A stretch of DNA of 64,000 nt from Laetmonice hystrix (taxonomy: Eukaryota): contig OZ249447.1 of NCBI GenBank assembly GCA_965235115.1, positions 13,206,001-13,270,000 on the forward strand, in the 5' to 3' direction. A program made the position numbers and the translations under genes. Below the pieces are notes generated by a model that was given only the letters and a program-made list of their open reading frames with translations, had not been told where the DNA came from and did not search any database. Of the stretch, positions 1 to 64,000 are shown one piece after another; positions within the stretch are counted from its first letter, which is position 1; each line of letters starts with the position of its first letter.

Positions 1-100
1 AGTGTTATACTACAGGGGGGAGGCTAGTATAGTATATTCAGTGTTATACTACAGGGGGGAAGGCTAGTATAGTATATTCAGTGTACTACAGGGGGGAAGG
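1..100. repeat. ~40-bp tandem repeat, about 2.5 copies, possibly truncated by the window edge
   Basis: Unit agtgttatactacagggggg(g)aggctagtatagtatattc is directly repeated. Confidence 0.8.
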
Positions 101-2435
101 CGGGACCATTTTCTATTTGTTATACTAAATTGTCATTTTGTAAGATTTTTAAGTAATTATTATTTGACTAGCAAAAATAGGAGACGTTAAGACTTAAGTG
201 AAAAGGAATTTACGAAACTGAATCGTCTTCTTTCTGAAACGAAAAATCATAGACGCTGCAGACGTAACCCTGTCCTTGATAAAAGCTTCAGTCGTTGTAA
301 ATGTGACTGTTAATTTCGTGAAACGCAATGTCTGAAAGGAAGTCGAACAAAAGAGGATTTAAGAACGATGAGCGATGCATATTCAAAGCCTGGCTCGGGT
401 TTCAGTTTATAATGCTATCAGCTTTTGTTCAATACATCTTACAGTTGGCATTACGATTTAGTGATATCCCTTATAGGATTTCAGTCTAATCCACTGCGGC
501 TCAGACAGAGCCATTTAAATATAGAGAGCTGAGTCGTGGGTGGCTGTCGGACTAAGAACTTTACAAAATTCATTTGGTTTACTTTTTTCCCCAAAATATT
601 ATGGTCAGGATTAGAATCAGGCGTGGACACTGACTAACCTTTTTTACTTGGCCTTACATGCATAACGTACAATTATTTTTTAAACACGTCATTATAGACC
701 GTCCATTTTATGCTGCGCTGAAACGAAAATTTAACAAATGCACACCTACAAATGGAGAGAAAAACATCACTTAAACTTAATTACTTTCACTCATACATTT
801 GAAGGCATCCATTTTGTTCGGGCGAGGACGCTAACCAACTATTTTTGGCCTGAGTATCCATCTGCTGTCTGCCGGGATTATAATCCTCCTGTACCCGATG
901 ATTGAAACATATCCTCCTGTGAAGTGCCACAGCCGCTATCTTTAAGAAACCTGCGACTGGCACTCTTTGATGCAAGCGCTTCTAGTCCCACAGGAGGACC
1001 CCGAGCTCTGCTAATTAGTGAATAATTAATGAAAATCAATAGACGAAGCTAGGCAGGTGGTAATTTGAGGTACATTTTCCTTTGTCGATTCAAGAATAGA
1101 ATCCTAGGCATGGTTCTAATATCAATACACGTATAACTTTATATACCTTTTCCTGCCACAATATGTTGAGTTGGGAGTTGCATGGTAAAGCTGCAGGGTC
1201 AAATCACAATGTCCCTAAATCAGTATCATATAGAATGGCCAGATCGTTGCTGTGGGATCGATACTGGGTTGACAAACTTGTGTGGATTTGTTAGTAGCTC
1301 AGCCCGTCTTACCGTTGAAAGGAAGTATTGCGTGTTGGGAGGGGGAAAAGGTGAGGTATATGGTCTGTAATTTTCACAATTTTCTCATTTGGATCTCTCG
1401 CATGCTTCTAGTTATCGCGCATTTAAAATTTGACATTTGATTAAAAACGATTGGTATTTTACTAGCAACAAAAACGAAAAAATGAGAGCAAGATTCTGGC
1501 CCGAAGAGTTTCCATGGCTGGGTGAGAATTAGGTTATCTCGCAGACTCGGGAAAGAACCCATGGAAATCCGTTCTTGCATGCTGCCCAACTTCCATGGGT
1601 CAGAGACGGAGGTGAGAGGTGAAGGTCAGAGGGCAGGGTTCAGTATTGGTGCTGCCGAGCTTGCATGATGTCCGTATTGTTGTGACATGTTGGGGTCAGA
1701 GTCAAGGTCATGCTCACACAACTGGAACAAGTTTAGAATCATAAAGTAAAGGTTTCTATTGGGGTGTGTGGATTTGTATAATGTTATGTCTGTTTTCAAC
1801 AGCGCGAGTTACCTGTAGAAAAATCTTATTTCTCACGTTAAATGACCATATATACTCTTACTGAACTATAGCCTACGTTTTGTTTCCTAACCTGTTCCTA
1901 TTTAGAACCTCATTATGAAGACAGTAAAGCGAATTGTTTCTTCAAGACGAGAACAAAATAGGGGCCGTGAAAAGAAATCCGAGCCACATCAAGAACAGTG
2001 CCAGGAGATAAAACACTATCTGTCAATATACAGGAATATGAGAGTCGATGGGAAACATTGAAACAATCTGTGGAGGTGTAAAAATGATACATGGCTAATG
2101 GCCAGTAAAACAATATTGTTGGATTGTTTTAGATGAATATGTCGTGGTTGTGAGGGAATCACCACATGTGTAGTAAAGTTAAACCGTGTTGGCAGGGGTA
2201 GGATGGTATTTAACGGAGACTGCGCAGTTTTTGTCATTGATCATACTGAACTAATGTAGTTATCCTCTCCTCCACCAATGCCATCTGAAAACTTCACCGC
2301 CTGCGTTTTTTTCTCTCTCACGTTCTCGCCATCCACATTCTATCAACCTGCCATTCACCACTGCCCCAATCAATAAACGTCGACCCCTAATGAAAACCGA
2401 GGGGAAACTGCATGACGGCTGGGTTTTGTGCAGCT

Positions 2436-2932
2436 CTGCCTGGGCCATATGTGCCGCTGACTGGGCTGTGTCCCGCTGCCTGGGCTGTGTTCAGCTGCCT
2501 GGACCATGTGATGTGTCCCGCTGACTGGGCTGTGTCCCGCTGCCTGGACCAGGTGTCCCGCTGCCTGGGCTGTGTTCTGCTGCCTGGGTCATGTGTGCCG
2601 CTGCCTGGGTCATGTGTCCCGCTGCCTGGGCCATAAGTGCGGCGGCTTAGATCATATGTACCGCTGCCTGGATCATGTATGCCGTTGCCTGGGCTATATG
2701 TGCCGCTACCTGGGCCATATATACCGCTGCCTGGGTCATGTACGCCTATTCTGCTGCCTGGGCCATATGTGCCGCTGCCTGGGTCATGTTCGCCTATTCT
2801 GCTGCCTGGGTCATAATAATATGTGCCGCTGCCTGGGTCATGTATGCCGTTGACTGGGCGATATGTGCTGCTACCTGAGCCTGGGTAATGTAGGCCTATC
2901 CTGGGGCCATATGTCCCGCTACTTGGGCCATG
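2436..2932. repeat. Degenerate GC-rich minisatellite (~21-30 bp units)
   Basis: Recurring core tgccgctgcctgggtcat/ccatatg; it explains the repetitive ORFs in the track. Confidence 0.9.
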
Positions 2933-3219
2933 TATTATCACGATACGGGAGGCAGGGAGAGGTTATGGAGGGTGATGAAGGTTCTCCCGATTGGGGTTGA
3001 CTGGTGATCACCCCAGTGGGGAGAACTGATTTGAGGTTACCCCCCGCCGAGGACGCCAGGTGCCGTAGATACTTAACTCATGGCCTCACAAGGAAGTCTG
3101 GTGATAGGAGGGGAGGTGCCTTAAATGGAATGTGCAATTAGCCACCAAATTGGAACAAGCTACAGCACATTTTGTAGCTCTCCCGACATTAACGCAGGTA
3201 CATGCGATGGCGCAGTCTG

Positions 3220-3874
3220 CCTCCGTCCACCGGTCCGCAGCGTCCCTCCGTCCACCGGACCGCAGTGTCCCTTCGTCCACCGGACCGCAGTGTCCCTCCG
3301 TCCACCAGACCGCAGTGTAGTGTCCCTCCGTCCACCGGACCGCAGTGTCCCTCCGTCCACCGGTCCGCAGTGTCCCTCCGTCCACCGGACCGCAGTGTTC
3401 CTCCGTCCACCGGACCGCAGTGTCCCTCCGTCCACCGGACCGCAGTGTCCCTCCGTCCACCGGACCGCAGTGTCCCTCCGTCCACCGGACCGCAGTGTCC
3501 CTCCGTCCACCGGACCGCAGTGTCCCTCCGTCCACCGGACCGCAGTGTCCCTCCGTCCACCGGACCGCAGTGTCCCTCCGTCCACCGGACCGCAGTGTCC
3601 CTCCGTCCACCGGACCGCAGTGTCCCTCCGTCCACCGGACCGCAGTGTCCCTCCGTCCTCCGGACCGCAGTGTCCCTCCGTCCACCGGACCGCAGTGTCC
3701 CTCCGTCCACCGGACCGCAGTGTCCCTCCGTCCACCGGACCGCAGTGTCCCTCCGTCCACCGGACCGCAGTGTCCCTCCGTCCACCGGTCCGCAGTGTCC
3801 CTCCGTCCACCGGACCGCAGTCTCCCTCCGTCCACCGGACCGCAGTCTCCCTCCGTCCACCGGACCGCAGTGTC
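3220..3874. repeat. 25-bp minisatellite, about 26 near-identical copies
   Basis: Unit ccctccgtccaccggaccgcagtgt has no stop codon in any frame, so all six frames stay open. Confidence 0.97.
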
Positions 3875-4174
3875 AGCGACATGTACATACAGCAAAAAAG
3901 TCTCGATGGAAGTGAACGAAACTTGATGCATAGATGGCTCGATTGAGTTCGATAATGGGCGAAATCGGTCACTTTAGTTTACGAGGTCAGCTGATCTATA
4001 ATAGAGCTTTAAATATGAGTTTTAAATAACAGCAGGATGACTGACACAATATTTTCGTGGAGCAGTCGAAATAGATTGGTATTACCAATAGCTCCAACAA
4101 GTTCTACAATAGGCAAAATTGGATCAGCGTCAGAAGTAAGATGATCCAGTTTGTGTAGTCTGATTGGCATGAGC

Positions 4175-4635
4175 CGATTGGATGCCCTGATTGGTATGTC
4201 CCACTTGGATGACCTGATTTGAATTCATTTGACACGACCTGATTGGTTGTCCTGATTGCCATCATTGGTATGGCCCACTTGGATGTCCTGATTGGTATGA
4301 CCCACTTGACATGGCCCATTGGATGGCCTGAGTGGTATGCCTCATTTGACATGCCCACTTGGATGTCCTGATGGGTATGACCCACTTGACATGGCCTCAT
4401 TGGATGGCCTGAGTGGTATGCCTCATTTGACATGCCCACTTGGATGTCCTGATGGGTATGACCCACTTGACATGGCCTCATTGGATGGCCTGAGTGGTAT
4501 GCCTCATTTGACATGCCCACTTGGATGTCCTGATGGGTATGACCCACTTGACATGGCCTCTTTGGATGGCCTGAGTGGTATGCCCCATTTGACAAGCCCC
4601 ACTTGGATGTCCTGATTGGTATGACCCATTTGACA
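4175..4635. repeat. 81-bp higher-order repeat made of two ~40-bp subunits
   Basis: Period of 27 aa in the ORF track (GLSGMPHLTCPLGCPDGYDPLDMASLD); edges are degenerate. Confidence 0.9.
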
Positions 4636-7600
4636 TTACCTAGCTGTTTTAGCTGCCATGTCCCGATTAGGATGACCATACATGAATCACCGGGGGTGGG
4701 GGGTGGGGGTGGGGGGTATATGAGTAACGTCTTGTTCAAGGTGAGGACGGTTTATGGCGCTGTTTGATGTGAATAGAGTTGGGGAGGGGGGGGGGGGGGG
4801 TCACTGGAATGGTGGTCTGGAAAATGGGGGCATCGACCACAATGCAAACCTGTCATTGTCTACCTCGGTAATGTTCGGGAATTACTAAACCGGGCAGTGG
4901 ACATTGACTCTGGACACAGGGAACGATACTCACCAATGCTTGTAATTTCCCTCGGTTGAATTCGCAACGCTTCATCTGCCTCGGTATGGTGGAGAATTTG
5001 AAGGGGCGTCATCGGAAGGCAGTCAGCTGTAAACATTGGTATTTCCAGGCCGCTCCCTGGTCCGTAGTGTCATCGGGATTTATTTGAAGCAGATAAGTGA
5101 GGCCCTGTAATCATGTTCAGCTTTTCCCTTTAACCCCTAGGGGACCAGGGTTGGTGGGCTGTGTCTGATTGAATTCAGGACTACCTCTGAAAAGGGGAAC
5201 AGGCCTGGCATATGTCGGGGCTGGATCGACTAGGTGGTTCTGGAATTGAGTGAACGCCATAATCAGCTGCCCTCCGATTATCGGCTTTAAGGAGCTATTC
5301 GCAAATCGAACCGTTTATGGATGACCTGTCAAAAATTCCACACTACGTGGGCCCCTGATTTGGCCCGTTGCCTGATGATTTCTATGCGTCTAGTTTCAAA
5401 CATTGTCGGACAACCTTTATCCCATAAATCTGAAATTCCACCTGATGTTACTTAAAGGGTAGTGCGTTTCCCGTTAGTGTGAGTCATAGATCCAGTCTCC
5501 TTGAAGAGAGCCAGTTAATGGATTTTCTGCCGAGTGGCACTGGCCCTTACCAAGTAAGAGTTCACAAGGAATTGAGTTTGACAGAGACTACGCTACTTTC
5601 GGATGTAAGACTTGGCCAGGAACCAGGCTGGTAGCAGGTGATGAATTTAACAGGTAACTAAGTCAGCTGATTGAGTTAGTGAGCACGCAGCCAGTGTCTC
5701 ATTGACTCAGTGTCGACTAGATCGGCCCCTAAGTCATGTTCCTGACTGACCACCGTTGGCCCCCACTCCGGTTTCTCCTCGGTTAGTTTGGCCCTATACC
5801 TGCATTCTGCTTGGTTCAGACCGGCCCTTACACCTGCACTCCCCATAGGCCATTCTAGGTGAAACCACACTCGTCTTCACTCAGTCCCAGTGGGTCTGGC
5901 AAGGCCCACACATGACGCCCACTCGTACTCGCCATGGGTGACTCTAGTCACCATGGGTCAGCCTGACGTTTAGAGACTGGTTTCATTGAAAAGAACCTCC
6001 CCCTCAAAAAAAGGGGGTGGAGAAAGATGCTGGACTGCCTGGTTTATTGGTTTCCCTACTTTAGTAATCTGTGACCGGGCCATGCCCGTATCAGAAGTCA
6101 TACGTTGCACTTAGCAGATTGTGCATGAATTCATTCCGTGGACTTGCTAACATAGCACGGGGAATACCAATCAAGGGATTACGGGTACTCAGTAAACATA
6201 GAACGTCCGCTCGCTGGTGGTCCTGGTCAGCTTATTGACCGGACACTGGTCAGTGGGGCTCGTCACTGGCCACAACCCGCTCCCACCCGCCTCGAGCTCC
6301 ATGAGGACAGAAACCAGGTATCGCGAGGACTTTACGGCATGAATCTTATTGAGCCATAAGGCACATTAAAAAGGCGTATGAAATATTTGATTCCCCCGCC
6401 CTAAAAAAACACCCCAAAACAGGGTCTAAATCTAGATTATAATGCCAACTTAAATTCTATGGCAAAGTGGCCTCACCCCTATATGGACCTAGCTCTAGGT
6501 TTTGTGATGGTGAACAAATCTTGGGGCGAGCACATCAGAGAGCGAAGCGATACCTGGGCCGACAGGTACATCAGAGGAGGTAGGTCTACGTAAGGGCATC
6601 AGTTCCCCCTACTGACGGCAATAGACCGGCAGACGGGTGTACTGACCCGGGGTCAGTCTAATTTAGATGTTCAATCAGTCACCATTTTCACTGGGGCCGT
6701 CGTTATCGGGCCAATTAGGGACGGTCCTGAGAAAGTCTTTCAGTTGTCGCGTCCAGGCGCGCAGGACCGAGGCTTCCGCGAAACTTCAAGTGCTGTTCAA
6801 TGTGCATCACACAGACATGAATAGAAAAATGAGAAAAAAGGGATGGAATCTTTTAAAAAATATGGGGTCAGACAAAGGAACAGCTCATCAGGAGAAGGAA
6901 TGTAAGGAGCGGTTATTGAGGTCCGCCTCAGATGTATTCACCCCCCTCCTCTTCTCTCTCATCATGACAACACCCTGTAGACGGTGGCTGAAGACCTCTG
7001 TGAGGAGGTCAGGCAGCCCCTGGAAGGGGACCTCTAATTACGGTGGTCCGCCACACCCCGGCACCCGGCACCCGGCAGTCATTCTGCCGGATCTGTCACA
7101 GCCCCAAGGATTCAGGGAGAGCTCGTTATGAACGGTGACTGCACTGGATGGAGGGCCAGAAGGTGTTTGACAGCATGGGCATTTCTTTTTTAATTAGGTT
7201 AATAGTTGCGTTGTGATGAATAATGTATTCGGCTGTAATAGACTGTATTAGCTAGTGATGTACATGTATACTTACGCACTCGTAGACTGTCTTTCATATT
7301 AGTATAAATTTTTAGTAGTATTTATCTGTTTGTTAATTTTTATGGCCTTTGTAAAAGACACCTGACGTCTCTATAGAAAATAGGCGTCATTCATTGGTGA
7401 TTGCCTTTCGTTATTTGAAGATTGTGAGAACCATTGCGCGCCACAGGGAGTATTGCAGTGAGTATTGTTACGATATGACCGTCTGCGCGCCAACGCCTTG
7501 CCGCCCGTGCAGGTGAGGCTAGTGGTTGAATCACTCACCTGAGTGCAGACTGACAGGTGGGCAGGCAAACAGGAGCAGCAGCAGGGGCAGCTGTACGCCT

Positions 7601-10600
7601 GGGTGTGGCTTGGTGGGGGGTGCGCTGTTTAACAGTTACAGTGGAGGTGTCATCACAGCAGGGGGAGGGGGGCTGGGAGTGGGGGCGACGCTCAGCTAGT
7701 GAGTTTGATGAGGCCCGTTGATAGGGTTACCTATACCGAACGTGTAAAGAGGGCAAGGGTCAGATTGACTAGACGCCTTGCAGCTTTTATTGTAACAAGT
7801 CAGAGTGATGACAGGAGATTGAGAACTTGCAGGTCAGGGCTGCAGTTTCTATATTATAATATAGGATGGACAAATACAGGTGCCTTATTGCCTTGTACTG
7901 GTGCGTAAAAATGATGTTCATGAAAGATGAATTATGTTAATATAAAGAAACTCTGGATATGGCATGAAAATCTTATAATCCAACCTTAAACCAGTAAAAG
8001 GAGCCCACCCCTCCCAGTCGCTGATCCTACAGCCCCGGTTCTACAGCCGTGAGCCCATGTCCTCCATCGTCATTGACCTCAGCCCCCTTTTTTTCAAACC
8101 GTCCCAAACCCCCACAGCCCCTGACCCCAGCAGTCCCATAGGTTGCGGCTATGCCAAATGAGTGCAAGCCACCCGACGCCAGGGTTTGATCTAACTAAGC
8201 CATTGTATAAAGGACGGAAGCCCAGACGGCCGTATAGATACTGTTGATGCACAGGTACCGACCGGTATGTAACATTTAATGTAACGAAAGTCGATATTTT
8301 ACGTCATCTGAAGTTTAATCGTACCAAGTTATTCACAAGGGCTAGCTCCCAAAACTGGACTCGAAACCTGTGACGAATGATGTGGCTAGTATAAAACGGG
8401 TCACCTAAACGATAAGTAAATATCCAACTTCTGTCGTTTTTATGTGAAAGTGATGAATGCGGAAAGCCATCTTCATTCTCTCGTATTGATGACTACCCAA
8501 TGTGTTGGGTGTCCATCTGACTCGGACTACTTGCAAACAATAACGTCTCACAGCAGTGGCTTATCCTCAAAGAGGAAAAGTTGTTTCAAATCAGAAGCTC
8601 TTGACGAGAAAGACATTTTGAACAGGGACGAGGCAGGAAACGAGTTGATGAAAGTAATTTGGTCAGATATAGTGGTTGTTTATCTTGGGTAGTGTGTGAT
8701 CAGCAGATTTGCCGACGATTTGAGGAGATAGGAGTGCATACACCAATGGTTTGGTGGAGAATCAATAAAGTAAACGTTGCTGAATGTGCCACTCGTATTT
8801 CACGAGATCTGTGCACAGTAAAGATTGTCAGACTACATTTGATATTCGCTTACTTTGCTGATGTTTCTGCTCGGCCATTTTCTGGATATTTTCGAGTGTG
8901 CCTAGTCATGCAATTGTCGCAGTGACTTTCTGCGGAAACCAATTAAAAACAGCCTCAGCCACTTGACGTCAGGGTGTTATGTTTCTCATGTAGCATTTGT
9001 GGTTTGAACGATTTCTTTCCTTTGAGTAGCAAATTCCTGCAATTCATCGCATGGCCAGTTTGAGGAATCTCTTTTAATCACATCGTTGGTCTACTGATTA
9101 AACCTCTTATCTGCAAATTTAATGATTTTACGTTTTTGGCTTAATACTACGTATAACATAAACACTGAAAAATACCTAATTTTGATCAATGGGCCTGTCG
9201 CAATCAAAGTGTCGCAATCAAAGGCGTTTGGCCACCGATACACGTGGACAGTTTCGCTCATGACAACGCCACACATCAGATATCATGGTTCGGGTATTTT
9301 TATGTCCAATCAAAATATTAATCATGCAAGTCGTGTTGAGTATGGAGAGCATGAGAGGTTTGGCTAATGACCACACTGATCCACACCTGGTAGAATTTAT
9401 GGCTTGCAGGACGTGGCAGTTGACTGAAAGTATCGATAAATGAGGGACGCGTTATTCTGAATTCTCATGTTGAACGAAGCCAAAGACTCATTCAAAGAAG
9501 ATCTGATTTGACGTTGTCATGCCAACATCTATGGGTGTGAACGTGTCACAGGAAGGGAGAGTAATTTAGCTGTCAAACAAATGATTTACACAGGTGGTGG
9601 AGTGATTTTACTCCCCAATAAAAGCCAGTTAGAAATTGAGGTAAGATCCTCACGTAACGAAGTGCATGTCTTGTAAGGAAATAATCAGCCGAATGGAGGT
9701 ACGCTAACGACACGAATGGCAGTTCTAGACAGACTTTTCTTCTTGTAACGGTTTTCTGAACGACTTAAGGAGCTTTGCATACAAAACCTTGCATTTCCTC
9801 TCTCCTTAGAAAAGCTGTGTTATATTTGGGAAAACGTGATTTTTTTTTCAAAAGGATAATTCAATATCTAGGATTCCTTTTAGATGTTTAAAGGTGACGC
9901 GCTTTGCGTGACAGTAAAGTGTGAATAGACAGAGAGAAGTTATTAGAAGTTGGAAGGAACTGTGCAAGCTAGTGTGGCATTGCTATTGCCAATGGTTTCA
10001 TTGAATTACAACATTAACCTTATGTTGTTCGGCTGTGGTATTTGATCCTCGATCTGACATCTACTAAGTGCCCTTTTGTAACCATGGAAACGGTAGTTTT
10101 TCCACTTCATTTGGGGAAAAGACCCAAACAAACCAACGGTGGCTTTAATTACACGTGGAAGGTCAACTGATGTTGCCTGATCAGAGCCGTGACTCTGCTG
10201 GAATATAAAGGTGACTCTATTCTTGGACTGACGTTCACGTCCTGGGTCATACTCTCAAAATTCTCTTCTCCCTTCGTCAGTCAGCCAGTTATAGTCCGTA
10301 ATAAGGTGCGGAAAATGTTTTCCAGTGACAGTGCATTCAACAACATGTATTTTAACTCGGTACCGGGCAATAATAGATGAGCTCGAAGAGAATCAGTCAG
10401 ATAATGAAGTTTGAATTAAAAACATGAAGAAAATATTTCAATAAATCCCCCTCTCCAAAATAAGTAAAAAGCAGGAAAATGGAGATGATAGGATCATGTT
10501 TATAAATGTGATTGTATTTACTTGAACTGAGTTATACGGAAGCCTATATCTCTCGCTGTGTCAATTGTAATGTTTATTTGGCCGCAATTAGATTTGGCAA

Positions 10601-12229
10601 GATTGTGCCTTTTCAGGTTTGCGTCGAGGTTCTTTCCAAGTGACACTTCGGTCAATTTTCAGTCCGTTCGGCACTGGCCCCATCAGGACCACTCTTTTTG
10701 CTTGAGAACATTTTTGAAAACTTTGGTTACGATTCTATATAAAGCGCGTCTATTCTATATGACGTAATAGAAACCCAGGGGAAAAATTCCACATTTGATG
10801 GTTGCGTAGTTCTGGGCAGTGACTGAAGCTTCCCAATGCTGTGATGATGTCTTCAAAGGCAACATTCATTCAGAGATCTGGAAGGTTGTAAGCTTACTGC
10901 TCCCTACAGATGTCACTCTCAGACACGGCCCATCCGAGCCCTCGTATTGGGATACAAAACGGGAGTTTTCATCAAGGACTGAAGACAAGCAATTAACCGG
11001 GCCGGATCGGGTTCACTCCGACCAAACAGTTGGCACCAGCCTGCCGCCTCCATCCATCGACCCACATCGACCCAGTACAGCCGCACGTTCAACCACGTCC
11101 ACAGCCTGCTGCTAGTCAAGGAACACTCGACTTCCTCTCCGAGATGGGGTATTCTTTCTATTGGTGGTGCCCCCTCCCCCTCCCAATCGGGGGTTCGTGC
11201 AGAGGCCAGCCTTGAACAAATTATTTGTTTAGTCAAATTGGGTCGTATGAGTTTTTTCTAATTTCCCGCTGGTGTATGATGCGATTTCATGGACTTGTTC
11301 GTTTTCATGATCTCCTGCAACATATCTACATGAAGGAACTAGTAATCCATTCCAGTTCATTCCGTGTACTTACTTGTTAAGTATGCCCTCACTATGTTAA
11401 TTAAAAGGTGCAAGAAATACGTATTCAGATTTGCAGATTCTGTGAAACAAACATCTTGTTAAGGTCGTCCTGACAACCGCAAGTCGGTGGAAATTCTCGG
11501 TCATTTCCGCAAAATCTCTCCAATATCTCTGTGGGCAGGCTGCACACATGAAAGGATCACTCGGGCTGTAGGATCGGTTACAAAGGATCATTTCCTCCTG
11601 ATCACTGCGTATCATTTCTAGATTGGAACTCAGAACGGCAGAGTTTCTATCAGACTTATGTAGGTACATGTTACTGTCTACAAATAACACACAAGATATG
11701 CACGTTTGTTGTGATGGGAGGAATGCATTGAAAACTTAAAGCTATCTTATTTCCGAGCTTTCAGATGCAGATATCCGTTGAGTATCGAAGAGTAATAAAT
11801 GGCAGAGAGAAAGCTTAGAAAATGGCCACCTTTGGTTTGGGGGCTGGTGTGTTGTGGTGGCACAGATTGTGTGAGCTTTGTCTTGACCCCCCCCCCCCCC
11901 ATGACACAATTAACGGTATGGTTTCGACGTCAGTTGTGGTTTCTGAAGTCACCTAGCAGCAACACAGGCCAGCTAATGGGATAAAAAAATTGCGCCTTTC
12001 ATTTGTCTAAAACAGACAGGCAGTAATCCTTAGTCCTGTTTTTATATATTATTTCATAAATGTGCAGGATATTAATGAGAAATCTGCTGTGGTTATTTTT
12101 ATGTTAATATTATTATATTGTTTTCATGTTATGTAGTGAATGGGATAGGACCATGTTTTGTAGGTCGTAAATCCTTTGCCAGTTTATTGTTATGAATAAA
12201 TCTCCTTTCAGCCGCTCGATTTAAGGAGG

Positions 12230-12355
12230 CCAGAGGATGGGAAAGTGGGTTTAATTCCAGGACCTATGCCACCAAGAAAAACTGACTTTCATCTCATCTT
12301 CACCGCCGTGATATGACCCTGGCTGTTGCAAGGCGTAAAACCCCAAATACCCACC
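12230..12355 (+). mobile_element. Possible SINE 3' fragment
   Basis: Tail cgccgtgatatgaccctggctgttgcaaggcgtaaaacccc followed by a (ccca)n-like end resembles invertebrate SINE tails as I recall them. No A/B boxes seen. Confidence 0.25.
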
Positions 12356-15300
12356 CACCCAGGACCTATGGGTTATAATTTTACCTCCTCGACAGAACTG
12401 CTAGTTAATAAGTAGAAGTGTTAAGATAATTTATGTAAAAGTCCATTTTTCGGATTCTCAAAGTGAATTTCGGTGTCTGAAAATATCCAGAAGCCGTTTG
12501 AAAGTGCGATTCTTCCAATTTTGCCCCTTTAAGAAGTATCTTTGCCCTGACAAGGGTGACACTTTCAACACCAAACCTGATGTTGATGAGTCTTTAAACA
12601 TTTACAATGGTGAAGATTTTCATCAACCAAACATCAGGTTAATTGACGGGATGTAATGAGGTCGATATCACCATTAAAGAGCTTTAAAACTGAGGAGGAA
12701 ATGGCCAAGTTGAAACAAAGACTGACGGAAGAGAAAGGTGTCTGTTTTGGCGGCTCGACCAGCCGCCGTGTTTTGAGGAAGCTTGGCACGTTTCTTGCAC
12801 GCTGGCCAAATAAGCAGTCGCTGGCCTCAAGCTGTCAGGCTTCCTTTGTGATGCCCTCAGCCGGTAGCTGGTGAGCCTGAGGGAATGGAGACCGGGGGAG
12901 CGGGCGGTCAGGCCCTGCTAGTGGCAGCAGCTCACCTACTGCAGGACATAACCCAGTGTGACCTGATGGAGAAATGAAATCCGCGCCAATAAACGAACAA
13001 CGTGCATAGGACAAGGCACCGAGTCGGGCGAGGTGAAGGTCGCAAGGATAGTGTCAAGGTCGTGGCAGAGCTGTCGGCAGGCCCGTGAGAATGTCACATA
13101 TTGTTTCGGCGCAGGCAGTCCCTCAGGCAGTGGGTTGTGGGCGGGGTCTGCGTCCAACAATGGTCAGCCAGGAGCAGACGGATAAACAGGTGACCCATTG
13201 CAGGCAGTCAGCATGGTCGGGGTATCTGGGCCGTAGTGGTGTGTTTGAATCTAGTTTTGATGGATCAAGGATGCGTACAATCCCAGCTTCCGTACCTGGT
13301 ATATACCAGATCTTAGAAAGTCCATATTATCAGTCAATAACATTATCAGATCATAATACTCCCGGCACCTAACGGCATCCATGAAACAGCTGTTTTAGAT
13401 TGGCAGTCGATACTGCAGGATCATCAGTACTGTATGGTTGGTTATTTTGACGCTGTAAGTCGATGGTAACCTAAGTACAAATGTATAATGGTGATTGTGA
13501 ATCAATGGTAGTGTATCGTGGCGTCATGTCGACGACATCCTAATATCATTGATTAGGTCGGTCAGGTTTCTACATTCTTCCATTCCTTGATCCCCGCTCC
13601 TCTGATAAAAGGCGCTAACGATGTTAGAAAATATTCTGAAGCAGGTTTAGATCTTCAGAAGCATGACATCTCTGTATGTATTTCAATCTAAAGGACTTAA
13701 TTATAAGAAATCACTGACGTTTTCAGCCGAAGATCCATGCCGCTAAGTGGCCAAACTGTGTGATTGGCATGGGTCGGTGAAGTAATGTACACATTTATTG
13801 TGTATCTCACACGACGGACGTGGTTTGAATCAACACCTTAAAAATAAACTTCCGACATGGAGAAGTCGCTTAATGAGGTGACATTCGACATTTTGGGAAC
13901 ATGGGAATGCGCTGACACAGCTAGTGCAATGACTTCCCATCATCAGAGAACGTTTTAGTCATAAATAGGCCTTGATACAAAAAGAAAACCCCAAATGGGA
14001 AAATATAATTATTCATACAAACTTTAAAAGGGAGGATTGTCAAAGGGGAACCGGAACTGACTTAATTCTTATCCTTGTATGTATGAGTCTATGACCTATG
14101 TATATCGATGACCGACGTGTGTTAGCTCACCATGCTTACATTTAAGCAAAGCATCACGGGTATTCAGTCTTTTTCATGTATTTTTGACAACTCAGGCCAC
14201 CAGAAAAAAAACCCTGATTTCTCACGTTAAATACTCATCACACTGTCCAATTTTTGTTTTTCTACTCTGAACTACATCAGAAAAGAAACAATTAAACACT
14301 CGTTTTCATCTGATGTACCTAAATTGTGTCCCTGAAAAAATTGGATGAATTCTTTTAGGTCTGCCAATAGTGATAAATGTTTGTCTTGCTGTTACAGGTG
14401 AGTTGATAGCCGAGAGATTCAGAGAGGGAGAAAATGGTTGCAGGGGCCGTCTGTGTGGTTCGTATAGCAATATCTGACAGTAATGTATATGTATAGGACA
14501 AGTCGTGTTTTCAACGTCTTAAAAGCTTAGTCTTCATCATAACCTTCGGCTAAACTGAATGTAAGTTTTAGAGAGAAACAGAATGCATTGTACGAGTTTG
14601 AAAGATAAAAAAAAAACTTTTATCCAGCTGGCACTTCTGTTTCTACCCAGGATCCCGCATGCTGAGGAGAAGCAAGGCCAGGTCAGGCCAGGCCAAATAA
14701 AATTGTTAAGACGACAGTAGACAAAGTTCATGTTGTTTTGACGACAGACACATGGTAGGCCAAGCCTAGTTTATGCTACATGTCGTAGATGTTGAAAGGC
14801 TTAAGGAGGATGTTCGCTAAAAAATGGCCTAGATCTGGAAACCAGTGGATCCTATTTCAAACACCACTCGTTTGCCTGGGCATATCGGTGATTAGAAACA
14901 CTAGCTTGAAGTTTTTGAGTCAAAAAACGAATTTATAACTTGTATAGAGATCAGAGCTTTGTGACCAAACGGTGCGTATGTTAAAATACGGATCGAAGCC
15001 ATATGCTGCCGTGACTGATGTTAGTATATTTGTGTCATGTAAATGATAATGTCTGGGGTGAAACGCTGTTCAATATTCCGAGAGATCTGCTACATTTAGT
15101 TAGATCAGGGCCAGGTCATATCCTGATGGGTTACATCAATAATATTATCGATTGTATCCCCGATATAGAATTCCCGCAAAGTACCCTCCAACAAAAATAA
15201 ACCCAAACTACTGTAGCAACAGGTGGTGCTCATGGAGCTAGCAAAGTCGCCTCCGTTGGAATGAATGAATAGGATCCTTGGATTAGGCCGAACTTAGAAA

Positions 15301-18064
15301 TAATTTGTTTGGTGAAAGCTCCGTCAGATAATAGGCCTCGCATTTCATGAACTCGCAATTCCAGTTGGTGTGATTTTGCTCTTTTATGAGATTCTGTAAC
15401 AAGTACATGAAGAAACTAAAGTGTTTCAGTTCAGCCGATGTGTGTACCCTCATTATCTTACCAAAGATGACATAAATAAAAACGAAACAAAATTATTTCC
15501 CCCTTAGTTTTAGCTGATCAGCTTTCCCTCCTTGAATATTCTGAGAAACAAGAAATAATTTGATATGGTCGGCCGGAGGAACTCTGTGGTGCTGAGAGAT
15601 TGAAAGAGCATGGATCCAACCGAAATCCTCCAGATGTTCTTATGACAGCTCCGAGATTGAGTTGTGGCGGTAGGATCCCTGTACGGCTGTGGCCCCTGAA
15701 CCCTCCGGCCTGTAACACTTCCCACTGGCCTAGTTTCTACAGAGTACACACCCCTGAACCAATAAGTCTGCAACAGGAATAGCAGCGAACGATTCCGCAT
15801 GGATCCCAGGCCTGCCTGCACACTAAACATCCTCCCCCCCACACAGACTCACACACGGTCGTCTGCTACAACTGCCGCCCCCGCACTGACGCGCACGCCA
15901 CCTATAGGTTGGCGGGAATGCCACGTCTCGAGCGGGCCAACGTGACGCCAGCAGACGACGTCATAACGTTCTGGCGCAGACGTCCACAGCAGGCGGGAAG
16001 GATCACACTTTTAGTATGCCGCGGGCATTGTATCTCATCTCTTCCTTTGAAGCCGAAACATTGGAACCTTAATGTCATAGGGCACAAGACTTCTTGGCTA
16101 CTATGATAATGATTGATACCTTGCAGTGCATACGTTTTTTTTTTGTTAAAGATAATAACTTGTTTCTGAGCTTCATAACTGAAAGTAGCGGGGAGATCTA
16201 TACACTTTCATGGTCTTTGTCTCTTTGTGTATTTCATATTGAGAAACATGAATGTCATAATGATCTACCTTAGTTTAAAAGAACCGTTGGCAGCTTTTAT
16301 CTGTGGCGCATCCACTACCCACCTGGGCACCTCCACTGGGCACCTACAGGCTGAGGATATTTACTAGGGAGAACCTTTGTTTACTCGTAAGCGACTAAAA
16401 GAAGTAGGCCAAGGTGCTATCATATTCAAACCCACATGTACATTGGCGGGAACTGACTCACTCTTGACCTCCTTTGATTTATCATGCTTTCTCTATTCTT
16501 TGTTTAGGTCCTGTTTTCGTTAATTAATAGAAAGGGATTAATGTGGATTTTCCCTGTTTCCACACGCCCGGACTAAATGTTTAGTCGGACCGATAAGACG
16601 GTTTACCTCTGCCTGCATACAATCAATGTTTTACCATTGCATCCATGCGTTTACATACCCCGCTCCCCCCTGTACGGAGTCCGTTCCCCGAATGGCCGAA
16701 ATGGCCGAGGCATTCGGAATCGGTCAGTGGCAGTACACGGCAGTCAGTTCGGTAGTGGTAGCGCACAAGTGGTCCATAGACCATAGAGACTCGATCAGAA
16801 AAAATATCGGGAGACGGGAGGTCATCCTGAACCAACCCTGGTGGGCGTGGCATTAAATGATAAATGCAGCAGTATCGACAGAATCAATGCTTTAAGTGGC
16901 CTCAATATTGGCCGGGTCAAATGATCACATCTGTCAACAAACACGGCAAGGTCAATCAATCAGTCGATCAGAGGGCACAGAAACGGTAGATCCACTTTGG
17001 TAATATACCTCCACGAATCTGGGAATAAGAAGTTAATTAAAGTGCATTAACTGTTCCTAATCTCAAACTTTTACCTTCGGGACCATGGGGTTTATATTTA
17101 TTATTATTTCCATTTATTAAAACTCTTGACAATTCACATAGCCACTGATGACTTCATAATTATAATCTTTATGTAATACGTCTCAGATCCATTCAAAACG
17201 ATACACTGATGGATGAATTATTCAGGGGAAATTCCTTATTAAAAGTTTACACATTTATAACTGTATCTACAAGTATCAACTTGAATAGAATAGTGTTGGT
17301 GAAGCGTGACTGGCCGGAGAACGAGCCGTATGGCGGGTTTCCTGCCACTGTTGGTCTAATTAATCTTCGACATGCATATAGAACGTCTTTCTACGGCCTG
17401 CTCCCAGTCTCTCAGTCTCTCATCTTACATCATACTCGTCTCCCTTAGCAACTGACACTTCTGACTGCTAAATTAATGTCTTGAGGGGTTCTTAAGCATT
17501 CATATGGCAGTAATTGCGTACTAAATAAGAAGTAAGCATGGAATAAAAACCACCGAGAGTGGGGACCGATGTATCAACATTGATTTTATCAATTTTATGC
17601 GTTCTTTTAAATATTATACCGGTACCTGTTCTTAATTGGGCTTTAAACTGGCGGTCCTTTAAACTAACGTGAAATATCTCGATCTTAAACTTCTTATTTT
17701 GTCACGTGTACTTTTCAAATATTTCTTTCTTTCTCCTTTCTGCGTAATTGGAACGTCAGGCCGAAGGGTGAAGTCGTTGCACACGTAATCGATTCTTTTC
17801 TGTCCCAACCTGTTACAGAAGAAAGTACGCCGAAAAGTGGGTTGAAATCGAATACATTGTGCCTTTATTTGTGTGAATTAATCAAAAGATTGCCACAGGA
17901 AATATAATTAATGAACAAAGAAAGAAGCGGGATAATTTGCAGTAGTACAACACGTTTTTTTGCACTCCCAGAGATTTTCAAAGAGTTTACTAGAAAAATC
18001 TAAAGGTTTCTATGTTTTTTTCTTCTTCCTTCTTTTTCCTCAAAGGCCAGCAACTTTTATAAAA

Positions 18065-18597
18065 CAATGGCCATGTTTCTGTTCCCATACCTGTTTCTGT
18101 TATATTCCCGATCAATGGCCATGTTTCTGTTCCCATACCTGTTTCTGTTATATTCCCGATCAATGGCCATGTTTCTGTTCCCATACCTGTTTCTGTTATA
18201 TTCCCGATCAATGGCCATGTTTCTGTTCCCATAACTGTTTCTGTTATATTCCCGATCAATGGCCATGTTTCTGTTTCCATACCTGTTTCTGTTATATTCC
18301 CGATCAATGGCCATGTTTCTGTTCCCATACCTGTTTCTGTTATATTCCCGATCAATGGCCATGTTTCTGTTCCCATAACTGTTTCTGTTATATTCCCGAT
18401 CAATGGCCATGTTTCTGTTTCCATACCTGTTTCTGTTATATTCCCGATCAATGGCCATGTTTCTGTTCCCATACCTGTTTCTGTTATATTCCCGATCAAT
18501 GGCCATGTTTCTGTTCCCATACCTGTTTCTGTTATATTCCCGATCAATGGCCATGTTTCTGTTCCCATACCTGTTTCTGTTATATTCCCGATCAATG
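18065..18597. repeat. 48-bp minisatellite, about 11 copies
   Basis: Unit caatggccatgtttctgttcccatacctgtttctgttatattcccgat. Confidence 0.97.
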
Positions 18598-21500
18598 AAA
18601 ATTAAAACGTTGGTGTATAGTAGTCCATCTGGTCCTCAGTCTGAGCTGGACTCGTCTCCGAAGGTCTCCGATCACTAGCATTTCACACGTACCTGACAGG
18701 TCATTATGGAACGCCTTAATGTAAATAATCCCCCCCCCCCCACCTCCCTGGCGGGAATTGATGAGTTGTATATCGATCCTGGAGTATTTCACATAAGACT
18801 GTGATGACGCTGTGAGTTTTCCTCCTGTACCATTTGCATGTGTTGATTGGGACAGCAATTTGAAATGCATCACATTGTCTGGGTTTCTCACTACAACCGC
18901 GAGATCCTGTCAAGTATTTCTAGCCTTCGGTGACACTCAGTCAGACCATAAATTTCTCAAACTTGGGTAAGAATTCAACTTCACGTATTCTACTTACCCC
19001 GTGATGTTGATGTTAATGTGTTAACACCGTAAACCCCCGGAACACGCAAGGTATTCCACAACATCATGACTCTTGATGATTCAAAACGAAAGATGAGAAA
19101 CTTACAACACTGCAGCCATAATGTATAACAACCCGGCCTTAGATAACCCATTCAGGGGAACTGTTTGGGGAGACAGAACACCGGCAGAACGAACCCATCT
19201 GATTGAGATGGCTTAACACAGCCAGCGCATAAAGCCACACGACCACCGACCGCCCATCCTTATCAAGATAATACCAACTATTGAATATGTATGGCCTCAT
19301 ATCGTTTAGTCCTGTTTGACAGGTCCTCTACTATTTCCGTCAAAGTCTAACTGCCCGTGTCTCCGCCTCCGATGTTGGCAGACCACCGATGATGTACGGG
19401 AGAGATTGGTGTAAGCCGTAGAACACCGTTCTGGTTGCTAGGGTTGGTCAGCCACGGCTCATGTAGCGGGGGTTCTTACCCTACTGGGGTGATTCATGGA
19501 CGGGTAACTCAGGAACGTCATCGTGAGCGCAAGCATGTAGGGACGGTTGGAGGCAGCCATTAACCTGATTAAAATGAGACGCTTCTGTGATACATGAAAA
19601 AATCTGCCTAAATTAAAGGTCTGAATCCAGAATTTCTATGGGAACTCGTCACTAAGAATCAAATTAATGAATACCGCCATGTAAGATGCACGACATTATA
19701 AGAAAACATTATTTTATAGATCTTGTTTCTACCCAAATTGGTCCTAATTTAGAGGTTTTATCACTGTTTAATATGTTCACAGCTGCCAGCTTGGTGTTAA
19801 GTCCGGGAGTGTCATCTTCGTAAATATGTTCCTAGTAGGAGCAACTTCTACTACTTCTATACATAAGCGTATGGAAGCTCAAGAAAGGAACTTAAAGAGA
19901 AGTCCGAAAAAATGAGGACTTTTTCCATTTCCCGTCGATTGGAGAGATAATATGTTCATCTTTCAGATCAGCTTTGTGGTAATCAGTTACGCCATATCAC
20001 GCATAATAACATAAAGGTAATTCATTTCAATGTGAAAACCAGGGGCCTTTATAACTGTACTTAGCTGAGAGAAAACAAAATTGATGCTGGATTGTATCTA
20101 AAGGCGGCAGAAGTAACTGACTCATCTCGAGATATATGAGGAATAAATTCCGGCTGAGTATCATTCCCTGGCGTGATCCATGAAAGGATTGTTGTGTAAT
20201 CTCCAAGTCGTGTCTCTGTGCTCGGTGTGGGTCGGGGGGTTGGGTTGGCCGAGGAATCATAACTTTGCCCATGAATACCAAGTTACTGGGGGATTTGCTC
20301 CCTGTGGTACAGCCAACCAAGAAGTCGTAATGGGAGATTTGTACTGGAGCAGAGCCAATACGTGAGTGAATGATCTCTGATGGCTCTCTGACTGGTTGGT
20401 TGCCGTTTCTGAGCACGTTCAATATCACATCATCCAGGCAATGCATTCCAAAGGACTTTGTGTGTGTAGGGGGTGAGGGGGGTGTGCACCAGGGCCGTGT
20501 CGGCAGACGCCTTGGAACCAGTCGGTTCACAAAGCAGTGCCGATTGCAGTTGTGGGATGCATTGCCTCGCGTGAGCAAACACCGAGCTTGCTTGACACCG
20601 CGCAACACTGGCAAACACCGGGGTGTCCTGCAGGGTTGTGCCATAGCTCCGTCACTGCTCGGCGTAATGGGAAAGAACGAAGGCAAAGCCATATGGCCAT
20701 GGCACAACAGGCGGGAACCTTTGGCGGGCTTTCAGAAGGCCGGGTATTGATCCACGGAGGGGCGCTGCTGCATGATGAAGAGCCATTACATAGCGCCGGT
20801 AGAGGTTTAGTGATTGAGCCTTATTAAGCCCTCCATTCAGGAGCACCGTGGCGGTTTCCGCAGCTGCTACTCTCCCAAACACCGGCCTTTGTGGTCAGAG
20901 CAGGCACGGAAGCAGCATGAGAGGGAAGGCCGATCGGGGTCTGTGAATTGAAGGCCACTGGAGGAGAGAGGGGCACCGACTAGAGCAGGAGACGGTGTGA
21001 TTTTTTGCCCTTGGAAGGCAAAGTTATCATTGATCTGGTTTAGATTGGTGATACCCACTTAGCATGCAACACGGATCACGATGTACACTTGTTGCTTGAT
21101 GCCTTCGAGGGGGAATTATGTTGTCTGGGCAGAAAGAAAGGAAGAAAGAATGGAAAGAAAGAGCAAGAGAAAAAGAGAGACATCTCCCAATAACCTCTCG
21201 TTAGTATAACCATAGACCTCTATGGTATAACTACAACTGTGGTGGTTTTATGGGACTGACAGCATTTACTTATTCCGTCTAGTTTGGTCATTCATGACGA
21301 TGATGATGCAGAACTCCGCACAACCCGACTGGCCCTCAGCCAGGACCTCTACCCGCTCAGCCCCTCCCCATTACAGACAAGTCTGTAAGCCTAGAACTGT
21401 ACGGCCAGCTCGTGATGGTAAATTTACCTGATGGCATCCGTCCTGGTCATGGCACACGCAATATATCAGTTTTTTTTCTTTCTTACCAGACTTGCTATAA

Positions 21501-22133
21501 CCCGCTGTTAGTTATCCTGCTGTAGGTTGTTCCAGACCATGGTCGGCAAAATCAGGCCCAAAGTCATCATGCAATTCTGATTCCAGTATGATTAGCTTGA
21601 AACAGACTGAGTTTGTTGGATGCAAGCCTAACCAGCCCTATACTAATTAAACCTCACTCAGTTTTGTCTGTGATCCTGCCCCTGGTCCTTGATGTTGTAA
21701 TCTGTCTCCCCCACACATACATCACCGAACTAAAGCGTCGGCCAATCTGCTGTTTTCACATTGCCCGACCCCTAGTGATTGCCGTTTTGCACACATCACC
21801 ACACCGTTCCGTGTTATCAGGACAGTGATCCCATCAATCGGTTTCCACCCCGTGTTGGCGCCACAGAACACGAGTAACAGCTTGCCAACGGGGGATGGCT
21901 GGTGTTTTCACTCATCTCTGCCCGATTTAGTCCTTTAACGTTTTCCTGCATGTGTCTGCTTACGCCTTGCCTCCAAGCCAAGTCTGCGTGACAATTGACA
22001 TTGACCTACAACTTGATGTGTAATGACAAGCCGCAGGGTAAGTCTAAAGTGAGCAATAACAGTAGAACAGATTGAAGAACTAAACGCCAAAATGAAGCCA
22101 CAGAGACCACACAGTCATGGCTTTCTGCCGCGA

Positions 22134-22186
22134 TGACGTCACGGTTCTACTGATGACGTCACTAATCAATACAAAAGTTGACGTCA
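22134..22186. promoter_or_regulatory. Three perfect CRE palindromes (TGACGTCA)
   Basis: TGACGTCA at 22134-22141, 22154-22161 and 22179-22186. Confidence 0.45.
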
Positions 22187-24549
22187 TCACGGTGGACCTG
22201 GTCAGTGTTAAGCGGGTCTTGTCAGCTGCGCGCAATTCAAATCGACAATATGTTATTAATCAATGTTCATTTACTTAGACAGCCAACACAAGATATATAG
22301 TGACCCCATCCCCAACAGTAAAGATGTCTATGAGCCGTCTGTTCGCCTTTAAATCAATTCAAAGATGTGATACAAATATTCGAGGTAATTGTATGCATTA
22401 AGAGGTTAACGTTGTCCAATCTCACTCAAGAATGGGATCACGTCGTCCTTGCTGATTACATGGGCGCGTTAACTATAAAATAAAGATAGTGAGAGGCCGC
22501 CTCACGCCGCACTGACACCACGGCACCTGATAATGACCATTGATTGGGTGGAAATGGATCAGGGTTACACTCCAGGGTGCTGATAGCTTCTGATAAATCG
22601 TAAACACGAGAGACGCGCCTAATACCCGGCCTGTAGGTACAGAGAAGTCATACGCCCAGCTGTCAAGGCCAACTGGTCCACCGGCGAGATTGCCGCAAGT
22701 CGCTGCCAACAGAAATCCTATTACCTCCCGAGAACGAATCGGAAACTAGGCACACAGTGTTGAAATTCCGTCGGAAATAGAATTTGGAGGCGACCGCGTG
22801 TGGTTTGATCCGCACACAGCCGGGCTTGTTATTGGGCCGTAATGGCGTCAACACTACCCTCTAACCCCACCCCTACCGGCCTGTCGTGGTAAACGCCTCA
22901 GTCCAGACGTAACTACACTGGTTGAGCTCAAGAAAGGATAGTGCAGGGGCTAGCGAGGGAAACTGGAGGGGGGGGGGGGGCTATATAAAACTCTGCTTAC
23001 GTATAAAAAGTACCAGGGTCATAAAGAGGTTATAAAGAGGCTGTTTATTTTATGTGAAAACTGGAGTAGCCGGGGAAAATTACCGACACGCAGCAACTGT
23101 CTGAAACATGCCGACACGCAGGCGATTCGCACCCAAATCTCAGAGGACCAGATAGCGGACCTACTGCGTCCCCCGGGCCCTATCTAACACAGAAAATATA
23201 GGTAACAAGGTTTTTCTACTGTATTATTATTTTAGGTCAGTTAAGCGTTAAACAAGTAGCTACAGGGTTTTCATATTCGACTTGGGACGACGGTTGGTCA
23301 CTCAACAAAGACTTTGCCGCACTGGCCCAAACAAAGACTTTGTAAATGACTCGGGAGAATCCAGACTACTAAGTGCTGCACTTCATATTTCCATGCTGGG
23401 GAGTCAGTCAATTTGAGCTACTTTGCCGCCACCCAGCAAGTTGAAGAAGTATGCAGTTTGAATATTAAAACACGCATCAGAAGCTGGAGAAGTCAGTCAT
23501 TGACAGTTGTCACGAAAGGGTGGAGCTATGGGGATATTGATCAGACCATAGACCTAGAGTGATCAGACTATGGTAGCGATATTAGCGCGCCACTAATGAC
23601 ATCTTGACACGTCTCTGTTTGACTTCTGTAAAAGATTAATAACCCAAAAACTGACATGCAAAATGTGTTGATGAGTACTCTTAGAAAAGGTATAGGAAGA
23701 GGTTTTTTGGGGGTAAACGTTATGTGATTTAATACTTCTGAGTGTGGAAAAGTGTATTTTATAACCGTATTAATCGTATGTGAGTGTGTGTGCGTGTGTT
23801 TCTGTTTGTGTGTTTTTTTTCTTTCGCTGAATAAGAACGTTGTAATCGCATCGACGATGTGGTGCCTTGCCGCTTTAAGTTAGAAAATACAAGAAAGTCT
23901 AGAGTGGGGTGACAGTAAAGGATGACATCCCCCATCTCCTGTATTCCCACAGTCTTGGAGGGCACCTGCCTTACACCTAGCGTTCCACAATAGGATTATA
24001 GTCATCCAGTCGACACAGGCTAACCCGTTTAACGGGCGGCAGGGTCGAGTAGCCTCAAGAGAGAAGGTATTGCGAGGCCCCACTCTACATAAACTGGGAT
24101 CAGCAGCAAAACCGACCTCAGAGCCGGTGTTAGGGTCAGGGTTAAGGTCTACCTGCATGCGTACAGTAACCCCCACTCACAGACACATGGCCACACCCCA
24201 GTTTTTGTGTTGAGAAAACTACTGTATATCATGTTTTTTAAAATTAAAGTTTGTGTAAGAGAAGAGAAAACTTGCGAAAGAAGTAAGCAAGGAAGGCAAG
24301 ATGAAAGAAAGAAGAAAATTGGCCCTAGAAATGTGAGAATACAGTCAACGGGCTGAAATCTACAATCCAGGTAGAACATTTGATAAATGCGTTCAGCTGA
24401 AACAGCCCTTTAAAGGTTTCACCTTTGACCCCGGTAAAAGCGGGCTGCAGTGCTGGAACAGATGGCCAAAGACGTGGAAAATATAAACTGAACAAATACT
24501 ATGTGACTGAGGCTGGTAGAGACCGCAGGCGTTTTCCATCTGCTTGCCG

Positions 24550-24608
24550 GCTGTGGTGGCTGGGTGGCTGGGTGGCTGTGGTGGCTGGGTGGCTGGGTGG
24601 CTGGGTGG
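24550..24608. repeat. (GGGTGGCT)n-type microsatellite
   Basis: Run of ggctgggt/ggctgtggt units. Confidence 0.85.
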
Positions 24609-25896
24609 CCAACAAGTTGAGGATTCCGCCCACCAAAGCTAGCAGAATACTCGGCCCACTTCCACGAATTCCCACACGTCTCAGAAGTTCTGGGAATCCA
24701 GGAAAGTCTGGATGGACAGGTGGATGAAGATTGGGACTGAGTGTATGGGGCTGGGGGTGGAGGAAGTTAGGGTAGAGTTAACAACTTAATGACTCCCTGA
24801 CAGCCTGACCTGTCTGGTGGTGGTGGTGGTGGGGAGGGGGGGGGGGTAAGGAAGAAGAGGGGGAGGGGGTTCTACTAATGGGAAGATCGTGTCTTGGCCT
24901 GGAGGTGCCAGGCCCAAACACTGTCGTAAATATCCCGTTAAAACACTGTGGGCCCGAGGCAGCGAGACGGGCCTCAGAACAAAGGCCACACTTAACTCGA
25001 CATCTTAGAAAGGGTCTGTTAATGTTATCCTATTTGACCCCAGAAAAATACTTGGTGTTGCCACTGTTGACGCGTGATCACATGACTTCCAGGTGTACAT
25101 GCAGTATTTAGGTCAACGCTAGACTAGAGGGAGATTCCCTTCCACACCCGGAAGTCACGTGATCACGCGTCATCATCGCCCGACCGCGGCCAACTCAAAT
25201 ATCCTGTGGGCCGCTCGCTAATTCTGAGCTACGTATTTGCGAGAGATTTGGCATATTTTCCTTACTAAATACTGGTCGCTGGGCCATAACAGTCTCACAT
25301 GATGTTACTGGGAGTCCAAGGTATGCGAATCATATGTTTCTAAGACTGCCATAAATCGAAAAAATGAATTTTACGACTCCCTTTAAACGCACACTTCGAG
25401 CACAGATTGGTTTTCCTATCTGACAATTTAAAGCCACCAAAATATAAATTCTTACGGAAGACATCGGCTGACAGTGAGATGTCTTTTCACTGTCTATACA
25501 GTAAAAAAAGATTGATTCGGTGTGCACCGTTCTCATATAATTATGTTCAGAAAAACTTATTTCTGAGGGAAAATGACGATAATCTTGGCCCTTTTGGTAT
25601 CAAACAATTTCAACGAAAGACCACATCGCCAAAACAGCAGAAATAGTAGTTTTTGTTACTTTCTATCGGATGGCCTCTTTAATACTTAAACAAACCTAAC
25701 ACCACGGGAGGCGCAGGACTCAAGGGATGCAGGACCCCGCACCGTTCAGACATAATTCTCACTTTTTTAAATCCTTGACTTGACGCCTGATTGCCCCTGC
25801 TTTTTATTGGCCACATTCCCGTTTCCGCTTTCTATGTCGAACTCCAAATCCTTGATCCGTTTGGTCCATGATGTTGTATTTGTTTATTTTCCCCAG

Positions 25897-26280
25897 AAAC
25901 ACCTGACCACGATCCGTCAGTTAGAGGAAGAGGTGCTGGCCTACAAGTCGTGCCACCACAAACAGGGCGGCCCAGGGGACTATGACTCCATCCACAGGGA
26001 CAAACAGAAGGCCGCCAGGGAGGTGTCTATACTCCGTAAGACGGTCGAGGAGATGGAACTACGTATCGACACCCAGAAACAGACACTGGTGGCGCGCGAG
26101 GAGAGCATCAAGAAGTTGTTGGAGATGCTCCAGAGTAAAGGACTGGCTGTCAAACACCTGGAGGAGGACCGACACGAGACGGAGCGCCTCCAGACCCGCG
26201 TGCTGGAGGAACAGCGGAGGACGAAACAGCTGGAGGCGATCCTAGAACATCGGGACCAGGAGGTGGCGCAGCTCAAGGAG
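25897..26280 (+). CDS. ERC1: ERC/ELKS coding exon A (128 codons, KHLTTIRQLEEE...EVAQLKE), phase 0-0
   Basis: Acceptor ttttccccag|AAA and donor GAG|gtgagt. Encodes LRKTVEEMELRIDTQKQTLVAREESIKKLLEMLQSKGL. Confidence 0.95.
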
Positions 26281-26499
26281 GTGAGTTTATAGATCGGAGC
26301 AGGAGGTGAGAGAGGGCCAGGGTGGGAAAGTATAAGGTCATGGTAAAATACGGTCTGGATGGGGAAAAGTAGGGCGCATGTTGAAGGCGGTGGATACCAG
26401 AAGAAATTGGGATGTCTCTTTGCAGTTGATGTGAGTACAGTTGTGATAATAATCGGAGTATCAGTGTTGTTGGTGTTGACATGCGTTCCTACTGAGGCC

Positions 26500-26905
26500 A
26501 ACTGGTCTAAGTCCATCCAATGTTGCCATTCCTGGCCCAGTTTGACAGTCAGGTCTGCCAGTCCCAGTCCAGTCTGACAGTGAATTCCACCAGTCCTGGT
26601 GCAGTATGACAGGCAGGTCAGGCAGTCCCGGTCCAGTCTGACAGTGAATTCCACCAGTCTTGGTCCAGTTTGATAGGCAGGTCATGGTCAAGCAGTCCCG
26701 GCCCAGTTTGACAGTCAGGTCTGCCAGTCCCGGTCCAGTCTGACAGTGAAGTCCACCAGTCCTGGTCCAGTATGATACTCAGGTCAAGCAGTCCCGGTCC
26801 TGTCTGACAGTGAAGTCCACCAGTCCTGGTCCAGTTTGACAAGTCAGGTCAAGCAGTCCCGGTCCAGTTTGACAGCTAGGTCCGCCAGCCCTGGTCCACT
26901 TTGAC
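26500..26905. repeat. Degenerate minisatellite downstream of exon A
   Basis: Recurring blocks cagtcccggtccagtctgacagtgaattccaccagtcctgg and ccagtttgacag. Confidence 0.85.
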
Positions 26906-26999
26906 AGCTAAGTCCTGCATGGTCTCCCGGCACAATCTACAACAGACAGTCATCCATTATTGGCTGTAGATTGCCGGTGTCCGGCAAAGACCTGAAATT

Positions 27000-27497
27000 A
27001 CCGCCCGGGTTCGGTCCGTCAATAGCCCGTACTTGGGTCCTGAATAACCCACCGAGCCTGGCTCCGAGTGGGATATCGATCACGAGGAGGAGGTGCCTAT
27101 ATCTTCACCCTGCTCTTACAGAATGGTGGAAATATTGGTGCTTGACCTGGCTCGCCCGAGCAACAACAGTAAACAAAGACCTATAGGACTGTGGGGGTAA
27201 TGGGTTGGGCCCTGTTGTAATCTTGAGTGTTATTGTCGGCGTTTGGAGTTGGGAACCGAAAAACACCGCAGCTCTATTTCTCTGAGAAGATCTGTATTTT
27301 TGTTTCCGAGCACACACACTCGCAAACTGAGAGAATTTCACAGGACCTGAAGCTGAACTATTGATGTTTGTCAGGGGTAATCTGAGGCAGTGAAGGGTAG
27401 TAGTGACCTCAGCTGTTTTCACATTGGTATTCCCATTGTTTCTTACATTGACTCGGCCCGGAACACTATTGACCAGTAGCTCTACCCGGGGAAACAT
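27000..27497 (-). mobile_element. Decayed tyrosine-recombinase fragment (DIRS/Ngaro-type retroelement or Crypton-like)
   Basis: The ORF at 27105-27497 has FPRVELL near its start and GPNPLPPQSYRSLF...QYFHHSVRAG at its end, resembling the YR catalytic R box and HSxRxG box. It stops before any catalytic Tyr. Recognised by eye only. Confidence 0.4.
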
Positions 27498-29902
27498 ATC
27501 GACTTTATGAATCTACCTCATGCTGATACATGAGTCGTGAGTCTATCTCATAGTTGACATTGAAGCAAGAAATTACGCCCTATCCCTCGTGACTGAGGGG
27601 AAGCGACCACTACACAAGAAAAGAGAAAAACATGAAAAAGGAAAGAGATTAGTGAGTAGAAGAATGGTCAGGTTTTGAGTTATTGTTGAAGGGGTTGGGA
27701 GCAGCATTGGCCTGTTGGGCCAGAAGTACCACTCGGTCATTACCAAACCCCCTGTCCATGGCACTAGTGTCGTTAGCAACCTGCCTTTGGTAACGACTTC
27801 GGCTGCCATTGGCAACCCATGTGACATTAATGGACTCAGAGGACGTTCACAATGACACTGCCTGGAAACCTGGGTCTCTGGGCAGTACACCTGGGTCTCC
27901 GGCCCTACACATGGGGCTCCCCTTGATTGAATTCCATCTTGTGCATGGAGATGGTTATTTCCCGTGCAAGGCCCTGAGAAACAAATCAAATATTTAGTCA
28001 CAGACCAAAAGAAGAGACGTTGATAGGCAAGTGAAACATTAGTAGGAATGATGTCCCAATAGTCCACAGGCAGCAGGAGTATCACTGGTGATCCGCAGCT
28101 GGTGTTTTCAGTTTTAACATATTTTGGGGTCTTGTGGTACGTCTTGTATACAGATGAGACTGTCTGATTCAGTGTGAAACGTGAGTGAAAGGTCCTGTCC
28201 TGGGGACGGTGAAAACGTTACAATCCTGAGGTATCAATGTGTTATAAATACCGTGCGTTTATAGTAAGTATGGCTGTCGGAGGTGCAACAAAATTACCAG
28301 CATTAATTAGTCCAACGTCGGTAGAAATGAGGCGGTTTTCCATCAAATATTTTTTACGAATTGATAATCTGTTTATTATATGATAATAGAATTTATTGGT
28401 AATATTCTGGCCCTTGTTACAACATGATAAAATGCTAGTACCGGTAATGGCGTGGAAAGTATATTATCTATATCAGTATCTGTAACCAACATTGGTTGAA
28501 TAGAATGGTAGTACCTCATTGGATTCCCTCGTCTGCTACAGAATGGTATTTGTCAGTGAGGACAGACCTTTTTGTAACTCTCCTTGCAGAGACACAATGC
28601 CAAGTGAAACATTAAACATTAAGGTCTCGCGTCGTCATCATTAAAGGAGAGTAACCCAAACCACATGAGGCCAGGATACGAGACAGACAGTCTGACATCA
28701 GAACGTGAATTATTTTACGGTTTTCTCCTTTTTGTACAATTTATCTTTGGTTTGAAACGTAAAACAATTCCCATGATCCCGTGCCACTTCTCAGAACATA
28801 TTGTTTTCAGGTCTTTGTGGTAACAAAATTATTAGCTTTGTGGCACTAACTACCAGAAAATAGATGGGCTCGAAAATCTCATAGTGTATTGATTATACAT
28901 GGCGGTAGGTCTGGCGTATGAGAGAAATCCCTCCTGGAATTTGAGCACGGGTGTGTTTTTTTTACCCGAATTGTTAGCTTCGCCAATCGCATCATAAGGG
29001 ATGCATATACTGCCCCGGTGAATATAGATGAGGTTTACTTGTATGAGTGTTTGTAAAGCGATTACTTTGACATTACAGTACAGTGGCTTACTTGTACGGG
29101 TATGTGTTCACTTTGACATTACAGTATTACAGTAGAGTATAGCAGTGCTATGTTGTGTCCGTGTTTGGTTTCTGAACCTTTCATAGACAGACCTGCCCTC
29201 CAGACGAAGTGCCTGGGCCAATGTTAATTTAAAGAAGGCCATGGCCTGTAGCAGTGGCAGTGGCGGCACATTGTGGTCAATTTAGTGTGTGTGGGCGGAG
29301 GAAGTTTTACAAATATATATCCTTAAAGTGAGATCGCGTGTATGTCCATCAGCAGACCCAAACGGTAAAGCCGGTGTCTCAATCGTAGCTAATCTAGGTT
29401 CTGCAATGTCGCCTTGGTTATTTTCGTAAACAGTCACCAGATCGGACCGATTTGGATGGTGTTAGCATCTATTTCTTCTCCACTTTGAGGCCATTAATAG
29501 AAAATGTAGACAGAAGATCCAAACATTGTGCCCAAACTGAAATAAGCAAGTTAAATTACGTTTGTAGGGCAGCGTTGTAAAGAGCGATCTGCAATAAAAG
29601 GAGCCGTAAATTATGTTTTCGTACCGGATAAATGATGAAAACGGGTTCATATCATAACGTGACGTGGTAAATGAAATGTTCCTATGAGACACAGTAGTAA
29701 AGACTGTGATCAGTATAAAAATGGCGTGATACATTAAGTGTTCAATCGAGACATATTAGGTAGTGTCCTGAACAAACGAGGTTGGATGGGCGAAATATGA
29801 GATTCTATTAGGAACTTGATTATCGGAGTAAAATCAAAGTCTTGGGAAGACTTAATTTATTATGTGACAAATGTCGTTACTGTAAACGACTAAGTATTAG
29901 GA

Positions 29903-29948
29903 CCCCCTCCCCCTCCCCCTCCCCCTCCCCCTCCCCCTCCCCCTCCCC
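29903..29948. repeat. (CCCCCT)n microsatellite
   Basis: About 7.5 perfect hexamer copies. Confidence 0.9.
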
Positions 29949-32749
29949 GACGTCGTAATGTACGGTGCAGAGTGAAGTCCGATTCTGGGGGTCCCATAAA
30001 AAATGGCTGAATAATATGTAATTTTGTTTAATCTTAAGTATCTCCTCTATAATGTTGAGATTCGATATGTGAAGGAAACGAGCGTCTAAAAACTCGACTT
30101 GGTGGCAGCAATGATGTGGCAGGTAGCAGGAGTCATGGCAACATGTCATGGCAACAAATATCACGTTATCTGTTTACTACTGTCTTATAGTAATGTGTCA
30201 TTTCACAACATAATCCGTCTCATAAAGCAAGGAAAGCACGTCAGAGCTTCATAATGTAGAGATTATATTGAAAAGAATATATATTTCCGACGTTTCCCCT
30301 CTGAGCTCTTCCTATGCATGTTACAAACGTGATACCTTTGTTTCTTCCTGGATAATAAAACTAACTGAGAAATAATGTCGAGGTGAATCTAGTATGTCCA
30401 CTGTGTCAATAGATTCATGAGGAGGTCTGTAAGTTAGCACCAACTGTTGTGTCTCCTCGCATGCCATCCCAAGGTGACAGGACCGGGGACAAGTGTCACT
30501 GTGAGTAGTCTATGGAAATGGATTCCAGGCACCGCCACCATTGGTTGCCGTGTGAAACGTATCATTGTATGTTTATACAATGTTGCCTTGGGGTAAATTG
30601 ATCATACTTCAATTTGAATACAGATACACAATTATAGCAAGTGGCGGTCGGCCCGTAATTTAGTGTTTTCTAGTGTTTACCTCAGTTATGTAGTGTTTAG
30701 ACAGGCTAAACCGTTTGCTGAGTTCCAGTTGTGTCCAATCTAATTTAAATCAGATCTCAGTTATTTCGTATGCGGTCCATACTAGATATGGAGCATAGAC
30801 AGTGCTAACACAGCCGAGAGAGACTCGGCTTCTGCCGGGACCGTGGTAGCACTTTAGCGGCCCCCAGCCAATATATATATCGCTAGTGCAAGCCAATGAC
30901 TCTAGACTGATGCTAGATACCGATAACAGTTGACAGTCGAGTGAGGAATGGATCTAAAGTGTGTTGATCGTGATCGATTCATTCATTCACCTTTTCCAGC
31001 TAACTTCTTGAGATATACAGTGTGAACCTGATCTTGTTATATTGTGAATTAATCATTTGCTGTACGCTGAAGGCGTACCCATGGAGACCAGGGATAGGAA
31101 AGGTCCACAGGCTTCACCTTCAGTTGTTCGTAAGGGGCGATGAATGGGGCGACGCCTCGTGTGGAAAGTGGTTGAGCGCCAGATTGCAGAATCAGTGCTT
31201 TCCAGTCGTGCCTGATACCCTGTGAGCTAGTGTGTGGAAATTGCATGATTATATAACCAATATACATTAGCAAACGGACGGGGGGGGGGGGGCGCTGTTC
31301 ATAAATCACAACCTAAAGGTAGGGTACAAATATCGTTTTCTGAGTGGGGGGGGGGGGGGGGGGGAGTCAAGCCGACTATTACTTGAGACCGTGGAGGATA
31401 CTAAAAACGATCAGAAGCCTTCTTACTTGGTGCAGTCTTTGTGTGACAGGGAAGCAGCACGCCTGATTGATGCTGGCGTGATGTAAAACGTCGTTAGAAC
31501 TCGTGATCGCTGGACCGTGACTCGGGCCGTGTTTCATGTAGTCACGTCTGACTAGATAATGGAAGCTACTCGACGTCAATGGCGTGTACTGTCCTATTAT
31601 TGGCAGTAGCGCCATTGCCGACTGTATTGTCACATGTAGGTTATACATTAGGGAACCCATGCTAGATTTTGTAATCTGAGACCTGAACCAGTGTCGTGTT
31701 ATTTATGCCGACGTGGAACATATTGGGGAATGAGTTTGACATTTAATTCATTCCCGCGTGTCCGTCCTTTAGGTTGTTTGGCCTTCATCATTTGGTGTGA
31801 CGTAAAAACTGAAGAGGTAGGATCGGAGTGCCGTGTGTGCCTGCCAAGTCATCCTAGGTGATGGTCGGTTACGGATTCTTTCTACAGCCCCCCACCCCCA
31901 CCCCCACCCATCCTTAAAAAAACAAATTGAAAAATAAAACCAATTTTAACAATAAAGAAAAGGTGACCAAGTGATTGCAGGCTGCATGTTGTCGATCGTA
32001 CATCTGATTTCCTTAATACAGCTAGACAACTTCATGTGTAATCAATTACTGATGCATTGGTGATGTCAAGATGAATTACAATGTTTTATTGGACGTGGCA
32101 CTAAAACAATGAACAGAAATGGGGGGAAACGGGGGAAGTCTGCACGTCACAGTCAGAGACACTGAAACGGTTTGGCCAAACGTGACTTGTTCAGCCGAGA
32201 GGATACAATAAATCGCTCCGTACAATGATCATTTTGGAGATTCATTTAAATCGAAAAAAAACCAAACTATTCAAGCATCTCTCACGTAGCGCATTTTCTC
32301 TGTAAGCTCTGTGTTCAATTTCAAATGGACAAAGTGGATGTGAAATCGGGCTTGTTTTAATGGTGAAAACACCAATTAACAATTGCCAAGTCTGCCTGCT
32401 CTTCCATTGGAGAAATGATTTCTTCTAAGGGCATCTGTATTTTTTTAGCCAGTCATAAATTGCAGGAAAAGAGCACGTCAGGCAGGGGTCAATTCGCTTT
32501 ATCTTCTGAGGGGCGAGAAATGTCGGGAAAACAAAGCCAATCCTTTTCGGCACGTGAAATATTATCAAGTGGTGAAGTGGGATATCAACTTATCTTGACA
32601 TAATATTCGTACGCAGTGGAGAGGAAGCTGGACACCTGACAAACATGGTACAGACGTGGGGGGGGGGAGGGTCAGCGTCCAAACAATCCCACCTTTGGTC
32701 CCTGAATCCACCGCTGGTCGTTTCAATGCTGGAACGTTGGTCGTTTCAT

Positions 32750-32888
32750 GGGTAGAACGTTGGTTGTTTCAATGGTAAAACGTTACTCGTGTCAAGGGAA
32801 GAGCGTCTGTCGTTTCATGGGAAGAGCGTCGGTCGTTTCAATGGTAGAGCGTCGGTCGTTTCAATGGTAGAGCGTCGGTCGTTTCAAG
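32750..32888. repeat. ~23-bp degenerate tandem repeat
   Basis: Recurring ggtcgtttcaatggtagagcgtc. Confidence 0.8.
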
Positions 32889-34411
32889 GGTGCTGAACGA
32901 TATTGCCGGCGAGTAGTTTATGGAAAGTGGTAATTTAATCAGGACCGTTATGAGTAGTATATCAAAATTAGTGTTATGATCAGTGTGCTTATAATGCTTA
33001 GTATATCTCTCATCTTTATGCGGAACCTAATCACTACGAAATTTTCCCATGTTGTTATAAAGTTCGTAATTTTGGCTAGAAACTGGCGCATTGACCCTGG
33101 AAACAATGGAGACATCTCATTTCGTAGTCTCCATCCTTGTTCTCCCCATGAAGATGGCGTAAAATCACCGTCAATACCTCATCACTCAAGTCACTCAGGT
33201 TGCAGCATGGTGAGTCATTCAATGCAACCCGGCTTCATTTGGAGTTCTCACTGCTACAAGCAATCTGCTTAAACTGAAGTACAGACAGGTACATTCTACA
33301 CGGCACCACAGTCGCTGATAACTGTCGTTGGTACTTGACATTACGTTACATTTTCCGTATGATAGTGGCTACAAACTTCAGCCAGTGCCAGACAAAATGT
33401 CCACCATCATGTTTTTTTTTGGGGGGGGGAGGAGGGGGTAGAGTAGTTGATGGATATATTTTCCAAGTATCTGTATAATTAATGCTAACAACAGATCGAG
33501 TGTACTTCAAGCCCTAAGTGTATAGCCGTTTGTCAAGGGTGCTGGGGTCAGGCATTGTGTGGCAAGACGACAGGTCCTTGATATATCGAGGTCCCACGGA
33601 TACCCCTCCAATTACTTCACACTGGACGAAAGGGTAACGGCCCTGGGGAGTACAGGGGGAGGGTGATAAAACTGACCAACCCCAACCTCCCGTGTGAAAT
33701 CAGACCGAAGGACACGCAAACAAGGTTGTTACAGGAGGGACGCGGGCGGGGGGGGGGGGGGCGAGTGAACGGTCTACTAGAGCCTTCTGACGTGATGGCA
33801 TCCATAAATAGGGGTTGTGCTGGAACCATTTTCTTGGGCTTAAGTTATAGATTTGCCAGGAAAGATAGGAGCTGTTCGTCTTACAAAGTGGTCGTAGAAT
33901 TTAGATTCGGTGCTCTGTTCCCAAATGATCCCGGCACGTAGAATCCAGTGCGCCTAATCACATGTAAGATCTGACAACCCATCTTATATCAGAACTGGCA
34001 GTCACTGAGTGTACAATGATGACTTCTGAATAATTGAAAATCGCATAAGACAGCGCTGTCATTGCTTAGTCAGCCAGCTCTTGCCCTCCCCCTCTCCCTA
34101 TCCACCTGTCGGATTGCATGTGGCGTTGACGTTGCATTAAGTAGCTGATTTAGTGTGGCTGTCTGGTGGCTGCTATGAAGTGTAATGGTTCTTTATAAGA
34201 AGTGTATTGGTTGAGTTGATATGAAGTGTGACGGCTGGCTGATAGCTCTGTCTCAGAGCCATGAGAAGTTGTGTTGCTGATCCTGTCACGAACAAACACA
34301 ATCGGGATGACTAGTGGTGTACTTATTATACGTATGTTCATGTTAGGGAGATTTACTTGTGTTTGCGGTATTATTGTATAGGCTGGAGTTCATATCATGG
34401 CCTTTGTGACA

Positions 34412-35216
34412 TTATGTTTGCAGTACGATGGAGGTTTACATTTATATCACAGCCTGTCTGACCTTATGTTTGCAGTACGCTGGAGGTTTACATTTATATC
34501 ACAGCCTGTGTGATCTTATGTTTGCAGTACGCTGGAGGTTTACATTCATATCACAGCCTGTGTGACCTTATGTTTGCAGTACGCTGGAGGTTTACATTTA
34601 TATCACAGCCTGTGTGACCTTATGTTTGCAGTATGCTGGAGGTTTACATTTATATCACAGCCTGTGTGACCTTATGTTTGCAGTACGCTGAAGGTTTACA
34701 TTTATATCACAGCCTGTGTGATCTTATGTTTGCAGTACGCTGGAGGTTTACATTTATATCACAGCCTGTGTGATCTTATGTTTGCAGTACGCTGGAGGTT
34801 TACATTTATATCACAGCCTGTGTGATCTTATGTTTGCAGTATGCTGGAGGTTTACATTTATATCACAGCCTGTGTGATCTTATGTTTGCAGTATGCTGGA
34901 GGTTTACATTTATATCACAGCCTGTGTGATCTTATGTTTGCAGTATGCTGGAGGTTTACATTTATATCACAGCCTGTGTGATCTTATGTTTGCAGTATGC
35001 AGGAGGTTTACATTTATATCACAGCCTGTGTGACCTTATGTTTGCAGTACGCTGGAGGTTTACATTTATATCACAGCCTGTGTGACCTTATGTTTGCAGT
35101 ACGCTGGAGGTTTACATTTATATCACAGCCTGTGTGACCTTAAGTTTGCAGTACGCTGGAGGTTTACATTTATATCACAGCCTGTGTGACCTTATGTTTG
35201 CAGTACGCTGGAGGTT
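34412..35216. repeat. 52-bp minisatellite, about 15.5 copies
   Basis: Unit ttatgtttgcagtacgctggaggtttacatttatatcacagcctgtgtgacc, with starts at 34412 and 34464. Confidence 0.97.
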
Positions 35217-36135
35217 TTGTCCGCAGCACTCACCAGCAGATGGTAACGTTTTATTTTACCTGCGGTCTGTGTGTGGTTTCCTTGCTGATCAACCGTTCAC
35301 CCCTCAGGGCTGTCGGTGGACCGCCCCAAACAATAAGCGGGAGATTCCACTTAGGCCGGTGAGGGATGGACAGTCGGTTTTATGATGCTAACACGGGGTG
35401 ATAGATTAGGATAACCAGCGTGAACTTTTGCAGGGAGCGAAATATGACAAATTACAGGAAACTATTAAGAATTTAAGAAACAACTATCTTGTGGCAGTCA
35501 AAGTTGAATTTGTAAGCAGTTTGAGATCATTCGCCAGTAAGATACGCATGATTGAATTCCATATTTCGCACCCTGACTTGAACCTGCAGTTATTGTAAAG
35601 GATGCCTTGGCTCGCTAGCGATGCGTGACCAGGCATAGAAGACGTAGACCTCTATGTAATATCTAGACCTGACATCTGTAGTTGATGAACCTGTGGCCTA
35701 GTCTCAACTTGCTCTTGACTTTTACCTGACATTTTCAACATCATTAGGGGCTTTGGTTTACGATTCTTAGTGGGATTCTTTGTAGGAATTTGAAGACAAT
35801 CATTGTTGAATCTGGTGATGTTTCGTACCTTAACGCATGAAGGGCATTGGGGGTAAATCTAGCCTTATACCTTTGCTGATTGTCCTGTTGTCAGTATCTG
35901 TGCAGTAACCAAATTTGAAACGGAGTGTCGCCATTTCCTTTGGTTACTGCATGCGAAGTGAAAACAGACCAGTCAGTGTTAGTGTAAGGGCAGGAGTTCC
36001 TATTTCAAGGTTCTTATAGTTAGATGTTTGGGGGTTTTAAAGATATAAAGCTTTACCAGTTTGGGATAGAAGTCTCCGTCTATTACGGCTTGATATTTCC
36101 GTGTCAAATCGCTCACCACGGATCTGAGCTTGCAC

Positions 36136-36182
36136 GGGTCACGTGACCCCGAGGTCACGTGACCTCATATATTGTCACGTGG
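36136..36182. promoter_or_regulatory. Cluster of GTCACGTGAC (USF/MiT-TFE CLEAR-type) E-box palindromes
   Basis: Perfect palindromes gggtcacgtgaccc (36136-36149) and gaggtcacgtgacctc (36151-36166), plus gtcacgtgg (36174-36182). Confidence 0.45.
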
Positions 36183-36583
36183 TCGTGTTGGTCTATCGGT
36201 AGTTAAATGCCAGGCGCTGCTGGGGGGTGGGGCTTGACCACTGCTTGATCTCTGTACGCTCCTACTGTATAGCTTGACCACTACCTGCACATCGTGGGGT
36301 GTAGGGAGAATGGACGTGTAGAGGTTGGCACTGCTTGATCAGGAAGTACCATGGAAGAGGGATTTAAAGAAGCATGTGGAATATATCCAACAGCCAACCT
36401 AGAAATACAAAAACTAGAGACTGTTATCTTTATAAATATGTTGGCATACCTCTTTGGTTTGGCAATTGCAACAAGGATGTCTAAATTTGGAACTGTAAAT
36501 AAAGCTGATGCATAGAGCTGCACTAACATTGTTTGTTACCAATCAACAGTTCGGACCGAATTGGAAGGAGCTTCGGACCAGTG

Positions 36584-36748
36584 TCAGAAATTGTATGTAA
36601 TTTATGCTGTAATGTAGATACTTTTGACCACTATCAGAAATTGTATGTAATTTATGCTGTAATGTAGATACTTTTGACCACTATCAGAAATTGTATGTAA
36701 TTTATGCTGTAATGTAGATACTTTTGGCCACTATCAGAAATTGTATGA
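36584..36748. repeat. 50-bp tandem repeat, about 3.3 copies
   Basis: Unit tcagaaattgtatgtaatttatgctgtaatgtagatacttttgaccacta at 36584, 36634, 36684 and 36734. Confidence 0.93.
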
Positions 36749-37489
36749 ATTGGAGGAATGAAAGAACTGATAAGGGGGTGTATCTATGGCGAGCACGCAC
36801 ACACTCACAGTGGTATTCACACATATTCACACACTCTGCGCACTGGCTTGGGTTGCCAGGGTATATACCGATTCTAGACGTCGTCCCCATGCTCGATGAT
36901 ATTTGAAAGTCCTGCTCAGAATTATTATTGAGTATAGAATCGAGTTTGATGGGAGGGATATCAAGTTGTTTACCAAGCTGTAGTATCAGACCCGAGAGGG
37001 TATAAATATTAATATATGGCAGCAGGATCGGATTCCCTGGCAGAACATAGACAATGAATGAGACGTCAGCGTGGAATGACCTAATGTGGCATCATTTTAT
37101 GATTACATATTTATCTCAGAAAAGGGGGTGAGGAACCCTACTTCATCAAAGCCTAGTAATCCGTGAAGATCCTGTAAGAAGGGACCGCCCATTAATTATC
37201 CGGACTCGGTAATTGATTTGCACCCAAGTACCGCATTGAAAGCTCATTATTCATAGGACAGTGGATGGTAAAGACAGTGGCAGTCTCTGCCCTTGTATGC
37301 ATCGAGGGAAAGCGCCCTCTAACGGTGTTTGCCCTCAGCAGACATTTGCATGCACCTAATAATGATGAATACACTGAATCTGTTTCTATGATATAGAATA
37401 TGCGGTTGAAATGTTGTTATGAAAAGGGGGATTTATATGGAAACCGTTGGAGGGGTTGCTGGTAGTAGGTCAGGACGGATGGATGCACT

Positions 37490-37751
37490 GGCGGATCCAG
37501 GATTTCACGAAAGGGGGGGGCACAGAAAAGCAATTCATGATTGTTTCCATTACAAATGTATACTAATTAAAGCTCATGCTCTTGAATGAGAGTTTTAGAG
37601 GTATAGCCTACATAATAGCTCGGGGTTTCCCTGAGACACACCGTCAGTGTTAAAATTAATTAAAAATGAGTAGGCTATAGCCGTGTAGGCCTATAATTAG
37701 TGAAGCTAAAGGAGGGGGAACGTGCCCCCTGTGCCCCCCTCTGGATCCGCC
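37490..37751. mobile_element. MITE-like non-autonomous DNA transposon with GGCGGATCCAG termini (possibly PIF/Harbinger-like)
   Basis: Perfect 11-bp inverted termini ggcggatccag (37490-37500) and ctggatccgcc (37741-37751), G/C-rich subterminal blocks and no ORF. No clear TSD. Confidence 0.6.
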
Positions 37752-39629
37752 TTTGGGATGTTATGGTAGTCAGGGTTCTCCACAGGGTAAAAGGTCGGTG
37801 GTTGGAGAATATAACACTAAAAATCGGGTTCTGTTGGTAAGTAAATCTAAGCACGTCACGGATGTTTTGTAAAGATGATGAAGTTATGTCCTCAGCGTGC
37901 ATGTTGGCTAAAAAAGTAGGCTACGGTACGTTAGAAAATACAGTGTGGAGAACACTGGCTTCGCCAACAATTGTTTAGCCTTACAACAGGTGAACCAGAC
38001 GAGGATTATAATAGGTTTAATTTGTGTGATTCAAACGATTGCGGTTAATTCAATGGAAGCGTTAAAAAACCATTGAGTACAGGTTGTACTATTGCTGCGT
38101 TGCCTCCTTAAAGGGATAGGCCATACATTGTTGTTTATCTATACCGTACATTGTCAAGGGCCAAGAAATAAAGAATTAAGACTGCTCTTAAACTAACACT
38201 GCTTGTCATGTTTTCAACGCGCATGCAGGAACAAAAATTCTTTGCAGAGGAAATGGCGATTCACCGATTCAGTTTCGGTAATTGCACATGCGGTGAAAAC
38301 AAGAAGATCAGCGTCAGTTTTGCTTTTAGGTCGGAAAAATCGGAATGGGTACTTCGCAATCCTTTTGGCAATGTATCTCTTTAAGTGTCGGTAGTGGGCT
38401 AACAATGAAATAAATATTTGGCAACTTAAAACAAAGAGGTAAATGATGTTAATGTTTGGGATCTGAAGAAAACAGATGAACTAGTGTGTGCCTGTGTCTG
38501 CGACCGGATGAATTGATTGTGTGGATATTTGTAGAAGCTGCTGTTTTAATATTTGGTCACTTCTATGAACAGACGGAAGCGATAACGTTTTGTTTTAGGA
38601 AACCTGGTTTCCTATGTGTAATATCCCCGATAACATTTATGATCTCTTGTTTCAGCAATCAGCACGCCCATGACGTTTATGCATTGTGTTTGTGTGTGTG
38701 TTCCCCTTTATAAAAGTGAACTCTATGTGTTAACGCTTGGATATGATGTTTACAGTGTGGCTGACCCAAACTCTGACCCCTGGACACTAACAGGTCCCAT
38801 GCTTGAATCTAACCCTAATAAACTTATGGTAAACGTAGGAGGAATAATAAAAATTGAATTCAAGAATTAGTTTGGCCTCTCTTTGAACGTCAAAGGCGTC
38901 ATCCGTAGCCAGATATAGGATGTCAGTTGACAGGGTTGTTTGTGAAAGTGTCAGAAGTACCACTCCTCATATTGAACATGAGCCGACCGAGAAAAAAAAC
39001 TTGTATAATTGCATCATTAAATCTCCAGCAATTTTAAACATTTGCGTAGAAAAGGGTTTTTCATTTTATAAGTTGTTAATTGGGAAAGCTGGGTAGCTCT
39101 GCTAATTGGTTGAGCCTTGGAAAATTAGCAAAGAGCTTTACCGCAGGGTAATAGTAATGTAAGCAACGCATGAAAAAGGAGAGTTTTGCGTGATTCTAGG
39201 ATTCTTCATGGCATGTAAACAATTAGTGAGAGTGAAAGAGCTACAAATCATGAAGGCAGTCAAGGTAGCCTTGCCCCACACTCAGTCTGAGGCTGTACCC
39301 AACTCTTGATGTTATAGGTATGGGTGAAGTCTCGGACTGCCCCGTGTACTATTACAGACAAGATTACTATCGATAAATGGGAGAAAGGGGGCGGTAGACA
39401 AAGTGAAAAAGAAATGTTTTTCATTTGTGCTCCATCTCACCGAACCTGTCACAGTGACAGGTTTACTGAATTCAAAAAGTGTTAATCAAATTGCCATTAT
39501 AAGAAGATGCGCAATTGATTATAATTAAAGTCAAATTACGCCAATCCTGCAGCCCGGTCACCTCGCCAGTTTATATTGTACCGATTTTCAAGTTCTTCTC
39601 TTCCCTGTCCAAGTGATGTTGGTCCAGTG

Positions 39630-40042
39630 ATTTACTGGCTACAGGGTGTTGTCAGATTTACTGTATATAGGGTCTTGCCATCAGATGTACTGTATACAGG
39701 GTGTTGCCATCAGATTTACTGTATTCAGGGTGTTGTGAGATTTACTGTATACAGGGTGTTGCCATCAGATTTACTGTATACAGGGTGTTGTCAGATTTAC
39801 TGTATACAGGGTGTTGCCGTCAGATTTACTGTATACAGGGTGTTGCCATCAGATTTACTGTATTCAGGGTGTTGTGAGATTTACTGTACATGTTATATTC
39901 AAGGTGTTGTCAGATTTACTGTATACAGGGTGTTGTCAGATTTACTGTATACAGGGTGTTGCCATTAGGTTTACTGTATTCATGGTGTTGTTAGATTTAC
40001 TGTATACAGAGTGTTGCCATCAGGTTTACAGTATACAGGTTG
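39630..40042. repeat. 26/29-bp minisatellite ending just before the exon B acceptor
   Basis: Units cagggtgttg(cca)tcagatttactgtata. Confidence 0.92.
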
Positions 40043-40058
40043 TTGCTTGTCATTTCAG

Positions 40059-40163
40059 GAACTGATGAAGAAGCAAGACGTTGCACGGCACGCTCAGATG
40101 GAGGTGGATAAGATGCGGCGAGAGGCTGGCACAGAGGCTCTGCAGGCTATGATAGAAAGCAAG
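40059..40163 (+). CDS. ERC1: ERC/ELKS coding exon B (35 codons, ELMKKQ...EALQAMIESK), phase 0-0
   Basis: Acceptor catttcag|GAA and donor AAG|gtgggt. ALQAMIESK resembles vertebrate ALQTVIEMK (recalled). Confidence 0.9.
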
Positions 40164-41871
40164 GTGGGTCGGCACTGGGGTCCTGCAGGTCATGATAGAA
40201 AGCAAGGTGGGTCGGCACTGGGGTCCTGCAGGTCATGATAGAAAGCAAGGTGGGTCGGCACTGGGGTCCTGCAGGCTGTGATAGAAAGCAAGGTGGATTG
40301 GGACTGGGGTCCTGCAGGCCGTGATAGAAAGCAAGGTGGGTCGGCACTGGGGTCCTGCAGGTCATGATAGAAAGCAAGGTGGGTCGGGACTGGGGTCCTG
40401 CAGGCTATGATAGAAAGCAAGGTGGGTCGGCACTGGGGTCCTGCAGGTCATGATAGAAAGCAAGGTGGGTCGGGACTGGGGTCCTGCAGGCTATGATAGA
40501 AAGCAAGGTGGGTCGGCACTGGGGTCCTGCAGGTCATGATAGAAAGCAAGGTGGGTCGGCACTGGGGTCCTGCAGGTCATGAAGCAAGGTGGGTCGGCAC
40601 TGGGGTCCTGCAGGTCGTGATAGAAAGCAAGGTGGGTCGGCACTGGGGTCCTGCAGGTCGTGATAGAAAGCAAGGTGGGTCGGCACTGGGGTCCTGCAGG
40701 CCGTGATAGAAAGCAAGGTGGGTCGGCACTGGGGTCCTGCAGGCCGTGATAGAAAGCAAGGTGGGTCGGGACTGGGGTCCTGCAGGTCATGAAGCAAGGT
40801 GGGTCGGCACTGGGGTCCTGAAGGTCATGATAGAAAGCAAGGTGGATTGGGACTGGGGTCCTGCAGGCCGTGATAGAAAGCAAGGTGGGTCGGCACTGGG
40901 GTCCTGCAGGTCGTGATAGAAAGCAAGGTGGGTCGGCACTGGGGTCCTGCAGGTCATGATAGAAAGCAAGGTAGGTCGGCACTGGGGTCCTGCAGCTAGG
41001 TCATGATAGAAAGCAAGGTGGGTCGGCACTGGGGTCCTGCAGGTCATGATAGAAAGCAAGGTGGGTCGGCACTGGGGTCCTGCAGGTCGTGATAGAAAGC
41101 AAGGTGGGTCGGCACTGGGGTCCTGCAGGTCATGATAGAAAGCAAGGTAGGTCGACACTGGGGTCCTGCAGCTAGGTCATGATAGAAAGCAAGGTGGGTC
41201 GGCACTGGGGTCCTGCAGGTCATGATAGAAAGCAAGGTGGGTCGGCACTGGGGTCCTGCAGGTCATGATAGAAAGCAAGGTAGGTCGACACTGGGGTCCT
41301 GCAGGTCATGAAGCAAGGTGGGTAGGCACTGGGGTCCTGCAGGTCATGATAGAAAGCAAGGTGGGTCGGCACTGGGGTCCTGCAGGTAATGATAGAAAGC
41401 AAGGTAGGTCGGCACTGGGGTCCTGCAGGTAATGATAGAAAGCAAGGTAGGTCGGCACTGGGGTCCTGCAGGTCATGATAGAAAGCAAGGTGGATCGGGA
41501 CTGGGGTCCTGCAGGCTGTGATAGAAAGCAAGGTGGGTCGGGACTGGGGTCCTGCAGGTCATGATAGAAAGCAAGGTGGGTAGGCACTGGGGTCCTGCAG
41601 GTCATGATAGAAAGCAAGGTGGGTCGGCACTGGGGTCTTGCAGGTCATGATAGAAAGCAAGGTAGGTCGGCACTGGGGTCCTGCAGGCTGTGATAGAAAG
41701 CAAGGTGGGTCGGCACTGGGGTCCTGCAGGTCATGAAGCAAGGTGGGTCGGCACTGGGGTCCTGCAGGTCGTGATAGAAAGCAAGGTGGGTCGGCACTGG
41801 GGTCCTGCAGGTCGTGATAGAAAGCAAGGTGGGTCGGCACTGGGGTCCTGCAGGCCGTGATAAAAGGCAAG
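40140..41871. repeat. 43-bp minisatellite, about 40 copies, derived from the exon B/intron junction
   Basis: Unit ctgcaggtcatgatagaaagcaag|gtgggtcggcactggggtc. The first copy is the genuine exon end and donor. 38-bp and 47-bp length variants recur. Confidence 0.97.
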
Positions 41872-41966
41872 ATCAACATCAGCCAGCCAGACGAAAAAAA
41901 AGCGGAATCTTGTTTTACTCAAACCTCCCAAAGTGAGCTAACGTTCTCTTATTTACTCTTCAACAG

Positions 41967-42122
41967 GACATGCACGTGAACTCTCTGGAGATGGAGGTGA
42001 AGCTGCTGGAGGACGAGTTGCTCCGGTTACGGGAGGAAGGAACCATCAACGGTCATGATGCCCGAAACGGAAACCTGGAAACGGAAACCCTGAGGAGTCA
42101 GGAGAAACTTCTCAAGGCCAAG
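41967..42122 (+). CDS. ERC1: ERC/ELKS coding exon C (52 codons, DMHVNSLE...EKLLKAK), phase 0-0
   Basis: Acceptor ctcttcaacag|GAC and donor AAG|gtgagt; in frame with both neighbours. Confidence 0.9.
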
Positions 42123-42576
42123 GTGAGTGGTGTTCACAGTAAGTGGTCCAGAGATCTCGAACCTAACCTCCGATTTCTTTCAGACCTCCGTCTGTTGAGG
42201 AATAGGACCCTATAGAATCGATCGCAGCCCTCTTACCCCCAAGGTCAGATTGACTTGCTGGACAATTCGGACAATTCAGCCAGGACAACTAGACAACCGC
42301 ATGAGTGTGCGCCACATTGACCAGCAGTTAGCTGTGGACTGACCGGGGTAGAGTCGAACAAAGTGGAATCCAATCTCTGGGCCCCTGCGGCCCAGTGTGA
42401 GACGGGCATAAAGAAACGTAGATAAGAGAGAAGAAATATAAGATAGCGACTCGGATGTTCCTTGTGTAGTAACCCTGCATGTATTTCTAGGATCCGGTCG
42501 TATCGGTTCAAACACCACCTGCGGTTGGGAGACTCCCCCTTCCCGAATTCTCCTAACAAGCAATGCTTTGTTTCAG

Positions 42577-42744
42577 ATTGAGAACTTGAAGGCCGAACTG
42601 GGCCGTAAAGACACGGAGCTGTGCGGATTGCGTGCCCAGGTGGAATCGTTACAACGGCAGGGTTCGGACCACCAACAACACATCATGGTACTCCGTGAAC
42701 AGATCACAGCCAAGGATCAGCAGGCCAGCATGATCCAGGCAGAT
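42577..42744 (+). CDS. ERC1: ERC/ELKS coding exon D (56 codons, IENLKAELGRKDTEL...SMIQAD), phase 0-0
   Basis: Acceptor tttgtttcag|ATT and donor GAT|gtcagt. Contains the ELGRKDTEL and HIMVLREQITAKDQ motifs. Confidence 0.92.
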
Positions 42745-42817
42745 GTCAGTATACTCGCCTTTCTACCACTCTTCTTGGACTTTTCACCACCGAAAGAGAA
42801 TTTTGTGCAATTGCCCA

Positions 42818-42969
42818 TGCGACGTCCATGCGATTTTTGATTTAATGGGGAATTTTACTCTGTAATTTTTCATGGCTGGCCTTCCCTGTTTCTAGAAATG
42901 AGTTCCATCCTTTAATCTCAAAATCACAGTAAAATAAAAGGGCGATGTCAAAATCGCATGGACGTCGCA
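42818..42969. mobile_element. Small MITE-like foldback element
   Basis: Perfect 20-bp inverted repeat tgcgacgtccatgcgatttt / aaaatcgcatggacgtcgca, with further imperfect internal symmetry. No TSD recognised. Confidence 0.55.
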
Positions 42970-43723
42970 AGAACAGTCGCCTTAATTGAAACAGTCCTTA
43001 AGTCGCCTCTGGACTTGAGGGTGAATCTTGTGTAAGTCAGCAATCACTCACACTTGTCAATCAGTCAACCAGTCAGTAAGGCAGATAATCATGCGAAATA
43101 TACAGCGATAAAATCAATACTGAGCAAGGAAGACAATTTGGGTAAAAGGGAGGCTATGTGTTTGTTCTGTCGGGTTTGAGATGGGCATCAGGTCCCAGGG
43201 GGAATTTAAGGGATACCGCCTCGGGTAGCGACCTGATGTTGCCATAGATACGGACGCTGCATGGATACCGATTGTGGTTGCCAGTCTGGAAGGGGGCCCG
43301 CACTCTGACAGATGGCGCATCTGTTGACAGGCCCGCAGCTGGCAAGGCCTCACTGTACTGAGAAATCCTGGAAAAGGGCACTCGATTTTTTTTTCAAACT
43401 TAGGAGTTCGGTGAGGAGGGGCAGGGAGGATACATCAGCCGGTGGTAGACGGCTAACTGAGGACATGGACAGGCGAGGAGTAGTTACAGGCCTTGTACGG
43501 GGTCTGGTAATGCAATCAAAGTGGCTATCTCATTGGTTTAGGTCGAGGACAGCATGGTGAGCGGCTGCTGCTAGGTGGGGGAGGCACTGATAGGCACTGA
43601 GCTGGCCACAAATAGCACTAGCTTCTGCCATGAAAAGAAAGGAGAAAGGCTTTAACCGTCAGCGACGACGGCAGTCTGAAAGTGAGGATCGAACGTCTCG
43701 GCCCCAGTGAGTGCGTGTTCCAG

Positions 43724-43737
43724 CCACTAGATGGCGC
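43724..43737 (+). promoter_or_regulatory. CTCF-like motif CCACTAGATGGCGC
   Basis: Matches the CCASYAGRKGGCRS consensus and lies in a CpG-rich intronic patch. Confidence 0.4.
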
Positions 43738-44287
43738 GCGCCGCAACAAACGCTGATGTACGTCTGATGCGATCTGTGGCACACGTGCTGAAACGTGAGG
43801 GGTAATTACACGTGATTAACAGGCCAAGAACAAATTAATCCCGTTGTTTGGTGATTACCGACGTCCTGGCGGCAAACGCTGCCGAACTGGATGTGTAATG
43901 GGTTGTTGTAGAATGTGATTACACAGACGGAATATTTTCTTCACGTCTCGAGTTGACAGACAGCTGCCGTAGTTGGCGCGGACGGGGTGGGATGATTGTG
44001 TCATGGCTACTTGTATGGATTCACCGTTAGACCACAGCGATATCCAGGCAGATCGCTATAATCGTCAAGATGTCACTGGAATCCATTGTTATGTTGACTC
44101 TGGTTTTGATGATAAAAGAAACATTAACTATAATATGAAAATATTACGTCAAATCAGACAAATCTGTTGTCGGTATTTTTCTAAAGGCGGTACATTAAAA
44201 CGACCAACGACTATAGTACTGACTATAACTAAGGTGTCCCCTCGGAGTATTATTTTGGTCTGATGTTGTTTATATTTGTGTTACCAG

Positions 44288-44455
44288 TTGGACCTGATGC
44301 GAGACCGACTAGAAGAGAAGGATGGGGTGATTGAGAAGAAGGGTAAACAGATTCTCCACGTGCAGGGTGACAGGAAGAGGGTGGAGGGTGAGCTGGCGGA
44401 GGTACGGGACCACATGGACATCAAGGAGCGTAAAATCAACGTACTCATCAGGAAG
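44288..44455 (+). CDS. ERC1: ERC/ELKS coding exon E (56 codons, LDLMRDRLEEKD...KERKINVLIRK), phase 0-0
   Basis: Acceptor tgtgttaccag|TTG and donor AAG|gtctgt. Contains the RLEEK and DIKERKINVL motifs. Confidence 0.92.
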
Positions 44456-45408
44456 GTCTGTATCGTATATAGTCCTGATTTAATCATGACCTACATTTTT
44501 TTCCGTTTTTTTCTTTTTTTCGAATTGATATATCAACCCTAACGTTGTTCTTATGACAAAGAAGGAAACTCGTCTGTTGATTTAACGTTTTTAGAGCGAG
44601 CATTTCTCAGTCGGTATTATAGTTATCAAAACCGAATCTGTCAATGCCAGCATTCTCGTAATGTAAATTGAGCCTGCAGTTAGTGAGTTCTTAAATGAGT
44701 GCTATTGACACTTCATCATTTGAAATTTTAATTTAATTATTACGCGTGTGACATAAGAACAGTCCAGTTAACCACAGAGGCCGTAAAATCGGAACAGAAG
44801 GCAGTGACAAACGTGGGAAACGTGGGAGGGTCTGTCACCTTGACCTAATTATAAACCTATTATTTGTTAGCCAAGGGCGTACAAATACAAAGCCCGCTGC
44901 AGGAGAGAGGGAGAGAGAGGTAAAAAGTGCTTCATCAATTGATGAGTCTAGTGCTGCCATTATGAAACTAATTACTGAGATCCGCGCAGAGACTGCCCGA
45001 AGCGGTCTCATGACAAACTGAACCTGTATCAAGGATGATAAGGCTCCGGCATCAGTTCAGACGGTGGAGTTTTTATTCTCCAGATCTACGGGCCTCAAGC
45101 TAGGAGAGAAAGTCTGTGATGACATGTAGCTCGTTCGTCTGTCAACAAAACTGAGTGACTTTTCCTGAGATGCGGGATATTACTTTCTATTGTCAATATC
45201 TGGGGCAGCTTGTCCCTCATGGTGGATGCTTTTAGTTTGGTTTCAGTGAGGAACCCCAAAAATCAACATGGATTTAAAGGGTCTGATAACTATCTCAGAT
45301 CAATTCGATAAAAGTCAAATATCGAGTGGACCCAAAAAAACTCTTTTCTTGACTGTAACTTCTACAATTTCTATCCCAATGTCATAATATTTGGAATTTC
45401 ATTTTTAG

Positions 45409-45563
45409 ATTGAGAATTTGGAGGAGTTAGTACGAGACAAGGAAACCCAGGTATCAGCAATGAAACAACGACTTAATTCAATCCATGCCGATCATAATTC
45501 CTCGGATTCTACAGTTACCGCGCTCGAGGATGCACTCAACGACAAGGAAAAACAGATTGAGAG
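45409..45563 (+). CDS. ERC1: ERC/ELKS coding exon F (155 nt, IENLEELVRDKE...LEDALNDKEKQIE[R]), phase 0-2
   Basis: Absent from the ORF track because it has no start codon; read by hand. Acceptor catttttag|ATT and donor AG|gtaaaa. Confidence 0.92.
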
Positions 45564-45722
45564 GTAAAATATTTGGAGTTAAATGATTTACATATCATTG
45601 CGGCAGAACACCGACCCTGTGCCGATATACGATAAGGTTATTATGAACCCAGAATGGACCTGAAAGGTCAACCCCAGTTATTATAAACCTGTTACTTACT
45701 ATGTGAACCATTCCTGCCCCAG

Positions 45723-45846
45723 ACTGAAGGACCAGCGGGACCGGGTGGAGCGGGAGCACTCGGAGGAGATGGAGCTCCTCCAGCGAGCTAACAAGGAACA
45801 CAAGGCCAAGATTGACAGTCTTTGTACCGAGCTGGACGAGAAACAG
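45723..45846 (+). CDS. ERC1: ERC/ELKS coding exon G (124 nt, [R]LKDQRDRVERE...ELDEKQ), phase 2-0
   Basis: Acceptor ttcctgccccag|A completes the AGA codon from exon F; donor CAG|gtgaga. Confidence 0.92.
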
Positions 45847-46039
45847 GTGAGAACTCCGGAAAACGTTGTGTACAGGTTGTACCTCTGATGTAAGCTGAAT
45901 TGATGAGGCCCAGTGTGTTCCTGTCACTGGGTGTCCTAGGCCTGGGTCACAAGCAAAGTCAATTTTAATTAACTTGGAGTCAATTTTACTTGGGTCTTAT
46001 TGGTTAAAGTGGATCGCAAGTTAATTAAATTGGACTTTG

Positions 46040-47043
46040 CTTGTGAACCGGGCCCTGGACCTGGAGTACTTGTTCAAGGGAACTTCTTCTGTGCATTGAT
46101 GGGTCCTCGTGGTTCATGTCCCATTGTGAGGACCTCTTGGTGTCCTGGACCTGGGATACTTGTGTAAGGGAACCTGTTATGTGAATTGATGAGTCCTCAT
46201 GGTTCATGTCCCATTGAGAGGACCTCTTGGTGTCCTGGACCTGGGATACTTGTGTAAGGGAACCTGTTATGTGAATTGAGTCCTCATGGTTCATGTCTCA
46301 TTGTGAGGACCTCTTGGTGTCCTGGACCTGGGATACTTGTGTAAGGGAACCTGTTATGTGAATTGATGAGTCCTCGTGGTTCATGTCCCATTGTGAGGAC
46401 CCCTTGGTGTCCTGGACCTGGAATACTTGTGTAAGGGAACCTGTTATGTGAATTGATGAGTCCTCATGGTTCATGTCCCATTGTGAGGACCTCTTGGTGT
46501 CCTGGACCTGGGATACTTGTGTAAGGGAACCTGTTATGTGAATTGAGTCCTCATGGTTCATGTCTCATTGTGAGGACCTCTTGGTGTCCTGGACCTGGGA
46601 TACTTGTGTAAGGGAACCTGTTATGTGAATTGAGTCCTCATGGTTCATGTCCCATTGTGAGGACCTCTTGGTGTCCTGGACCTGGGATACTTGTGTAAGG
46701 GAACCTGTTATGTTAATTGATGAGTCCTCATGGTTCATGTCCCATTGAGAGGACCCCTTGGTGTCCTGGACCTGGGATACTTGTGTAAGGGAACCTGTTA
46801 TGTGAATTGAGTCCTCATGGTTCATGTCCCATTGTGAGGACCCCTTGGTGTCCTGGACCTGGGATACTTGTGTAAGGGAACCTGTTATGTGAATTGATGA
46901 GTCCTCGTGGTTCATGTCCCATTGTGAGGACCTCTTGGTGTCCTGGACCTGGGATACTTGTGTAAGGGAACCTGTTATGTGAATTGATGAGTCCTCATGG
47001 TTCATGTCCCATTGTGAGGACCTCTTGGTGTCCTGGACCTGGG
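46040..47043. repeat. 90/87-bp minisatellite, about 11 copies
   Basis: Unit gaggacctcttggtgtcctggacctgggatacttgtgtaagggaacctgttatgtgaatt(gat)gagtcctcatggttcatgtcccattgt. Confidence 0.96.
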
Positions 47044-47120
47044 ATTGCGAACCTCTTGATCTGAACTGAGGTGGTTTCATGCCACATTGCACTGACTTGT
47101 GGCGTTGTGAACGTTTACAG

Positions 47121-47261
47121 AACAGTGTGTTAGAGATGCGAGAGGAAGCATCCGAGATGCGAGCGGAGAAGATGCGGCGAGACACACGGATCAGTCAACT
47201 GGAGCTCGCCATGTCTCAGAAATCAGCAGATATCCAGCAGCTTTCAGACCAGATCAAAAAG
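47121..47261 (+). CDS. ERC1: ERC/ELKS coding exon H (47 codons, NSVLEMREEAS...SDQIKK), phase 0-0
   Basis: Acceptor acgtttacag|AAC and donor AAG|gtaaag. Confidence 0.9.
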
Positions 47262-47478
47262 GTAAAGTCAGAGTACTTAATCGTTTGGCCTAAACAAATC
47301 ATAACCAGAAGACATGTTAGTAAGAAACTTGCACTATATGTGGTAACTAATACTTAACTATTACTGAGTGGATATTGCATGAGGAAATAAGATCAAGATG
47401 GTGTTATGCCGTAATAATATGTCCAAATTACAGGAAGAACATGTACAACATAACACCATCGAGACTTTTTATTAACAG

Positions 47479-47678
47479 TTGGAGGATGAAAAGGCAGTCG
47501 TCCTCAGCCGGAGTTCGCAGGAGACAGAAGCTCGCACGGCTGATCTAGAGAATGAATTGAGGACTCACAAGGAGGCGACTGCCAAGACCCAGACTGAGGT
47601 GGACCGACTCTTGGAGATACTGCAGCAGATGGAAGTAGAAAAACATGAGAAGGATAGACAGATCAAGGAACTGCAGGA
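47479..47678 (+). CDS. ERC1: ERC/ELKS coding exon I (200 nt, LEDEKAVV...TQTEVDRLLEILQQMEVEKHEKDRQIKELQ[E]), phase 0-2
   Basis: Acceptor ttattaacag|TTG and donor GA|gtaagt. Contains the EVDRLLEIL motif. Confidence 0.93.
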
Positions 47679-47831
47679 GTAAGTGGGGTCACGTCAGAGA
47701 TATCAAATAGAATTTTATTTTAATTGCTACTAATTTTTGTTCTCAATTTTTCTAACCAAACTTTACTACCTTTAGAATGTACTTGCCCGGTTTGCCGTCC
47801 TAATCGGCGGTCTGTGATTGGTGGTGTACAG

Positions 47832-47967
47832 ACAGGTGAAGGAGAGCAAGACAAAGGCCGGGTCACTGCGCAGGAGTCAGCAGACGGAGAAGAAGAAAAG
47901 TGCACAGATGTTAGAGGAAGCGAGGAAGCGAGAGGAGGAGGTTAGCGAGGACATCTCTCAGCTTAAG
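47832..47967 (+). CDS. ERC1: ERC/ELKS coding exon J (136 nt, [E]QVKESKTK...EKKKSAQMLEEARKREEEVSEDISQLK), phase 2-0
   Basis: Acceptor gtgtacag|A (weak pyrimidine tract) completes GAA; donor AAG|gtaagg. Confidence 0.92.
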
Positions 47968-48858
47968 GTAAGGCCACAACAAATTGTCACTGGGACCGTG
48001 CAGTTTTCACATCCATGCAGTTTGAAGTGTCTCTGCCACCACTGGCTCACGGGAATGAAATTAGGCCAGGACATTGGTAGTAAATGTTGGTGAAATTCGA
48101 TTTCATTGATTTTTTTTTTTTTTTTTTCAAAATTTAGAATGTTCCTATGTATAATGGTAACCATCGTTGACCTCAGAATGTAGAAGACGGCCATCAAGTT
48201 GCTGGCCTGAAAGCTCTTGTAACGACACCAAGTATTCACACACACCCTCGGTATGGGGGTAGTCTGATGTTGTGTTTTTACGTACTGGTGCTGTCTTTTG
48301 TTGGTGAAATGTTGTACCAGTATCTCCGGATCTCCATGAAAGTAAAAATGAATACTGCGATTGACATATTAGGTGTCAGTTTTCCGGTTATATTTCATGT
48401 TTCCCTTAAAACGGATGATGCTTTTTTTAAGATATACTTAACATACAGGAAATTCAAGGCGAAACGTCAAATATTAAAGATATCCTCTGAGAGCCATATA
48501 AGCTCATAATAAAAGAGTTTTTCCATTTTTGGAAAAATATAAAGGAAATTATAGGACTTTGTGCACACCCCCTTTTTTCTACTATTTTGTTTAACCTGCG
48601 GTTAGTTTCACCACAAATTACCTGAAGATGAATGCAGTAGATTGACAAACAGTTCCCGATTCTGTTCAAAAGGCGCCATTGTATTGGTCCCGTGATTTGT
48701 TAATAACCAAATTTGAGCACTGTGCAGCATGCGCATGTGTCAGTGCTGGCTTTATCCTGGAGGGGGCGCTGTAGTGGCCGGTGTATGCTGTGTGTGTGGA
48801 CTGCGCACTGATTGGGTTGTTTCTCCACTGTTGTGCCATTTGTTGCTAACACCCCCAG

Positions 48859-48897
48859 GACCGGAGAGGGCACATTGATGGAGCAAACAATCTATGG
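48859..48897 (+). CDS. Candidate 39-nt in-frame cassette exon (DRRGHIDGANNLW) between exons J and K
   Basis: Branch-like GCTAAC followed by acccccag acceptor, 13 open codons, and donor TGG|gtaatt. Phase 0-0 matches the flanking exons. No homology support. Confidence 0.45.
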
Positions 48898-49902
48898 GTA
48901 ATTCACGCCTTCATTGCCGCTGAATGCCAAAATATGTGTCTGCAAGCTTGTTACTTGTTACATCACTTATGTATGGTCACTCATCACGCAAACACCCCCC
49001 CCCCTCCCCCAACCCTCCTTTCGTCTCCCTCCCTCCCCTTAGCTTATATCAGATATTTACTGTATCTTATGTCAGCAGAATAGGAGTTAGCTCACATTTC
49101 AAATCTTATTCTAGTATTTCCAGTCAAGATCTACAATGTAGTTATATACCATGACTCACCCGTATTCTACAGTGCCTTTTTACCCCGCCCAATCTTCCAT
49201 ATTGTTCTAAAGATCTGTCAAGCCTGTCGTAGGCCTACACCGTACACGTGGCTAGGGGTGGTCGTAGTGAGCTCAGTGTACATATATATGTCAAGATTTC
49301 AGCAGGCACCAATGTGTCCAGTACTTGATATAACACTGAACCGCTTGACCTAGCAACATCACTGACTCCAGCCCCACCGGGAGATCATCCATAGAAACTA
49401 CTAGAGCCATACCCCACAACCCTGCCCATCCTTCGTCCTGCTTCTATCCCTCATGTCTACAGGTAGATTTAGCAGGGATTGTATGGTTGAGATGTATCCC
49501 CTCCTTCCGTATCTGGTGGCATGGTGTCTGTCACAGTCAGTCGGAACTCCTTGGCCTTTTCCGCCCGTTTCCGTCATCTTAGAAATAACCTTAAATAACG
49601 TCCAAGTACCTACTTTCGTTATTTATACCGATTTAAGATTTAATCAATTCGTCGTTTGCATCGGTCTCGTCATCATGCTTTGCAAACTGACTTCCGACGC
49701 GAAAGGAACTGCTGACAATAATAAATTTATTAATCAAATTTATTCTGAAAACTCCGTACGTGCTAGGTTATTTCTGATGGAAATTGGTGTGTGGAGTTAC
49801 GAACATGTCACACAATGTGTATCGTTAGTAGACTCATAGCTCACGTCCACAGAAAATGGCATCGCACTAAATGAAACTATCATTTGACGTCTCCACATAG
49901 CA

Positions 49903-50216
49903 CTTGATGTGAACGATATGAAAGATGTAATCTAGAACTTGATGTGAACGATCTGAAAGATGTAATCTGGAACTTGATGTGAACGATATGAAAGATGTAA
50001 TCTGGAACTTGATGTGAACGATATAAAAGATGTAATCTGGAACTTGATGTGAACGATATGAAAGATGTAATCTGGAACTTGATGTGAACGATATGACAGA
50101 TGTAATCTGGAACTTGATGTGAACGATATAAAAGATGTAATCTGGAACTTGATGTGAACGATATGAAAGATGTAATCTGGAACTTGATGTGAACGATATG
50201 AAAGATGTAATCAGGA
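49903..50216. repeat. 35-bp minisatellite, about 9 copies
   Basis: Unit gaacttgatgtgaacgatatgaaagatgtaatctg. Confidence 0.95.
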
Positions 50217-51319
50217 AGACAGCGGCATGGTAGCTTGCAGTCAGTAGCGGTGTAGACAGAGCAGCGCTCACCTTTTGTACCTAGAGATTTTCCTCTATAG
50301 GCCTACGAACGTGTACCTACATATTTTTTTATTAACGAATACTCCCATACATCCTTAGATCTATTCTGTTTGGAAAGCATTGCCTCAGCCCCACAATTAA
50401 AATCTTTTTGTTTTAGTTTTTTATGCTTTATAGGCCTATATCTATAATCATGGTTTAACTTTTGTATTTATTTTTGTTTTTAATAAAAATAGAAGGTATT
50501 GTTTTTACATGCCTGTGTTCTGTAGAAATGGATTGTCTGTCACGTTATAATATTGAAACCAGTTAACTGATATTTACCAGATTTGGGATGTATTATTTTT
50601 TTAAGGACGGATCTTTGATACATTTTTTCGATGTCTTGAGATATCTTTGAGCATTACTTGGGCTTCATGAACTGTGTTTAACGTGTTATGAGACATGTTA
50701 TGAAATTAGAAAGAATTAGGCCTAAAGGCAATTAAATACGTAGCCGGTAATGGTAAAGTAATTATGTCGTATGTTTCCAGTATTCAGGACTATGCTTACC
50801 GATCCAGATCTCGTTTGAGTCAGCGGTAACGACTATAAATAGAAATACCCAAAAAGGGAAATATCGGCAGAGCTGGAACGAATTCGAATTCCATGCTCAC
50901 CAGAGGGGCTGGTTGCGTGTTTGGCCGCAAGGTGTCGCATGAGTTGTGTTGGCTGCTGTAGAGTCGCCGTCAACGTTCCACTAACCCCTCTATCCCCGCT
51001 CTGTATCGACGGGTGTCTATGGTTTGGTGCACATGGACTAACGTTATGTTGCTGTCTGACTAACAATGCCTTTCTTATGTTAGCATTCGCTCATTGGTAT
51101 GTGGATCGCAAAAAGTCGTCGGTGTATTGACCTGGTTTTGTTTTTTGTCTTTTTCTTTCCCCTTACTCTAACTTCTGGTTCAACCAACTTTTTTGGGTTG
51201 GTTGGTTGTGTTCGCTCCCCTCTTTACTTGCCTTGGTTGGTCACCCTTTGCGTTTCTTAGCACCGTTTTGGTTTTCCGTTTTGAGTTGATCGTTTTGTTG
51301 ATTTTTCTATGATTTTTAG

Positions 51320-51451
51320 AACGTAATTAAGCAGAAAATGGAACGAATTGAGGAATTGGAGGAAGCACTTCGAGAGAGTGTGAAGATAACAGCCCAACGT
51401 GAGATGGTGATGGCTGAGCAACACATGAAGATCGAGGACACCGAGAAACAG
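51320..51451 (+). CDS. ERC1: ERC/ELKS coding exon K (44 codons, NVIKQKMERIEELEEALRESVKITAQREMV...TEKQ), phase 0-0
   Basis: Acceptor gatttttag|AAC and donor CAG|gtgagc. Contains the strongly conserved RIEELEEALRESV motif. Confidence 0.94.
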
Positions 51452-51894
51452 GTGAGCGTTCTTCTCAGACACCTGGCGGCCAACTGGGGCATAACTCGTG
51501 TGCTGCCATCTAGTGCCGATGGCCAAAGGTTGGCGGTTCACTCGGCAAATCAGAATTTAATCACTAACTTTTGTAATTCTCAAATACATGGGTTACTTTT
51601 AACAATAAAGAGAGCCAAACTTTCTGGGAAATGTTTCTCAAAACATGCCCAACTTCTGTACACTATGAGATCGTCCGTATGTTAGCCTCATGTCCGTAAT
51701 TCATTCTTAGCAGAGGTTGCTGATGGATACAGATGTAAGTTATTTGTTACGCTCTGTTTCCAATCTTGACACTGCAAGGACGGGGTAAGGACATGTTCTG
51801 TCCCAAGTGTTATCTGTTGGCAGACACGAGAAGACGTGTTTTCCTCCTTACTTGAGGAGATGAAAGAGGCATAGAATATAGGCCTACTTCAAAT

Positions 51895-52054
51895 GTACAG
51901 TCCGGACACCCCCACCCCACCCCTGAATATAGTTCAGTACAGTCCGGACACCCCCACCCCACCCCTGAATATAGTTCAGTACAGTCCGGACACCCCCACC
52001 CCCCACCCCTGAATATAGTTCAGTACAGTCCGGACACCCCCACCCCACCCCTGA
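51895..52054. repeat. ~42-bp tandem repeat, about 3.7 copies
   Basis: Unit gtacagtccggacacccccaccccacccctgaatatagttca. Confidence 0.92.
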
Positions 52055-54679
52055 AAAAGAAACGCGTCAAAGCTCCGTCATGCAGTTATTGCACAGCATT
52101 TGAAACTAAATGAATCAACACTCGGTGATGTTAAACATGAGGTAGAAAGAATCATATAACCGTGCATTATTGTTCTCATAACAAAGAATGAGAATAATCC
52201 ATGTGATAGAAACGATAAAATATTGCCATGCGAATTACATCCCGAAACGAATGTAGTCAAATGAAACAGAAAAGAATGCACATAGTTATTTATTTTAAAG
52301 TGCGTTTTGTTAAATATACCACATATATTTTTAATTTAGCTGTATTTTTATAGTTAACTTTTGTTACCTCTCGTTCAGTTTATCAGTATGTTACAGGACA
52401 GACTCTAAAGATTAGATATTTAGCGTCTGCTGATATCATTCACAACTTATCTAAATAGGTTGATGCATACGACCATGATTGATTGTAACACAAGTGATGC
52501 ATTGTTCTCAAATATTACTTCACCAGGCTAGCCCGACGCAGGGTAAAAGACGCCTCAATATATTTACGTATACCTTGGTCTGATGTTCTTTGCATGGTCA
52601 ACTGATCCAGAGTCGCCCACACTGCCATCTAGTGGTCATGTTTTGTAGCTTGGCATGAGGGAATCACTGTCCACGGACTCTTACCCTCGAATAGATTAGA
52701 CGCTTCTGAGTGAATCTCACCACTTACATACGACCTGTCTCATGTATAGCTGTTGTCTAAATGTTATAATTATACAGGTCCTATCAGTCCACAACCGTTG
52801 GCCCTTGAAATATGTGAACAACATATCAAATGGAAAATTCAAATCATTTACCAGCAATATGATCAAGTATCAATAGTTTTGTGTATGGTGAGAAGAAAGT
52901 GGCTAAGGAGGTCCAGTTTGTTAATTAGGATGTATAGTTATAGTCCATGATACTCTTGAAACATTTTGAATAGGATCATGCTTGGGTCAGAACTGTCAGT
53001 AGTTTAGCATTTATCCAACTCTACCCTTAGAGCGCCCCCCCCCCCCCCCGCCGCCCACCTCCTTTTATCGTAGGTCACAGATTTATACTCTCCACCGAAC
53101 TTTCTACATTTATTTTAGTGTAGTATTCACACACTCTATCCAGATGGTAGGATATGGAGTGACGACAGTCGAGGCATACATGCACTCTGTCACCTGTGCC
53201 ATCTTTGACTGGTATGGAAGGATGTTTCTGTTAAGTAGATCAAATTGGCATTATCGGCACGGTTTCCTTGCCAGCAGCTTCAGGGATATCGGTAATTGTA
53301 ATTGGTTGAAACAGCTATAGCTGATTCTTTTTTTTTATATATATAAAGGGGGGGGGGACACAGAAACATCACAGTAGCTAAAAATCAGAGGTGGCACGGG
53401 TGGTACTGCAGAAATCCAGTAGAATTTGTTCACTATGTTAATTATCATTAGTGTGTTTTTTTTCTATTGACCGTATCAATCTCATTATCATTATTATCAT
53501 TGTACTGGTTAAGTGGCCCTGAAGTCGTAAAGTTGTTGTATTGAATAATCCCTCAAGATGATTTTTTTCAATGTTTTTTTTCCTATGCTGTAAGTCTTGT
53601 TTTCATTACACATGTGTAGTACAAATTTATGGCGTACACATTCGCTTTATTTCTGATATTTTTTAAGCTTTCTTGGTCCTTTCTTCGTACATGTGCAATT
53701 AACCAAATAATTTTTAGTAGTAATCTTTTTTTTCTGTACTTCAAACTCGAGCAGTGTATATATTTTCTCAGTCATCTTCTAATAATTAAAGAAAGAACTT
53801 AAGTAGGGTATTGCAATAAGGATTATTAAATACACCTTTTAGTGCAGGTGTATTCAGACAACAAAGTGCGATGGGACCCAAAGATAAAAATTTTCTCCGA
53901 ACCTATTAACCCAAGGTAGAGTAGTATCTCTAGTGTAGTAGATGGTTTGACAGGCTAGAACCCTGCTCTTTGACATTACGCCTTGCCCTATTCCAAGGAA
54001 GACCTTTGAAGATGTACAATACTTTACTAAATTAGCCCTTTTACATTTTAGTTCATGCAAGGTGTTATTGACCTGTGTCCTTTCACAAACATTTTTATTC
54101 TCATAAGTAGGTTAGTTTTCTTTTTGTTAACTTTTTAAATCCTATTTTGGTTCTTATCATTTATAAAATTCAAATGCAACTTGTTTTAGCTTATTCCTGG
54201 ACACTGCGATAGACGTTCCTGATAAAGGAAGTGAAAATGTTGCTAAATTGTGGTCTGATTTCTTCAGTAGCATAGGCCTTTCCCGCCAAAACTCTGTGTT
54301 CTTTCTTTAAACATATGCTGCAATGTAAAGTTCAGATTCACTGCTTCGTGCTTCGTGTACAGTACAGGCTAAAGATTGGAGTAATCCGTACTACGGTACT
54401 ACGAGCTGTAGAATTCCAAATTTCCTTCATTTATTGGTATTTACAATGTACCGTGTTTTATTAGCAAGATTTTGAAAAAGTGTTAGTTTGGGGTTTTATT
54501 CATTTGCCACCTCGGCCAAAACCATAGGTAGGTCCCGAAACATTTGACAGTGTGTATGGCTGTCAGTACCCAGTTTCATACATCAAACTTTGAGTCCGTG
54601 AAAAACGTCTCCAACCTCCAAGAAACCTGTTAACCTACATTATTCCTCTTTCGTCTGATGAACATAATGGTTGTGGCAG

Positions 54680-54840
54680 ATGAAAGTCGTTACGGAAGAA
54701 CTGGAGAATATTGAGCGGGAAGGTAGAGAGAAGAACCGAACTATCAGCAACCTGAACGACGAACTGGAGACGAAGGAGGGCAAAGTGAAAACCATGCAGG
54801 TTGAACATCGCAAACACCTTGAGGGTCTCTATGAAATGAA
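54680..54840 (+). CDS. ERC1: ERC/ELKS coding exon L (161 nt, MKVVTEELE...EHRKHLEGLYEM[K]), phase 0-2
   Basis: Absent from the + strand ORF track; read by hand. Acceptor ttgtggcag|ATG and donor AA|gtaagt. RKHLE..EMK motif. Confidence 0.9.
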
Positions 54841-55094
54841 GTAAGTCATCGACTCTAAACGATAGAGTCAGCGTGATATCACTAAGTGAAGTCAAACTCA
54901 ACTTGCCATTTCAACTTGGGTTATTGCCCAAGCAGTGAAAACATGACAATCGGCATCAATTTAAAGGGAGAAGTTTCTGTAATATATATATTTGTAGACA
55001 CTTTATTTTACGAGTGTCGATGTCGATGACGTCTAATATTACTATACGACTGCCCACGTGTCCAGTAACAGGGTTATACTATACACGTCTATAG

Positions 55095-55245
55095 GCAGGA
55101 GGCGATCGTGGCGGCCATCTCGGAGAAGGACGCCCACATAGCCCTGCTGGAGATGGCACCGGGACCCAAGCCTGTCGCGTCCACGGACGAGGTGGACAGA
55201 CTCAACAAGGAGAAGAACAAACTACAGTCACAACTCAAGGAACTG
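55095..55245 (+). CDS. ERC1: ERC/ELKS coding exon M (151 nt, [K]QEAIVAAISEKDAHIALLEM...LQSQLKEL), phase 2-0
   Basis: Acceptor gtctatag|G completes AAG; donor CTG|gtgagc. Contains the AAISEKDA motif. Confidence 0.93.
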
Positions 55246-55373
55246 GTGAGCACCACCAATGACCTTCACTTAAAATAATACCAATACGAGTAACAAACCC
55301 CGATTGTGTCTTCCCGGTATTATTTTACAACTTAAAACGTCATTGATTATTTTGTTTAATTCATCAATTTCAG

Positions 55374-55460
55374 ACTCAAAGTCGCATGAAACTTCTACAG
55401 AACGAGGAAACTAATGGCAGCGCTGTCGTCAAGTCACTGACCAACGCTCCTCCAGAACAG
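55374..55460 (+). CDS. ERC1: ERC/ELKS coding exon N (29 codons, TQSRMKLLQNEETNGSAVVKSLTNAPPEQ), last shared exon, phase 0-0
   Basis: Acceptor caatttcag|ACT and donor CAG|gtacgc. TQSRMKL resembles vertebrate TQNRMKL (recalled). Confidence 0.9.
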
Positions 55461-55658
55461 GTACGCCACCTAGTGAGAGATAATACAAGTCTGGTGTAGT
55501 ATTCCTGCAGTGGTACGCCACCTAGTGAGAGATAATACAAATCTGGTGGAGTATTCCTGGGCAGTGGTACAGTGGTACGCCACCTAGTGAGAGATAATAC
55601 AAATCTGGTGGAGTATTCCTGGGCAGTGGTACAGTGGTACGCCACCTAGTGAGAGATA
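55460..55658. repeat. 52/62-bp tandem repeat starting at the exon N splice donor, 4 copies of the donor-containing core
   Basis: Core ggtacgccacctagtgagagat at 55460, 55512, 55574 and 55636. Confidence 0.9.
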
Positions 55659-55870
55659 TAGTCTGTTCGCTCTAAGAAGAGCTCGACCTCGGCCTCATTA
55701 AAGCTGTTATTTTGTTTGGGGTAATACAGAACCACGTGAAATTTGGTCATATTCTTGAATGACAGGCGGTGATGACTTGTGATACGCCAGCTTTGGGTAG
55801 ACGGGAGGAGGGGGGCAGGTCAGAGCTTTAATGAGACCGAGGTCGAGCTCTTCTTAGAGCGAACAGACTA
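55659..55870. mobile_element. 212-bp MITE with 47-bp TIRs and TA target-site duplication
   Basis: Termini TAGTCTGTTCGCTCTAAGAAGAGCTCGACCTCGG... and ...CCGAGGTCGAGCTCTTCTTAGAGCGAACAGACTA (1 mismatch). Removing the element and one TA restores the host repeat gagagaTAatacaagtc. Confidence 0.85.
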
Positions 55871-56112
55871 TAATACAAGTCTTGCCATTGAATTAAGGGA
55901 CAATTGCATATTTTCTTTCAAGTTGTTTTACGTAATTTGTATAGAATACTTACATGCATGCCGTTATGTAATTGCAGTAATCGATATCTACATATACAAA
56001 TACGTATCAGTATAATTTGAATTACCTTTTGATTGTTTCGTTTTTCACAGCAGTATGACGTTCAGTATGTTCTGTATCCCTTGAATAATTTCTCTTTGGT
56101 TTTCATGTGTAG

Positions 56113-56139
56113 GAAAAGGAGGCTGGAATCTGGGCCTAG
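56113..56139 (+). CDS. ERC1: Alternative C-terminal exon O: EKEAGIWA* (ERC1b/ERC2-type IWA PDZ-binding end)
   Basis: Acceptor tttcatgtgtag|GAA AAG GAG GCT GGA ATC TGG GCC TAG, in frame with exon N. IWA-COOH is the known ligand of the RIM PDZ domain. Confidence 0.92.
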   Translation, partial: EKEAGIWA

Positions 56140-56223
56140 GGGGCGCCACAAATGGCGACATGGCAGCAGGGGTATGTAGGCCTGTCACTAGTATAAAAAA
56201 AACGCTAGGGGTTAGAGAGATTC

Positions 56224-56229
56224 AATAAA
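56224..56229 (+). terminator. Candidate polyadenylation signal for the IWA isoform
   Basis: AATAAA about 85 nt after the IWA stop codon; motif only. Confidence 0.35.
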
Positions 56230-56857
56230 AAAGAGAGGGGGGTTGTCTAGCCGTGCTGAGTGCCCTATGACTGGGCTTTTATATTGTTGTAGTCGTATCT
56301 TTGCAACAATCACTGGGGAAATTGACTTTCTTCTATATGGGAAAACATGGCGATGTTAATAGTATTGTCAAAATGCACAAAAACATGTTAGCCTTTACAC
56401 TATTACAGTTCTTCATTTAGTCTAAAAATGTGTATTGTCGCATGTTTAGGGTAGGATTTGTATACGCGTAGCTCACATTCTAGAAAACGATGGATAGTTA
56501 TAAGAACAGAAGTCAGATATAGAGTATTATAGTATACATCATGAGTGGAGACGTGAGTATGATGATATCTTTGGGCTCGATACAATGTGCCCTGGTGCCG
56601 TTTACATGTTCCATTAACGTGAATCAAATGGGGAGGAAGAGGAACTAGCTAACTTAATGATAACTGTCTGAACTGAGCTTTCTTGCGGGGCTTTGAATGG
56701 AAATTTTCACGAGCGCATTGGCCCAAACCCAAGTAAAGTGTTGCATAATTGTTCATTTTTACACTGACTGTCTCCCTCGCCGAATAGACTAAAATCTTCA
56801 AGTTAGTGCTGAATGTTGACTAACAAATTGACGGTTTGTTGACGTGATTGGGAGCAG

Positions 56858-57031
56858 GTTGTTCAGGCTATCCGGGGCATGGAATACAGCAAGAAACGTC
56901 TGCGGGCTCTGATCGACCAGCTGGTGGCCACCTGTCTCGATATTGACCCGCAACTGTTAGAGGGACTACCGCGCTTACAGCAGGACTTGGCTGCCAGTCA
57001 CTGCCAGCTGCGCCGGCTGGGGGACACCCAG
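56858..57031 (+). CDS. ERC1: Alternative C-terminal exon P (58 codons, VVQAIRGMEYSKKRLRALIDQLVATCLDIDPQLLEGL...LGDTQ), ERC1a-type
   Basis: Acceptor gggagcag|GTT and donor CAG|gtaacg. Aligns by eye with recalled ERC1a IIQPLLELDQNRSKLKLYIGHLTTLCHDRDPLILRGL. A second in-frame acceptor at 56867 is possible. Confidence 0.8.
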
Positions 57032-57351
57032 GTAACGCCCACAGCAATCCGGCAATATTAAGCTTTAAAAAATCGGAATGTTAATGTCTAAAACATATGG
57101 CCAATTTAAAATTATTTTTTTTATGCCTACTTGTTTGGGTTAATTGTGTTAATTGATGAAATCAATAAGAAAACCTAGTTTAGTAAATCATTAAACAAAA
57201 TTTTTAATGGGGGGGGGGGGAGTCAAGCCTTTTTCTTTCGTACAAAAATGGTTGGAGACTGTTTGATTAGGTAGTGTTCTTTGTGGTTTGGAAACAAGGA
57301 AACGCAATGTCGTTGCTATAAATAACTATTGATTGCCCTGCCCCCTGGCAG

Positions 57352-57495
57352 CTGTTGCAGGAACTAGGTAAGTGCGAGCGTGACTGTAACCGCCTACAGG
57401 ACTACATCAACACCCTGCTGCAGAGAATCCGGGCTGCACAACCAGATAAACTATTCGCTATCATGGAGTGGCTGGACCGCGCCGTGCAGAGATAG
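57352..57495 (+). CDS. ERC1: Alternative terminal exon Q (LLQELGKCERDCNRLQDYINTLLQRIRAAQPDKLFAIMEWLDRAVQR*), FIP-RBD-like ERC1a end
   Basis: Acceptor gccccctggcag|CTG, phase 0 after exon P, stop TAG at 57493-57495. Resembles recalled ERC1a LQDELEKGERDNAELQEFANAILQQIADHCPDIL. Confidence 0.82.
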   Translation: MLQELGKCERDCNRLQDYINTLLQRIRAAQPDKLFAIMEWLDRAVQR

Positions 57496-58459
57496 CCTCC
57501 GCCAGGGGGCTCTGTCATGCCCGATTACGTCGATAGCCAGGGAGAGTTGGAGTGTTGACCGATCAAGCCACCAGGCGGCGCCAGCGATCATACACACGCT
57601 CCAGGGTAGCCTATTATAACCAAGAGACGGCGCCACTGTTCCTGTTCATCGAGGCAGACCTCAGACCGGGCCCTTGAAGAGTTTGTAGAAATGAAACCTT
57701 TGTGTGTCGGTCTGTGGATTCCCTGTATAGTCCATTGTTGTATCCATGTCATCCCAGCGGATGCCACCTCAGTCAACCCCTGCTGTCATGAAGATAAACA
57801 AAACGCCTGCGAGTTCGCCTTTACAGTTGGCCAAGTGAGTCCGGCAGATAATGCACCAAATGGACCAGTTAAAGTCATTCCATTGACATTCTTGCATGCC
57901 CCCTGCTGGCTTTCACTGGAACTATTCAAGGTTCAGCCTGGCTCTCAGAAAATTTACGTTTGACTCGCGGAAAAATGAAACCAGAGAGATTTTTTAGACC
58001 TTTTGTTCTGAGACTTTGATAAAAAGAAGAATGAATTCAATAATTAGAATTTTGTGAGTTCCTAACAGGATTCATTGTTTTTGTCATCTTGGGGTAGAGC
58101 TTAATCAGAACTGTTGACGGCGTGGATATATAGGCCTTGATGTGTTCTGATGATCTGGCACTACGCAATCTGTGTTAACCTGAACCTCTTCACGTGATCT
58201 AGTCACGACATGTTCCTACGGAGCAGACGTTAAATCCGGTTCACTGTCACGTCATCTCTGCGCCTAACCAGTGTTAACAAAGGGGAGTTGGCTTTTCCCC
58301 TCGGCGTTCACATTGTTCTAGCTAGGTACCGGCTCAGGGTGCCCCAGCGTACATTCTGTGATAGATCTCTGAGGGGTCAACCGGTGCAGATCCCAGCGCT
58401 CAACCCAGAACTAGAAGAAGGAAGTACGGGAACACTGAGAGAAAACGTGCCTGGAGTAA

Positions 58460-58621
58460 CCAGTACTGACGCCTTGTGTGTTATATAGTGGCCAGTACTA
58501 ACACCTTGTGTGTTATATAGTGGCCAGTACTAACACCTTGTGTGTTATATAGTGGCCAGTACTAACACCTTGTGTGTTATATAGTGGCCAGTACTAACAC
58601 CTTGTGTGTTATATAGTGGCC
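58460..58621. repeat. 32-bp tandem repeat, 5 copies
   Basis: Unit ccagtactaacaccttgtgtgttatatagtgg. Confidence 0.93.
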
Positions 58622-58939
58622 ATCGTGATGAAATTCAAAGATCCTCAAGAGTCATTAATAGAAGTGTTCCTTGACTGCTATCATTTCTTGAAAGCAACCA
58701 GCAACTTCTCCGTGAACGAGATGCCAGACCTTTGTCAGTACAACCGACCAGCGACTGTTGTCAGTTGAAGAGATGCCAGACCTTTGTTGGTAGAATTGAT
58801 AAGCGACTGTAGTCAGTTGAAGAGATTCCAAACTTTTGTTGGTGGAAGCTACCAGCGACTGTTGTTCGTTGAAGAGATTGTACAAGTGGTAAGCGACTGT
58901 TGTCACTGTTGGGAGATCCTCGGCTGTTTTCATAGGACG

Positions 58940-59665
58940 TTGATATCACAGGTTGTCTTAATATCACAGGACGAGGCTGTCATGGTATCGAAGATTCTCA
59001 TGATATCACAGCTTGTCATGTTATGACAGCTTGTCATGGTATGACAGGTGGTCCTAATATCATAGATTGTCTTGATATCACAGGTTGTCATGATATCACA
59101 GGTTGTCATGATATCACAGGTTGTCTTGATATCACAACTTGTCATGATATCACAGGTTGTCATGATATCACAGGTTGTCATGATATCACAGGTTGTCATG
59201 ATGTCACAACTTGTCCTGATATCACAGGTTGTCATGATATCACAGTTGTCATGATATCACAACTTGTCCTGATATCACAACTTGTCCTGATATCACAGGT
59301 TGTCATGATATCACAACTTGTCATGATATCACAGGTTGTCCTGATATCACAGGTTGTCATGATATCTCAGGTTGTCATGATATCACAGGTTGTCCTGATA
59401 TCACAACTTGTCCTGATATCACAGGTTGTCATGATATCACAACTTTTCCTGATATCACAGGTTGTCATGATATCACAGGTTGTCATGATATCACAGGTTG
59501 TCATGATATCACAGGTTGTCATGATATCACAGGTTGTCATGATGTCACAACTTGTCCTGATATCACAGGTTGTCATGATATCACAGGTTGTCCTGATATC
59601 ACAAGTTGTCCTGATATCACAGGTTGTCCTGATATCACAGGTTGTCCTGATATCACAGGTTGTAA
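58940..59665. repeat. 18-bp minisatellite, about 38-40 copies
   Basis: Unit gatatcacaggttgtcat with variants; it produces the MISQVV and DIMTTC ORFs in the track. Confidence 0.96.
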
Positions 59666-62600
59666 TGTTGTTATCTTGTTATCAACTTGGATCCTACTGT
59701 TCTCAATGGTGCTCTAACTGCGGGACCAATCGCACGTCCCAAACCATCTCACGTGACCGAACATGTAGACTGATAGCAGACTAGAAGTCTAGTTCTCCTG
59801 TAGTTAGTGTAGGTTCCTGGCCGTCAGCCCACATACACTCACGTGCAAACATACAATATTATTATTACATAGCGGCATTTTGAAATGTCGCAGGTAGAAA
59901 GTGATCGTATTGTCCTCGCATGAAATCATGTAGACGCTGCCAAAACGACATGACTGTCTTGCATTTGATTTAGAATTAATGGCATGGTTTTGTAGTGAAC
60001 GTAAAAGAAATCCAAAAACCAAGGCTCGATGGAAACTGTGAAATGAATATATCGAGTTGACTTTACTGTGATTGTCACGTGACTGAGAGTAGAGATGACT
60101 GATGCGACGTTATATAACGTAAAATGTACGGTGCCTCCCTCTGGTGAGAGGAAATGAAGTACTAGGGATGAGCTTCCTCGAATCATTGTTATTTTATTAA
60201 TACCACACTATACAGCACGCCTGTCTGTTTAAAAAATGATGAACTATTATTACAGCGTTTGTGTTGCGAGACCTATACAATACAATACACAAATATGCAG
60301 TGTTAAATTGGTACGTAACAATTATTTTGAGGAGTAACCTATTTATTGTAAATAATCCAGTATTTTCATGTTAATTTATTATTATAGCGACATGGTGCAA
60401 ATACCTGTACAATACGAGAGGTTCAGCATCCAATGTAAATACTCATTACAAAAATATCTTCACGTACGGTTTCATCAAAGATTTACAAAAGGAATGGGAG
60501 GGGGGGGAGTAAACTATTATACCGTGGACGAAATGATGGCAATGTATGCACTTCACGCAGTGTTAGTGTGCATTGAGACTTGTAGTAACATGGAAAGGAT
60601 CGTACCTAGGTGGGCGTATAAAGGAGGGGTCACTATAATTGTCGCCAGATAAAAATTGCAAGTCCTCCATCCGAGATGTTTTCTAACAGAGTTTGGACTG
60701 GCAGAGGAGTTCAGAATGTGATGTGCTAGCATGATTTCTACGGAAATCATGCTTCAAGGTATGCTTTGATAAGAATCAAAATGTCGAACACCAGAATCGT
60801 AAAACACTTATACTTCATTCAAACTACAAACCACCATTAACGAAGGTGAACCGTTGCGATCCGTGCTGCACGCTCCACATCGTTAAGACTATCATAGAAC
60901 TTTCTCTGTGGACACTCAGGCTCACGAAGTAAGCCATCCTACTCCTGTATCACAGCGGGTAACACAACTCGCTTCCTTAGCCCAGAAGGAGTCTAAGTGG
61001 AAATGTCATGAAAATGAGCTAAGCGCATTTTGCACTTCAGAGAAGTTATTTGGAAAAGGTTGTAAGTAAGTGTGAGTGCATAATGCAGCAGTTAATACAT
61101 TAGATGAAAAGTTGTAAGTGTAAATGTTTTTACTAGGTTAGCCGAGAAAGGTTCACACTTAGCTAAGATAACGCACTGAAGCGAATCGTATTTTAGACTT
61201 CAACTCGGTACAATAATTCCAGAATTCGCTTCTAATGCTTCCATCAAGTGCTGACCAACTATTAAGTACAATGGTGCATTGATTTCATAATCTGAAGATT
61301 GACAAGGTTTTCGGCCAGTCAGTTCCACAGAGTTTGTCCGAACTGGCTATAAATCATGACATGAAGCGTGAAGTAAGTAAAGAGGGCAATGGTGAAATAA
61401 CTCCTGGGTACGAACATGGTAATGTAGAACGAAGGGCAAACTGTTGTGCAGCCACTCCAGGTTAGACTGTGTTAGAGTAGAGAATAGAAGAAACGTTATA
61501 AGTATGCAAAATTGCCCCATGTCCCATCATGAAAGGCCTTACGCACTTGGATTTATATATAAATATATTGACCATTTGTGCCACTCAAGTGTTCCCTCAA
61601 GTGGTTGAGTCCCATCCTCGACATAGTCTGATATTACGCATTTATATATAATAAATGTCTTGGTATTGAACATGTAATCCTGAAGAAGATTTGGTATGTA
61701 GATCTGTGTGTTGTGCAAGCATGCTGTGAAATAATGCCACCAAGAGAAAAAGGTGGGGGGGGGGAGGTTAACGGTTAACTTAGTCAATGACAGGTATAGG
61801 TTTCTGGGTATAAGCTAGCTTTGGTTTAGTGTGTCTCTGATCACAGGAAAGCTGCATGTGCAGGTTCTGGGAGAGTCGTATGTCAGTAGCTCAGGGTTGT
61901 GGTATTATGTGTGGGGTGTCTGTGTATGTGTGCATAGAGCATCGACAACGGCACACACATGCGATTCTTGTGGCGATTTTCAACCTTTCAGCGTTAAGGA
62001 GACATATGTGCATCATCCAACCCAAAAATACTGGAATCGTAGCCATTACGGTAATAAAACTTTAGCATAGGTACATTGGAGCTCTCCTGGTTATAAGCCT
62101 GCCAGTTTCTGATAACGATGCTCAAACATGAGAAACTAATGTGTGAACAGTGCTCTTCTTTGCAGTTACTTGTACTTTCATTTTATTTCCCCAGGTTTAG
62201 ATATGCCGTCGTTGCCAGACCAAAGATGTATGCAGACGTATTTAAGAAACATCAGGGCAAAGAGACGTTTGTGGATGGTGGGGTTGTTGATTGATAAATT
62301 TACTATTAACTCGGATTACTTTGGGTACAACCCTATGTTGGTTCTGTATTTCTGTGAACCTGCTGTTTAAAGGATGAAAGGACATACCATTGAAGGTCAA
62401 ATATTTATGTTATCGGTGGCTGTAAGGACAGATTGATTCAGAGACTTTCAACTCTAATGGACATTTGGTTTCCCTACTCCTGACTTTGTATTTAGTATCC
62501 GTTTAGAATGTCAAGAATATGAGGTAAGACTACCAGGAATTGTGAGGGGATGTTCTCATAGTTCTATAATAAGGAAATCATTGGGTGGAGAAATATGTTA

Positions 62601-64000
62601 ACGCTTAACAGTATAAGATTGTACTTGGATATCGTCTTATAATATAAGTCAAAAACCTCCATATAGATTACTCTACTATATCTCGGGTCAAAGTAATCTC
62701 GTCATCGATATAATCTAGTCACCTTTCACACTCGGCTTGCTGCAAGGTAAACCTTGAGGTATTCAGAAGTTTGTACTAGCTTACTTCTGCTATGATATTT
62801 CTCGATTGTAATGAGATTGTAACATGGTATCTATGTGTGTACGGTGGTATTGAGGTCCGGAGAACCCAGTGAAAGGCTGGCGTGTATAATGTACACATAT
62901 ATATGTGGATAATGGACGCTTGTGTCAAATGTATAAAATGTAAAATCTGAGAAACGATGTTGAGATCATGAGTCGAGTAATTCCACTCATATCAAGAAGG
63001 TCCTGTTGATGTCAGTGTGTTTGGTTTTCCGCCATTACTCAGAATAATAGCAGTAGAGGCAACCGTTTTGAAGACACACGTAGATTGTTTTTAGATCATC
63101 GGTTTGAGAGTAAAATCTTCAACTTTGATTTCATCTTGGAAAGTCCCGACTTTTGGTGAAAGTAAGAAACAAGAATGATTCGGTTCTATGCATTTATGAT
63201 TTCACGATACAGAGATCCACTTATTTGGTTACTTGGTATTCAGTTGTGCCTCTATGTACCGCTTCGACGTACCGTGGTTCTTTAAAACGTAGGAATGGAC
63301 CTGGAACTGATGAAGTCGACCAAGTTCATCACGCAACCAGTCGTTGTCGACTATATTCTACTTGTATATTTTGTATAAAGTTGTTATTATCTGCAGTATG
63401 AAAAATAAAGTTCCCATTTTGTATTCCGATTCCAGCGTCATGTAGCTTTTTCATGGATCAAACATATTACCCCTCTTTCTATCCCCCCCCCCCCGTGCTC
63501 CCGACCACGTTTATCAAATGCGTGTCAATGTAGTTTGCACGCCACACGCTATTCTCACTTATCTCTATGGTGTCTTCATCTATCATATCATTATCATCAC
63601 AGTACGTCAGGAAATTTGATATATTTTATTAGCAAACCTTCAGGGGGGAAAGTGCAGGAACATTCGAAAAATGAAGAGTACATCTCTAGCCGTGTTAGCC
63701 TTTTTGAAGTTATTATACGTACTTATTTATTACGTAGGACAACAAGAATGAAATGGCAGTCTGTAAACGCAGAACAAATTTATCATACAAGTACCACTAA
63801 AACAATTGAACTCATACATTGATTCAAATCCCGCCACAATTACTGGTATTTGCATACACTGCATTCGTCATCGCTTTGTTTACTAGTACCTTTCTTTTTG
63901 GTATCGGGCCACGCGTATCCAATCTCGTATGGTAAAGACACGTGACTATACCGGGTGGTTTATTGTATGCGACGTTATAATATTTATTATGCTGATTTTT

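What the first reader, a model, noticed from the sequence alone, without database searches (positions are those of the whole stretch)
56113..57495. Invertebrate ELKS gene carries both vertebrate-style alternative C-termini (IWA end and FIP-RBD-like end) in the same exon order
Seen in sequence: exon N (phase 0) can splice either to a 9-codon exon giving EKEAGIWA* or, skipping it, to two further exons (56858-57031, 57352-57495) encoding 105 aa. Established knowledge: vertebrate ERC1 makes a brain ERC1b form ending in IWA, which binds the RIM PDZ domain, and a ubiquitous ERC1a form with a longer C-terminus containing a FIP-type Rab-binding domain. C. elegans ELKS-1 ends in IWA, whereas Drosophila Bruchpilot has a different extended C-terminus. 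Inference: the neuronal versus ubiquitous switch is an ancestral bilaterian feature rather than a vertebrate invention. Annotation pipelines often keep only one end, so this may be unrecorded here.
Basis: partly seen in the sequence, partly recalled or inferred. Interest (0 to 1): 0.75.

Follow-up and report, generated by a model that had tools for sequence, protein, structure and literature searches.

The report
ELKS gene with two alternative tails
This invertebrate's single ELKS (active-zone scaffold) gene can end either in a tiny stop-carrying exon giving the RIM-binding "GIWA" tail or in two further exons giving a FIP-type Rab-binding-like tail, as in vertebrate ERC1b/ERC1a. Gene models of a ribbon worm already show the same pair, so it is a sound but modest evolutionary point.

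Summary
Exon N (55374-55460) ends in phase 0. It can join a micro-exon encoding EKEAGIWA-stop (56113-56139) or two phase-0 exons, P (56858-57031) and Q (57352-57495).

- **The tail is FIP-like.** Exon Q passes Pfam RBD-FIP (31.5 bits, cutoff 23.3). Exon P is a weaker second FIP-like unit.
- **The tail matches vertebrate ERC1a.** P+Q aligns end to end with ERC1a tails at 31-35% identity. It is 53-62% identical to nemertean, mollusc and other invertebrate ELKS tails. The branch point (…P-E/D-Q|) is the same.
- **The gene is a single-copy ELKS.** Cast-domain exons run collinearly from 25.9 to 55.2 kb, in a lophotrochozoan-like genome.
- **The IWA exon is probably a cassette.** I place it at 56113-56171, with a GTATGT donor. 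A relative's transcript carries IWA-stop followed by P+Q as 3'UTR. Another genome has the same N-IWA-P-Q order. In primates the ERC1 IWA exon is a stop-carrying skipped exon.

Limits:
- No RNA data exist for this species, so use of either end, and any neuronal regulation, is untested.
- The pair is not unrecorded. RefSeq Lineus longissimus isoforms X1-X3 carry the FIP tail and X4 carries GIWA.
- I found no paper discussing this.

Verdict: a real feature, a new member of a known kind, of modest interest.

The parts
25912..55245 (+). Upstream ELKS/ERC coding exons (Cast domain). The blocks found are 25912-26280, 41964-42152, 42574-42756, 44285-44458, 45409-45564, 45721-45861, 47118-47279, 47479-47679, 47821-47970, 51320-51454, 54677-54841 and ~55096-55245. 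Boundaries are approximate.
   Evidence: tblastn with the L001 ELKS ORF gives collinear hits. Pfam Cast PF10174 hits at 40-84 bits run collinearly over profile positions 117-758 of 766.
55374..55460 (+). Exon N, the last common exon. It has 29 codons, ends ...NAPPEQ in phase 0, and is the branch point of the two C-termini.
   Evidence: It is homologous to ...SAEQ| in Lineus...PSPDQ| in vertebrates and ...SSSEQ| in L003.
56113..56139 (+). Coding part of exon O: EKEAGIWA plus TAG. This is the RIM-PDZ-ligand type end (B variant).
   Evidence: It is the only GIWA-stop in the window. It parallels EDDGIWA in Lineus X4 and D/E-EEGIWA in vertebrates.
56113..56171 (+). Probable full cassette exon O, 59 nt, with donor GGG|gtatgt at 56172.
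   Evidence: Donor seen. The relative's transcript L001 has about 64 nt of IWA exon spliced on to the P exon. L003 has a 62-nt IWA exon with donor GAGG|gtaatg. Inferred for this species.
56224..56229 (+). AATAAA, 85 nt after the IWA stop. It is a possible alternative polyadenylation signal that would make exon O a composite terminal exon.
   Evidence: It is the only such hexamer between exons O and P. Function not shown.
56858..57031 (+). Exon P, 58 codons and symmetric phase 0. It is the first FIP-like unit of the A-type tail. Its acceptor is purine-rich and weak.
   Evidence: RBD-FIP 16 bits, E 0.011. The orthologous unit in Lineus scores 32.8 bits. It is skipped in Octopus X2 and a Pomacea model.
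57352..57495 (+). Exon Q, 47 codons plus TAG. It is the second FIP-like unit (…LQDYINTLLQRI…P) and the end of the A-type tail.
   Evidence: RBD-FIP 31.5 bits, cutoff 23.3. It aligns with the platypus ERC1a unit that scores 58.9 bits. It is the only copy in the genome.

Best explanation
The stretch is the 3' end of the single ELKS/ERC/CAST gene of a lophotrochozoan-like invertebrate.

After the last common exon (N), a short stop-carrying cassette exon (O) is either included or skipped.
- Included, translation ends in ...EKEAGIWA, the C-terminal motif that in vertebrates and C. elegans binds the RIM PDZ domain. Exons P and Q then become 3'UTR.
- Skipped, N joins P and Q, adding 105 residues made of two tandem FIP-RBD-like helical units. 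This is the counterpart of the vertebrate ERC1a/ELKS 'A' tail.

The module (branch residue, exon order, micro-exon, two-unit tail) is orthologous to the vertebrate A/B switch, so it was inherited from the protostome-deuterostome ancestor.

Shown here: the sequence features, the homologies, the same-gene linkage in relatives and the exon order.

Inferred: that both forms are made in this species, that exon O is a cassette here, that inclusion is neuron-enriched, and that the IWA end binds RIM.
For: - **Exon anatomy and phases:**
- **Gene identity:** Cast-domain exons upstream on the same strand. Single copy in the 627-Mb genome.
- **FIP-like tail:** RBD-FIP hit above the gathering score for exon Q and a weak hit for exon P. 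A profile of the tails finds only Rab11-FIP1/2/3 RBD chains as its top eight PDB hits, at E 0.006-0.03. The ESM Atlas nearest cluster is 'RB6I2 (fragment)' with RBD-FIP.
- **Homology to known tails:** P+Q aligns over 102 of 105 residues with ERC1a tails at 31-35% identity, and with Lineus, Solemya and Octopus tails at 53%. In the database search, FIP-ended vertebrate ERC1 scored 105-120 bits at 99-100% coverage, against 68-70 bits at 37% coverage for IWA-ended forms. The branch point is identical in paired isoforms of platypus, squirrel, goby and Lineus.
- **Same gene, cassette exon:** transcript L001 has the ELKS ORF ending in GIWA-stop, about 35 more nt, then P+Q. Genome L003 has N, IWA exon, P and Q in the same order with AG/GT sites. 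The primate ERC1 IWA exon is a PTC-containing skipped exon that rises during neuronal differentiation (PMC11310779).
- **Selection:** DNA runs of one sample show 34 variants in about 3.0 kb of non-coding sequence. The 464 coding nt of N, O, P and Q carry one variant, which is synonymous.
Against: - No RNA run of this organism was found. The three holders are DNA, with even depth over introns and no splice joints. No junction has therefore been observed here.
- Inclusion of exO puts the stop more than 50 nt upstream of two junctions, which would predict NMD sensitivity. An AATAAA at 56224 offers a different route to the IWA form.
- The exon P acceptor is weak.
- In the window's own clade, one transcript (L004) ends ...DDDGL-stop, not GIWA, and shows no P/Q downstream. 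Another contig (L002) has P and Q fused and no IWA exon. The module is therefore not universally kept.
- No canonical poly(A) hexamer lies within 3.5 kb after the exon Q stop.
Confidence: 0.8

Rival explanations
1. The IWA form is made by alternative polyadenylation, not by a cassette. Exon O would be a composite terminal exon ending after the AATAAA at 56224. The switch would then be splice-versus-polyadenylation competition.
For: One AATAAA lies 85 nt after the stop and 53 nt after the putative donor. This route would avoid the NMD problem of a stop-carrying cassette.
Against: The relative's transcript L001 splices the IWA exon on to P. A good GTATGT donor lies at 56172, at the same distance as the donor in L003. 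Primates use a skipped exon. The two routes are not mutually exclusive.
Confidence: 0.25
2. Only one of the two ends is used in this species. The other would be an unexpressed relic, either a decaying IWA micro-exon or an unused P/Q tail.
For: No RNA evidence exists here. Relatives have lost or altered one end: molluscs lack IWA in all models seen, L004 ends DDDGL, and L002 lacks an IWA exon.
Against: Both ends keep open frames, canonical splice sites and family-typical residues. No polymorphism falls in exons O, P or Q although the flanking introns are variant-dense. The GIWA motif is exact.
Confidence: 0.1
3. P and Q belong to a separate downstream gene encoding a small FIP-like protein.
For: Gene callers on other assemblies emitted P/Q as stand-alone small ORFs of 84-254 aa.
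Against: Those ORFs are artefacts of prokaryote-style calling on eukaryotic DNA or cDNA. In L001 they sit on the ELKS mRNA. RefSeq models of Lineus, Octopus, Littorina and Babylonia join them to Cast-domain exons. Exon P starts at an acceptor in phase with exon N, with no upstream ATG exon.
Confidence: 0.02

Closest known systems
Vertebrate ERC1/ELKS1 C-terminal A/B variants (ERC1a = ELKS1-A, ERC1b = ELKS1-B). ERC2 has the same pair.
   Same: The branch residue is the same (…P-E/D-Q|). Both have a 7-9-codon micro-exon ending GIWA-stop. Both have a tail of about 105 residues with two FIP-like units, the second matching Pfam RBD-FIP. In both, the IWA exon lies upstream of the tail exons and is a skipped, stop-carrying exon (review PMC5830537).
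   Different: Tail identity is only 31-35%. The window keeps Y-I-N in the second unit, where most tetrapod ERC1a have F-A-N. The genome has a single gene instead of two paralogues. Tissue regulation is unknown here.
RefSeq isoforms of Lineus longissimus ELKS (XP_064632221/222/224 with the FIP tail; XP_064632225 ending EDDGIWA)
   Same: It is an invertebrate gene model with both ends diverging after …AEQ. Tail identity to the window is 53%.
   Different: It comes from a different phylum-level lineage in the tree. These are predicted models, not described in any paper I could find.
Rab11-FIP C-terminal Rab-binding domain (Pfam PF09457; PDB 2HV8, 2D7C, 2GZD, 3TSO, 4D0G)
   Same: Both are C-terminal amphipathic helices with the …LQDY-I/A-x-x-L/I-L/I-x-R/A-I…P-x-x-L pattern. 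Exon Q is above the Pfam threshold. The tail profile's best PDB hits are all FIP RBDs.
   Different: The PDB hits are weak (E 0.006-0.03). Here there are two tandem units instead of one. No evidence exists that this tail binds Rab11. The mapped Rab6 site of ELKS lies elsewhere, in the common coiled coil (PMC10267580).
C. elegans ELKS-1 and Drosophila Bruchpilot
   Same: The N-terminal and central Cast coiled coils are shared. C. elegans also ends in GIWA (PMC5830537).
   Different: According to the review, C. elegans is described with the IWA end only, and Brp has an unrelated plectin/myosin-like C-terminus. The window's gene has both vertebrate-type ends.

Membership tests
ELKS/ERC/CAST | Cast coiled-coil domain (PF10174) along most of the protein | tested here: met
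   Five exon translations hit Cast at 40-84 bits (cutoff 29.1), collinear over profile positions 117-758 of 766. There are 8-10 collinear tblastn blocks against L001 and Lineus ELKS.
ELKS/ERC/CAST | C-terminal GIWA motif that binds the RIM PDZ domain | tested here: met
   The motif EKEAGIWA-stop is present at 56113-56139 behind a strong acceptor. Binding itself is not testable with these tools.
Vertebrate-type A/B C-terminal switch | Both ends diverge after the same residue of the last common exon | tested here: met
   Paired isoforms of platypus, Ictidomys, Eucyclogobius and Lineus diverge after …DQ/…EQ. The window diverges after …PPEQ.
Vertebrate-type A/B C-terminal switch | The IWA exon is a stop-carrying cassette lying upstream of the tail exons | tested here: inconclusive
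   The order N-O-P-Q and a donor at 56172 are present. Cassette use is shown only in a relative's transcript and in primates. No RNA exists for this species.
Vertebrate-type A/B C-terminal switch | Neuron-enriched B form and ubiquitous A form | not testable with these tools
   No RNA-seq run of this organism was offered.
FIP-RBD (Pfam PF09457) | Sequence match above the curated Pfam gathering score, at the protein's C-terminus | tested here: met
   Exon Q scores 31.5 bits against the 23.3 cutoff. Exon P scores 16 bits, below the cutoff, but its Lineus orthologue scores 32.8 bits.
FIP-RBD (Pfam PF09457) | Similarity to solved Rab11-FIP RBD coiled coils | tested here: inconclusive
   The tail profile's top eight PDB hits are all Rab11-FIP1/2/3 RBDs, but at E 0.006-0.03. 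No structure was predicted.
FIP-RBD (Pfam PF09457) | GTP-dependent binding of Rab11-family GTPases by a homodimer | not tested
   No complex prediction was run, and no eukaryotic Rab reference is available in the tool. The literature I searched does not report Rab11 binding by the ELKS A tail.

The most novel reading that the evidence does not exclude
The stop-cassette switch between a RIM-PDZ ligand and a tandem FIP-RBD tail is a regulated, neuron-versus-non-neuron switch that already existed in the protostome-deuterostome ancestor.

In invertebrates the tail also keeps the Rab11-FIP-like Y-I-x motif that most tetrapod ERC1a have changed. It might therefore be a working Rab11-family binding site, making non-neuronal ELKS a dual Rab6/Rab11 effector.
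Probability: 0.2. Interest if true: 0.6.

Novelty: new member of a known kind. Interest (0 to 1): 0.35.

Why it matters
The reviews I read describe the ELKS A/B C-terminal variants as a vertebrate feature. They describe invertebrate ELKS through C. elegans (IWA only) and Drosophila Brp (unrelated tail).

The whole module is intact in a lophotrochozoan-type genome, and RefSeq models of a nemertean carry the same pair. The switch is therefore ancestral, and worm and fly are the derived cases.

This gives an invertebrate setting to ask two questions. The first is what the poorly understood A tail does. The second is whether neuron-specific inclusion of the stop exon is ancient.

It is an incremental evolutionary point, not a new mechanism.

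Tried and rejected
- **RNA junction counting.** Only three runs of one sample hold the stretch. They are DNA, with even depth of 30-57x over introns and no splice joints.
- **Exon Q against 1.84 billion representatives.** This returned only eight hits. Six were short stand-alone ORFs without names, and two (P0001, P0003) were spurious repeat or giant proteins.
- **Single-exon search of PDB sequences.** Nothing relevant came back. Only the tail profile reached Rab11-FIP.
- **Third database search, Octopus tail only.** It found cephalopods alone. I therefore could not establish the presence or absence of the FIP tail in echinoderms, hemichordates, amphioxus, arthropods or cnidarians.
- **P0006 contig.** It could not be fetched because the file was too large.
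- **Wang et al. 2002** (PMC137906, the original ERC1a/b paper) is not held.
- **The SRA run of L001** could not be tied to an organism.
- **Joined P+Q peptide.** It has no reference, so it was used only inside scripts. Exons were sent singly to the large tools.
- **Rbfox or Nova motif enrichment around exon O.** There is one TGCATG at 55955, it is not conserved in L003, and I did not pursue it.
- **Structure and complex prediction.** I judged these uninformative for a short coiled coil and did not run them.

Full report
**1. The observation**

I read 55200-57800 on the + strand.
- Exon N is 55374-55460, with acceptor tttcag| and donor CAG|gtacgc. It encodes 29 codons ending …NAPPEQ.
- Exon O starts at 56113 behind a pyrimidine-rich acceptor and reads EKEAGIWA then TAG.
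- Exon P is 56858-57031 and has 58 codons.
- Exon Q is 57352-57495 and has 47 codons plus TAG.
- All junctions are phase 0.

GIWA-stop occurs once in all six frames of the window. Composition-matched shuffles give 0.01 per window.

**2. The gene**

A 1074-residue ELKS ORF from a related invertebrate transcript (L001, see section 4) gives collinear tblastn blocks on the + strand from 25.9 kb to 55.2 kb. Five of these exon translations hit Pfam Cast (PF10174) at 40-84 bits, in order along the profile from position 117 to 758 of 766.

In the window's own 627-Mb, 35-contig assembly, both a Cast exon and exon Q are found exactly once. This is therefore the single ELKS/ERC gene of this genome.

A maximum-likelihood tree places the stitched window protein with two unlabelled transcriptome sequences (support 98/97). 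That group sits among brachiopod, nemertean and mollusc ELKS, far from vertebrate ERC1 and ERC2. Identity is 45-51% to lophotrochozoan proteins and about 40-45% to vertebrate ones. 'Invertebrate' is thus supported. The phylum is unknown, because my labelled set had no annelids, echinoderms and so on.

**3. The long tail**

Exon Q alone passes the Pfam RBD-FIP gathering score (31.5 bits against 23.3, E 1.6e-7). Exon P hits the same model weakly (16 bits, E 0.011). In the Lineus orthologue it is the P-unit that passes (32.8 bits). In the L001 species and in platypus ERC1a it is the Q-unit (33 and 58.9 bits). The tail is therefore two tandem FIP-like units, one per exon.

Further support for the FIP-like reading:
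- A profile of 13 tails finds Rab11-FIP1/2/3 RBD chains as its eight best PDB matches. The scores are weak (E 0.006-0.03), and both units find a match.
- The ESM Atlas nearest cluster is 'RB6I2 protein (fragment)', that is ERC1, with RBD-FIP in all members.

In a script I joined P and Q and compared them with all fetched proteins. P+Q aligns over residues 1-102 of 105 with the extreme C-terminus of vertebrate ERC1a forms, at 31-35% identity and E 2e-13 to 1e-10 in that small database. It aligns with Octopus, Solemya and Lineus tails at 53% and with the L001-species tail at 62%.

In the large database search with the Lineus C-terminal 201 residues, FIP-ended vertebrate ERC1 scored 105-120 bits at 99-100% coverage. 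IWA-ended isoforms of the same genes scored 68-70 bits at 37% coverage.

**4. Same gene, same order, same branch point**

Paired isoforms of platypus, a squirrel, a goby and Lineus diverge immediately after …(P)-D/E-Q. One form continues with D/E-rich GIWA and the other with the tail. The window diverges after …PPEQ in the same alignment column.

A Logan transcript contig (L001, 4262 nt) carries the ELKS ORF ending …DRDGIWA-stop. About 35 further nucleotides follow, and then, in another frame, the P and Q homologues without an intron. In that animal the IWA exon is therefore an internal cassette, and P/Q are on the ELKS mRNA.

A genomic contig from another assembly (L003) shows the same order, all with AG/GT borders:
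- exon N, ending GAACAG|gt
- a 62-nt exon reading DDAGIWA-stop and ending GAGG|gtaatg
- exon P
- exon Q

In the window, the sequence after the stop runs 32 nt to GGG|gtatgt at 56172. That gives a 59-nt cassette of the same size class. For primates, PMC11310779 describes the ERC1 event as a PTC-containing skipped exon whose inclusion rises during neuronal differentiation.

An AATAAA at 56224 leaves open a composite-terminal-exon route to the IWA form.

**5. What is already recorded**

The review PMC5830537 describes A (long) and B (PDZ-binding) variants for both vertebrate genes. It describes C. elegans ELKS as ending in GIWA and Brp as having an unrelated C-terminus. It says nothing of an invertebrate A tail. 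Searches combining ELKS/ERC1 with FIP-RBD, GIWA and invertebrate, or Rab11-FIP found no paper on it.

The databases do hold it.
- RefSeq Lineus longissimus isoforms X1-X3 end in the FIP tail, and X4 (XP_064632225.1) ends …AEQ-EDDGIWA.
- Solemya, Littorina, Babylonia, Pomacea and cephalopod models carry the FIP tail.
- Lingula and Tubulanus models end in GIWA.

The finding is thus a further instance, not a first record. Whether this genome's own annotation has both ends could not be checked.

**6. What is not shown**

No RNA run of this organism was offered. The three holders, all one sample, are DNA. Depth is even at 30-57x across introns, and there are no splice joints. Use of either end, the cassette-versus-poly(A) question and any tissue bias therefore remain inference.

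Weak support for constraint comes from the same DNA runs. They show 34 variants in about 3.0 kb of non-coding sequence. The 464 coding nt of N, O, P and Q carry one variant, which is synonymous. About five would be expected under uniformity (my arithmetic).

The module is not universal. All mollusc models seen lack IWA and have another short end. One transcript of the window's clade ends …DDDGL-stop. One compact contig has P and Q fused and no IWA exon.

**7. Mechanism and verdict**

- Most likely (0.8): a conserved stop-cassette switch gives either a RIM-PDZ-ligand end or a tandem FIP-like tail, orthologous to vertebrate ELKS B/A.
- The function of the tail is unknown even in mammals. The Rab6 site lies in the common coiled coil (PMC10267580), and the review notes only that MICAL3 binding may extend into the tail.
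- Rab11-type binding by the tail is speculation based on the retained Y-I-x motif.
- The feature is real and the evolutionary inference is sound at the level of gene structure.
- It is a new member of a known kind, already present in gene models of another invertebrate. Interest is modest.

Noticed in passing
window 55657-55872: A MITE-like element with 49-nt, 98%-complementary terminal inverted repeats lies in the N-O intron. DNA contig depth there is about 1e5 against about 40 in the flanks, so it is a very high-copy family. One contig in run X3 joins 55640 to 55881, which suggests an allele lacking the insertion.
   Followed up: partly
window 55456-55658: The exon-N donor region (…CAG|GTACGCCACCTAGTGAGAGATAATACAA…) is repeated in tandem three to four times with a unit of 52-62 nt. 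This creates extra GTACGCC donor-like sites just inside the intron. It recalls the other note on this window about a minisatellite of splice donors at 40140-41871.
   Followed up: no
P0067, P0041, P0024, P0020, P0136 (mollusc ELKS models): Bivalve and gastropod ELKS models that lack the FIP tail do not end in GIWA. They end in a different conserved short motif (…DPY-V/M/I-LTAP-x-SL-D/E-S). Cephalopods have yet other short ends. Molluscs may have replaced the RIM-PDZ ligand exon.
   Followed up: no
P0142 (Octopus bimaculoides X2), P0162 (Pomacea): These models join exon N directly to the Q unit and skip the P unit. Exon P in the window is 174 nt and phase 0-0, so a third, shorter tail (N-Q) is possible here too.
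   Followed up: no
L004:3280-3360: A transcript from the window's own clade (P0159) ends …NEQ-DDDGL-stop instead of …GIWA. No P/Q homologue appears in its 1.6-kb 3' region.
   Followed up: partly
L002:2554-4652: This compact ELKS locus or contig has the P and Q units fused without an intron. No GIWA-stop exon lies in the 1.7 kb between exon N and P.
   Followed up: no
window 57496-61000: There is no AATAAA or ATTAAA within 3.5 kb downstream of the exon Q stop codon. The A-form 3'UTR is either long or uses a non-canonical signal.
   Followed up: no
P0132 (Lingula anatina ERC2 isoform X2): This isoform diverges at the same branch point (…PDQ|) but ends GWPKK. It is possibly a mis-modelled skip of the IWA exon into unannotated tail exons.
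   Followed up: no
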